64,000 nt of DNA from Phyllobates terribilis (lineage: Eukaryota), in NCBI RefSeq assembly GCF_046119375.1, contig NW_027362771.1:5022001-5086000 (forward strand), written 5' to 3'. The notes under the pieces are model-generated. The model saw nothing but the letters and a program-made list of their open reading frames with translations. It did no database searches and was not told the origin of the DNA. Positions 1 through 64,000 of the stretch are shown here, piece after piece; position 1 is the stretch's first letter, and each line of letters opens with the position of its first letter. The position numbers and the translations under genes were made by a program.

Positions 1-2088
1 TTGTGTGAGCGATTCAACGGTACCCTAAAACAGATGTTAAAAATGCTGGTTGAGACCCAGGGTCGCGACTGGGAGCGTTACCTCCCACACCTGCTATTTG
101 CTTACAGAGAGGTTCCACAGGCCTCGACGGGGTTCTCCCCCTTTGAGCTCCTGTATGGCAGGCGTGTCCGAGGACCCCTTGGGTTGATAAGGGAATTCTG
201 GGAAGAAGAGCCGAACTCCCCAGGAGTGTCCATCGTGGAGTATGTCATGCGCTTCCGTGACAAGATGCAGACCTTGACGCAGTTGGTGCATGACAACATG
301 GCGCAAGCCCAGGCTGACCAGAAGCATTGGTACGACCAGAACGCCGGAGAACGGACCTACCAGGTGGGTCAGAAGGTGTGGGTGCTGGTCCCCGTACCAA
401 AGGACAAGCTTCAGGCGGCCTGGGAAGGCCCATACGTCATTCACCAACAGCTCAACCCGGTCACCTACGTGATCACACTTGACCACGAGCGGGGTAGGCG
501 GAAGGCGTTTCACGTTAATATGATGAAGGCTCATCAAGAACGTGGAACCTGCGTCCTACCGGTCTGCAACCTGCCTGAGGATGGGGAGGATGACCCCCTC
601 TTGGACATGCTCGCCCAAGCGAAGGCCAGCGGGTCCCTAGAGGATGTAGAGCTAAGCGACTTGCTATCCGCAGACCAGAGGTCTCAGATGCAAGCAGTGC
701 TGAAACCCTTCCAAGCAGTGTTCACCAACCTGCCTGACAGGACTGAAGTGGCGGTCCATGAAGTGGACACCGGGAATCATGCCCCACTCCGGCGGACAGC
801 CTATCGAATCTCCGACGAGGTGCAGCATGTCATGCGCCAGGAGGTCGAGGAGATGCTGCAGTTGGGGGTGATTAAGCAGTCCAAGAGCGCGTGGGCCTCA
901 CCTGTAGTCCTGGTGCCAAAGAAGGACCGGACCACCCGGTTCTGTGTGGACTACAGGGGGCTCAATGCTATCACAGCCTCTGATGCACAACCAATGCCAC
1001 CCATTGAGGAGCTGCTGGAGCGGTTAGCCAGTGCGAGATATCTCTCCATTATGGATTTGAGTCGGGGATATTGGCAGATTCCCTTGAGCCCCGGGGCCCA
1101 GGAGAAGTCCGCCTTTATCACCCCCTTCGGATTGTATGAATCCACGGTCATGCCCTTTGGCATGAAAAATGCCCCTGCCACGTTCCAGCGAATGGTCAAC
1201 CACCTGCTCCAGGGACTGGAGAGGTACGCAGTGGCGTACCTGGATGACATTGCCATCTTCAGTCCCACCTGGGAGGATCACCTCGAGCATCTGCAGCAGG
1301 TGCTCGGGCGCATTCACCAGGCGGGCTTGACCATCAAGCCGGGAAAGTGCCAGATGGGCATGAACGAGGTCCACTACCTGGGGCACCGGGTAGGTGGGGG
1401 TACTCTGAAGCCAGAGCCTGGAAAGGTGGACGCTATCATGTCCTGGCCCACCCCCATGACCAAGAAGCAGGTGCAATCCTTCTTGGGCACCGCAGGGTAC
1501 TATAGACGCTTTGTACAGGACTATAGTAGCCTTGCGAAACCCTTGACAGACCTCACCAGGAAGAGCCTACCCCATTCCGTCAAATGGACAGATGAATGCG
1601 AGGTGGCCTTTAGGGCGTTGAAGACTGCCTTGAGCAGATCCCCTGTGCTAAAGGCGGTCAACGGCACACGGCCACTCTTAGTACAGACCGACGCCAGTGA
1701 GTTTGGCCTCGGTGCTGTACTCAGCCAGGTCGACTCGGGGAACCAAGAACACCCCGTGTTGTACCTAAGCCGGAAACTTCTGCCGAGGGAAGTGGCCTAT
1801 TCCACCATAGAGGAGTGCCTGGCCATTGTATGGGCCCTCAACCGCTTACAGCCTTACTTGTACGGGCGCCCCTTCACTGTCGTGACTGACCACAACCCCC
1901 TGAGTTGGCTGCACACCATGTCAGGTGCCAACGGAGGGTTGTTACGCTGGAGCCTCACCCTCCAGCAGTACGACTTTACCGTTCAACACCGCAAGGGCAG
2001 CGAGCATGGCAATGCCGATGGGTTGTCCCGGCGAGGGGAGCCTCCAGACATATGCTTGGAGGAGTACCAGAAGGTCCTACCTCAATAG
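1..2088 (+). CDS. pol: Gmr1-type Ty3/Gypsy pol, 5'-truncated by window edge: integrase C-terminus, RT, RNase H
   Basis: Open 695-aa frame: ERFNGTLKQML...FAYREVPQASTGFSPFELLYGR (integrase), WASPVVLVPKKD...RFCVDYRGLN, YLDDIAIFS (RT), LVQTDASEFGLGAVLSQ...TDHNPL...NADGLSR (RNase H). Integrase before RT is the Gmr1 order. Confidence 0.93.
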   Translation: MCERFNGTLKQMLKMLVETQGRDWERYLPHLLFAYREVPQASTGFSPFELLYGRRVRGPLGLIREFWEEEPNSPGVSIVEYVMRFRDKMQTLTQLVHDNMAQAQADQKHWYDQNAGERTYQVGQKVWVLVPVPKDKLQAAWEGPYVIHQQLNPVTYVITLDHERGRRKAFHVNMMKAHQERGTCVLPVCNLPEDGEDDPLLDMLAQAKASGSLEDVELSDLLSADQRSQMQAVLKPFQAVFTNLPDRTEVAVHEVDTGNHAPLRRTAYRISDEVQHVMRQEVEEMLQLGVIKQSKSAWASPVVLVPKKDRTTRFCVDYRGLNAITASDAQPMPPIEELLERLASARYLSIMDLSRGYWQIPLSPGAQEKSAFITPFGLYESTVMPFGMKNAPATFQRMVNHLLQGLERYAVAYLDDIAIFSPTWEDHLEHLQQVLGRIHQAGLTIKPGKCQMGMNEVHYLGHRVGGGTLKPEPGKVDAIMSWPTPMTKKQVQSFLGTAGYYRRFVQDYSSLAKPLTDLTRKSLPHSVKWTDECEVAFRALKTALSRSPVLKAVNGTRPLLVQTDASEFGLGAVLSQVDSGNQEHPVLYLSRKLLPREVAYSTIEECLAIVWALNRLQPYLYGRPFTVVTDHNPLSWLHTMSGANGGLLRWSLTLQQYDFTVQHRKGSEHGNADGLSRRGEPPDICLEEYQKVLPQ

Positions 2089-2096
2089 CGCAGTCT

Positions 2097-2108
2097 AAAA
2101 TGGGGAGG
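2097..2108 (+). other. Polypurine tract
   Basis: AAAATGGGGAGG between the pol stop and the TGTCAGG LTR start. Confidence 0.7.
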
Positions 2109-3297
2109 TGTCAGGCAAAAGGTATTTTTTCCCTAATTTTAAAAATGAGAGATGTTTTAAAAAAGAAAACCCCCCCACCCCCTATCCGTTTGTAAGAGAA
2201 GACATAGAACTGCAGTGCTGGCCCCCACCCTAAGAATTTTTATTATCGTCGTAAACCCTCAGTACAGAGCAGCTTCTAGTTCAAAATAGTTATTCCCTCC
2301 AAAATTCTATTGTTTAGCTGGACAAACAGTTAATGTAGAATTTAAAAACGCACATGACGGTCACTAACCCAGGGACCAGAGTTTTGGAATGTTCACATTT
2401 TCCTGGTTACAATGATATATTTTTCATAACTGGGATACCCCCAGAAATCGAGGAATTGGTTTCTTAGCTTCTGAGCATCACAGAGAGGTCCTGTTTAATA
2501 TCCATCTGCATGAAAATTAGTGACGGCCAACATGATGTCTCCATCTTGGATGTGGGACCCCCCCCCACACCAAGATATGAAATCTGAAGGTTTCTATGTT
2601 CTATGCAGCTGGGTGGTTTCACAAAACCGAGCCCCCATGTGAGGTAGACAAAATGGGCGGTTCCTAATAATTTGGCCCTGTTACTAAAAAGCAAATCGGC
2701 CATTTTCAGGTCATTCTTCTCAGGGACGCCAGACGCACGCACATCACGCTGCGCGGAAGAATCAATTTCCGGGGAGCCGTCCCCCCCACAGAATCTGAGA
2801 CCATCACCTTGTGAAGCAGGTTTTGCTATTACTTATCCCTTTTATTTTAATAACTGTTTTATGCATACATGTAAATTGTCCCCTTTATAATATCTTGTAT
2901 ATATTTTGTAAACACTGCCCCCCTTTTGGGAGTAAATCATTAATTATTTACCAGTTTCGTCCTTCTTGTCCTATGTCGAGCAAACACGTTCCTCACCCGC
3001 TAATTCACGTTACCTACCAGGTACCCGATCCACCTGTTAAGCGATCGGTGGTGGCAGTATACCAGTATTTATGTGATATTGTGGTTTGAGGGTGGCTGGT
3101 CGGAGGTATATATACGTTCCTGGAAGGAACTGGTGGTATATATACGTCCTGTCACATCACGTGCCGCAATAGTCGACATAAACTAGAGCAGCTGCACCCG
3201 TGCTTATCCTCGGTCAATACCATGTTTGACCAGCAGGATAAGGGGGCACCAGAGAGCTGCAAGGTCTGACCCAAAAGTGGGTGTCGTTTTCCTGACA
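2109..3297 (+). mobile_element. 3' LTR of the Gmr1-type element
   Basis: Starts TGTCAGG directly after the PPT and ends CCTGACA (7-bp terminal inverted repeat). Tc1 sequence begins immediately afterwards. Confidence 0.8.
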
Positions 3298-4008
3298 ACT
3301 TCCTTCCATGGTTCAAGAAGAAGAACAGTGCATTTCGCAGCAAGATCATTTTCATGCATGATAATGCCCCGACTCATGCTGTACATAACACATCTGCATC
3401 TCTGGCTGCTATGGGCATAAAAGGGAACAAACTTATGGTGTGGCACCCATGCTCCCCTGACCTCAACCCCATTCAGAACCTCTGAAGCATCATCAAAAGG
3501 AGTGTCTATGATGGCGGGAGGCAGTTCACATCTAAGCAACAGCTCTGGGAGGGTATTCTGTCCTCATACAAAACAATTGAAGCAGAAACCATCCAAAACC
3601 TGACAAATTTAATGGATGAGAGAGTTCAGAAGCTCCTTTCGAACAAGCGGTCCTATGTGCAAATTTAACATCACCTAGAATAAAGTTTTGAGTTGAAAAC
3701 TGTTTGATTTCGGTTTGTAATAACCTGCTAATGCTTATAATTGCAAAAAATACCATTTTTTTGTTCTTTATTAAAATGAAAAAGTTGAAAACTCTGCGGT
3801 GCATAATAATTTGGAAGATGCATTTTGAGTGCAGTTTGAGTTTTTTAATTTTTTAAAAATATAACGTTATCATAGGCAGTTTGAACAAAAACCTTTCAGT
3901 TGTACTCTAATAGTTATTTGACTGGAAAATTACAATGAATGCAATTCATAAAGGCAATTTGGGAAAATCTGAGAAAATATTATTTGCATAATAATTTGGA
4001 ACACAGTG
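3298..4008 (+). mobile_element. Tc1/mariner 3' half (transposase C-terminus and right TIR)
   Basis: Translates FLPWFKKK...IIFMHDNAPTH...WHPCSPDLNPIQNL*SIIKR. Ends ...AATTTGGAACACAGTG followed by TA. Confidence 0.85.
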
Positions 4009-4196
4009 TATATAAGTTCCTGGAAGGAACTGGTGGTATATATACGTCCTGTCACATCACGTGCCGCAATATTCGACATAAATTAGAGCAGCTGCACCCG
4101 TGCTTATCCTCAGTCAATACCGTGTGTGACCAGCAGGATAAGGAGGCGCCAAAGAGCTGCAAGGTCTGACCCAAAAGTGTGTACGGTTTCATGACA
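4009..4196 (+). mobile_element. 3' end of an older LTR of the same family as 2109-3297
   Basis: Diverged copy of about 3107-3297, ending TTTCATGACA. Confidence 0.75.
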
Positions 4197-4198
4197 GG

Positions 4199-5345
4199 GA
4201 ATTCTGAATTTTTTTGCTTTTTCCTCCTCCTTTTAGCATGCTAAAGAAGATTTAAAGAGGGTGAGCTGCTATCTGTTTGCGTTCAGCCAATACCTTCAAC
4301 CATTTCTGATATATGAGTAACAGGACGGTTTTCAATGGCTAAAATCAATGAATAATGTCATTGCACAAACAGTCATTTCTCTGCTTGGAAAGGTGGAATT
4401 CTGAAATTTTTTGCTTTTTCCTGCTCCTTTTAGCATGCTAAAGAAGATTCAAAGAGGGTGAGCTGCTATTTGTTTGTGTTCAGCCAATACCTTCAACCAT
4501 TTCTGGCATATGAGTAACAGGACGGTTTTCAATGGCTAAAATCAATGAATAATGTCATTGCACAAACAGTCATTTCTCTGCTTGGAAAGGTGGAATTCTG
4601 AAATGTTTTGCTTTTTCCTGCTCCTTTTAGCCTGCTAAAGAAGATTCAAAGAGGGTGAGCTGGTATTTCTTTGCGTTCAGCCAATACCTTCAACCATTTC
4701 TGATATATGAGTAACAGGACGGATTTCAATGGCTAAAATCAATGAATAATGTCATTGCACAAACAGTCATTTCTCTGCTTGGAAAAGTGGAATTCTGAAA
4801 TTCTTTGCTTTCTCCTGCTGCTTTTAGCATGCTAAAGAAGATTCAAAGAGGGTGAGCTGCTATCTGTTTGTGTTCAGCCAATACCTTCAACCATTTCTGG
4901 TATATGAGTAACAGGACGTTTTTCAATGGCTAAAATCAATGAATAATGTCATTGCACAAACAGTCATTTCTCTGCTTTGAAAGATGGAATTCTGAAATTG
5001 TTTGATTTTTCCTGCTCCTTTTAGCATGCTAAAGAAGATTCAAAGAGGGTGAGCTGCTATCTGTTTGCACTCAGCCAATGCCTTCAACAATTTCTTGTAC
5101 ATGACTAACAGGACGTTTTTCAATGGCTAAAATCTATGAATAATGTCATTGCTCAGTCATTTTTCTGCTTTGAAAGGTGAAATTATGATTTTTTTTGCTT
5201 TTTCCTGCTCCTTCTAGCATTCTAAAGAAGATTCAAAGAGGGTGAGCCGGTATCTGTTTGCGGTCAGCCAATACCTTCTACCATTTCTGCTATATGATTA
5301 ACAGGACGGATTTCAATGGCTAAAATCAATGAATAATGTCATTGC
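4199..5345. repeat. 197-bp tandem repeat, about 5.8 copies
   Basis: GAATTC-started units at 4199, 4396, 4593, 4790, 4987 and about 5179. The last copy is cut by a hAT TIR at 5346. Confidence 0.95.
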
Positions 5346-5699
5346 TAGTGTTGAGCGATACCTTCCGATATCGGGAAATATCGGATCGGATTGGATCGGA
5401 CCGATACCGAAAAAGTATCGGATATCGCCAATTCCGATACCGGAAACCAATGCAAGTCAATGGGACAGAAATATCGGAATGAAAATAAACCCTTTCTTTC
5501 CTTGTAGGTTAATTCTACATGAAGGAAAACAACTAAGAATAATGTAGAATGTATTGGGGGAGGTGGGGGAGACAAAAAAGGCATAGAGGTTTAGCCCAAT
5601 CAAATGGAATAGCAGGAATTAATATTTTTTTTAAGAAGTTCTGAGTTACGGAAATATTGACTATGTTAAGTATTTTTATATTTTGTCAGATATTTATGT

Positions 5700-5900
5700 T
5701 TCACTACTTCCATGCTCTTCACCTTCTTTTTTACTTCTCCCACACTTTCTCCTTCATCATCCTCAGCATCTTTTTCATCCTCTTCTTCTTCACCTTCTTC
5801 ATCTTCTTCTTCTTCACCTTCTTCGTATTATTCTTTTTTTTTACATTCTTCATATTCTACTTCTTCATCTTCTTCATATTCTTCTTCTTCATCATATTCT
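5700..5900. repeat. (CTT/CAT)n low-complexity tract; Glu/Asp-rich on the minus strand
   Basis: Runs of CTTCTTCATC; minus strand reads EEGEEEEDEEGEEEEDEK. Confidence 0.8.
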
Positions 5901-6239
5901 TATTTGTGACAGGCATTCCTGTAGTTGTTATCTATAAAAGGTTGGACATTACACCTTTCGTTCTGCCCGTCACAAAAGATTTACAACAGGATTTGTCCGC
6001 GTTCAGTTTGGCCTGCAGCAGCAGGTCTTTTCCAGGGGCACCACGAGGAGGAACGGACTCACCCCCATACACTGCTTAGTCATCTTCTGCTTATAATTTA
6101 GATATTATCTTTTGCTCTGATTTTTAGTCTTATGCTTAATGTTCTTCCGCTTTTTGTTCTGCAGCTTCTTGTATTTCTGCTTCTTGGTTTTATGTCTCTT
6201 GTTTTTCTGTATCTTGGTGCTTGTCTTCTCTTCTTTGTC

Positions 6240-6560
6240 CTCTTGGTCAACTTCTTCAGGGTCATCTTCTTGGTCTTCTTCTGGGTGGTCTTCAGGGTCG
6301 TCGTCTTCGGGGGTCCTCATCTTCGGGGTCCTCGTCTTCTTCGGGTTGGTCTTCTGGGTCCTCGTCTTCGGGGTCCTCGTCTTCTTCGGGGTGGTCTTCA
6401 GGGTCCTCGTCTTCTTCGGGGTGGTCTTCAGGGTCCTCGTCTTCTTCAGGGTGGTCTTCAGGGTCCTCGTCTTCTTCGGGGTGGTCTTCAGTGTCCTCGT
6501 CTTCAGGATCGTTGTCTTCGGGGTCCTCGTCTTCTTAGGGTTGGTCTTCAGGGTCCTCGT
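6240..6560. repeat. 30-bp minisatellite (minus-strand frame EEDEDPEDHP)
   Basis: Unit GGTCTTCAGGGTCCTCGTCTTCTTCGGGGT repeated with truncated variants. Confidence 0.9.
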
Positions 6561-6599
6561 CAGGGAGATCCAGAGTGATTACCAAGAACCATTTCAAAA

Positions 6600-9500
6600 A
6601 GCTTGAACTTGGAAATGTAGCAGAAGGTACAAGAAAGCTGAGGAACTACCGAGAACCAGCTGACGGTACTGGAACCTGGATGGGTAGCAGAAGGTACAAG
6701 AGCCAATGGAACTGCCGAAGACCAGCTGACGGTACTGGAACTCGGTTACTAAGCAGGAGGTACCTGTGCCAGAAAGCACTACCAAGGACCAGCAGACGTT
6801 GGTGGAACTTGGATACCGAGAAGGAGACACCTAATCCAAAGGCACTGCCGAGAACCAGCTGACGGTACTGGAACCCGGATGGGTAGCAGAAGGTAAACAT
6901 GTAAAAAAAAGTTCAAGGCCGCGAGCCGGCCGCAGTTACCAAAACCCACAGTCCTACAGGGGGTGCTTGTCCTATTGGCACTATGGAACCAGCCTTCATT
7001 GCCTGATCCCGCAGCCCACATAGGAGTCACCTAAACTGCAGGCAACATAGAGTCGGCTAACCCGACCGCAACATGACAGGACAACGCATTGGAGGCAAAG
7101 TGACATTGACACTACCCGGAAACAGCTGGCGTGCTGGAACCAGGTTGGGCAGGAGGGAGTACCCGTGCCAAAGTCACTGCCGAGAACCAGCTGACGGTAC
7201 TAGAACCCGGATGGGTAGTAGAAGGTACAAGAGCAAATGGAACTACCGAGGACCAGCTGACGGTACTGGAACCTGGAGGGGTAGCAGAAGGTACAAGAGC
7301 CAATGGAACTGCCGAAGACCAGCTGACGGTACTGGAACTCGGTTACTAAGCAGGAGGTACCTGTGCCAGAAAGCACTACCAAGGACCAGCAGACGTTGGT
7401 GGAACTTGGATACCGAGAAGGAGGCACCTAATCCAAAGGCACTGCCGAGAACCAGCTAACGGTACTGGAACCCGGATGGGTAGCAGAAGGTACCCATGTA
7501 AAAAAAAGTTCAAGGCCGCGAGCCGGCCGCAGTTACCAAAACCCACAGTCCTACAGGGGGTGCTTGTCCTATAGGCACTATGGAACCAGCCTTCATTGCC
7601 AGATCCCGCAGCCCACATAGGAGTCACCTAAACTGCAGGCACCATAGAGTCGGCTAACCTGACCGCAACACGACAGGACAACGCATTGGAAGCAAAGTGA
7701 CGTTGACACTACCCGGAAACAGCTGGCGTGCTGGAACCAGGCTGGGCAGGAGGGAGTACCTGTGCCAAAGTCACTGCCGAGAACCAGCTGACGGTATTGG
7801 AACCCGGATGGGTAGTAGAAGGTACAAGAGCCAATGGAACTGCCGAAGACCAGCTGACGGTACTGGAACTCGGTTACTAAGCAGGAGGTACCTGTGCCAG
7901 AAAGCACTACCAAGGACCAGCAGACGTTGGTGGAACTTGGATACCGAGAAGGAGGCACCTAATCTAAAGGCACTGCCGAGAACCAGCTGACGGTACTGGA
8001 ACCCGGATGGGTAGTAGAAGGTACAAGAGCAAATGGAACTACCGAGGACCAGCTGACGGTACTGGAACCTGGATGGGTAGCAGAAGGTACAAGAGCCAAT
8101 GGAACTGCCGAAGACCAGCTGACGGTACTGGAACTCGGTTACTAAGCAGGAGGTACCTGTGCCAGAAAGCACTACCAAGGAACAGCAGACGTTGGTGGAA
8201 CTTGGATACCGAGAATGAGGCACCTGATCCAAAGGCACTGCCAAGAACCAGCTGACGGTACTGGAACCCGGATGGGTAGCAGAAGGTACCCATGTAAAAA
8301 AAAGTTCAAGGCCGCGAGCCGGCCGCAGTTACCAAAACCCACAGTCCTACAGGGGGTGCTTGTCCTATTGGCACTATGGAACCAGCCTTCATTGCCTGAT
8401 CCCGCAGCCCACATAGGAGTCACCTAAACTGCAGGCAACATAGAGTCGGCTAACCCGACCGCAACATGACAGGACAACGCATTGGAGGCAAAGTGACATT
8501 GACACTACCCGGAAACAGCTGGCGTGCTGGAACCAGGTTGGGCAGGAGGGAGTACCCGTGCCAAAGTCACTGCCGAGAACCAGCTGACAGTACTAGAACC
8601 CGGATGGGTAGTAGAAGGTACAAGAGCAAATGGAACTACCGAGGACCAGCTGACGGTACTGGAACCTGGAGGGGTAGCAGAAGGTACAAGAGCCAATGGA
8701 ACTGCCGAAGACCAGCTGACGGTACTGGAACTCGGTTACTAAGCAGGAGGTACCTGTGCCAGAAAGCACTACCAAGGACCAGCAGACATTGGTGGAACTT
8801 AGATACCGAGAAGGAGGCACCTAATCAAAAGGCACTGCCGAGAACCAGCTAACGGTACTGGAACCCGGATGGGTAGCAGAAGGTACCCATGTAAAAAAAA
8901 GTTCAAGGCCGCGAGCCGGCCGCAGTTACCAAAACCCACAGTCCTACAGGGGGTGCTTGTCCTATAGGCACTATGGAACCAGCCTTCATTGCCAGATCCC
9001 GCAGCCCACATAGAAGTCACCTAAACTGCAGGCACCATAGAGTCGGCTAACCTGACCGCAACACGACAGGACAACGCATTGGAAGCAAAGTGACGTTGAC
9101 ACTACCCGGAAACAGCTGGCGTGCTGGAACCAGGCTGGGCAGGAGGGAGTACCTGTGCCAAAGTCACTGCCGAGAACCAGCTGACGGTATTGGAACCCGG
9201 ATGGGTAGTAGAAGGTACAAGAGCCAATGGAACTGCCGAAGACCAGCTGACGGTACTGGAACTCGGTTACTAAGCAGGAGGTACCTGTGCCAGAAAGCAC
9301 TACCAAGGACCAGCAGACGTTGGTGGAACTTGGATACCGAGAAGGAGGCACCTAATCTAAAGGCACTGCCGAGAACCAGCTGACGGTACTGGAACCCGGA
9401 TGGGTAGTAGAAGGTACAAGAGCAAATGGAACTACCGAGGACCAGCTGACGGTACTGGAACCTGGATGGGTAGCAGAAGGTACAAGAGCCAATGGAACTG

Positions 9501-12500
9501 CCGAAGACCAGCTGACGGTACTGGAACTCGGTTACTAAGCAGGAGGTACCTGTGCCAGAAAGCACTACCAAGGAACAGCAAACGTTGGTGGAACTTGGAT
9601 ACCGAGAAGGAGGCAACTAATCCAAAGGCACTGCCGAGAACCAGCTGACGGTACTGGAACCCGGATGGGTAGCAGAAGGTACCCATGTAAAAAAAAGTTC
9701 AAGGCCGCGAGCCGGCCGCAGTTACCAAAACCCACAGTCCTACAGGGGGTGCTTGTCCTATTGGCACTATGGAACCAGCCTTCATTGCCTGATCCCGCAG
9801 CCCACATAGGAGTCACCTAAACTGCAGGCACCATAGAGTCGGCTAACCCGACCGCAACACGACAGGACAACGCATTGGAGGCAAAGTGACGTTGACACTA
9901 CCCGGAAACAGCTGGCGTGCTGGAACCAGGATGGGCAGGAGGGAGTACCCGTGCCAAAGTCACTGCCGAGAACCAGCTGACGGTACTAGAACCCGGATGG
10001 GTAGTAGAAGGTACAAGAGCAAATGGAACTACCGAGGACCAGCTGACGGTACTGGAACCTGGATGGGTAGCAGAAGGTACAAGAGCCAATGGAACTGCCG
10101 AAGACCAGCTGACGGTACTGGAACTCGGTTACTAAGCAGGAGGTACCTGTGCCAGAAAGCACTACCAAGGAACAGCAGACGTTGGTGGAACTTGGATACC
10201 GAGAATGAGGCACCTGATCCAAAGGCACTGCCAAGAACCAGCTGACGGTACTGGAACCCGGATGGGTAGCAGAAGGTACCCATGTAAAAAAAAGTTCAAG
10301 GCCGCGAGCCGGCCGCAGTTACCAAAACCCACAGTCCTACAGGGGGTGCTTGTCCTATAGGCACTATGGAACCAGCCTTCATTGCCAGATCCCGCAGCCC
10401 ACATAGGAGTCACCTAAACTGCAGGCACCATAGAGTCGGCTAACCCGACCGCAACACGACAGGACAACGCATTGGAGGCAAAGTGACGTTGACACTACCC
10501 GGAAACAGCTGGCATGCTGGAACCAGGCTGGGCAGGAGGGAGTACCCGTGCCAAAGACACTGCCGAGAACCAGCTGACGGTACTGGAACCCGGATGGGTA
10601 GTAGAAGGTACAAGAGCCAATGGAACTGCCGAAGACCAGCTGACGGTACTGGAACTCGGTTACTAAGCAGGAGGTACCTGTGCCAGAAAGCACTACCAAG
10701 GACCAGCAAACGTTGGTGGAACTTGGATACCGAGAAGGAGGCAACTAATCCAAAGGCACTGCCGAGAACCAGCTGACGGTACTGGAACCCGGATGGGTAG
10801 CAGAAGGTACCCATGTAAAAAAAAGTTCAAGGCCGCGAGCCGGCCGCAGTTACCAAAACCCACAGTCCTACAGGGGGTGCTTGTCCTATTGGCACTATGG
10901 AACCAGCCTTCATTGCCTGATCCCGCAGCCCACATAGGAGTCACCTAAACTGCAGGCACCATAGAGTCGGCTAACCCGACCGCAACACGACAGGACAACG
11001 CATTGGAGGCAAAGTGACATTGACACTACCCGGAAACAGCTGGCGTGCTGGAACCAGGCTGGGCAGGAGGGAGTACCCGTGCCAAAGTCACTGCCGAGAA
11101 CCAGCTGACGGTATTGGAACCTGGATGGGTAGTAGAAGGTACAAGAGCAAATGGAACTACCGAGGACCAGCTGACGGTACTGGAACCCGGATGGGTAGTA
11201 GAAGGTACAAGAGCCAATGGAACTGCCGAAGACCAGCTGACGGTACTGGAACTCGGTTACTAAGCAGGAGGTACCTGTGCCAGAAAGCACTACCAAGGAC
11301 CAGCAGACGTTGGTGGAACTTGGATACCGAGAAGGAGGCACCTAATCTAAAGGCACTGCCGAGAACCAGCTGACGGTACTGGAACCCGGATGGGAAGTAG
11401 AAGGTACAAGAGCAAATGGAACTACCGAGGACCAGCTGACGGTACTGGAACCTGGATGGGTAGCAGAAGGTACAAGAGCCAATGGAACTGCCGAAGACCA
11501 GCTGACGGTACTGGAACTCGGTTACTAAGCAGGAGGTACCTGTGCCAGAAAGCACTACCAAGGAACAGCAGACGTTGGTGGAACTTGGATACCGAGAAGG
11601 AGGCAACTAATCCAAAGGCACTGCCGAGAACCAGCTGACGGTACTGGAACCCGGATGGGTAGCAGAAGGTACCCATGTAAAAAAAAAGTTCAAGGCCGCG
11701 AGCCGGCCGCAGTTACCAAAACCCACAGTCCTACAGGGGGTGCTTGTCCTATTGGCACTATGGAACCAGCCTTCATTGCCTGATCCCGCAGCCCACATAG
11801 GAGTCACCTAAACTGCAGGCACCATAGAGTCGGCTAACCCGACCGCAACACGACAGCACAACGCATTGGAGGCAAAGTGACGTTGACACTACCCGGAAAC
11901 AGCTGGCGTGCTGGAACCAGGCTGGGCAGGAGGGAGAACCCGTGCCAAAGACACTGCCGAGAACCAGCTGACGGTACTGGAACCCGGATGGGTAGTAGAA
12001 GGTACAAGAGCCAATGGAACTGCCGAAGACCAGCTGACGGTACTGGAACTCGGTTACTAAGCAGGAGGTACCTGTGCCAGAAAGCACTACCAAGGACCAG
12101 CAGACGTTGGTGGAACTTGGATACCGAGAAGGAGGCACCTAATCCAAAGGCACTGCCGAGAACCAGCTGATGGTACTGTAACCCGGATGGGTAGTAGAAG
12201 GTACAAGAGCCAATGGAACTGCCGAAGACCAGCTGACGGTACTGGAACTCGGTTACTAAGCAGGAGGTACCTGTGCCAGAAAGCACTACCAAGGACCAGC
12301 AGACGTTGGTGGAACTTGGATACCGAGAAGGAGGCACCTAATCCAAAGGCACTGCTGAGAACTAGCTGACGGTACTGGAACCCGGATAGGTAGCAGAAGG
12401 TACAAGAGCAAATGGAACTACCGAGGACCAGCTGACGGTACTGGAACCCGGATGGGTAGCAGAAGGTACAAGAGCCAATGGAACTGCCGAAGACCAGCTG

Positions 12501-13760
12501 ACGGTACTGGAACTCGGTTACTAAGCAGGAGGTACCTGTGCCAGAAAGCACTACCAAAGACCAGCAGACGTTGGTGGAACTTGGATACCGAGAAGGAGGC
12601 ACCTAATCCAAAGGCACTGCCGAGAACCAGCTGACGGTACTGGAACCCGGATGGGTAGTAGAAGGTATAAGAGCAAATGGAACTACTGAGAACCAGCTGG
12701 CGGTGCTGGAGCCCAGGGTAAATACTAAAAACAGAGTGGAGCCAGAGGTGTAATTGGAGCAAGTTTTAAATCAGTAGTACAGTGGATGTGGACAAAGCAG
12801 GAGAATTTGCCGGACACACAGCAGGGGAACAGCTGACGTTACTGAACCCCAATAACATGGCAGCAAGTGTTGACTGTGCAGACGGCACTTCCGAGCGCCA
12901 ACTGGCAGTGTTGGAGCTCAGGGATAATACTGAAAACAGAGGAGCCAGAGGTGTAATTGGAGCAACTTTAAAATCTGTAGTAGTGAGAATGTGGACAGAG
13001 CAGGAGAAATTGCCGTCCGCACAGCAGGAAAACAGCTGACGTTACTGAACCCCAATAACACGGCAGCAAGTGTTGACTGTGCAGACGGCACTTCCGAGCG
13101 CCAACTGGCGGTGTTGGAACTCAGGGATAATACTGAAAACAGAGGAGCCAGAGGTGTAATTGGAGCAACTTTAAAATCTGTAGTAGTGAGAATGTGGACA
13201 GAGAAGGAGAAATTGCCGTCCGCACAGCAGGGGAACAGCTGACGTTACTGAACCCCAATAACATGGCAGCAAGTGTTGACTGTGCAGACGGCACTTCCGA
13301 GCGCCAACTGGCGGTGTTGGAGCTCAGGGATAATACTGAAAACAGAGGAGCCAGAGGTGTATTTGGAGGAGGTTTTAAATCAGTAGTACAGTGGATGTGG
13401 ACAAAGCAGGAGAAATTGCCGTCCGCACAGCAGGGGAACAGCTGACGTTACCGGAACCCGGATGGGTAGTAGAATGTACAAGAGCCAATGGAACTGCCGA
13501 AGACCAGCTGACGGTACTGGAACTCAGTTCCTAAGCAGGAGGTACCTGTGCCAGAAAGCACTACCAAGGACCAGCAGACGTTGGTGGAACTTGGACACCG
13601 AGAAGGAGGCACCTAATCCAAAGGCACTGCCGAGAACCAGCTGATGGTACTGGAACCCGGATGGGTAGTAGAAGGTACAAGAGCAAATGGAACTACCGAG
13701 AACCAACTGGCGGTGCTGGAACCCAGGGTAAATACTAAAAACAGAGTGGAGCCAGAGGTG
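6600..13760. repeat. Hierarchical tandem array of 66/67-bp monomers with 531/597/796-bp and 1393-bp higher-order units
   Basis: Monomer GAACCAGCTGACGGTACTGGAACCCGGATGGGTAGCAGAAGGTACAAGAGCCAATGGAACTGCCGA. Near-identical ORFs recur at 6779/7376/8172/9565/10162/10693 and 7073/8466. Main block ends about 12700; a short block recurs at 13445-13700. Confidence 0.95.
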
Positions 13761-16700
13761 TAATTGGAGTAAGTTTTAAATCAGTAGTACAGTGGATGTG
13801 GACAAAGCAGGAGAATTTGCCGGACACACAGCAGGGGAACAGCTGACGTTACTGAACCCCAATAACACTGGAGCAAGCGTTGACTGTGCAGATGGCACTT
13901 CTGAGCAGCAACTAGCGGTATTGGAGCCCAGGGTAAATACTAAAAACAGAGGAGCCAGAGGTGTATTTGGAGGAGGTTTTAAATCAGTAGTACAGTGGAT
14001 GTGGACAAAGCAGGAGAAATTGCCGTCCGCACAGCAGGGAAACAGCTGACGTTACTGAACCCCAATAACACGGCAGCAAGTGTTGACTGTGCAGACAGCA
14101 GTTCCAAGCGCCAACTGGCAGTGTTGGAGCTCAGGGATAATACTGAAAACAGAGGAGCCAGAGGTGTATTTGGAGGAGGTTTTAAATCAGTAGTACAGTG
14201 GATGTGGACAAAGCAGGAGAAATTGCCGTCCGCACAGCAGGGGAACAGCTGACGTTACTGAACCCCAGTAACACGGCAGCAAGTGTTGACTGTGCAGACG
14301 GCACTTCCGAGCGCCAACTGGTGGTGTTGGAGCTCAGGGATAATACTGAAAACAGAGGAGCCAGAGGTGTAATTGGAGCAACTTTAAAATCTGTAGTAGT
14401 GAGAATGTGGACAGAGCAGGAGAAATTGCCGTCCGCACAGCAGGGGAACAGCTGACGTTACTGAACCCCAATAACATGGCAGCAAGTGTTGACTGTGCAG
14501 ACAGCACTTCCGAGTGCCAACTGGCGATGTTGGAGCTCAGGGATAATACTGAAAACAGAGGAGCCAGAGGTGTATTTGGAGGAGGCTTGAAATCAGTAGT
14601 ACAGTGGATGTGGACAGAGCAGGAGAAAGTGCCGTCCGCACAGCAGGGGAACAACTGACGTTACTGAACCCCAATAACACGGCAGCAAGTGTTGACTGTG
14701 CAGACGGCACTTCCGAGCGCCAACTGGCGGTGTTGGAGCTCAGGGATAATATTGAAAACAGAGGAGCCAGAGGTGTAATTGGAGCAACTTTAAAATCTGT
14801 AGTAGTGAGAATGTGGACAGAGCAGGAGAAATTGCCGTCCGCACAGCAGGGGAACAGCTGACGTTACTGAACCCCAATAACATGGCAGCAAGTGTTGACT
14901 GTGCAGACGGCACTTCCGAGCGCCAAATGGCGATGTTGGAGCTCAGGGATAATACTGAAAACAGAGGAGCCAGAGGTGTATTTGGAGGAGGTTTTAAATC
15001 AGTAGTACAGCGGATGTGGACAAAGCAGGAGAAATTGCCGTCCGCCCAGCAGGGGAACCGCTGATGTTACTGAACCCCAATAACACGGCAGCAAGTGTTG
15101 ACTGTGCAGACGGCAGTTCCAAGCGCCAACTGGCGGTGTTGGAGCTCAGGGATAATACTGAAAACAGAGGAGCCAGAGGTGTATTTGGAGGAGGTTTTAA
15201 ATCAGTAGTACAGTGGATGTGGACAGAGCAGGAGAAATTGCCGTCCACACAGCAGGGGAACAGCTGACGTTACTGAACCCCAATAACACGGCAGCAAGTG
15301 TTGACTGTGCAGACGGCACTTCCGAGCGCCAACTGGTGGTGTTGGAGCTCAGGGATAATACTGAAAACAGAGGAGCCAGAGGTGTAATTGGAGCAACTTT
15401 AAAATCTGTAGTAGTGAGAATGTGGACAGAGCAGGAGAAATTGCCGTCCGCACAGCACGGGAACAGCTGACGTTACTGAACCCCAATAACATGGCAGCAA
15501 GTGTTGACTGTGCAGACAGCACTTCCGAGCGCCAACTGGCGATGTTGGAGCTCAGGGATAATACTGAAAACAGAGGAGCCAGAGGTGTATTTGGAGGAGG
15601 CTTGAAATCAGTAGTACAGTGGATGTGGACAGAGCAGGAGAAAGTGCCGTCCGCACAGCAGGGGAACAACTGATGTTACTGAACCCCAATAACACGGCAG
15701 CAAGTGTTGACTGTGCAGACGGCACTTCCGAGCGCCAACTGGCGGTGTTGGAGCTCAGGGATAATATTGAAAACAGAGGAGCCAGAGGTGTAATTGGAGC
15801 AACTTTAAAATCTGTAGTAGTGAGAATGTGGACAGAGCAGGAGAAATTGCCGTCCGCACAGCAGGGGAACAGCTGACGTTACTGAACCCCAATAACATGG
15901 CAGCAAGTGTTGACTGTGCAGACGGCACTTCCGAGCGCCAACTGGCGGTGTTGTAGCTCAGGGATAATACTGAAAACAGAGGAGCCAGAGGTGTATTTGG
16001 AGGAGGCTTTAAATCAGTAGTACAGTGGATGTGGACAAAGCAGGAGAAATTGCCGTCCGCACAGCAGGGGAACAGCTGACGTTACTGAACCCCAATAACA
16101 CGGCAGCAAGTGTTGACTGTGCAGACGGCAGTTCCAAGCACCAACTGGCGGTGTTGGAGCTCAGGGATAATACTGAAAACAGAGGAGCCAGAGGTGTATT
16201 TGGAGGAGGTTTTAAATCAGTAGTACAGTGGATGTGGACAGAGCAGGAGAAATTGACGTCCGCACAGTAGGGGAACAGCTGACGTTACTGAACCCCAATA
16301 ACATGACAGCAAGTGTTGACTGTGCGGACGGCACTTCCGAACGCCAACTGGCGGTGTTGGAGCTCAGGGATAATACTGAAAACAGAGGAGCCAGAGGTGT
16401 AATTGGAGCAACTTTAAAATCTGTAGTAGTGAGAATGTGGACAGAGCAGGAGAAATTGCCGTCCGCACAGCAGGGGAACAGCTGACGTTACTGAACCCCA
16501 ATAACACGGCAGCAAGTGTTGACTGTGCAGACGGCAGTTCCAAGCACCAACTGGCGGTGTTGGAGCTCAGGGATAATACTGAAAACAGAGGAGCCAGAGG
16601 TGTATTTGGAGGAGGTTTTAAATCAGTAGTACAGTGGATGTGGACAGAGCAGGAGAAATTGACGTCCGCACAGCAGGGGAACAGCTGACGTTACTGAACC

Positions 16701-17590
16701 CCAATAACATGACAGCAAGTGTTGACTGTGCAGACGGCACTTCCGAACGCCAACTGGCGGTGTTGGAGCTCAGGGATAATACTGAAAACAGAGGAGCCAG
16801 AGGTGTAATTGGAGCAACTTTAAAATCTGTAGTAGTGAGAATGTGGACAGAGCAGGAGAAATTGCCGTCCGCACAGCAGGGGAACAGCTGACGTTACTGA
16901 ACCCCAATAACATGGCAGCAAGTGTTGACTGTGCAGACGGCACTTCTGAGCGCCAAATGGCGATGTTGGAGCTCAGGGATAATACTGAAAACAGAGGAGC
17001 CAGAGGTGTATTTGGAGGAGGTTTTAAATCAGTAGTACAGCGGATGTGGACAAAGCAGGAGAAATTGCCATCCGCACAGCAGGGGAACAGCTGATGTTAC
17101 TGAACCCCAATAACACGGCAGCAAGTGTTGACTGTGCAGACGGCAGTTCCAAGCGCCAACTGGCGGTGTTGGAGCTCAGGGATAATACTGAAAACAGAGG
17201 AGCCAGAGGTGTATTTGGAGGAGGTTTTAAATCAGTAGTACAGTGGATGTGGACAGAGCAGGAGAAATTGCCGTCCACACAGCAGGGGAACAGCTGACGT
17301 TACTGAACCCCAATAACATGGCAGCAAGTGTTGACTGTGCAGACGGCACTTCCGAGCGCCAACTGGCGGTGTTGGAGCTCAGGGATAATACTGAAAACAG
17401 AGGAGCCAGAGGTGTAATTGGAGCAACTTTAAAATCTGTAGTAGTGAGAATGTGGACAGAGCAGGAGAAATTGCCGTCCGCACAGCCGGGGAACAGCTGA
17501 CGTTACTGAACCCCAATGACACGGCAGCAAGTGTTGACTGTGCAGACGGCACTTCCGAGCGCCAACTGGCGGTTTTGGAGCTCAGGGATT
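12700..17590. repeat. 203-bp tandem array with two unit variants, often alternating (406-bp dimer)
   Basis: ORF starts recur every 203 bp (13792, 13995, 14198; 14407, 14813, 15016). Variants read GVIGATLKSVVVRM or GVFGGGFKSVVQWM. Confidence 0.95.
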
Positions 17591-17652
17591 ATAGTTCAGG
17601 TGGTAGAAACATGAACAGAACAGGAGACCTGTATACTTTTGCAAACAATTAT

Positions 17653-20600
17653 TTATTCTGGAAGAGGACTGGCAAATTCATGAGAGATCCAGGCCTTGTT
17701 CATTTTGAGAAAAGTAAGCCGGTCAACGTTATCGGAGGATAGTCACATGCGACGGTCTGTTAGTACACCACCTGCGGCACTAAAGACGCGTTCCGATAAT
17801 ACAGTAGCAGTAGGGCAAGCTAGCACCTCCAATGCATACTGACTTAGCTCTGGCCATGTATCTAGCTTACAGACCCAAAACTTGAAGGGAGAAGAGCCGT
17901 CTGGGAGTACACTAAGAGGGCAAGACAGTCACCATCTGACGGAAACGTTGCCTCCTGCTGACTGGAGCCGTCTGTGATGGTGTAGACATTTGTGGCGGCG
18001 GGGACACAAAACTTTGCCACATTTCGGCCATACTGGTCTTGACTTGTGCTGAGGCGCTGCTTCTGCTCCCTCTTTGTGCAGAGCTTCCTCCACTGCCTCG
18101 ACGCACTGAGCTGCTTTGTAAAGCACTAGCAGCACTGCTCTCGGTTGGAATGGAGAACATGATGGAATGCACCAGTGCGTCTTGGTACTCCCGCATTTTA
18201 CGCTCCCGGTTCAACGGTGTTATGAGGCTTTGTAAGTTGTCCCGGTAGCGAGGATCTAGGAGGGTGGACACCCAATAATCAGCCGTGTTGAGAATGTGGG
18301 CGATGCGGCGGTTGTTTCTCAGGCACTGCAGCATGAAATCAACCATGTGCTGCAGACTGCCAACTGGCCAAGAAACGCTGTCCCCTGCTTGAGGCGTGAT
18401 CTCTAGCTGCTCTGCATCACCCCACCCTCGCTCTAGATACTGACTACTAGAGCATTGTGTACCTCCCTCCTCTGGACAGATGTCTTCCTCATCCATTGAC
18501 TCCTCCTCATCCTCCTCACAAAGTGTCCCCTGCCTAGGCCTTTGTGAGGAACCACGTTGCGCAGACTGTAGAGAAGCAGATGGCATTTGTGACTCCTCAT
18601 CCTCCACCTCTTCCAAAACCTTGTCCCTTAGTGCTTGCAGTGTTTTTTCAAGCAGGCAGATAAGGGGGATAGTCATGCTGACTAGTGCATCATCTGCACT
18701 CGCCATCCGCGTGGAATAATCGAAGGCACGCAAAACGTGGCAAATGTCCTTCATAGAGGCCCACTCAGTGGTGGTGAAGTGTGAACGGCGCGCACTGCGA
18801 CTTGTTTGCGCCTGCTGCAGCTGGTACTCCATTACTGCCGCCTGCTGCTCACACAACCTCTCCAACATATGTAACGTTGAATTCCACCTGGTGGGTAGGT
18901 CACATATGATGCGATGTTCCGAAAGACGTAATCGGCGCTGCAGAGCTGCAATGCGTGATCTTGCATTGCTGGAACGCCGCAAGTGAGCGCACTCTATGCG
19001 GACCTTGTGAAGCAGTGCATCAAGATCCGGATAGTCCCTCAAAAAACTCTGCACGACCAAGTTGAGCACATGTGCCAGACATGGGATGTGAGTGAGGTTG
19101 CCTAGGCCCAGAGCTGCCACCAGATTTCGGCCATTGTCACACACTACCATGCCTGGCTGGAGATTCGCTGGCACAAACCACACGTCGCTCTGCTGCTTGA
19201 TGGCATTCCAGAGCTCCTGCGCTATGTGGCTTCGATTCCCCAAAGAAATAAATTTTAATACGGCCTGTTGACGTTTGGTCACGGCTGTGCTCATATTGGT
19301 CACCATAACAGGTTCACGGGTCGATGTGGAGGTAGACCGTAACGGCTCCTGCAGCGCTGATTCAGAGGAACTGGAGTATGAGGAGGAGTCAATGTGTACA
19401 GACTGGATTCCTGCAATCCTTGGAGTTGGCAGAACACATACAGCGCCACTCTCAAGATCTGTACCCGGCTCCACAACATTTACCCAATGGGCATTTTCCC
19501 AGTGAGGGAAAGGTATCCGTCCCTGTCCATGCTTACTGGTCCACGCATCGGTGGTCAGGTGGACCTTGCTACTGATGGCGTTTTGTAGCGCATTTTTAAT
19601 TTTTCCCTCCACATGATGTTGCAGGGCAGGGACGGCTTGCCTGCTGAAATAAAATCGGCTGGGCACGTTGTATTGTGGGACTGCCAATGCCATAAAGTTA
19701 CGGAATGTGTCAGTCTCCTCCAGCCTGAATGATAGCATTTCAAGGGCCAGTAATTTAGCAATGCCAGCATTCAGAGCCTGTGCTCGGGGGTGGTTTGCCG
19801 AGTATGGGCGCCTTTTCTCCCATGCCTGTGCTAACGATGGCTGTAGACTGGCCTGGGAGTGTGAGGATGATTGGGAAAGTGGTGCTGTGGGTGGAATTAC
19901 ACTGTGTCTCTGTACAACAGTGCCAGAGATTCTTCCATGGCGATCCTGTGAGGAAGCCGAACCAGCTGTGTGTGAGCTGGAGGAAGAGGCTACAACACGA
20001 GCTGAAGAGGTGGTAGGTGGCGCTGTAGGTTGGCCTAGGTCTGTTTTTGTAACTCCACCACGTGCTTGGTCCGCACATGTTTCCACATATTTGTGGTATT
20101 GAGGTTGCTGACACTTTTCCCTCTTTTCACCTTCTGATTACACAGCTTGCATTTGACAAAGCAAATGTCATCTGCAACTGTGTCAAAAAAGGACCAGGCA
20201 CTGCAAGTCTTGGGAGCACCCGCTTTGGATTTTGGAAGAGCCATGCTCCTATTGGGTGCCGAAGTGGAGGCTACAGGCAACCAAGTCTGCCCCCTCCCTC
20301 TCCCTCCTTTTTGGGCTGTTCGGGGAATCTCTTCCTCAGAGCTGCTCCCACCACCTTCCTGTCCCTCACGCCATGATGGGTCAAGGACCTCATCATCTAC
20401 ACCACCCTCTTCAAACAACTGCTTCTCCTGGGTAGTCTCGACAGCACAGTACGCACCAGAAAGTGGCACCTGAGTCTCATCATCAGATGCGTACTGAGGT
20501 GTGCTGCTGACCATAGGCACTGGCCCACCCGCCTCTTCAGATTCAGAGAGACAAAACAGTTGCGCATCACTGCATACTACCTCTTCTTCAAATTCTCGAA

Positions 20601-21027
20601 TTCTGCTTGGCTGGCCCCCTCTTTCCAAGCCAAGAGATTCAGAGAACAGAAGTAGAGATGGCTCCTGTCCAGGGCTCTCTGACTGCCTGGGCAATTTGGC
20701 AGGTGCTGAAGAGACAGATGGGTGCTCTTCAGTGCTCAGGACCTGAGAGGATCTGGAACTAATTGAAGTCGATGCATTAGCTGCCATCCATCCGACAACA
20801 GCTTCAATTTGGTCCTCCCGCAGCAGTGGGGTACGGCTAGCTCCTACAAAGCTGCGCATAAAGGACTGTTCCCTGGTAAAACTGGGGGATGCTGAGTCAC
20901 TGGTGCCCGCAGCAGGCACAGAATCCCCACGTCCTCTCCCTGCAGGCACAGAATCCTCACGTCCTCTCCCTGCAGAAACTCCACGCCCACGCCCACGACC
21001 ACATGCCTTACTCCCTGCCTTCTTCAT
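17653..21027 (-). pseudogene. hAT transposase with BED zinc finger, disrupted
   Basis: BED finger WSFF...CKLC...KHVRTKH (ORF 20035-21027). Core LTTDAWTS, CDNGRNL, CLAHVLNL, TRWNST, LDPRY (ORF 17912-20086). Dimerisation domain WPELSQYALEVLACP...SERVFSAAG in a shifted frame with a stop near 17745. Two frameshifts. Confidence 0.93.
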
Positions 21028-21388
21028 CTTGGCAGACTGATAAAGATAGGCAGAAAAGTACTAAGGGCTTAGTGTGCTTATTCCTGAACAGCTGCTAAGA
21101 GGTATAAGAAACACTAATTTTATAAAGTGTGGACTAGACTTTAATATGAGCTAATGTGGCCTACACAACTGTAAAGTGGAGTGTTTGGTGAACTTTATTT
21201 AGGTTTTTTTTGTCACAAAAAGACACTGGATGTGCCTAAAGATGTAATAACGATAGTATCACAAACTTTTTGTAGCTATTACAATGTAGGAAGGTAACCT
21301 ACAATGCAATAGATGAGGCTGCAAAAAATAGGCTAATACTAATCTGGCTGGGGCTGCAGGGCCCAATGCTGCAGAAAGGCTCCTCTAA

Positions 21389-21905
21389 CTACTCCTATAT
21401 AGTGTGTTTGGAACCAATTTAGCTGAATACGGATGGAACCACCACACTAATAGGAGAAATCAGGAAAAATTATGAATTGGCAAAAAAGGACAATGTATGA
21501 GGCAGTGACACACACTGAGTGCACTACAACCAGACGTGGTTGAAGCACACACTACAGGGTGAGCTGCACTCACACACCAGACCTTGCAGACAGCGGTGAA
21601 CAGTACAGATGCAGAGCACTGTGCACTAGCGCTGCAAGACCAAAAAAATTTCTCTATCTACTCCTATATAGTGTGTTTGGAACCAATTTAGCTGAATACG
21701 GATGGAACCACCACACTAATAGGAGATATCAGGAAAAATTATGAATTGGCAAAAAAGGACAATGTATGAGGCAGTGACACACACTGAGTGCACTACAACC
21801 AGACGTGGTTGAAGCACACACTACAGGGTGAGCTGCACTCACACACAGAGACCTTGCAGAAAGCGGTGAACAGCACAGAGAACTGTGCACTAGCACTGCA
21901 AGGCA
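21389..21905. repeat. 269-bp direct duplication upstream of the transposase
   Basis: CTACTCCTATATAGTGTGTTTGGAACC at 21389 and 21658. Confidence 0.9.
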
Positions 21906-22018
21906 CAGCGATTTATAAAGTAGCTTGGGTAAAGCAGAATAGACCAAATAGGTAGCTAAAACTGTCCCTCAGAACAACAGCGTCCTATCCCTAACTGAAT
22001 TCACAGCAGACTGAGCTC

Positions 22019-22145
22019 AAAATGGCGGCGGCGGCTTTTATAGTGCATCATGACATCATTTCAGCAGCCAATCACAGCCATGCCATTAGTTAAGATGCCT
22101 ACATGCCTAACAGGATGTGCCCACACTTCTTAGGATCCTCATTGG
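22019..22145 (-). promoter_or_regulatory. Putative hAT promoter: CCAAT, ATTGG, CRE-like, TATA, YY1-like
   Basis: Minus strand, in order: CCAAT (22141-45), ATTGG (22068-72), TGATGTCA (22051-58), TATAAAA (22036-42), GCCGCCATTTT (about 22019-29). Same order at 54756-54884. Confidence 0.55.
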
Positions 22146-22294
22146 CTGAATAAAATGAAAATGGCTCATTGCATTATGGGAACTTCCGATTCCGGTATAC
22201 GATATTGCAAAAGTATCGGAATTAAGTATCGGAATTCCGATACCGCGAATATCGGCCGATACCCGATATTTCAGTATCGGAATGCTCAACACTA

Positions 22295-22880
22295 CTTATT
22301 ATATATGTGACTGACATGTTTCTATCTATCTAATCTATGTGTGATGCTCTATTCTTTCTGCTCTAAATTGTTGGGTACCGATGCTGAAATGCCGGCCGGC
22401 TTTTTAAAAGAGACGGTGCATGAAAACACTATTATTTTTTTTAATAAATCCTTAAACACTAAATGACAAGTACAGTAACCAACACTGTCACTGTACTTTT
22501 TATATATGTGACTGACATTTTTCTAGCTATCTAATCTATGTGTGATGCTCTATTCTTTCTGTTCTAAATTGTCGGGTACCAGTGTATGCCGCTGCTGAAT
22601 TGCTGGCTTTTCATGTTTCACTGTGAGCACTGTTCCCATCGATTTGGGCAATAACTGTAATGCCACAACCACCATGGCTGTGACATTACATTGCAGACAA
22701 TCCCTGCATGATGTGAAAAAATCCAGTTACGCTTTTGGTGCACGAACAGTTATCGAACATAACCTCGAATAGCCAAATTTTTTGCAAATCATTCGCATTC
22801 GTCGAACGACTCGAACACAGCCCAAAACAGCTCGAATTTGAGATTGGCGAACAGTTCTAGTCAAACACCGCTCATCTCTA
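22295..22880 (-). mobile_element. Promoter-side end of a third hAT-like element (TIR TAGAGATGAGCG)
   Basis: CGCTCATCTCTA ends at 22880, preceded by TCGAAC-rich subterminal repeats. The reverse complement of 22655-22710 aligns with 54762-54832 of the second hAT. Confidence 0.7.
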
Positions 22881-22952
22881 CACAGGACAGAAGCAGCTGA
22901 ATGAATTCTGAGCCATACTGTGTGCTCAGATCCAGCCAAATGCAGCCAAATT

Positions 22953-23527
22953 AATTGGTCGTCGTTTCATACTACAGATGGACAATGACCCAAAACATAA
23001 AGCCAATGCAACCCAGGAGTTTATTAAAGCAAAGAAGTGGAATATTCTTGAATGGCCAAGTCAGTCACCTGATCTCAACCCAATTGAGCATGCATTTCAC
23101 TTGTTAAAGACTAAACCTCAGACAGAAAGGCCCACAAACAAACAGCAACTGAAAACCACCGCAGTGAAGGCCTGGCAGAGCATCAAAAAGGAGGAAACAC
23201 AGCGTCTGATGATGTCCATGAGTTCAAGACTTTAGGCAGCCATTGCCAACAAAGGGTTTTCAACCAAGTACTAGAAATGAACATTTTATTTACAATTATT
23301 TAATCTGTCCAATTACTTTTGGTCCCTTTAAAAACAGGGTGGCACATGTTAAGGAGCTGAAACTCCTAAACCCTTCATCCAATTTTAATGTGGATACCCT
23401 CAAATGAAAGCTGAAAGTCTGAACTTCAACTGCATCTGAATTGTTTTGTTTAAAATTAATTGTGGTAATGTCTAGAACCAAAATTAGAAAAATGTTGTCT
23501 CTGTCCAAATATATATGGACCTAACTG
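22953..23527 (+). mobile_element. Tc1 3' fragment with right TIR
   Basis: ORF 22978-23235 MDNDPKH...WPSQSPDLNPIEH. Ends GTCCAAATATATATGGACCTAACTG then TA. Confidence 0.88.
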
Positions 23528-23531
23528 TATA

Positions 23532-25080
23532 CACTGCTCAAAAATATAAAGGAAACACTCAAATAACACATCTTAGATCTGAATGAATGAAATATTCCCA
23601 TTGAATACTTTGTTCTGTACAAAGTTGAATGTGCTGACAACAAAATCACGCAAAAATCATCAATGGAAATCAAATTTATTAACCAATGGAGGCCTGGATT
23701 TGGAGTCACCCCCAAAATTAAAGTGGAAAAACACACTACAGGTTGATCCAACTTTGTGTAATGTCCTCAAAACAAGTCAGAATGAGGCTCAGTATTGTGT
23801 GTGGCCTCCACGTGCCTGTATGACCTCCCTACAACGCCTGGGCATGCTCCTGATGAGGTTGCGGATGGTCTCATGTGGGATCTCCTCCCAGACCTGGACT
23901 AAAGCATCTGCCAGCTCCTGGACAGTCTGTGGTGCAACGTGACGGTGGATGGAGCGAGACGTGATGTCCCAGATGTGCTCAATTGGATTCAGGTCTGGGG
24001 AACGGGTGGGCCAGTCCATATCTTCAATGCCTTCATCTTGCAGGAACTGCTGACACACTCCAGCCACGTGAGGTCTGGCATTGTCCTGCATTAGGAGGAA
24101 CCCAGGGCCAACCGCACCAGCATATGGTCTCACAAGGGGTCTGAGAATCTCATCTCGGTACCTAATGGCAGTCAGGCTACCTTTGGCGAGCACATGGAGG
24201 GCTGTGCAGCCCTCCAAAGAAATGCCACCCCACACCATTATTGACCCACTGCCCAACCGGTCATTCTGAAGGGTGATGCATGCAGCAGATCGCTCTTCAC
24301 AGCATCTCCAGACTCTGTCACGTTTGTCACATGTGTTCAGTGTGAACCTGCTTTCATCTGTGAAGAGCACAGGGCACGAGTGGCGACTTTGCCAATCCTG
24401 GTTTCTGTGGCAAATGCCAAGCGTCCTGCACGGTGTTGGGCTGTGAGCACAACCCCCATCTGTGGATGTTGGGCCCTCATACCACCGTCACGGAGTCGAC
24501 TTCTAACCGTTTGTGCAAACACATGCATATTTGTGGCCTGCTGGAGGTTATTTTGCAGGGCTCTGGCAGTGCTTCTCCTGTTCCTCTTTGCACAAAGACG
24601 GAGGTAGCAGTCTTGCTGCTGGGTTTTTGACCTCCTACGGCCCCCTCCACATCTCCTGGTGTACTGGCCTGTCTCCTGGTAGCGCCTCCAGCCTCTGGAC
24701 ACTACGCTGACAGACACAGCAAACCTTCTTGCCACAGCTGACATTGATGTGCCATCCTGGATGAGCTGCACTACCTGAGCAACTTCTGTGGATTGTAGAG
24801 TCCGTCTCATGCTACCACGAGTGTGAAAGCACAACCAACATTCAAAAGTGACCAAAACATCAGCCAGAAAGCATTGGTACTGAGATGTGGTCTGTGGTCC
24901 CCACCTGCAGAACCACTCCTTTATTGAGTGTGTCTTGATAATTGCCAATAATTTCCATCCATTGTCTATTCCATTTGCACAACAGCATGTGAAATTGATT
25001 GTCAGTGTTGCTTCCTAAGAGGACAGTTTGATTTCACAGAAGTTTGATCTACTTGGAGTTATATTCTGTTGTTTAAGTGT
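23532..25080 (-). mobile_element. Tc1 element, one TIR missing (cut by CR1)
   Basis: TA then CACTGCTCAAAAA TIR at 23532; transposase on the minus strand. Confidence 0.88.
23789..24810 (-). pseudogene. Tc1 DD34E transposase, one frameshift near 24375
   Basis: [20 protein letters not shown] (HTH), then [25 protein letters not shown]. Confidence 0.92.
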
Positions 25081-25968
25081 ATAAGAAGAGAAATAAAATC
25101 CCGCGATCCCAATGTATTGTTACCCCTTTATAAATCACTGGTGAGGCCACATCTGGAATATGGGATCCAGTTTTGGGATCCACATTTTAAAAAGGATATT
25201 CAGAAGTTAGTCAGTTCAAAGAGCGGATGCTAGATTATTACAAGATATGAAAGGCCTCTCATATGATGAGAGGTTGAAAAAGTTTAGCTTAGAAAAACAA
25301 CACCTCAGAAGGCATGTCATTTACATGTATAAATATATGTATGGTCAGTACAAAGGTCTAGCACATGACTTATTCCTTCCAAAGACTATACTAAGGACCA
25401 GGGGGAACTCATTACGGGTGGAAGAAAGGCAATTCCGGCACTTAAACAGGAAAGGGTTCTTTTACAGTCAGAGCAGTCAGGTTGTGGAATGGAATGCCCT
25501 ACCACAAGAGGTAGTAATGGCAGACATTATAACAGCTTTCAAAAAAGGGCTGGATGCCTTCCACGATACACATAACATTGTGAGTTACAGTTAAATTAAA
25601 CAAAATGTTACACCTACAGTTGTACATTTAATCCAGGGTTCTTGTACTGATCGCCTTTCTCGGGGTCAAGAACTAATTTTTCCCCGTGATGCAAATTGGC
25701 TGAATGTATCCTGGGGTTTTTGCCTTCTTCTGGATAAACAGATTTAGGTACAGGCATTTTAGTAATACCATAACAGTAATACAAAAAATGCAACTAATTA
25801 AATTATAAACTGGTTCATTTGTAATTGTAATAGTGCAGTAATAATAAAAATGGTACTACATTTGTGAGGCATAATTCCAGAAAGTTAGTAAGTTAGTGTA
25901 GGGAGTACAATTGGAGGAGAAAGGTTGAACTTCATGGACCTAGGTCTTTATTCAACTTATGTTACTAT
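25081..25968 (+). mobile_element. CR1 LINE 3' fragment
   Basis: LPLYKSLVRPHLEY...KGLSYDERL...WNALPQEVV...FKKGLDAF. 3' terminal motif GGTTGAACTTCATGGAC...TTCAACTTATGTTACTAT. Confidence 0.88.
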
Positions 25969-25969
25969 A

Positions 25970-28452
25970 TGCATAAAAAAAATGTATAGGTGGTAGTTCA
26001 ACCCTAGAAAGAATAACAGTTCCATATCAAGGATATCGACTATTTCAAGCATCAACTCAGAGGAAACATGTGGAGAGCATTTTTTAGAAAAACGGAGTGG
26101 GCCAGGCGAGAGAAGCAATACAACATCCTCCGTCCACAAATCCGTAGCAGTGTTCCTTTCAAAGATGATGCGCAACCATGTCAAGGGAAACTGGAGACTT
26201 CACTCCTAAGGTAATCAATTTGTCACATATTTTGCTTACACCTGTACAAATTTCAGTACTAGAAAGGTGGCTTACATTCTCACATTCTGCAAGATATGAT
26301 AAATTCACAGCCATAAAGGATCTAGAGTTATTTGGTCGCAAACTTAATTACAAAAAATATTAAAAGCCTTAATTTGTTTCCATCTGACAATGAACAATAA
26401 GCACTTGCTGATTTGGAATCACTTCTAGCAGAGCAGGCTACACTGGCTACTACTGGCGTTCCTACATATCTATATGGCCGCTCACCGCAGTTCCCCCCCC
26501 CACCCCACCCAGAAACTGTGTCCAAATGTGGATATATTTGTGTGGTTAAAAAAGAACTTGAAAAAATTCCCAAAAATGTCTTAGAATATGAAACAAGTTG
26601 TTATTAAAGCAGCAAATAAGGGGGAGAACCTTGTGGTGTAACCTAAGAATATGTACGAGCGGGAGGCATTACTTTAAATTAGCATGAAAAATTGTTTTAA
26701 AAAACTAGAATGCAGCCCATTATACAATATCAAAATTCAATTGGACTCCATTTTAAAACATGCCTTTCGGAATGGTATAATTTCGATTAAAATGCTTGAA
26801 GGGCTAACTAGAGAACATCCGGTCATGTAAGCTGTCCGCCAGGTTGACCAATAGTTGCCAGGATAGGTGGTCTGCGTGAAGAAATCTGTAGATACATCGA
26901 CTTTTTTTACATAAAACAATGTGTAGAAACCCTGCCTTCATATATATATGTGACACCACGGACATGCTCAAGAGAATTCATACAATTGGAACCTGATATG
27001 TACATGGTGGTATGTGACGCGTAGTCCTTATACACCTCATTCATGACCATGGGATTGCGGCATCAATGTCTTTCTTGAGCATGATGAATTTTGATCATGA
27101 TTTGATTTGCTTCATTATTGATTTACTGCATTCTTCTTTGAATCATAATTTTTTTGTGTTTAAGGACTACTTCTTCCTACAGATCCAGGGAACGGCATTT
27201 GGGATGACTTGCGCGCCCTCATATGCCAAACTGTTCCTGGGGCTGTGGGAGAGGGAGACGGTCCAAAATATGGAAGACATTGATGCCATAATCTCATGAT
27301 CTAGATATATACATGACATCTTTTTTATTTGGCAGGGGTCCCTAATTTCGTTGGAACATTTTCTTCACAGGCTTAATGACAATGACAGAAACATAAAACT
27401 CACCTGGCAATACAGCAAAAGAAGGTGAAATTGTTTTGATATACAGCTTGAGAGATATGCTAGTGGGTTAATCACTTTCATCACTGAAGTATTCTGTAAG
27501 GCAACAGCCACAAATACCCTGTTGCATGCGACTTCGGCTCACTATCCGGCTACTAAAATAGTGATACCAACAACCCAATTTCTCCGTATGAAAAGGATAT
27601 GCTCAGATGAGCATAAATTTGAGCAACAAGCAAATATTTTAAAAAACAACCTGAGACAGCATGGCTATAACCACAAATGTATAAGAATGGGATAAAGAGG
27701 AGCTAAGGGTTCATCAAGAAATCAACTGCTGACCCATGGCAAAAAGATCTCATCGGACGGTAATCCAACTATTCGCTATATTACCTCATTCAGCTCAAGA
27801 TGGACTGAAATAAATGCAGCTTTTAAAAAACATTGGGCGACATTATTGGCTGATAACTATTTGGTTTGCTTTCTTCCTGAAAAATCATCTATTACGTGGC
27901 GCAGATCAAAAAACTTGAAAGACCTGGTCACCAGAAGCCATTATACATCACCTAAGACACTGTTGTTTCTCGGGATAGGAGATCAAAAATGGGGGTCATT
28001 CTAATGTCGTGATTGCTTAGCTTGCAGGTATGTGGAAAGGGCTAAAATCTTCACTAATAGTGACGAGAGCCGTATATTTACTATCACACACCACATTACC
28101 TGCAAGTCTGAGATAATCGTATAGTATGCTTATTGTCCTTGCAGGAAAATTTATATTGGGATGACAACTAGACAACTATGTGTACTCATTTTGGAGCATA
28201 CATGAGGTATCTGGAATGCTTCACTGGTAGAGAACATTGAAGATCTTAAAACCATTCCTCGTCATTTCCGGAAACATCATAACAGTAATCCCAAATACAA
28301 TGGGTAAAAGGAATCGATCAAGTTCACTTGGGAATTAGAGGAGACAATTATAAGAAGGAATTATTAAAAGAGAGACAAAATGGATTTATACACTTGGTAC
28401 GTTAACAGCTGGAGGTCTAAATGAAAATATTAGCTTCACATCTTTTTTGTAA
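25970..28452 (+). mobile_element. Degraded Penelope-like element (RT + GIY-YIG)
   Basis: VINLS...WLTF, IKAANKG, FLQIQGTAFGMTCAPSYAKLFLG, RYIHDIFFIW, CPCRKIYIG, GLNENISF. Many stops and frameshifts. Confidence 0.85.
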
Positions 28453-28539
28453 GGCTGTGATAAAAATTTTATTGTTTTTAAGATGTCTATGATCTTGGTT
28501 TTAGGTTGTTTGTCTATGTGTTTCTTTACATGATATTTA

Positions 28540-29524
28540 CCGTATTTTTCAGACTATAAGACGCACCTAAGTTTTAGAGAAGGAAAATAGAAAAAAAATT
28601 GAAGCAAAAAATGTGGTATGTGGTCAGGATGCACTGTTTTTGGAGAGGAGGTCTGCTGCTGACACTGTTATAGGGGTAATGTCCCTCAATTTTGTACTAA
28701 TATCCCTCATCCTGCTATATATGGCCCCCCCTTCCTGTTATATGTGGCCTCCATCCTGGTATGCATGGCACCCCTTATCCCCATCCTAGTATGCATTGCA
28801 CCCAAATCCCCCATCCTGGTTTGCATGGCACCTCCCACCCTGGTTTGCATGGCACCCCCATCCTGGTATGCATGTCACCGCTCATCCTGATACGCATGGC
28901 TCCCCAATCCCCATCACAATGCACACACAAAAAAAGAATTCTACTCACCTTCGTTATCCAGTGCTGCATCGTATTCTGCTGTCAGCAGCTAATCTCGCCG
29001 TGTGAGTAGCTCATGACGTCACTGCGCCTTCACACAATGAGATGAGCTGACGGAATACTCACTACTCCCCACTCCAAGACTATTGGCATGGGGAGTAGTA
29101 ACTTCATTCTCCTTAATAGCGGGCTACACTGTAGCCACAGCCGCGGCTGGGCGATCGCATGTGCCCGCTATTAAACAGCATGAATATTCACTACTCTCCA
29201 GACCATGGGAACGGAGGTAGTGAATATTAATGCTCTTTAATAGTGGGCACATGTGACTGCCGAGCCACTGCAGGAGAATGAATATTCAGTGCTCCACACG
29301 CCCATGGGCATGGGCAGCAGTGAATATTCATTTTCTTTAGCAGCGGGCACAGTGTTGGCTGTAGCAGGCGGCTGCTGCCTCCTGTGCCCTGCTTCTCTGC
29401 TGCAACTGCTCCCCCCACACCTCCCACCATCCACAGCAACAGTATATTCGGACGATAAGATGCACCCCCCACTTTCCTCCAAAATTTTGGAGGAAAAAAG
29501 TGTGTCATATAGTCGAAATTACTT
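28540..29524. mobile_element. pogo/Tigger-like MITE
   Basis: TA-CCGTATTTTTCAGACTATAAGACGCAC at left, degenerate inverse GTGTGTCATATAGTCGAAATTAC at right. Internal CCCCATCCTGGTATGCATGG repeats; no coding capacity. Confidence 0.65.
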
Positions 29525-29953
29525 TACATTTTTTCCATTAAAAAATAGTTTTAGCCCAAGATTTTCCATTTTCAAATGGGGAAATGGGGAAAAATTTCAC
29601 CAAAATGTGTCACACAATTTCTGCTGAACGTGGCAATACCCCATATGTGTATGTCCAGTACTGCTTAGCCACAAGACGAGACTCGGGAGGGACGAAGTGC
29701 TATTTCACTCTTGGAGAACAACTTATTGTAGAATAGTTTGCAGATTCCACATACAGAGCTCCTTAGAGACAGAAGAGCAGGATCCTCCCTCAAGTGACAC
29801 CATTTTGGAAATACATCCCTCTGGGAATTTATCTACAGGTGTAGTGACTATTTTGGTTCGATGGGTGTTTTCCAGAAACAAGCAGCAATGCATGCTGCTG
29901 AGTGAAAATTTGCAAATCTGCCATTGTAGTGCCCAGTACATTGTAGTGCCCAT

Positions 29954-30395
29954 TGTGGTAAGACGCCTCACTCGGCCACTTCCGTATGACTCAGGAATCA
30001 TGTTTTCTGTGCAGGCTTTATTTTGTGGTATAAAGCCCTGCAGCTCCAGCAAAAATAAGCACAGCCTTACTGGCAAAACAGGTTGTAGTCCCAGCTTTCA
30101 GCTCCTCTCTGAGCTGTGGCCTTCCAGGCTGGAGTCTTAGACACTCCAAACTCAACAACAGAGAAAGAAAAACAGGACTGAACATTTAAACGTTGCTCAG
30201 CCACACCCTGAGGGGGAGGTATAGGGAATGGCATCCCTCTAATCTCTGTCATTGCTATAAAACCACGCCCTTTAAAAGAGTTAACCCCCAGCATATAACA
30301 TGCCCGCAGAAAGTTTATTGGTTCTAGTTCACACAGGCTACCAACCTGCGGGTCACATACCTCCCTTCATATACCATACCAGTGACTCTGTCACA
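29954..30395 (-). repeat. 3' LTR of the Gmr1 element
   Basis: Aligns with 39560-40154 apart from indels; follows the GGGGGGAATA tract. Confidence 0.88.
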
Positions 30396-31560
30396 TATTC
30401 CCCCCCTCTGCACAAAGCCGGGGGTTTGGGCACCTTCCAATACAAGACAGGGAATTCTAGACAGGGCATCAGCATTCTCGTGTAACTTCCCGGGCCTATG
30501 CTCTACGTGACAGTTGAAGTCCTGAATTGCTAGGAACCATCTAGTTACCCTGACATTTTTACCCCTCTTTTCCCTCAACTATCTCAACGGGGCATGGTCT
30601 GACACCAACTTAAACTTCCAGCCTAGTAGGTAGTATCTTAGTGTATCTACGGCCCACTTTATGGCTAAACACTCTTTTTCTACTATTGCGTAGTTTTTCT
30701 CGCAGGAGGACAGCTTCCGGCTCAGATAGAGTATGAGATGTTTTTCCTCATTTATCTCTTGAGAGAGTACGGCTCCTAGACCAACCTCTGAAGCTTCTGT
30801 CTGGACCACAAATTCTTAAAGTTTGATGCGACCAGGACCGTCTGTTTACACCGTGTTGACTTCAACAGTTGAAACGCGGTCTTTGTTTCCTCCGTCCTCT
30901 TCACCATGGTTGACCTGGTGCCTTTTAGGAGATCCGTCAGTGGCGCGGCCATCATGGCAAAATTTGGGATAAACCACCGGTAATATCCCATCATTCCCAG
31001 GAATGCTCTCACTTGCTTCTTGGAGAGCGGTTGGGGCCAGGTCTGGATTGCCTCCACTTTAATCACTTGCGGTTTTATTTCGCCTCTCCCGACGACATAG
31101 CCCAAGTAATTGGCCTCCTCTTTTCCAACGGTGCATTTTTCGGATTTATTGTAAATCTTGCTGTGCTTAGAGCATCCAGAACGGCCTGTAGTTTAGGTAG
31201 CTGGTGTAACATACCTGGCGGCGTCCTTGCATGGTGGTCCATCTCCCACTGTGCAAGAGAGCGCACTTGATCTCCTGTCCAGAATGTCTCTCTGGCTTCC
31301 CTCCATGCTGTCTGTTTGTGTCTGTCTCTGCTGCTTAAGGGCGGCGCCCGATCACTTCCTGCTTTTTGTACCTGCTGTGGGTCACACCCCTTGTGCGTCC
31401 TCAGCCTATCGCTGTCTGTCTCTTGGTATATAGCTCAGCAGCTCCCTTCTATCCCTGCCTGTGCATATGTGTTTCTTTCAGTGTGTGCTTGCACTCTGAA
31501 GGTGCCAGGTCCCGTCCTGTTTCCCTGTCCGCCCTTCCTGGAGGCTGTATTTCCAGGCCT

Positions 31561-31870
31561 GTCTGAACTAAGTCCTGTATGTCTCCTGCCTTGCGGTGTC
31601 AGCTCCCGTGTCTGAACTGTGTCCTGTATGTCTCCTGCCTTGCGGTGTCAGCTCCCGTGTCTGAACTGTGTCCTGTATGTCTCCTGCTTTTTGGTATTAG
31701 TTCCCGTGTCTGAACTAGTCCTGTATGTCTCCTGCTTTACGGTATTAGTTCCCGTGTCTGAACTAAGTCCTGTATTTCTCCTGCCTTGCGGTGTCAGCTC
31801 CCGTGTCTGAACTGTGTCCTGTATGTCTCCTGCTTTACGGTATTAGTTCCCGAGTCTGAACTGAGTCCTT
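31561..31870. repeat. 49-bp tandem repeat inside the LTR (copy at 34758-35067)
   Basis: GTCTGAACT at 31561, 31610, 31659, 31708, 31756, 31805, 31854. Confidence 0.9.
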
Positions 31871-32650
31871 TCTGTGTTCTCTAGTCTGCCCTGTCTGAAC
31901 ACGCTCCTTGCCTGTTCGTTCCGCCTCTCTGGGGGCAGTATTCCCAGACCCGCTCCTGTATCCTGCTGCAGTGTCGGTCTCCTCCGTACACTCAGTTCCG
32001 GTCTGAACTCTCTCCTATCCTTTACCTGTTTTGCCTTTATGCCCGTTCCCTTCCTGTCTGTTCAGTGTGAACAGAGCCCTTTCCTCCCTGCTCCGTCTTC
32101 TGCACTCTAGTTGTGCTTGCCTGTACCCCTCTGCCTGTATTGTTCCGGAATCCCGGTGTGTACTGGGTCCTATCCCGTCTGTGTTCCTACTTGCTAGTGC
32201 CTCCCTGTCTGCACTCTATCTGTGCTTACCTTTACCCGCCTGCCTGCATACCCGCCTGCCTGCATACCAGTCTGTTCCTGTATTCCCCTGTGTGGGTCAA
32301 CAGCCGTGTCCGGGGTCTGTCCTGGAGTAGCACCTGGTCCCTCTGCTCGGTTCCTCCTTGGTGCTCTGGCGTCGTATGCCGTCGTGCCACCTTGGTCGGA
32401 TCGGGTAGATACTTAGTTACGCCCCTCCAGGCATTCACTCTCCGGCACGGTCCAGTGGAATCACTACCAATCACACGCACACGCCGCTTAGCCCGGGCGT
32501 GTGCATAACAGCATGCTCAGGCCATGGTTCCCGTTGAGCCCCACGGCCTTCGCCCTCTGAGAAGTTTTCCAGCGGATATATGCATTAAAATAAATAAATA
32601 AATTTTTTTTTCCTTTAGCTGAGTTCCAGGCGAATTACGCACCCGTCCAG

Positions 32651-34630
32651 ATGGATCTATCAGCCCTCGTTCCTGCGGATCCGCCACGTTACTATGGGGA
32701 TCCAAGACAGTGTCGTGCATTTGTGGAGCAATGCATGCTACACTTTAAGGCCTACCCTCTCTATTTTCCTTCCGATTGGCCTAAAGTGTCCTTTATGATT
32801 GACTACCTAGCGGGTGATGCCTTGAAATGGGTCACCCCCCTATGAGAAGCATGGGATCCTGTCATCCTTGACCTGCAGGCCTTCCTGGTGGCCTTTCGTA
32901 TGGTCTTCGAGGACCCTAACTCTGAAGCCCCTGCTGAAGCTTCACTTCCCAATATCCCGGAGCAGCCCCGTCAGGTAATGTGTGTGGGTAGCGCAATAGT
33001 TCTCCAGCCCAATGAGACTACGGCCCACCCAGAATCCTCACAGGGTGACTACGCTTTCCGGAATACTTCTCCCAACCTCAAGAGGCAGTCCAGACGTGCT
33101 AGACTTAGAGGCAAGCAGTCACGCCAGGGTCTGTCCTCCCTGAGACCTCCTGAACCCTTCGGGGTGCTACCTGGTAGCGAAAGGACAGAGACTCTCCTAT
33201 ACTCTGTACCTGATACCTCGCTCGCTTCGTCCAGTGACTCCAACCTAGTGTACTCCGAAGCAGAGGTTACTCCCGAGTCTCTACACCCCTCCGACCAGGC
33301 GGAGGACCTCCAGTTGTGTTCAGAACCCTTCGGGGTGCCACCTGGTGGTGAATGGACAGAGACTTTCCTATATCCTGGACCTGATACCTCGCTCGCTTCG
33401 TCCAGTGAGTCCAACCTAGTGTACTCCGAAGCAGAGGTTACTCCCGAGTCTCTACACCCCTCCGACCAGGCGGAGGACCTCCAGTTGTGTTCTGAACCCT
33501 TCGGGGTGCCACCTGGTGGTGAATGGACAGAGACTTTCCTATATCCTGGATCTGATACCTCACTCGCTTCGTCCAGTGAGTCCAACCTAGTGTACTCCGA
33601 AGCAGAGATTACTCCCGAGTCTCTACACCCCTCCGACCAGGCGGAGGACCTCCAGTTGTGTTCAGAACCCTTCGGGGTGCCACCTGGTGGTGAATGGACA
33701 GAGACTTTCCTATACTCGGTACCCGATACCTCGCCTGCTTCCTCCAGTGAGTCCAACCTAGTGTACTCCGAAGCAGAGGTTACTCCCGAGTCTCTACACC
33801 CCTCCGACCAGGCGGAGGACCTCCAGTTGTGTTTAGAACCCTTCGGGGTGCCACCTGGTGGTGAATGGACAGAGACTTTCCTATACTCGGTACCCGATAC
33901 CTCGCCTGCTTCCTCCAGTGAGTCCGACCTAGTGTTCTCCGAAGCAGAAGTTACTCCCGAGTCTCTACACCCCTCCGACCAGGCGGAGGACCTCCAGTTG
34001 TGTTTAGAACCCTTCGGGGTGCCACCTGGTGGTGAATGGACAGAGACTTTCCTATTTCCTGTACCTGATACCTCGCCTGCTTCCTCCAGTGAGTCCGACC
34101 CAGTGTACTCTGAAGCAGATGTTTTCTCTGAGCCTCAGTACTCTTCTGACCCGGCGGAGGACCTCCAGTTGTTTCCTGAATCCTCCGGGGTACCACCAGA
34201 TAACAAAGAGACAGTGACTTTTCCTCATTATGTACCTGATAACCCGTCTATTTCTTCCTGTGAGCTTGACAAGATGTACCTCGAAGCAGAGATTACCCTC
34301 AAGTCTCTGTCCCCCTCCAACCCAGTGAACGACTGGTCCTCGAATTCCCTGCGGAAGATTCTGGCAGGCCTGAAGAAGAGGGGGCGTAAGGGGGGAGGTA
34401 CTGTAACATACCTGGCGGCGTCCTTGCATGGTGGTCCATCTCCCACTGTGCAAGAGAGCGCACTTGATCTCCTGTCCAGAATGTCTCTCTGGCTTCCCTC
34501 CATGCTGTCTGTTTGTGTCTGTCTCTGCTGCTTAAGGGCGGCGCCCGATCACTTCCTGCTTTTTGTACCTGCTGTGGGTCACACCCCTTGTGCGTCCTCA
34601 GCCTATCGCTGTCTGTCTCTTGGTATATAG
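32651..34630 (+). pseudogene. gag: Ty3/Gypsy capsid-like gag fragment in frame with a 57-aa acidic repeat ORF; one TGA at 32843-45
   Basis: PPRYYGDPRQCRAFVEQCMLHF...KVSFMIDYLAGDALKWVTPL*EAWDP...FLVAFRMVFEDP resembles sushi/PEG10-type capsid. ORFs 32651-32845 and 32888-34630 share a frame. Confidence 0.75.
33148..34300 (+). repeat. 171-bp (57-codon) tandem repeat, about 6.5-7 copies
   Basis: CCGACCAGG at 33291 and 33462, and so on. Unit PSDQAEDLQLCSEPFGVPPGGEWTETFLYPGPDTSLASSSESNLVYSEAEVTPESLH. Confidence 0.95.
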
Positions 34631-36859
34631 CTCAGCAGCTCCCTTCTATCCCTGCCTGTGCATATGTGTTTCTTTCAGTGTGTGCTTGCACTCTGAAGGT
34701 GCCAGGTCCCGTCCTGTTTCCCTGTCCGCCCTTCCTGGAGGCTGTATTTCCAGGCCTGTCTGAACTAAGTCCTGTATGTCTCCTGCCTTGCGGTGTCAGC
34801 TCCCGTGTCTGAACTGTGTCCTGTATGTCTCCTGCCTTGCGGTGTCAGCTCCCGTGTCTGAACTGTGTCCTGTATGTCTCCTGCTTTTTGGTATTAGTTC
34901 CCGTGTCTGAACTAGTCCTGTATGTCTCCTGCTTTACGGTATTAGTTCCCGTGTCTGAACTAAGTCCTGTATTTCTCCTGCCTTGCGGTGTCAGCTCCCG
35001 TGTCTGAACTGTGTCCTGTATGTCTCCTGCTTTACGGTATTAGTTCCCGAGTCTGAACTGAGTCCTTTCTGTGTTCTCTAGTCTGCCCTGTCTGAACACG
35101 CTCCTTGCCTGTTCGTTCCGCCTCTCTGGGGGCAGTATTCCCAGACCCGCTCCTGTATCCTGCTGCAGTGTCGGTCTCCTCCGTACACTCAGTTCCGGTC
35201 TGAACTCTCTCCTATCCTTTACCTGTTTTGCCTTTATGCCCGTTCCCTTCCTGTCTGTTCAGTGTGAACAGAGCCCTTTCCTCCCTGCTCCGTCGTCTGC
35301 ACTCTAGTTGTGCTTGCCTGTACCCCTCTGCCTGTATTGTTCCTGAATCCCGGTGTGTACTGGGTCCTATCCCGTCTGTGTTCCTACTTGCTAGTGCCTC
35401 CCTGTCTGCACTCTATCTGTGCTTACCTTTACCCGCCTGCCTGCATACCCGCCTGCCTGCATACCAGTCTGTTCCTGTATTCCCCTGTGTGGGTCAACAG
35501 CCGTGTCCGGGGTCTGTCCTGGAGTAGCACCTGGTCCCTCTGCTCGGTTCCTCCTTGGTGCTCTGGCGTCGTATGCCGTCGTGCCACCTTGGTCGGATCG
35601 GGTAGATACTTAGTTACGCCCCTCCATGCATTCACTCTCCGGCACGGTCCAGTGGAATCACTACCAATCACACGCACACGCCGCTTAGCCCGGGCGTGTG
35701 CATAACAGCTGGCTAGCCCAGTCTGGGCTAAAAACGACAATGTCGTCAAGGTAGGCTGCGGCATACTTCTTATGTGGGGCTAGGATCCAATCCATAGCGC
35801 TCTGGAAGGTGGCTGGGACCCCCTGTAGCCCGAACGGCATCCGAGTGTATTGAAATCACCCATCCAGTGTCTAGAAAGCAGTCTTCTCCTTGGCCGTCTG
35901 GAACATGGGGATCTGCCAATAGCCCTTCGTCAGGTCGAGAGTGGTGATGTATCTCACCGGTCCAAGCCTCTTGATGAGTTCATCAATGCGGGGCATCGGG
36001 TATGCGTCACACTTGGACACCTCATTCAGCCGGCGGTAGTCATTACAAAACCTCCACTCTCCATTGGGCTTTGGCACGAGGACGATTGGGTTCGACCACC
36101 CACTCTTTGACTCCTCTATCACACCGAGGTCTAACATCCTCTTCATCTCGGCCGAGATCACCTCCCGGCGTCCTTCCACAATCCAATAAAGCTTCAGATT
36201 CACTCTTACATTTGTTTCTGTTAGTACTTCATGCTCTACCACCTGAGTATGCCCCGGCAACTCTGAGAACAGCTCCCGATTCTGCTGTAGTAGTTCTCGA
36301 CATTGTTGCTTCTGGGCTGGCGATAGTCTCTGCTATAGTGACCTCTTCCACCTTGCCTTCGGGAGTGGCTCCCAGGCAAGGAGTTTCCACAGGCTCCAAG
36401 TCCCACCACGGCTTGAGCAAGTTCACATGGTATACTTGGTGCGGCTTTCTTCGACCAGGCTGGTGGACTCGATAGCTCACTTCACTGAGTTTCTCCACCA
36501 CCCTCATACGGGCCTTGTCACTTGCCCAGGAGCTTAATTTCGACAGTGGGATTGAGAACCAGAAAGCGATCCCCAGGCTGGAACTGTCTCAGCCTTGCCA
36601 ACCGGTTATACACCCTTGCCTGGGCTTCCTGCCCCCAGAGTAGATGTTCCTTCACGATGGGCATCATTTTCGCCATTCTCTCCTGTAACTGGGCGACATG
36701 TTCGACAATGCTCTGGTGGGGAGTGACCTCGGCCTCCCAGGTTTCCTTGGTGATGTCTACGAGACCCCTTGGATGTCGACCATATATAAGCTCGAACGGA
36801 GAGAAGCCAGTGGAGCATCGCTTTTAGGGGCTTATTGAATTGCTCCACCAGGCCATTGG

Positions 36860-37293
36860 TGTTAGAACCCTCCTGTTAGTTTTTGCTATCTATTGTTTTG
36901 CGGTCATGTGACCATCTGCCTATATATTCCAGCTCCGCCCTTCTGGCTTTGCTGGATTTCAATGTTGTTTGACTGTCTCTCTAGCCAGGTGCTTCGGTGC
37001 CTATCTCTGTCTAGTTTGCTTGGTCCTCTGGGACCTCTATTACTTTTCGTCAGTTTGTCTTTTGTGCTCTGCAACAACTTCTGTTTAGGAGGTGTCCCAT
37101 TTTTTTCCCAGTCCTTAGTTCTTTTAGGGACCCCTCCCTTAATTCTATAGGTCTTCGTTCAGACTAGCCGAGGACAAAGGCTGGTCTTTTCACAAGGAAA
37201 AGGCAGCCCGCTACATCGTAGGGATTCAGCTTAGTCTTACTGTAGGGACAGCTTTCCTCTATCTTTCCTTAGTTTATGTTGCAGATCATAACA
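36860..37293. mobile_element. Solo LTR inserted in the Gmr1 integrase
   Basis: TGTTAG...ATAACA with 5-bp TSD ATTGG (36855-59, 37294-98). Integrase reads ...HPQTN on one side and LVEQFN on the other. Confidence 0.9.
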
Positions 37294-39539
37294 ATTGGTC
37301 TGCGGATGGTAAACGAAGGTTTGCAGCTGGGTAATCTGAAGCACTTTACACAGCGTCTTCATCACCTTGTTCATGAATGGGATTCCTTGGTCCGTCAGGA
37401 TTTCCTTCGGCAGGCCGGTCCTGGCAAAGATGTGGACAAGCTCCTGAGCTATGCTTCTACTGGACGAGTTCCTTAAGGGTACCGCTTTGAGGCTCCAGGT
37501 CGCATAGTCCATGACGACCAACATGTATTGATGGCCCGGGCTGATTTAACTAAGGGACCCACGAGGTCCATGTCAATCCTCTCGAAGGGAACTTCTATCA
37601 CAGGTAGTGGAACTAAGGGACTACGGAAGTGGGAGGTGGGTGCAGTTATCTGGCAGGTGGGGCAGTACCTACAATAATTTAAGATCTCCTGGTAACATCC
37701 TGGCCAATAAAACCTCACTATTCGCTCCTGAGGTTTTTCAACCCCTAGGTGTCCTCCCAGAATATGGCCATTCCAGGTATGGCCCTGGAATGAACAGCTG
37801 TTCCACTACCTTTTCACCTTTCAGTTTGGTTACCCGGTATAACAGGTCCCCCTGAACTGCAAAGTATGGGTACCTGGTGTCCGTCTCCGGCTCTTGGGCA
37901 ACACCATTACAAACCATAACATTGTCCCACGCCCCTTTCAAGATCAAGTCCCAAACTTGAGCTGCCCCAAAGTTCTCTCCGGGCACCTCTAACTCAGGGC
38001 GGTCAGCCTCCTCAGTCACAGTCTTGTCCTCATCACTGACAAGGACACACAGTGGAAACCCATCCACTTCCAATGTCGACTGGGGTATTTCTCTAGGGTC
38101 CTGGCTTTTATCCACGTGACTGAGTCTGGATCCCTTCCCCCACAAATCCCAGAACAAGGGAAATTGCGCCCCTATATGATGGGATGTATCAGGTCCTTTA
38201 CCACCCCAACCTCGTGGGATTGGGCGCCACCGTCTGTCCAACTGTCACTCTGGCCACCGGGAAGTTATTGGCATCCCCATGTATGCAGCGGATGCCCACA
38301 GATCTGGCGGGGAGCAGCTTGTGGGCAAGGGTGGCACTGATCAAGGTCACCAGACTCCCGGAGTCCAACAGCCCCAGGACCATCACTCCATTAATGGACA
38401 CTGCATACAACTGTGGCCCCTGTCGGGTTGACAGTCCACACTGCAGGCTGGGTAAGCATAGTATGAACATCGTCTGCCTAGGCTGCAGTCCATTGGCTTA
38501 GCAGACTTATGACACTGGGCGGCTATGTGTCCCGGACTGCAACATCACCAATAGATCACATCCTTCACAACAGACCTTGCAGCCCCTTCAGTGGAAGTGG
38601 AATGCCCCCCAGTTGTGGCTCTGAACCCCTTCCGTGGTGGACCCACCCCCTTTTGGGCACTCCAGTAAGGAGATGTGGCGTTGTCGGGTTTCCCCAGGGA
38701 TTTTTCGACCACTTGGTATCTCTCTACCACACCTACTAGGTTGTCTGTGTTCCAAGGGTCGCCCTGGGCAACCCAGGTCTGCACCGGCCTGGGTAGGGAC
38801 TAGATGAACCTGTCCATCACCACACGCTCAACCACCTGGGCAGGAGAGGAAGACTCTGGCTACTGCCATTTCTGTACAAGGTGTAACAAGTCAAACATCT
38901 GTGAGCGTGGAGGTCTGTCGCCAGCATTCGCCCGGTGGTGGACCCTTTGTGCTCTGACAGACATAGTCACTCCTGAGCTTGCCAATATTTTGGTTTTTAA
39001 TTCGGCGTATTCCTTTGCGTCCTGTAAAGTCAGATCATAATAAGCCTACTGCAGTCAAATATGGCGCCAGAACCTCCGCCCACTGCTCCAGCGTCAATTT
39101 CTCCCTTTCCGCCACCCTCTCAAAAACAGCCAGGAACGCCTAACATCATCCCCCAGGGTCATCTTCTGTAACGCTCTCCTTACCGTCTTCATGACGTATG
39201 CATTATCACCCAGACTTGTCAGAGCCGTCGCCTTGCCACAGATTGCCTCTGCAAGTAACTCGATCTGCTGTTGTTGTTGGCGATGCTGATCCTGTTGCTG
39301 TTTCTAGAGCTGAACCTGTTGTGTCAGCAGCTTAGTGGTCTCGTTGCTGCTGTAGCTGCTCATGGTGCTGCTGCTGCATGCTCTGATAGCTCTGCAAGTG
39401 CTGTTGCTGCATGCTCTGCTGGCTCTGCACCAGGTGCTTAATTAGCTCTACCATGCTGCTGGACGTCTTCTGCTGGCTGGCAGCCTTCACCCAAGACATC
39501 CATCGGTCTCTGTAGCAGGTACACGTGTTCCTGGAATCT

Positions 39540-39557
39540 TGCCCGCATTCTCCACCA
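39540..39557 (-). other. Primer-binding site complementary to the tRNA-Ala(AGC) 3' end
   Basis: Minus strand TGGTGGAGAATGCGGGCA, 2 nt after the LTR end. The plus strand TGCCCGCATTCTCCACCA matches my recollection of the vertebrate tRNA-Ala 3' terminus. Confidence 0.8.
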
Positions 39558-39559
39558 AC

Positions 39560-40154
39560 TGTGGTAAGACGCCTCACTCTGCCGCTTCCGGCCGGAACCG
39601 TTTTTTCTCTGCAGGCTGTATTTCGTGGCATAAAGCCCTGTAGCTCCAGCAAAAATAAACACAGCCTTACTGGCAAAACAACAAAACAAAAGATAAACGA
39701 TAGCACAGTCCATAGCAGTGTGGGATTAACCACACAGGTTGTAGACCCAGCTTTCAGCTCCTCTCTGAGCTGTTGCCTTTCAGTCTGGAGTCTTTGCCAC
39801 TCCAAACTCAACAACAGAGAAAAAAAAAAAAAAACAGGACTGAACATTTAAACTTTGCTCAGCCACACCTTGAGATCTGGAGAGCGATGGATTGTAGATC
39901 AATTATGTTCATTAGAACGTAGGTTTCTTGCTTTTCTCATAATGGATTCCTTTAACCCCTTAACTACTCACAATTGACATATCCATGACGTCCCTCCCAT
40001 CTCTATGTCATGCGCATAAAACCACACCCTTTAAAAGAGTTAACCCTCAGCATATAACATGCTGGCAGAAAGTTTATTGGTTCTAGTTCACACAGGCTAG
40101 CAACCTGCATAACACATACCTCTCCTCATATACCATACCAGTGACTTTATCACA
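39560..40154 (-). repeat. 5' LTR of the Gmr1 element
   Basis: TGTGATA...CTTACCACA on the minus strand, followed by the PBS. Confidence 0.88.
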
Positions 40155-40981
40155 CCATATATTGTGCCCTGCTCATGCTTCTGGAGACATGCGGCCCCGT
40201 AAATCAGGCGGGCTCTCCTCACTATAAGAATGCCAAACATGTGGATGCTGAATGTGGTTTACGCACACTGGGGCTCAGAAAGGAGAGAGGCATTTGGAAG
40301 AGCAGAATTCGTTGGATTTCTGTTGGGGCCAATGAGCCATATTGCTTTTTCAGAGCCTTTGTGCTCCCAGTAACGTGCAGGACTCCTATATTTATGTTAA
40401 CAGATGATGGACCTGAGTGGTGTCTTGCTCTTTTTGTGGATTGAGCTGAAGCCTTTCTCCGGAACATTTCAAAAAACATTTTGCATTACATTTAAAGTTT
40501 TTGCTTAGTCATCCCCATGTCAACCATCGACTCCCCAGTGATTATGTCACGGGGTACTGGAGAGGTAAGAGAAGGAGCGCTCTCCCATTCACTATCTTGA
40601 TTGCAGCATCTAGAAGATAGCAAAGGGTTGACATCATGGGGACTTGATCCAATCAGGTTCCAATGATGTCACCTGTCAGAGTTATTGCTCCGTACAGGAA
40701 TCACAGCGCTTGCAGGACCATTGGAGTCCTGAGCGCTGCAGGACCAAAGACCGTTGATAAATGTTGGCGCTGCACAAAGCTCAGCAAGCACTGATGTTTA
40801 TCTACAGTGGGCAGTCAGGAAGTGGTTAACGCAAAATGAATATACGCACCTTCCCCTGCCCACAATCCCGTCCACCCCTCTGCGCCGGTGTCAGTGATTC
40901 AGTCAGAGTATACGCGAAGATCGCATCACAATCCTCGGATTGTCTGTCTGCTCTCCTGAGCGTGATTTCTGCATAGATATA

Positions 40982-42137
40982 CAGGTGCATCTCACAAAAT
41001 TAGAATATAAACAAAAAGTTAATTTATTTCAGTTCTTTAATACAAAAAGTGAAACTTATATATTATATAGAGTCACTACAAACAGAGTGAGAGTGATCTA
41101 TTTCAGGTGTTTATATCTGTTAATGTTGATGATTATGGCTTACAGCCAATGAAAACACGAAAGTCATTATCTCAGCAAACTAGAATAATTAGCAAAAAAC
41201 ACCTGCAAAGGCTTCTAAGCATTTAAAAAGGTTGCTTAGTCTGTTTCAGTAGGCTCCACAATCATGGGGAAGACTGCGGACTTGACAGATGTCCAGAAGG
41301 CAGTAATTGACACTAAGTAAATGCAAAGTAAATTTTGCATTTCATTTGGAAATCAAGGTCCCAGAGTCTGGAGGAAGAGTGGAGAGGCACACAATCCAAG
41401 CTGCTTGAGGTCTAGTGTGAAGTTTCCACAATCAGTGATGGTTTGGGCAGCCATGTCATCTTCTGGTGTAGGTCCACTGTGTTTTATCAACACCAAAGAC
41501 CCAGACGTCTACCAGGAAATTTTAGAGCACTTCATGCTTCTCTCTGCAGACAAGCTTTTTGTGGATGGAAATTTCATTCTCCAGCAGGACTTGGCACCTG
41601 TCCACACTGCCAAAAGTACCAATACCTAGTTTAAAAGCAACAGTATCACTGTGCTTGATTGACCAACAAACTTGTCTGACCTTAACCTCATAGGGTATTT
41701 TCAAGAGGAAGATGAGAGACACCAGACCCAACAATGCAAACAAGCTTGAAGGCTGCTATCAAAGCAACCGGGGCTTCCATAACACCTCCGCAGTGCCACA
41801 GGCTGATCACCTCCATGCATTGATGCAATAATTGATGCAAAAGGAGCCCCGACCAAGTATTGAGTGCATTTACTGAACATACATTTCAATAGGCCAACAT
41901 TTCGGATTTTAAAACATTTTTCAAGCTGTGGTTATAAAGTATTCTAATTTACTGAGATAATGACTCTTGTGTTTTCATTGGCTGTAAGCCATAATCATCA
42001 ACATTAACAGAAATAAACACTTCAAATAGATCACTCTGTTTGTAATGACTCTATATAATAGGAGTTTCACTTTTTGTATTGAAGAACTGAAATAAATTAA
42101 CTTTTTGATGATATTCTAAATTTGTGAGATGCACCTG
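40982..42137 (+). mobile_element. Internally deleted Tc1 with long (about 200-bp) TIRs
   Basis: TA-CAGGTGCATCTCACAAAATTAGAATAT ... TTTGTGAGATGCACCTG-TA. MGKTADLTDVQK start is joined directly to GNQGPRVWRK...QQDLAPVH. Confidence 0.92.
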
Positions 42138-43990
42138 TACATGCTGCCAGCCTCAGGTCAGGAGAACAGACTGCCAGTGCGAGGATTTGGATGCGATCCT
42201 TTCCTCAAGAAATAAGGCAGTCTCACTGAATCATTGACGTCATGTGCAGACAGGTGGGCAGGATTATGAGCGGGGAAAGGGATGAATATTAATTTTGAAT
42301 TTACATGCACACTGGCTAAGCAATGATATCCAGGATAGATCTGGAGAGCGATTTATTGGAGATCAATTATGTTCATTAACTCCCCACGATTGACATATCC
42401 ATCATAGAGCATATCAGGGACGTTGGAGCGGGGTCTCAGAAGCAGAGCCTGCTCCACACAGCGCAGATGCCAACAATGTAGCTGACATCTGCCTCTAAAA
42501 GCTGCAATTTGTGCTATTAACCTTTTAAAGAGCTGAAACATTTTTCTGGATTCAATTACCCACTCAGAGTATTTCGTGCTCTGTGGTACATTTTGGTGTT
42601 ATATAACACTCCCAAACAGCATTGAAATTTTTTTCTCTACTCAATTACCCATCCATATACTATTACGTGACCTGTGGTACATTGCGGTGGCATACAACAC
42701 TCCCAAAAAGCATTGAAACATGTTTCTGGATTCAGTTAGTCACCCATAGAGTATTTTGTGCTTTGCAGTACATTTTAGTGTTATATAACACCCCAAAAAG
42801 TGTTTCTGGATTCATAAAAGTAAAAGGTAAAGTAAAGACACTAGCGCCCAAGGGGGGATAAGTACTGCTGAAAGTTGCTGACAGAAAAACAGGTCCTGTG
42901 CAGCAACCCCATGGAGAAAGCTGATGAGATAAAAATTGCTCAGATAACCCCTTCAAAAATCATGTTAATTCAAATTTACACACTGGTATCTATGATCAAT
43001 ACCTCTCTATAAATAGAAGAAATCTGTGGTGATTCTGCTAACACCAGTGTTTAGGCTATAGATATTAGGCTTATAGATATTAGGATAGGATATTAGGATA
43101 TAGATATTAGGCTATAAGTTTAGGCTAACATCTAGTGTTTAGGCTATAGATATTACATATAGAATATAAGTAATTCACCAATTTCTTTATATTAAAAAGT
43201 ATCAGTTTATAATGCTACAATTAGTAACCACCGCAGACCTAGAATTTCAGCTAGCAATCATGCATGTGGAACATATGAAGGAGTAACAAAAATAAGACTT
43301 ACGGTTTGCTGATATATTCAGCTATAGTTCACTGGAGGATGGGAGTTATCCTTGCACCTCTGAATGCTCCTGTATGTACTGGTGTCTGCTGTAGGAATCC
43401 TGTATCTAGAAGCATTTAGAAATGGGCGCAAGCCTGCTAGTCGCAAGGTTCCGACAGTTGGCATCCCGGGCGAAGGTCGCTATGTACATTACATACGACC
43501 GGAAGCAGAGAAGGGGGTCCATCGATGCATTTGGAAGTAGTCATCACATCTCGTTCAACCAGCAGGCAGTAGCGACGGAATACTTGCCTCAAAGGATGCA
43601 ATAGCTGACAGCTAGAACCAGGGTCACATTCCTCAAAATGGAGGGTCAACTTCGTTGGTATGTGGTGGGTGTGATCTGAGACATAAGGGAGCAGGATGAA
43701 CCCTTCTTGAGAAATGAAAGAGCCTGGAAGAGGTGTCTGGAGATTGGGCTACCACCCCTAAAAAATCATATTGTCCTTGGGGATTCCCACCTCCTATGCA
43801 GTTGAATACGGTGGTGTAGGTGACACAAGGGGCTATCGTCCATTTATACATGTCGGGGGGCTTTGCAGTACCTAAATCTGGGTCAATTACACAGCCCAGG
43901 GACCTTGGAATCAGGCTCCAGGAAGCAGGCTGAGGCAGTCCCCCCTCAGCCTCCTAAGGAAGGAGGAGACGAAGCAGACACCTGGAGAGG

Positions 43991-44446
43991 ATTATGATAG
44001 TGGGGATGTCAGTGGAAAGGAAGTGAAGCAGCCAGGTGGTGAAATGGTCTAAGAAGGTGGTGGCTTGCCCTGGGGGTCGGTAAACGACGGCCAGTTGGAG
44101 GTTGGAGGGGGAATAGATGCGCACACAGTGCACCTCAAAAGAGGGGAGTGTAACGGAGGGTGGCAGTGGGATTTTGGTGAAAGCGCAGAGTTCTGATAGG
44201 AGGAAACCTACGCCTCCACCATGTTTGCCATTGGGGCGGGGGGTGTGGGAAAGGTGGAATCCGCCATATGAAAGGGCAGCTGGGGAGGCTGTGTCAGAGG
44301 GGGTGAGCCAGGTTTCGGTGATGGCGAGGAAGGAGAGTTTGTTTGTAATGAAAAGATCGTGGATGAAGGAAAGTTTGTTGCAGACAGAGCGAGCGTTCCA
44401 TAGAGCTCCTGTTAGTATAGCTGAGGAGGTGGGTATTAGTTGGATG
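43991..44446 (-). mobile_element. L2/CR1-clade LINE AP-endonuclease fragment
   Basis: Minus strand GALWNARSV...FLAITETWL...GGGVGFLL...VVYRPP...IPTII. Confidence 0.85.
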
Positions 44447-44464
44447 GGAAATGACTGCTCACAT

Positions 44465-46750
44465 TCAATTTAAAAACAAGAGATTTTTTGAACTACTTAA
44501 TTTTAAAAGATTCCATCTGCAAGTTTCTTAGAAACAATCATTTATGTTCTGAGGCCTCTTCAAACTTGATCAATAATATTAATCATAAGATCTTCTGGAG
44601 CTTAAAATATATCTATGACCACTTTAATAATGATTGCGAAATAGTTAAAATTCATACATGCTGAAATGGGAATCAGTATTGGGCAAATCTTTTAAACCAG
44701 AAGAATGGGAAATCGCTTTATCAGCAACTTTTTCATCCAACATTTCAATTCCCCTCCATGAATCTTATTTTAAGTTAGTTTCCAGGTGGTATTATACTCC
44801 TTTAAGACTATCACATATTAACCCTGACACATTACCTAATTGTTGGAGAAATTGCGGACTGAATGGAGATCTTTTTCACATTTTCTGGAAGTGTCCAAAA
44901 ATTAAACCCTTATGGATTCAAATATTCGATCTTATAAAAGAAATCTCTCATAATAAAGTAACTATATCTCCCCAGTTAGTTTTGCTTTCCATAGGAATAG
45001 AAAAAATTGAACCCTCGCTTAGATCTTTAATAATACATATCTTTTTGGTTGTAAAGAATGCTATTGCTTTACATTGGAAAAGTAACGAAACTCCTCTTTT
45101 CTCTGACATTTTAGAGAAAATCAATCTACACCGAATCTATGATTATAAATTTGATATAGAAAATAACTATTTTATTAGATGTACTAAAAAATGGGAACGT
45201 TGGCTGGAAATATCCCAATAGTCAATTAATTTGTTTTATGTTCACTTTAACCCCTTTTCAACCCATGCCGTATTAGTACGCATAAGTTGCAATCCCCCCG
45301 TTCAGTGAGGGCTGCTGCATTGAGCCCGCACTGAACTGAGCACATGTCAGCTGATTCTTACAGCTGACATGTGCCCGCAACAGCCGTGGGTGGAATCGCG
45401 ATCCACCCGCGGCTGTTAACATGTTAAATGCCGCTGTCAATCTCCGACAGCGGCATTTAACGCGCGCTTCCGGGAAGCGCGTCCTAAGCCCCGCCCATCG
45501 GCGACCCCGTTACGTGATCGCGTGTCACCTATGGGTCGCCGTGACAACCCAGGGTCTGCAGCAGACGCCTGTGGTTGTCATGAGCTGGTCGCTATGAGCG
45601 CCACCTAGTGGTCGGCGCTCATAGCACAGGACCAATTCTGCTATATGCAGGGGATCTGCTGATCCCCTGTATGTAGTAGAGGCGATCGGATAGCTGCTGC
45701 TTCTAGTCTCCTATGGAGACTATTGAAGCAAGCAAAAATTGAAAAAAAAAAAGTTTTTAAAAATATAAAAAAAATGAAAACTATATAAAAGTTTAAAATC
45801 ACCCCCCTTTCACCCCATTCAAAATAAAATATTTAAAAAAAAACCCTACATAGACATATTTGGTATCGCCGCGTTCAGAATCGCCCGATCTATCAATATA
45901 AAAAAATAATTAATCCGATCGGTAAATGGCGTAACGAGAAAAAAATTCTAAACGCCAGAATTAGGTTTTTTGGTCACCGCAAAATTGCAATAAAATGCAA
46001 TAACGGGCGATAAAAACATTGGATCTACCCCAAAATGTTATCAATAAAAATGTCAGCCCGGCCCCAAAAAATAAGCCCTCACCCAGCCCCAGATCCCGAA
46101 AAATGGAGACGCTACAGGTCTTAGAAAATGGCGCTATTTTTTTTTTTACCAAATTTTGGAATTTTTTTTCACCACTTAAATATAAAAGAACCTACACATG
46201 TTTGGTGTCTATGAACTCGTAATGACCTGGAGAATAAGAATGGCAGGTCAGTTTTAGCATTCAGTGAACGTGGTAAAAAAAATAAATAAAAAACAACTGC
46301 GGTATTGCACTTTTTTTGCAATTTTACTGCACTTGGAATTTTTTTCCCGTTGTCCCATACAAGATATGGTAAAACTAGTAATGACGTTGAAAAGTACAAC
46401 TCATCCCGCAAAAAATAAGCCCTCACATGGCCATATTGACCAAAAAATAAAAACGCTATGGCTCTGGGAACAAGGGGAGCAAAAAGCAAAAACGGAAAAA
46501 GCTCTGGTCCTTAAGGGGTTAAACCTTATGTTAGGTTAACTTGATTACTCAAAATATTCTGTAAAAATCAATACTTAACATATTTATGTCCTTACCCAAC
46601 TGCTGATTTGTAATATGATTTATGTTAATCTTGTATTCTAAGTTCTTCTAATGTTTGTTTGTATGTTACATTTTCCTTTCCTTTTCATTCCCTTGTCCCT
46701 TTCCTCTCTTTTCCCATGATTTAAAAATGTTAATAAAATTATTGAAACAT
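44465..46750 (+). mobile_element. 5'-truncated L1-clade LINE with 18-bp TSD
   Basis: ORF 44658-45221 carries the ORF2 C-terminal zinc motif (CWRNC...HIFWKCP). AATAAA near 46733. GGAAATGACTGCTCACAT at 44447-64 and 46751-68. Confidence 0.85.
45251..46518. mobile_element. piggyBac-type non-autonomous element in the L1 3' UTR
   Basis: TTAA-CCCCTT ... AAGGGG-TTAA (TSD 45247-50, 46519-22). No transposase. Confidence 0.8.
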
Positions 46751-46789
46751 GGAAATGACTGCTCACATATCCCCACCCCGGGGCGTAGT

Positions 46790-48040
46790 TTTGTGTAAAT
46801 AAAATGGAGACCAAATGTCTCATTGAGGTTCTGTGTCTGGAGATGTGCGGATCTCCAGAGTGTTGGTCTGTGTTGGGACTTAAGGACTGGACACTAATCT
46901 GACCGGGCGAACCCGCAACGTTGTATGGACATTTTACTTTGTGTTTCCACTTTGTGCCGGGAAAGCCTGTTTTTGTTTTGCTTCCTGAGTGGTTTATGTT
47001 GTTTAATAAGCCAGCCTGGATTTCATTGAAAACGCTTCTGTGCCTACCTCAACTGAAGCCAATTTAGTACCAAACCCTACAATTGGTGCTAGAAGCACAG
47101 GCACGAATCCCAAGGGGCAGTGTGACTGCTACAGAAAACCATATATGTCCTGGTTGAAGGCCGCCAGCCAGCAAGGGACGTCCATCAGCATAAAGGAGCT
47201 GATAAAGCGGCTGGTGCAGACTAACCTCCAGCAGCATCAATGGCAGCAGTGGCAACAGCTGATGCAGCAATTGCAGCACAAGCAGGAGATGGAGCTCCTG
47301 GCCAAGGTGATCCGTGGCAGGGCAACCGCCCCACCCACAACCCCAGGTGCTGACTCTCACGTGAGGAAAACATTAAGGAGAGCATTACAAAAGATGACCT
47401 CGGGTGATGACATCGAGGCGTTACTAACTGTCTTTGAAAGGGCGGCAGAGTGGGAGAAATTACCTCCGGAGAAGTGGGTGGAGGTTTTGGCACCATATTT
47501 AATAGGTGAGCCGCAGAAAGCCTACTATGACTTGGCCTTGCAGGATGCAAAAGAGTACGCCAAATTTAAAAATGGAAATCTTGGCACACTTAGGAGTTAC
47601 TCTGACTGTCAGGGCGCAACGGGTGCACCACTGGGCCTATTGCAGTGACAAACCTCCCTGGTTCCAAATGTTCGACCTCCTACACCTGGTCCAAAAGTGG
47701 TTGCAACCTGAGTCCTCCTCCCCAGCGCAGATGGTGGAAAGGGTCGTCATGGACAGGTTCATACATTCTCTGTCGAGGTCAGTGCAAGCCTGGGTGGCCC
47801 AGGGAGATCCCCGTAATGCCGATGACCTGGTGGGGCTGGTGGACAGGTACCAGGCAGTAGAGAGTTCCTTGGGGAAGCCAGGGGTCGTAGTGTCTTCATA
47901 CTGAGGGGAACTAGAGCCACGTCTGAGGGGCATCCTAAAGCACAGGAGGGGTCTGAGTTGCTGCCAAAGGTCCCACCCAATAGAATGTATGTTGGAGATG
48001 TCACACCCCAGGTCACATAGCCGCCTGTTGTTCCATGACC
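46790..48040 (+). mobile_element. gag: Truncated Gmr1 copy: partial LTR, degenerate PBS, SCAN-like gag
   Basis: LTR ends CCTACA at 47081, then ATTGGTG. ATG at 47145: MSWLKAASQQ...LQKMTSGDDIEALLTVFERAA...QMFDLLHLVQKWLQPE. Homologous to 38500-39499. Left boundary approximate. Confidence 0.82.
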
Positions 48041-48446
48041 AATGAGCCAATGGACTGCAGCACAGACTGACACTGCTCGTACTTTGCATATCCTGCCTGC
48101 AGTGCTATCCCCCAACCATACTCGGTCCCCAGCTGCCACTATTTCTCCCAGTATCGTCTCCGCGTTCCACAATCAAGGGTCCCTGAACATTACTACTGGT
48201 ACTTTTCTGTGTGAATCTGCTTGGCTACTATCAGCCTGTAATATTTCCAGTGAACTATAGTACAACGCCATGGTATTGGCACTGCCCACAGTACCAGTAG
48301 CGAAGCCATCCCCAATATCCTTCTCAGGAATTCTATTTGATAGATTGAGTGGCTGCCCAAATACATTAGTTTTTCACAAAGGAGCTGAAGATAGAGTGGC
48401 AGTAGGTGCAAGTTTCTCCAGCCTGTTAGATATCAGAGGGTGAACA

Positions 48447-48573
48447 GCAGCACATTGGCTCAGTGGTTAGCACTGAAGCCTTGCAGTGCTGGGATCCTGG
48501 GTTCAAATCCCAGCAAGGACAACATCTGTAAGGATTTTGTATGTTCTCCCGGTGTTTACGTGGGTTTCCACCT
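48447..48573 (+). mobile_element. tRNA-derived SINE 5' part (V-SINE-like)
   Basis: A box TGGCTCAGTGG, B box GGTTCAAATCC, then the body motif TTTGTATGTTCTCCC-GTGTTT-CGTGGGTTTCC. Confidence 0.8.
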
Positions 48574-49190
48574 CTGTGAAAAAGGAGCCATAGAGTGTCC
48601 GGAACCTTCCCACACACTTTTATTAGCCAGGACTGCTTCTCCGCAGGGTTGGACAGTCCCACCAGAGAATCATCAGTTGGGCCCTGGCTTCTCAATCAGG
48701 AGAGTTCATGGTGGCGCAAACTTTGCAGCAGCTATGGGACTCTTGAGCGGGGGAGAAAAGTGAGCCCTCAGAATCAAATCCTCTGGTGGGCTTAATGTTT
48801 TTCAGTTTGAAACCGTTTCTCAGTGGCAGTTGTATTTCACCACAGCCATATTCTTTAGCTTGGTGAAAGGACTGGCATAGAGGGAAACCGTATCTACTCT
48901 GGCTGTCATTTCTCCGTCACCAGGTTCCACCCATTGTCACACAAGACCATGCCTGGCTGTATGTTCAGCGGTGAGAGCCACAGATCAGGCTGCTGTGTTA
49001 CAGCTTTCAACAACTCTGCAGCGGTAGGCGGTTTGTCACCTAAGAATGTTATCTTAAGCACAGCCTGTTGCCTCTTGGCCAAGGCAGTGCGGCACTGCTT
49101 TTAGCTTGTGACTGATGTGGTCATTTCGAAGATGTAATGCAAGAACTCGGCACTCAGAATGTAGTTTAAAAATTTTATAGCCATAAAGAG

Positions 49191-49240
49191 AGTGTTTAAA
49201 CAGCATATTTTTCGGTCCCATGGACCTTCGTCAGTACACT
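49191..49240 (-). ncRNA. Hammerhead ribozyme motif (intact core, degenerate stem III)
   Basis: Minus strand AGTGTA-CTGACGA-A-GGTCC-ATG-GGACC-GAAA-AATATGCTGTTTAAACACT. Confidence 0.7.
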
Positions 49241-50228
49241 CTATAACAATAGAACCAGAAAAAATTATAAATACAATAAGTACATTGTGATCATGAAAAA
49301 TTGCAAAGAAACATACATGAATATAATACAAAGTAAGTGGCTCCATCTGGAGCTCATATTACATACCCAGATGAAGGTTGGTGCAGGATAGAGGTATGTA
49401 GCGTCATAACACGGTATCCACCGCTCGTTACGATGTGGTGCCAGTGACCAGGGAGCCCTGGAAGTCTTTTATCTGGCCGGTATGTAAAAGTGCTGCAGCC
49501 GCGGCCAATAGAAAAATCAGAATCCGTGGCCGGAAGTGACGTAGTTAGTTGCTAGGTATTGGTTTCTTGTGTGGTGACGTCTATGGCGTGTTCCACCAGT
49601 GCTGAAGTGTGCGTCCAGGGGCATATGCATTCCAAGAGATGCGTGCTGTGGCTAAATACATAGTATAGTGTGGATGGAAGCAGAATGGAATGTGAGAAAG
49701 ATGATAAAAAGTTTCAAAAATGTATAAGGACCACAGAGAGACGAGCAGTGGAAACCATGTTATGACGCCACATACCCAGATGAATGTATGCGCAGGATAG
49801 GGGTATGTGTCTTTCCTCCACCTTTGGGGCGCTATATTACTTTGCGGCTATTTACCTTTGCTCACTTTCCCCTGCAGACTTATACCCCCACTGGGAGACA
49901 CTGAGTCCCACATTTATCTCTTCTGAAAATACAGCCTCACAGGTATGCTCCTCCTTCTCCCATACCTTCTTGTTCCCTACTACTATTTCCCCTTTACTGT
50001 TTTGTCTCCCTCTTGTTTGCCCTCCCTTAATTATTTAATATATATTTTTTCTACATTAGAAAATATTATTTGGAGAGCTTCCTCAGAGCCCTATGGCTCC
50101 TTGTCCTGTAATATGAGCTCCAGATGGCGCCACCTACTTTGTATTATATTCATGTATGTTTCTTTGCATTTTTTTCATGACCACAATGTACTTATTGTAT
50201 TTATGATTTTTTCTGGTTCTATTGTTAT

Positions 50229-50280
50229 AGTGTGTACTAATGAAGGTCCATGGGACCAAAACGTCTGCTGTGTAAACACT
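50229..50280 (+). ncRNA. Hammerhead ribozyme motif (mutated core, intact ACGT/GUC site)
   Basis: AGTGTGTA-CTAATGA-A-GGTCC-ATG-GGACC-AAA-ACGTC-TGCTGTGTAAACACT. Confidence 0.65.
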
Positions 50281-50422
50281 CTTTATGGCTATTACATTTT
50301 GAAACTACATTCCAAGTGCCGATTTCGTGCATTACATATCTACTGGCGTTGGACCCTTCTTGAGCACCATATATAAAGGAAGTGCAGTGATATTCTACTT
50401 TATTTGATGTACTCCAGTCCAC

Positions 50423-53400
50423 TTGCACCCTACTGTGTCAAGTTGTCACAAGTTTTGTCATATAATGCTGAAGAAGCCTCTAGCATCAAGTGATTTCTTA
50501 AAAATCCCTCCAAAGGAGACGCAAAGTCAAGATTTGGAGAAGGAGAAACGACATTTGGTAAATATTGAATTACATTGTGCCACTTTAACCCAATATCTTC
50601 GGGCACAACAGATCCCACGTGGCCTTAGGGTTCCCATAAGACCAACATTATTTAAGGACCAACAGATTATTGCATGAGATTTGAACAGATATTAAACAAA
50701 TGCTCGTTTAACCTGATGACATTAACCGTTGATCATTTACATATAGCGATTAAATCAACAAAGGAAGAGATCACTAACATTGAGAGTCAGCTATCTTCGA
50801 CCTGCTCGGCTGATGAAATTGCTGTTTTAAAAAACAAGATTAAAACCACCATAGACCAGCATCGACGGGATATGGAACAGAGAAAGAGAGCTAGATTCAC
50901 CAGAGACGCAGAGGACTATGAACTAGATAGGGTGTACAAATGGCAGGACAAATTTGTTCCCAGAAGAAACTTTTATAGATCCAACAAATCCTCATCTGAA
51001 CCGTATATTTCGGACTGGGATTTGGAACGCAGAAAAACCTTTACCAATCCTTCTCAATTTAGGTCAACGCAAACGCCTATCCAGGTGAAGAGGACCCGGT
51101 GAGGCGGCCAGCACAAGAGAACACACGGAATCATACAGAGTAACCCGATCCCATGTACATCACTGGTAATGAATATTTCTTCTCGGTCTCTAGGAATAGC
51201 AGAATTGTCTGTATTAGAGAGAGGACTATATTTTTGCCCTATGTACAGGTTGTGAGGAGCTGCCCACTTACTAAAGACGATGATACTTTTCCAGCAACGG
51301 ACCACCATTTTTGTCAATATTATTATTGTGTTTTATTAGTGATTTATACTTGTTATGTTTTATATAATTCTGCTTACTTGTCAGTATGTAAGATTCTCTT
51401 GTAAAATGTCTAGCATTCCACTAATCTCATCTCTATCTCAGGAGTCCATTGTTTCAACAGCCAATGGTCTCATTGTGTGTGTGTAGGTTGTGGACACAGT
51501 GGAGCCGTCACCACAGGGGATCTTACATGCAGTCTCAGATGAAGGCTTCTAGAATATTCTTCATTGTTTTAGCAAACAGTGAAGTTTAAGGGGGAGGGGG
51601 ATCACTTCTGTCCTGGGAGGGGACTGATCCCAGTGGAAGAAAGTGGAGACATGTTTTTGACAGTTGTATGGAAGGATTGAAGGAAGAGGATGGAGACCGT
51701 GGACTTGGAAGGATGAATGGATAAACATGTTACCATTATGGATTATGTCGTTTGGATTTACACTTTCTTAAAAGGACTGCTGCTACTGGATACCTGTGCT
51801 TTCATCGTTTTATCTGCCGTACAGACTATACTGGCTGGAGATACGAAATCTGTGGGCCAACCAAAAGTTGGGAGACAGTGAGTATGGCCTTATACAAAGC
51901 CAGTGGAACTACTGAACCCAGATTGGGAATTTGATGACTGAGAAAACTGTATTTTGGCTATTAACCTGGAATTGCTTTATTACCATGGCTGTGATCAATA
52001 AAATATTGTTGCATCGTTAACCTGACTAGGTGATTACTTACAACCCACAACCTCAGATCTCTACACAGGTATAGGACATTTTCTTTAGACATGGAACTGC
52101 AGAGGTTTTATTGTACACTTAGACAAAGTCCACTTCTCTGACCCATCCACCTCCACCACAGCCCCTATGACCCCAATATGTTCACCAGCTATCACTGCGG
52201 GACAACTTGGTCTCTTTTCCATTAGCACCTACCGCCCACTTCAAGGAGGCCCGACCTTGGAAACTTTTATTAATTTTGTTGATAAATCTTTTCAGGACCT
52301 TTGCAACAACATCAGAAGGGGTAAACTCCACTCCAACTCCAATTTTACTCCTCAACAAGCGCTCAGATCCTTAAAAGAGGACAAATCAATCATCATTAAA
52401 CCTGCCGATAAGGGTGGAGCCATTGTGGTAATGGACAGGGTTGATTATGAAAAAGAAACTCTCAGACAATTGGGGAATGGATCAGTATACACTAAACTCC
52501 CACATGATCCCACCTGTGAGTTTAGCTCCCAGATCTCAACCATTTTGGAGAAATATATCGGGAATTGTACGACTGACCAAAAAACAAAAGAATTCTTGAC
52601 AAATAAACATCCCGTGATTCCGCTATTTTATATCTTGCCCAAAATCCATAAGTCATTGGAGAATCCCTCTGGCCGCCCAATAGTAGCATTTACAGAATCA
52701 ATCTTTTCAACTCCAAATTTCTTGAAAAAATATTTACTCATATTATTTAAAAAAACTCCCTCGTTCCTACTGGACACGGGTGATTTTCTTCATCACATCT
52801 ATGATCTACAATGCATTCCAGTCGATGCTATCTTGGTCACCATAGATGTAAAAGATCTATACACTTCCATCCCACATACGAAGGGAATAAATGCTACGAA
52901 AGAATTATTGAAATATGTCTGTATTGAGCTCCTGACCATGATTCTCACAAAAAACTATTTCATGTTCCAGGAGTCCTTCTTTTTGCAGAACAGAGGTACA
53001 GCAATGGAGTCCAATGTGACCCCCCCATATGCAAACTGCTTTATGGCTTAATTTGAGGAACAGGTGGTTTACCCTAATACACTGTTCCAAAGCCATGCCA
53101 TCCTGTGGAAACATTATATAGATTATATTTTTTGCATATTGGGGGGCACTCTGGACTCCCTCAGAATCTTTTTCTCCACCCTTGATTCCACATGGTCTGA
53201 ATTACGGTTTATGTCCTATAACAACCAGCAGATTAATTTTTTGGACACCATGATTATAAAGGACGCTGGGGGTCATTTATCAACAGATCTTTATTCAAAG
53301 CCAATTCAGGAGGGTTCAATGGATTGTTAAAAATCCGGACCTATGTACAACATGTTTGAGAGAAATGTAGGCCAAGTTCAGGGAACGGGGTTATCCGGAT

Positions 53401-54122
53401 AGGATGCTACAAGAGTCCTTAAAACCTACCATCTCCACATGTCCTCCTGAGATGGACAGGATTCTCTTTGTACACACATACCACCCTTTCTTGTATATTA
53501 TACATCGCTGCATATGGAAACATTGGGGTATTCTCGGTACTGCATACCCCCATATAAAAGAATTCATAAAACCTTTTCTTCCGTGCTTTAAACAAGCTCC
53601 AAATCTCAGGGACACCTGGTACATTCTGATTTTGGCACTGTACAGACTAGGAGACAGAAAATTTTACAGACTCCTAGAACCCTGACATTTCCATGTCTTC
53701 AGTGCAGACAGTGCAATAATGTACAAAAGAGTAACCAAATCTGTCACCCATATACGGGCAAAAAATATATGATTAAAGATTTCACCTCATGTGATACCTC
53801 CTACGTAGTATACTTAATTAAATGCCCATGTGGCCTCCTGTACATTGGGGAGACTACACAACCTGTGAAGGAGAGAATATAAAAACACAAATCTACAATC
53901 AGATGTAAAAATACCCTGCTACCGGTCCCCTACCATTTCATTTCTTCAGGACACAATGTGTCACAATTAAAATTCCAAATAATTGAACATGTTCCCCTAC
54001 TGAGACAAGGAGGAGATCGGATACGATTCCTGAAATACCGGGAAGCCTTTTGGATCCATGAGTTGCAGACCCTGGCACCAAAAGGCTTAAACCGGGATTA
54101 TGATCTGTTATCATTTATTTGA
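50423..54122 (+). pseudogene. Penelope-like RT + GIY-YIG ORF, fragmented
   Basis: IIKPADKGGAIVV, FYILPKIHKSLENPSGRPIV, IDVKDLYTSIPH, QNRGTAMESNVTPPYANCFM, VVYLIKCPCGLLYIGET, REAFWIHEL...PKGLN. About 640-bp unassigned insert near 51430-52060. Confidence 0.9.
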
Positions 54123-54755
54123 ACATCATGCGTTATACTCTTTTCCTCTTTGATTTTTTATCTGTGTACCCATATGGCTGTTAAAATATGTGACTCCATA
54201 TCCTTATTAAGTGATATGAATGTATCTATGGAATATTGACATCTTTTTCCTTCTTTTTCTAGACCCAGAATTAATTTCCTGTTACTCTACTCTTGACCAC
54301 TAAACTCGTCCCTCTGTGGTCTTTATAAGTTTTTGGAACCTTTTATCATCTTTCTCACGTTCCATTCCGCTTCCATCCACACTATACTATGTATTTAGCC
54401 ACAGAACGCATCTCCTGGCACTCATATGCCCCTGGAACGCACACTTCCGTACTGGTGGAATGCACCATAGATGTCACCACACAGGAAACCAATCTACCTA
54501 ACAACTAGGCCGCGGACTCTGATTTTTCAATTGGCCGCGGCTGCTGCACTTTTACATCCCGGTCAGATAAAAGACTTCCGGGGCTCCCTGGTCACCGGCG
54601 CCACATCGTAACGAGTAGTGTTGAGCGAGCATGCTCGACACTGCTCGGTACTCGCTCGAGCATCTCACTACTCGGGATGTTCAGCGAGCACCGAGCATTT
54701 CCGGGTTACTCGGGCGGGAGCACGGGTCTCAGCCCTGCATGTTTGCAGGGCAGAG

Positions 54756-54884
54756 CCAATGAACATGCAGGGATTGCCAGATAGTCACTGTAATGCCGCA
54801 ACCATGTTGTTTGTGGGCATTACAGTGATTGGCTGGCCGCACAACGTCACCTCGAGTATTTAAAACCAGGCGCCGCCATCTTGG
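54756..54884 (+). promoter_or_regulatory. Putative hAT promoter
   Basis: CCAAT 54756-60, ATTGG 54828-32, ACGTCA 54844-49, TATTTAAAA 54857-65, GCGCCGCCATCTTGG 54870-84. Confidence 0.55.
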
Positions 54885-55423
54885 ACACAGTCGCTCTGGA
54901 TCAGACAGTGTAGGGTCAGTGCTGCTGAGTTAGGGAGAAATATATAGTGCGAAATAGGTAGTGTAGGGTCTCTGAAGCCTGCCAAATCAAACAAACAATC
55001 CTTCTCAGGACTAATATCCATCCCAGATGGCAGGCAGGCTGTATAGGAGACGCAGTGGTTATACCAACAAACACTGCATTACAGTCCTGTGTGCTCCTGC
55101 TGGTCAAACTGCTCGACTTATCCCCAGGTCTCAGGGGCCAGAAAAAAATTCTTTATTTTTTCATCTAAATCCTGTTTTGTTTTGTTTTTTCCTCAGTCAG
55201 ACTGTACAAATACACGTCTTATTAACCTTTTGGTATTTCCCCCCCCCCCCAAAAAAAAAACAGTGTGTCTGTGAGTGTTCAGACACAAATATATCTGTTT
55301 AAAAGAGTCTGGTGTAGGCCAGATAACTAGAGCTGTGTTTTTCCTCTTCCACGGTTCTAATCTCCATTTTATTACCCTTTTGCCATCGATAGTGTGAGTG
55401 TAAGCTATTTTACGTCATTTACA

Positions 55424-58100
55424 ATGGGCAAGGCGCTTGGCAAGGGATGTGGAACTGGAAGTTCTGTTAATGGGGCGTGCAGAGGACGGGGCCGTGGCCA
55501 AGGTGAAAATGTGCCACAACCAACAGCCACATCTTCTCGCTCCCAGTTCTTGACTGAATTACTAGGGAAGCACACAACAACAAGACCACTATTGCGAACT
55601 GATCAGTGTGAACAGGTTATTAATTGGATAGCAGATAATACTTCCAGTCACCTGGGCACCACCACCTCCGGTCTGTCTTCCACACGGTCAAGTCTTAGTA
55701 GCCGTGAGTCTCGACCGCATACTCCTCCTCACCCTGATGCTCCTTCCTCCCACCATGGCAAATGTCGTCAGAGAGCAACTGATCCCACAGTTGGCCACTC
55801 TGAAGAGCTGTTCACTGGTCAATTTCCATATTTGGGCCCCTTGCCTGCTCCGCATGAAGTGGTGGAAGAGGAGATCCCATGTAGCGATGACCACAGGAAG
55901 GCGACGCTGGCAATTTGTCACAAGAAGTGGATGATTGCCACAAAGTGAGGAGGAGGACCGTGGTGTGGAAGTGGAAGAGGAGGAGGTGGTGGATGATCTA
56001 GTAACTGACCCAACGTGGCAGGAGGACACGCAGAGCGAGGCCAGCAGCACACAGGGGCAGGGAGGTAGAGTACCCCAACAGGCAGGAAGAAGCAGTGTGG
56101 TGTCCGCAGACAGAAGGCGGGCAACCGTTCCCTGTAACACCAACATGAGGGACGTTGCCAGTACAACCGGTAGGTCTTCCAGAGTCTGGAATTTTTTTAA
56201 AGACTCTACTGATAACCCCAAAAAGGCCATTTGTACCACCTGCCAGGCCAGCATCAGCAGGGGTGACAAAACTACCTGCCTGGCCACCACCAGCATGATC
56301 AGGCACATGTCAGCAAAGCACCCGACTTTGTGGGGCTAACCCCAGGGTCCACGACCAGTGTCAGCGGGTGTCACCACTGCTTCTTCCGCTGTTGTGCGTG
56401 TAAGAGAACCCCCTGTTGTGCATGCAAGGCAATCCCATGTCCATACTGCATGCAAAGATGCCCCCTCCTCAGTCTTCACTTGCCATGGCAGTTTCTCAAG
56501 AAACAGCATCGTCCATGTCCCACCGCAGCGTTCAATTGTCCATATCGCAGACCTTTGAACGAAAGTGCAAATTCGCAGCCAACGCCCCACAGGCCACAGT
56601 CCTAAACTAGCACATCTCACGACTGCATGCATTGGAAATGCTGACTTTTAGGCTGGTGAAGACGGAATCCTTCCGCAACCTTATGGCGGTGGTCGTCCCT
56701 CAGTACTCGGTCCCCAGCCGACACTATTTTGCCCGGTGTGCCATCCCCGCACTACACAAGCACATGTCCTAAAACATCTGCCGTGCCCTCAACAGCGCAG
56801 TTACTGGGAGAGTCCACCTGACAACGGACACGTGGACAAGTGCTTGTGGCCAGGGACGGTACATCTCCCTGACGGCACACTGACATGACATGTTGCAAAG
56901 GATTTGTGAGCACAAATGTGCAGTTGTGGAATACCAGCTGCAACAAGGCCGTCGATATTCAGGTCAGACTCCACACATAAGACCTCATGAGTGGACCAGG
57001 ATGTCTGACATATGTACCATCCTAACAAACTTTGAATGGTGAGTGGCGATGACACCATCATTAGCGTCAGCATCGCACTTGTCTGTCTTTTGCAACGCTC
57101 TCTGCAGAAAATTAAAACGGAGTTATTGCAGCAAGAGTATGATGAGATGGATCAAGAAGCCGTAGCGGGCGATTACACACAGCCCAACCTCATCTCATCC
57201 CAACGTGCATTGGGGGACAATGAGGGAGAGAAGGAGGAGGAGGAGGAAGAACAGGAGCTGGTATCATGCACTGTAGACAGTAGTACCTGTACAACTGTCA
57301 TATCGTCGGTTCAGCGTGGGTGGCCTGTGGACATGGCGGAGGAGGAGGAGGAGAGCATGGTCAGTCGTCATCTTGGTGAGGACACGGAAGTCTTGCCCGT
57401 TACCACTCTGCCACGCATGGCTGACTTTATGCTGCCTTAACCGTGACCCTCACGTTGTAAAAATGTTGGGTGACAGTCATTACTGGTTGGTGACACTTTT
57501 AGACCCCCGCCAAATGGAGAACTTTCACTCTCTTATTCCTGAGGTGGAGAGGTCTACAAAAATGGGGAAGTACCAGAAGGCCCTTACTGCAGAACTGTTA
57601 TAAAAATTCCCATATGAACACGCTAGCGGCAGAGGTCACAGTTCATTGACCAACAAAGGCGTACAGGTGAGAGAGACGCAACTCCAATCTAGCAGAGGCA
57701 GGGGAACACTGTCAAAGTTCTGGGAGAGTTTTCTGAGACCTGCCCAGCTTACAGGCCCTGAGGCGCGGGGTACTCTCACAAAGAGTGGAAAGTTTCAAAA
57801 GATGGTGAGGGAGTACCTTGCCGACCGCACCAAAATCCTCCATGATTCCTCTGTGCCTTTTAATTATTGGATATCCAAGCTGGACACTTGGAATGTACTC
57901 GCTCTGTATGCCTTGGAGGTCCTGGCCTGCCCTGCCACTAGCGTGTTATCGGAGCGTGTTTTTAGTGCCGCTGGGGGAATTATAACTGATAAGCACACTC
58001 GCCTGTCAACTGACAATGCTAACAAGCTGACCCTTATCAAAATGAACAAGGGATGGATTGGGCCAGACTTCTCATCACCATCAAATGTCAGCAGAGTAAC
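55424..58100 (+). pseudogene. hAT transposase with BED finger and internal deletion
   Basis: BED WNFF...CTTC...RHMSAKH; HLTTDTWTS...YISLTAH joined near 56884 directly to the HMLQRICE region, so DNG, CxxH and TRWNS are missing. C-terminal YWISKLDTW...ALEVLACPATSVLSERVFSAAG. Confidence 0.9.
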
Positions 58101-58306
58101 AAAGTCAAATCCACTGTGTTATTTTGGGAGGTGTATTCCCATGCACCGCTTCACACCCACATATGGGTATACGCTTCCTCATTTCGGCTGTTTTTTGCTC
58201 TTCTCCTTATCCTCAGCCTCCACCACCACTATACCACCAGGGTGACCGTAGTCCATGCTGCCAGCATTGCAAGTTTCTCTGTCCCAATTTTTGGCAGCTT
58301 TTGATT

Positions 58307-58530
58307 GGAAGGCATAGGCAAAGACTATGGGAGACCCACTCTCCCATAATGGGAATAATGTTTTTAATATGCTGTAGTGCATGGCTCTTGTACGGGGCAT
58401 TGCAAATTCCTTCGTCCTAATTTTTGGAAGTTTTTGCCTGGAAGGCATAGGCAAAGACTATGGGAGACCCACTCCCCCATAATGGGAATAATGATTTTAA
58501 CATGCTGTACTGCATGACTCTTGTAAGGGG
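58307..58530. repeat. 133-bp direct duplication before the satellite
   Basis: GGAAGGCATAGGCAAAGACTATGGGAGACCC at 58307 and 58440. Confidence 0.85.
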
Positions 58531-61500
58531 CATTAAAACCATCTTATTAAGCTACTGTGATCTCCACGTCTCTTCCAAGGGGCATTAAAACAGTCTTGTT
58601 AAACCACTCTGAACTCCACGTCTCTTCCAAGGTAGATTAAAACCGTCTTGTTAAGCTACTGTGAACTCCACGTCTCTTCCAAGGGGCATTAAAACCGTAT
58701 TGTTAAACCACTCTGAACTCCACGTCTCTTCCAAGGGGCATTAAAACAGTCTTGTTAAACCACTCTGAACTCCACATCTCTTCCAAGGGGCATTAAAACC
58801 ATCTTGTTAAGCTACTGTGACCTCCACGTCTCTTCCAAGGGGCATTAAAACAGTCTTGTTAAACCACTCTGAACTCCACGTCTCTTCCAAGGGGTAGTAA
58901 AACCATCTTGTTAAGCTACTGTGACCTCCACATCTCTTCCACGGGGCATTGATATTGTCTTTTTATTCCACTGTAACCTCCACCATTCTTCCAAGGGGCA
59001 TTAAAACGGTCTTGTTAAGCTACTGTGACTTCCACGTCTCTTCCAAGGGGCATTAAAACCGTCTTGATAAACCACTCTGAACTCCAGGTCTCTTCCAAGG
59101 GGCATTTAAACCGTCTTGTTAAACCACTCTGAACTCCACGTCTCTTCCAAGGGAGATTAAAACCGTCTTGTTAAGCTACTGTGACCTCCACGTCTCCTCC
59201 AAGGGCCATTAAAACCGTATTGTTAAACCACTCTGAACTCCACGTCTCTTCGAAGGGGCATTAAAACAGTCTTGTTAAGCTACTGTGACCTCTACGTCTC
59301 TTCCAAGGGGCATTAAAACCATCTTGTTAAACCACTCTGAACTCCACATCAATTCCAAGGGGCATTAAAACCGTCCTGTTAAGCTACTGTGACCTCCACG
59401 TCTCTTCCAAGGGGCATTAAAACAGTCTTGTTAAACCACTCTGAACTCAACGTCTCTTCCAAGGGAGATTAAAACCGTCTTGTTAAGCTACTGTGACCTC
59501 CACGTCTCCTCCAAGGGGCATTAAAACCGTATTGTTAAACCACTCTGAACTCCACGTCTCTTCCAAGGGGCATTAAAACAGTCTTGCTAAGCTACTGTGA
59601 CCTCCACGTCTCTTCCAAGGGGCATTAAAACCATCTTGTTAAACCACTCTGAACTTCACGTCTCTTCCAAGGGGCATTAAAACAGTCTTGTTAAGCTACT
59701 GTGACCTCCACGTCTCTTCCAAGGGGCATTAACACCATCTTGTTAAACCACTCTGAACTCCACGTCTCTTCCAAGGGGCATTAAAACAGCCTTGTTAAGC
59801 TACTGAGACCTCCACGTCTCTTCCAAGGGGCATTAACACCATCTTGTTAAACCACTCTGAACTCCACGTCTCTTCCAAGGGGCATTAAAACTGTCTTGTT
59901 AAGCTACTGTGACCTCCAAGTCTCTTGCAAGGGGCATTAAAACCATCTAGTTAAACCACTCTGAACTCCAGGTCTCTTCCAAGGGGCATTAAAACCGTCT
60001 TGTTAAACCACTCTGAACTCCACGTCTCTTCCAAGGGGCATTAAAACTGTCCTGTTAAGCTATTGTGATCTCCAAGTCTCTTCCAAGGGGCATTAAAACC
60101 GTCTTGTTAAACCACTCTAAACTCCAGGTCTCTTCCAAGGGAGATTAAAACCGTCTTGTTAAGCTACTGTGACCTCCACGTCTCCTCCAAGGGGCATTAA
60201 AACCGTATTGTTAAACCACTCTGAACTCCACGTTTCTTCCAAGGGGCATTAAAACCGTCTTGTTAAGCTAATGTGACCTCCACGTCTCTTCCACGGGGCA
60301 TTTATATTGTCTTTTTATTCCACTGTAACCTCCACCACTCTTCCAAGGGGCATTAAAACCGTCTTGTTAAGCTACTGTGACTTCCACGTCTCTTCCAAGG
60401 GGCATTAAAACCATCTTGTTAAACCACTCTGAACTCCAGGTCTCTTCCAAGGGGCATTAAAACCATCTTGTTAAACCACTCTGAACTCCACGTCTCTTCC
60501 AAGGGAGATTAAAAAAGTCTTGTTAAGCTACTGTGACCTCCACGTCTCCTCCAAGGGGCATTAAAACAGTCTTGTTAAACCACTCTGAACTCCACGTCTC
60601 TTCCAAGGGGCATTAAAACAGTATTGTTAAGCTACTGTGACCTCCACGTCTCTTCCAAGGGGCATTAAAACCATCTTGTTAAACCACTCTGAACTCCACA
60701 TCTCTTCCAAGGGGCATTAAAACCGTCCTGTTAAGCTACTGTGACCTCCACGTCTCTTCCAAGGGGCATTAAAACAGTCTTGTTAAACCACTCTGAACTC
60801 CACGTCTCTTTCAAGGGAGATTAAAACCGTCTTGTTAAGCTACTGTGACCTCCACGCCTCCTCCAAGGGGCATTAAAACCGTACTGTTAAACCACTCTGA
60901 ACTCCACGTCTCTTCCAAGGGGCATTAAAACAGTCTTGTTAAGCTACTGTGACCTCCACGTCTCTTCCAAGGGGCATTAAAACAGTCTTGTTAAACCACT
61001 CTGAACTCCACGTCTCTTCCAAGGGCATTAAAACAGTCTTGTTAAACTACTGTGACCTCTACGTCTCTTCCAAGGGGCATTAAAACCGTCTTGTTAAACC
61101 ACTCTGAACTCCACATCTCTTCCAAGGGAGATTAAAACCGTCTTGCTAAGCTACTGTGACCTCCACGTCTCCTCCAAGGGGCATTAAAACCGTATTGTTA
61201 AACCACTCTGAACTCCACGTCTCTTCCAAGGGGCATTAAAACCATCTTGTTAAACCACTCTGAACTCCACGTCTCTTCCAAGGGAGATTAAAACCGTCTT
61301 GTTAAGCTACTGTGACCTCCACGTCTCCTCCAAGGGGCATTAAAACCGTATTGTTAAAATACTCTGAACTCCACGTCTCTTCCAAGGGGCATTAAAACAG
61401 TCTTGCTAAGCTACTGTGACCTCCACATCTCTTCCAAGGGGCATTAAAACCATCTTGTTAAACCACTCTGAACTTCACGTCTCTTCCAAGGGGCATTAAA

Positions 61501-64000
61501 ACAGTCTTGTTAAGCTACTGTGACCTCCACGTCTCTTCCAAGGGGCATTAACACCATCTTGTTAAACCACTCTGAACTCCACGTCTCTTCCAAGGGGCAT
61601 TAAAACAGCCTTGTTAAGCTACTGTGACCTCCACGTCTTTTCCAAGGGGCATTAACACCATCTTGTTAAACCACTCTGAACTCCACGTCTCTTCCAAGGG
61701 GCATTAAAACTGTCTTGTTAAGCTATTGTGACCTCCAAGTCTCTTCCAAGGGGCATTAAAATCATCTAGTTAAACCACTCTGAACTCCAGGTCTCTTCCA
61801 AGGGGCATTAAAACCGTCTTGTTAAACCAATCTGAACTCCACGTCTCTTCCAAGGGGCATTAAAACCGTCTTGTTAAACCACTCTGAACTCCAGGTCTCT
61901 TCCAAGGGAGATTAAAACCGTCTTGTTAAGCTACTGTGACCTCCACGTCTCCTCCAAGGGGCATTAAAACCGTATTGTTAAACCACTCTGAACTCCACGT
62001 CTCTTCCAAGGGGCATTAAAACCGTCTTGTTAAGATACTGTGACCTCCACGTCTCTTCCACGGGGCATTGATATTGTCTTTTTATTCCACTGTAACCTCC
62101 ACCACTCTTCCAAGGGGCATTAAAACCGTCTTGTTAAGCTACTGTGACTTCCACGTCTCCTCCAAGGGGCATTAAAACCGTCTTGTTAAACCACTCTGAA
62201 CTCCAGGTCTCTTCCAAGGTGCATTAAAACCGTCTTGTTAAACCAATCTGAACTCCACGTCTCTTCCAAGGGAGATTAAAACCGTCTTGTTAAGCTACTG
62301 TGACCTCCACGTCTCCTCCAAGGGGCATTAAAACAGTCTTGTTAAACCACTCTGAACTCCACGTCACTTCCAAGGGGCATTAAAACAGTCTTGTTAAGCT
62401 ACTGTGACCTCCACGTCTCTTCCAAGGGGCATTAAAACCATCTTGTTAAACCACTCTGAACTCCACATCTCTTCCAAGGGGCATTTAAACCGTCCAGTTA
62501 AGCTACTGTGACCTCCACGTCTCTTCCAAGGGGCATTAAAACAGTCTTGTTAAACCACTCTGAACTCCACGTCTCTTCCAAGGGACATTAAAACCGTCTC
62601 GTTAAGCTACTGTGACCTCCACGTCTCCTCCAAGGGGCATTAAAACCGTATTGTTAAACCACTCTGAACTCCACGTCTCTTCCAAGGGGCATTAAAACAG
62701 TCTTGTTAAGCTACTGTGACCTCCACGTCTCCTCCAAGGGGCATTAAAACCGTATTGTTAAACCACTCTGAACTCCACGTCTCTTCCAAGGGGCATTAAA
62801 ACCGTCTTGTTAAGATACTGTGACCTCCACGTCTCTTCCACGGGGCATTGATATTGTCTTTTTATTCCACTGTAACCTCCACCACTCTTCCAAGGGGCAT
62901 TAAAACCGTCTTGTTAAGCTACTGTGACTTCCACGTCTCCTCCAAGGGGCATTAAAACCGTCTTGTTAAACCACTCTGAACTCCAGGTCTCTTCCAAGGT
63001 GCATTAAAACCGTCTTGTTAAACCAATCTGAACTCCACGTCTCTTCCAAGGGAGATTAAAACCGTCTTGTTAAGCTACTGTGACCTCCATGTCTCCTCCA
63101 AGGGGCATTAAAACAGTCTTGTTAAACCACTCTGAACTCCACGTCACTTCCAAGGGGCATTAAAACAGTCTTGTTAAGCTACTGTGACCTCCACGTCTCT
63201 TCCAAGGGGCATTAAAACCATCTTGTTAAACCACTCTGAACTCCACATCTCTTCCAAGGGGCATTTAAACCGTCCAGTTAAGCTACTGTGACCTCCACGT
63301 CTCTTCCAAGGGGCATTAAAACAGTCTTGTTAAACCACTCTGAACTCCACGTCTCTTCCAAGGGACATTAAAACCGTCTCGTTAAGCTACTGTGACCTCC
63401 ACGTCTCCTCCAAGGGGCATTAAAACCGTATTGTTAAACCACTCTGAACTCCACGTCTCTTCCAAGGGGCATTAAAACAGTCTTGTTAAGCTACTGTGAC
63501 CTCCACGTCTCTTCCAAGGGGCATTAAAACAGTCTTGTTAAACCACTCTGAACTCCACGTCTCTTCCAAGGGGCATTAAAACAGTCAGGTTAAGCTACTG
63601 TGACCTCCACGTCTCTTCCAAGGGGCATTAAAACCATCTTGTTAAACCACTCTGAACTCCACATCTCTTCCAAGGGGCATTAAAACTGTCTTGTTAAGCT
63701 ACTGTGACCTCCAAGTCTCTTCCAAGGGGCATTAAAACTGTCTTGTTAAACCACTCTGAACTCCACATCTCTTCCAAGGGGCATTAAAACCGTCCTGTTA
63801 AGCTACTGTGACCTCCACGTCTCTTCCAAGGGGCATTAAAACAGTCTTGTTAAACCACTCTGAACTCCACGTCTCTTCCAAGGGAGATTAAAAAAGTCTT
63901 GTTAAACTACTGTGACCTCCACGTCTCCTCCAAGGGGCATTAAAACAGTCTTGTTAAACCACTCTGAACTCCACGTCTCTTCCAAGGGGCATTAAAACAG
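58530..64000. repeat. 52-bp satellite, about 105 copies, two alternating monomer types
   Basis: Unit CTCTTCCAAGGGGCATTAAAACCGTCTTGTT plus AAGCTACTGTGACCTCCACGT or AAACCACTCTGAACTCCACGT. CTCCACG at 58562 and 58614. Confidence 0.97.

Follow-up and report, generated by a model that had tools for sequence, protein, structure and literature searches.

Non-autonomous LTR elements are as a rule regarded as passengers that encode nothing, and protein-based capture of helper particles has, to our knowledge, so far been demonstrated experimentally for one mouse ERV subtype only. The primary paper on the mouse element IAP 1Δ1 is that of Saito et al. from 2008, and among host genes built on a capsid lobe, LDOC1 carries an acidic tail. 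The IAP 1Δ1 gag-pol fusion is reported to act in cis, and the element to need Gag and Pol in trans (PMC6466679, PMC7411935). RTL8, which consists of an N-lobe only, is described as binding the PEG10 N-lobe, entering PEG10 particles and reducing their yield (PMC11684626).

The element analysed here lies in Phyllobates terribilis, in a window of 64,000 nt (NW_027362771.1, 5,022,001-5,086,000, forward strand) within which all positions are counted. It is inserted into a decayed Gypsy element, and its features and those of its host are the following:

31200..31204, + strand: 5' target-site duplication (TSD), GCTGG
31205..32510, + strand: 5' LTR, 1306 bp, with a 49-bp tandem array at 31560-31869
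31427..31433, + strand: TATA-like box, likely the promoter; its offset to the self-primer is constant in 83 of 87 copies
31457..31466, + strand: predicted RNA 5' end and self-primer, complementary to the PBS at 9/10 positions in the window copy and at 10/10 in 66 of 87 copies
32513..32522, + strand: PBS, self-priming type
32524..32650, + strand: leader, an out-of-frame remnant of the ancestral gag start; the gag start of autonomous family B is its homologue
32651..32917, + strand: capsid N-terminal lobe (DUF4939), beginning at the ATG and 89 codons long; broken in the window copy
32843..32845, + strand: in-frame stop, private to the window copy (1 of 88)
32918..33151, + strand: linker with a basic RRARLRGK patch, near-neutral in amino-acid evolution
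33152..34322, + strand: array of a 171-nt (57-aa) acidic Ser/Glu/Pro repeat, six units and a degenerate one
34349..34401, + strand: relic C-terminal pol tail (end of the chromodomain region), overlapping the PPT at 34388-34398; 81-90% nucleotide identity to the pol end of autonomous relatives over ~47 nt
34402..35707, + strand: 3' LTR; the frame continues into U3 and ends at 34630 inside the TATA-like box
35708..35712, + strand: 3' target-site duplication, GCTGG
35713..36332, - strand: host element, a decayed Gypsy whose domains run PR-IN-RT-RH: N-terminal part of its RT, YLDD directly before the insertion
30582..31199, - strand: host element, remainder of RT and RNase H

An earlier note on this locus, made from the letters alone, had described two 1306-bp LTRs with three G/T differences, the GCTGG duplication, a PPT and an LTR share of 58%, and had seen no PR, RT or IN. 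All of this stands: the LTRs have TG...CA ends and differ at exactly three positions (32098, 32147, 32430), they take up 2612 of 4503 nt, a purine tract lies immediately 5' of the 3' LTR, and neither the ORF list nor a domain search gave a PR, RT or IN frame inside the element. The gag piece is capsid-like, as had been proposed (DUF4939, E=2e-4 for the window fragment), but it represents the capsid N-lobe only. The acidic 57-aa repeat, put at about seven copies, is present in 6.1 copies at 93% (period 171 nt, 33152-34197) with a degenerate seventh, and its protein has 68 D+E against 1 K+R over 342 aa. The claimed fusion of gag and repeats fails for this copy, whose frame ends after 64 codons at the stop at 32843-32845, overlooked before, so that the two are not one ORF here; it holds for the family, in which a single frame from N-lobe through repeats to relic pol tail is open in 83 of 88 distinct copies. 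The window copy is a recent jump and a broken, ordinary member that would not produce the fusion.

A simple single-copy deletion derivative is ruled out by 3,140 exact PPT-LTR junctions genome-wide, with none in a reversed-pattern control; LTR starts or ends number at least 21,093, so that the family forms a visible share of the 10.6-Gb genome. The first 40 junction matches on one contig (C1) served as an unselected sample, and the 39 copies that could be parsed are all pol-less with two LTRs each, differ between their LTRs at 62 positions in 57,714 nt (0.11% divergence) and have perfect TSDs in 36 cases. Room or ORFs for pol were found in none of these 39 copies, none of the 39 nearest copies and none of 12 copies of a second subfamily. 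With two TG...CA LTRs, PBS, PPT, 5-bp TSD and many insertion sites, the element is an LTR retrotransposon and, by its sequence, a high-copy non-autonomous one derived from a Tf1/sushi-type chromovirus, which bears out the young, mobile, sushi-type parasite that had been suggested. Thousands of young LTR-flanked copies, and a window copy with a stop, set it apart from a domesticated RTL/Mart-type host gene, LTR-less at a single fixed locus and under strong purifying selection. There are at least four subfamilies, with LTR identity as low as 69%, and the frame is kept while repeat number and filler change; the subfamilies recombine (the 3' half of the window copy's N-lobe differs in a patch), so the variants counted below are not all independent. 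The lineage is old and its present wave young. No description of this family was found in the openly accessible literature.

With Tf1/sushi (V-clade) chromoviruses (PMC6317226), and with family B, an active sushi-like chromovirus family with ~50% capsid identity to its N-lobe, the element shares a self-priming PBS, a 5-bp TSD, a DUF4939 capsid, a PPT inside the pol tail, U3 read-through and a repeat-rich LTR. Unlike these chromoviruses it has no PR, RT, RH, IN or chromodomain, has lost the gag coiled-coil, C-lobe and NC, and starts at a new codon; of pol, the final ~18 codons are all that is left. Its Gag groups with chromodomain-bearing elements, as sister to family B and an older relative of family B, both with Chromo. 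The PBS is complementary to the predicted RNA 5' end, 29-30 nt after the TATA, with a single mismatch in 17 copies besides the perfect ones; the pair shows compensatory changes in the old family and in family B, its variants covary (10/17 against 7/68, p=6e-5), and the predicted priming is of the Tf1/sushi self-priming type. An AATAAA-type signal that would place the R/U5 border was looked for in 71 LTRs and found in none.

The frame is open in 36 of the 39 unselected copies and preserved in 86 of 88 copies and in 12 of 12 of the second subfamily at ATG-to-PPT lengths of 1.2 to 2.4 kb, in contrast to the leader, whose length varies freely and where the indel classes shared between copies come in multiples of three in 2 of 18 cases, and to the LTR 3' end (2 of 26). 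A third subfamily (69% LTR identity) is open in 19 of 20 copies over the stretch compared. In an old sister family the start, N-lobe and tail are shared, the middle differs and there are two repeat units; of 10 parsed copies, 2 are open throughout. On such comparison the acidic repeat is best described as a recent, variable, exchangeable in-frame spacer, not a conserved core. In the manner of IAP 1Δ1 (PMC6466679, PMC7411935), the element combines an internal deletion, one in-frame gag-to-pol-end fusion that is kept open, and high activity. IAP 1Δ1 is a betaretrovirus-like ERV closely related to its helper, from which it differs by a simple deletion, whereas the present element is a Ty3/gypsy chromovirus derivative with the capsid N-lobe only and with foreign filler and repeats. 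Its divergence from every helper found is ~50%, and it has persisted through at least four subfamilies. Plant TR-GAG (PMC8704663) likewise has two LTRs, one gag ORF, no pol and transposition in trans; it encodes a full-length Gag, whereas this vertebrate element is without C-lobe and zinc knuckle, its alignment to family B Gag stopping at the N-lobe/C-lobe hinge.

Such a frame might matter through its translation only, with ribosomes that traverse the RNA almost to its 3' end averting nonsense-mediated decay or routing the RNA to the site of helper Gag synthesis and the protein being largely irrelevant. This would fit a frame that extends to the PPT in each of the four subfamilies and mostly on into U3, a middle that is swapped between families, and a region beyond the N-lobe that is near-neutral yet never has a fixed stop. 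We regard it as unlikely, since it leaves unexplained the kept capsid core residues, an N-lobe dN/dS of ~0.3 and an N-lobe N/S below that of the linker, and since an RNA signal in the N-lobe would constrain synonymous sites and raise dN/dS, not lower it. Selected read-through into U3 was considered separately and rejected: frameshifts are common there, the A-poor LTR holds long frames anyway, and several copies have the read-through shifted, which shows it to be dispensable.

A Pfam search of the element protein returned DUF4939 only, with no match to Retrotrans_gag, Ty3_capsid or zf-CCHC, and 19 columns are invariant between the element and autonomous Gags. The N-lobe model (pLDDT 86.7) best matches the dArc1, Ty3 N-terminal domain, Copia and PNMA2 capsids at Z 7-9; no Foldseek match reached E<=0.001, a PDB sequence search gave Ty3 Gag only (E=0.85), and in the protein collection (lengths 348-1110 only) neither the full ORF nor residues 1-170 had a match at E<=0.001. 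Between old and young families the net dN/dS of the N-lobe is 0.27 (0.13-0.53) or 0.35 (0.18-0.69), depending on kappa, against 0.59-0.72 in the linker, and the N/S tally is 107/79 in gag versus 93/33 in the linker (p=0.004). Stops account for 7 of 176 private versus 0 of 246 lineage-level steps (p=0.002), with none among lineage-shared variants. The ORFs are hence not randomly broken, a possibility the earlier note had raised, and the N-lobe stays below a dN/dS of 1, though within the young family its values of 0.61-0.80 have intervals that include 1. Among repeat paralogues dN/dS is 0.4-1.6, the N-lobe branch is long (0.46 vs 0.20) and so relaxed, and the N-lobe appears only moderately constrained.

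Were only LTR, PBS and PPT of importance, the open frame could be a neutral relic, inherited as a few masters spread fast from an open ancestor. The copies are indeed so young that the openness of single ones tells little, and a McDonald-Kreitman-type test of fixed versus private N-lobe changes is not significant (p=0.08; 0.23 without CpG codons). This explanation is nevertheless improbable and already largely refuted: dS between old and young families has reached 0.28-0.39 (N-lobe) and 0.23-0.27 (linker) without a fixed stop, none of 41 shared repeat units bears a stop where 4.0-5.8 were expected, and the many large rearrangements all keep the frame, which leader and LTR indels do not.

An autonomous partner with the same LTR, as the earlier note had envisaged, was not among the matches listed (PBS variants, LTR-start pairs, a PPT variant), which comprised solo LTRs, relatives that are themselves non-autonomous, and a single decayed autonomous copy (L111). 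Family B is the candidate helper, and a likely one; it resembles the element in the PPT region (81-83% over 47 nt), in PBS logic and in the leader, with no alignable LTR, and both are bursting now. An older decayed autonomous family has a 116-nt U5 block in common with the element at 69-77%. Other active DUF4939 families (a 1499-aa gag-pol and others; 20 loci) were rejected as helpers, with 35-40% amino-acid identity and no common LTR. A complex prediction for family B capsid and element N-lobe scored 0.47 against 0.37 for the control and points neither way.

On balance, we lean towards the reading that the family keeps its N-lobe-first frame because the lobe acts in cis, tethering its own RNA to related helper Gag. 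Transcription from the LTR TATA would yield an RNA able to prime itself by pairing its first ~10 nt with the PBS, and translation from 32651 would yield the N-lobe, a disordered acidic spacer and the pol tail. Having no C-lobe, zinc knuckle or enzymes, this product would be unable to build particles; the nascent N-lobe may instead join helper capsid N-lobes and carry its RNA to assembling particles, where helper RT and IN, as is established for the class, would copy and insert the element with a 5-bp TSD, the helper here being putative. The translation-only effect may operate alongside this tether. An RTL8-like lowering of particle yield would be a cost to the parasite unless incorporation is sparse, and counts against the tether, as do the non-significant McDonald-Kreitman-type test, the young-family dN/dS intervals, the N-lobe's long branch and its only ~50% identity to family B, and the lack of an alignable LTR in that family.

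Ty1 p22 poisons Ty1 particles, and the earlier note had placed interference beside co-assembly. Because selection runs along transposing lineages, the benefit is expected in cis, and co-assembly is the better of the two; nothing in this material speaks for interference with the helper. An N-lobe fusion that poisons helper particles, kept by host benefit or element competition, would have an anatomy like that of RTL8 (PMC11684626) and, with so bulky an acidic tail attached to the capsid lobe, might keep particles from assembling. It is very improbable given constraint along transposing lineages and thousands of dispersed young copies in place of a single fixed locus; the element and its candidate helper are moreover both bursting at present, and if a parasite poisoned the only vehicle it has, broken variants would be expected to replace it.

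The element resembles RTL8/LDOC1-type genes in having a sushi-type capsid N-lobe without C-lobe; those genes each sit at one fixed place in the host genome, lack LTRs and antagonise PEG10, whereas the element is mobile and multi-thousand-copy, and no orthology is claimed (PMC11684626, PMC10516033). An RTL8-like anatomy with a cis action like that of mouse IAP 1Δ1 would be the best reading by analogy. More tentatively, vertebrates may possibly harbour a long-lived lineage of pol-less chromovirus-derived parasites with Gag pared to an N-lobe, a cis hook into foreign particles, which change helpers with the rise and death of autonomous families and are mobile, selfish counterparts, and a plausible stepping stone, of N-lobe-only genes such as RTL8. 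Across at least four subfamilies, copies in their thousands keep a half-capsid under measurable selection, which points to protein-based capture of helper particles, and since parasite and candidate helper are active in one genome, both the cis hook and the origin of N-lobe-only genes can be tested on natural material.

At the locus itself, joints across the insertion site in run contigs may stem from host Gypsy copies at other sites, and insertion polymorphism is not claimed; contigs of four runs span the element but also its flanks and were not taken as RNA. On the minus strand, a long frame (33049-34134) stays open in no more than 34 of the 41 shared units and is read as a by-product.

The pol-less LTR retrotransposon at window positions 31205-35707 carries the pair of 1306-bp LTRs that the earlier note had described, and both the GCTGG target-site duplication (TSD) on its two flanks and the only three LTR differences, all G/T, at exactly 32098, 32147 and 32430, were found as claimed.

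31205-32510: 5' LTR, 1306 bp
34402-35707: 3' LTR, 1306 bp

The interior of 1891 nt consists of a DUF4939 piece (E=2e-4), a linker and a repeat array whose 171-nt unit is present in 6.1 copies at 93% match, and whose peptide is acidic as had been stated (68 D+E vs 1 K+R over 342 aa). Both pieces of the proposed gag-acidic-repeat fusion are present, but not in one open frame: a stop codon at 32843-32845, in frame with the ATG at 32651, closes the frame after 64 codons, and so the window copy does not encode the fusion protein.

The alternative of a single copy gives way to a large and recently mobile family. In the 10.6-Gb source genome, the exact junction between polypurine tract (PPT) and LTR occurs 3,140 times (control, 0) and the LTR start 21,093 times; the first 100 LTR starts listed resolve by eye into 27 pairs and 46 single starts, and four of five fetched single starts are solo LTRs with TSDs. 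Three sets of copies were taken, namely the 39 best matches to the element (8 dropped, their insertion site being already represented), the first 40 junction matches on contig C1, unselected (39 parsed), and 20 of 70 matches to a variant of the primer-binding site (PBS; 17 parsed), and every parsed copy has two LTRs and no pol, in agreement with the non-autonomous character proposed earlier. The unselected copies show 62 differences between paired LTRs over 57,714 nt (0.11%), and perfect TSDs and open frames are each found in 36 of the 39. The window copy, with an LTR divergence of 0.23%, belongs to the same wave, and its subfamily lacks an 89-codon segment of the majority form. Within this subfamily, the 3' half of the capsid N-terminal lobe (N-lobe; window 32800-32917), compared against loci L073 and L232, is closer to an old pol-less sister family than to the majority young form, which suggests recombination between subfamilies. 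One insertion (TSD ATACT, identical flanks) was met at eight places on different contigs (L046, L047, L048, L051, L052, L053, L058, L064), where it carries six or seven repeat units and has 0-2 differences between its LTRs; it was amplified within a larger repeat, and its unit number was altered after insertion. Head-to-tail tandem copies with LTRs in common, spaced by about 3.4 kb, occur at the following places.

G000:C1 151500821-151507648: tandem copies
G000:C1 173377068-173380488: tandem copies
G000:C1 207647647-207651077: tandem copies
L109: tandem copies

The open frame is the conserved feature of the family. Far from being randomly broken, it is continuous in 83/88 distinct copies: starting at the ATG, it crosses N-lobe, linker and 3-8 repeat units and then enters the ancestral pol end (a relic of the last ~18 codons, overlapping the PPT) and U3. 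Frame conservation was judged by net length, which is in frame in 86/88 copies, since split alignments in the repeats blur the per-event count (21/35 ORF-internal indels in multiples of three); among shared indel classes, only 2/18 in the leader and 2/26 at the LTR 3' end are such multiples. A second subfamily with longer LTRs keeps the frame in 12/12 parsed copies (15 fetched), nine of them without a stop, and a third, whose LTRs are about 69% alike, has it open at 19/20 loci over the stretch compared. The old sister family (3,898 candidates; LTR pairs 77-96% alike; fully open in 2/10 parsed copies, 20 fetched) agrees with the young copies in its start, N-lobe, linker and pol tail but has no more than two repeat units and, in the middle, about 270 codons of unrelated sequence. 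The acidic array is thus a recent in-frame expansion and not part of the core.

Selection against stops appears strong throughout the frame, and amino-acid constraint moderate and confined to the N-lobe. Stops make up 7/176 private changes vs 0/246 shared or fixed steps (p=0.002), and none of 41 shared repeat units bears one (expected 4.0-5.8). Net divergence of 88 young copies from 20 old ones gives a dN/dS of 0.27 (95% 0.13-0.53) or 0.35 (0.18-0.69) in the N-lobe and 0.59-0.72, with intervals including 1, in the linker; repeat paralogues give 0.4-1.6. Summed variant tallies give N/S of 107/79 in the N-lobe vs 93/33 in the linker (p=0.004). Because of recombination, the variants counted are not independent. 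The value near 1 named earlier as the contrary outcome is therefore absent from the N-lobe between families, but intervals within the young family (0.61-0.80) do include it, and the fixed-vs-private test of the N-lobe falls short of significance (p=0.08, or 0.23 once CpG codons are left out). The outcome of that test would suit a neutral relic, which the stop counts make quite improbable.

Persistent selection on the frame along transposing lineages would mean that the product, or its translation, aids the same RNA, because broken variants would otherwise spread equally. That translation alone is what helps would fit the stop counts and the linker values, and is unlikely given the constraint on the N-lobe. 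This concentration makes a cis-acting hook the simplest model, and we consider it somewhat more probable than not: once translated, the nascent N-lobe would attach to helper capsid N-lobes and deliver its own RNA for packaging, with the acidic tract as a disordered spacer. DUF4939 is the sole Pfam domain of the predicted 634-aa product (E=1.6e-7); an autonomous relative has DUF4939, Retrotrans_gag, Ty3_capsid, a zinc knuckle and full pol with chromodomain, and alignment with autonomous Gags covers the N-lobe (19 invariant columns) and stops at the hinge. The predicted N-lobe structure (pLDDT 86.7) resembles capsid lobes of retroelements, with Z of 9.1 to dArc1 and of 7.3 to the Ty3 N-terminal domain (rmsd 2.4 over 74 residues), although these middling Z values are blind to N- vs C-lobe, the assignment coming from the sequence alignment. 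RTL8, which has an N-lobe only, interacts with the N-lobe of PEG10 and becomes incorporated into PEG10 particles (PMC11684626, PMC10516033). Such binding could also serve interference with helper particles, a very improbable role if selection acts for the element's own RNA. The hook would work much as reported for IAP 1Δ1, whose gag-pol fusion aids retrotransposition in cis while Gag and Pol are needed in trans (PMC6466679, PMC7411935), a similar suggestion appearing in PMC10924933.

Searches with the PBS variant, LTR start and a PPT variant found, among the matches listed, no autonomous element with this LTR. The best candidate helper, judging from homology, is family B, an autonomous sushi-like chromovirus family that is bursting now: 150/150 scored matches are identical over the chromodomain query, with many frames of 1150-1200 aa, and in the 10 copies fetched paired LTRs are 98.9-100% alike, pol is open in 10 and gag in 9. 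Its capsid is 49-51% identical to that of the element, identity over 47 nt of pol tail and PPT is 81-83%, and the two PBS-leaders are homologous, but its LTR is not alignable. Another autonomous family, older and decayed (16 loci; paired LTRs 74-91% alike), has a 116-nt U5 block in common with the element (69-77%). In an N-lobe tree whose bootstrap is not fully settled, the lineages of the element group as a single clade (99/98), next to these two families (91/98), other DUF4939 families lying apart. A further young autonomous chromovirus family (L130-L137, L149; one 1499-aa gag-pol frame, about 800-bp LTRs) has a self-primer resembling that of the element and is a possible second helper.

In yeasts and vertebrates, elements of the Tf1/sushi group are described as self-priming (PMC6317226). 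The ten bases that follow the 5' LTR match, as complement, a site 29-30 nt downstream of a TATA-like box, perfectly in 66/87 copies and with one mismatch in 17. At this place, compensatory changes are seen in the old sister family and in family B; a rare PBS variant is moreover paired with the matching LTR variant in 10/17 vs 7/68 copies (p=6e-5), these being related and not independent. No AATAAA-like signal was found in the window LTR (31205-32510) or in 71 family LTRs; the leader contains a cluster of AATAAA at about 32589-32602. The element is a derivative of Tf1/sushi chromoviruses, not a domesticated gene, and lacks the full Gag by which TR-GAGs are outlined in PMC8704663. Among the papers listed in literature searches, none was seen to describe the family. 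The element itself is real.

Its insertion site lies in the RT of a Gypsy element on the minus strand, now decayed, directly past the YLDD motif.

About 29700-31199 and 35713-39850, minus strand: host Gypsy element, domain order PR-IN-RT-RH, many stops and frameshifts

This order we take to be Gmr1-type. Segments 29726-30097 and 39335-39847 resemble each other and may be the LTRs of the host Gypsy; an inverted relative lies at 47010-47879. Elsewhere in the window, transposase remnants of hAT type (zf-BED, hAT dimerisation), together with a Tc1-type transposase in two frames, occupy 17912-21060 (-), 23789-25014 (-) and 55361-58245 (+), and stacked tandem arrays with periods of 197, 66/133/265 and 203 bp fill 4198-17593, including an acidic low-complexity frame on the minus strand (6105-6578). 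A satellite at 58518-63998 has a 52-bp unit, a 104-bp higher-order period and about 105 units at 90% match, and related sequence borders some family insertions (L234, L245, L069).
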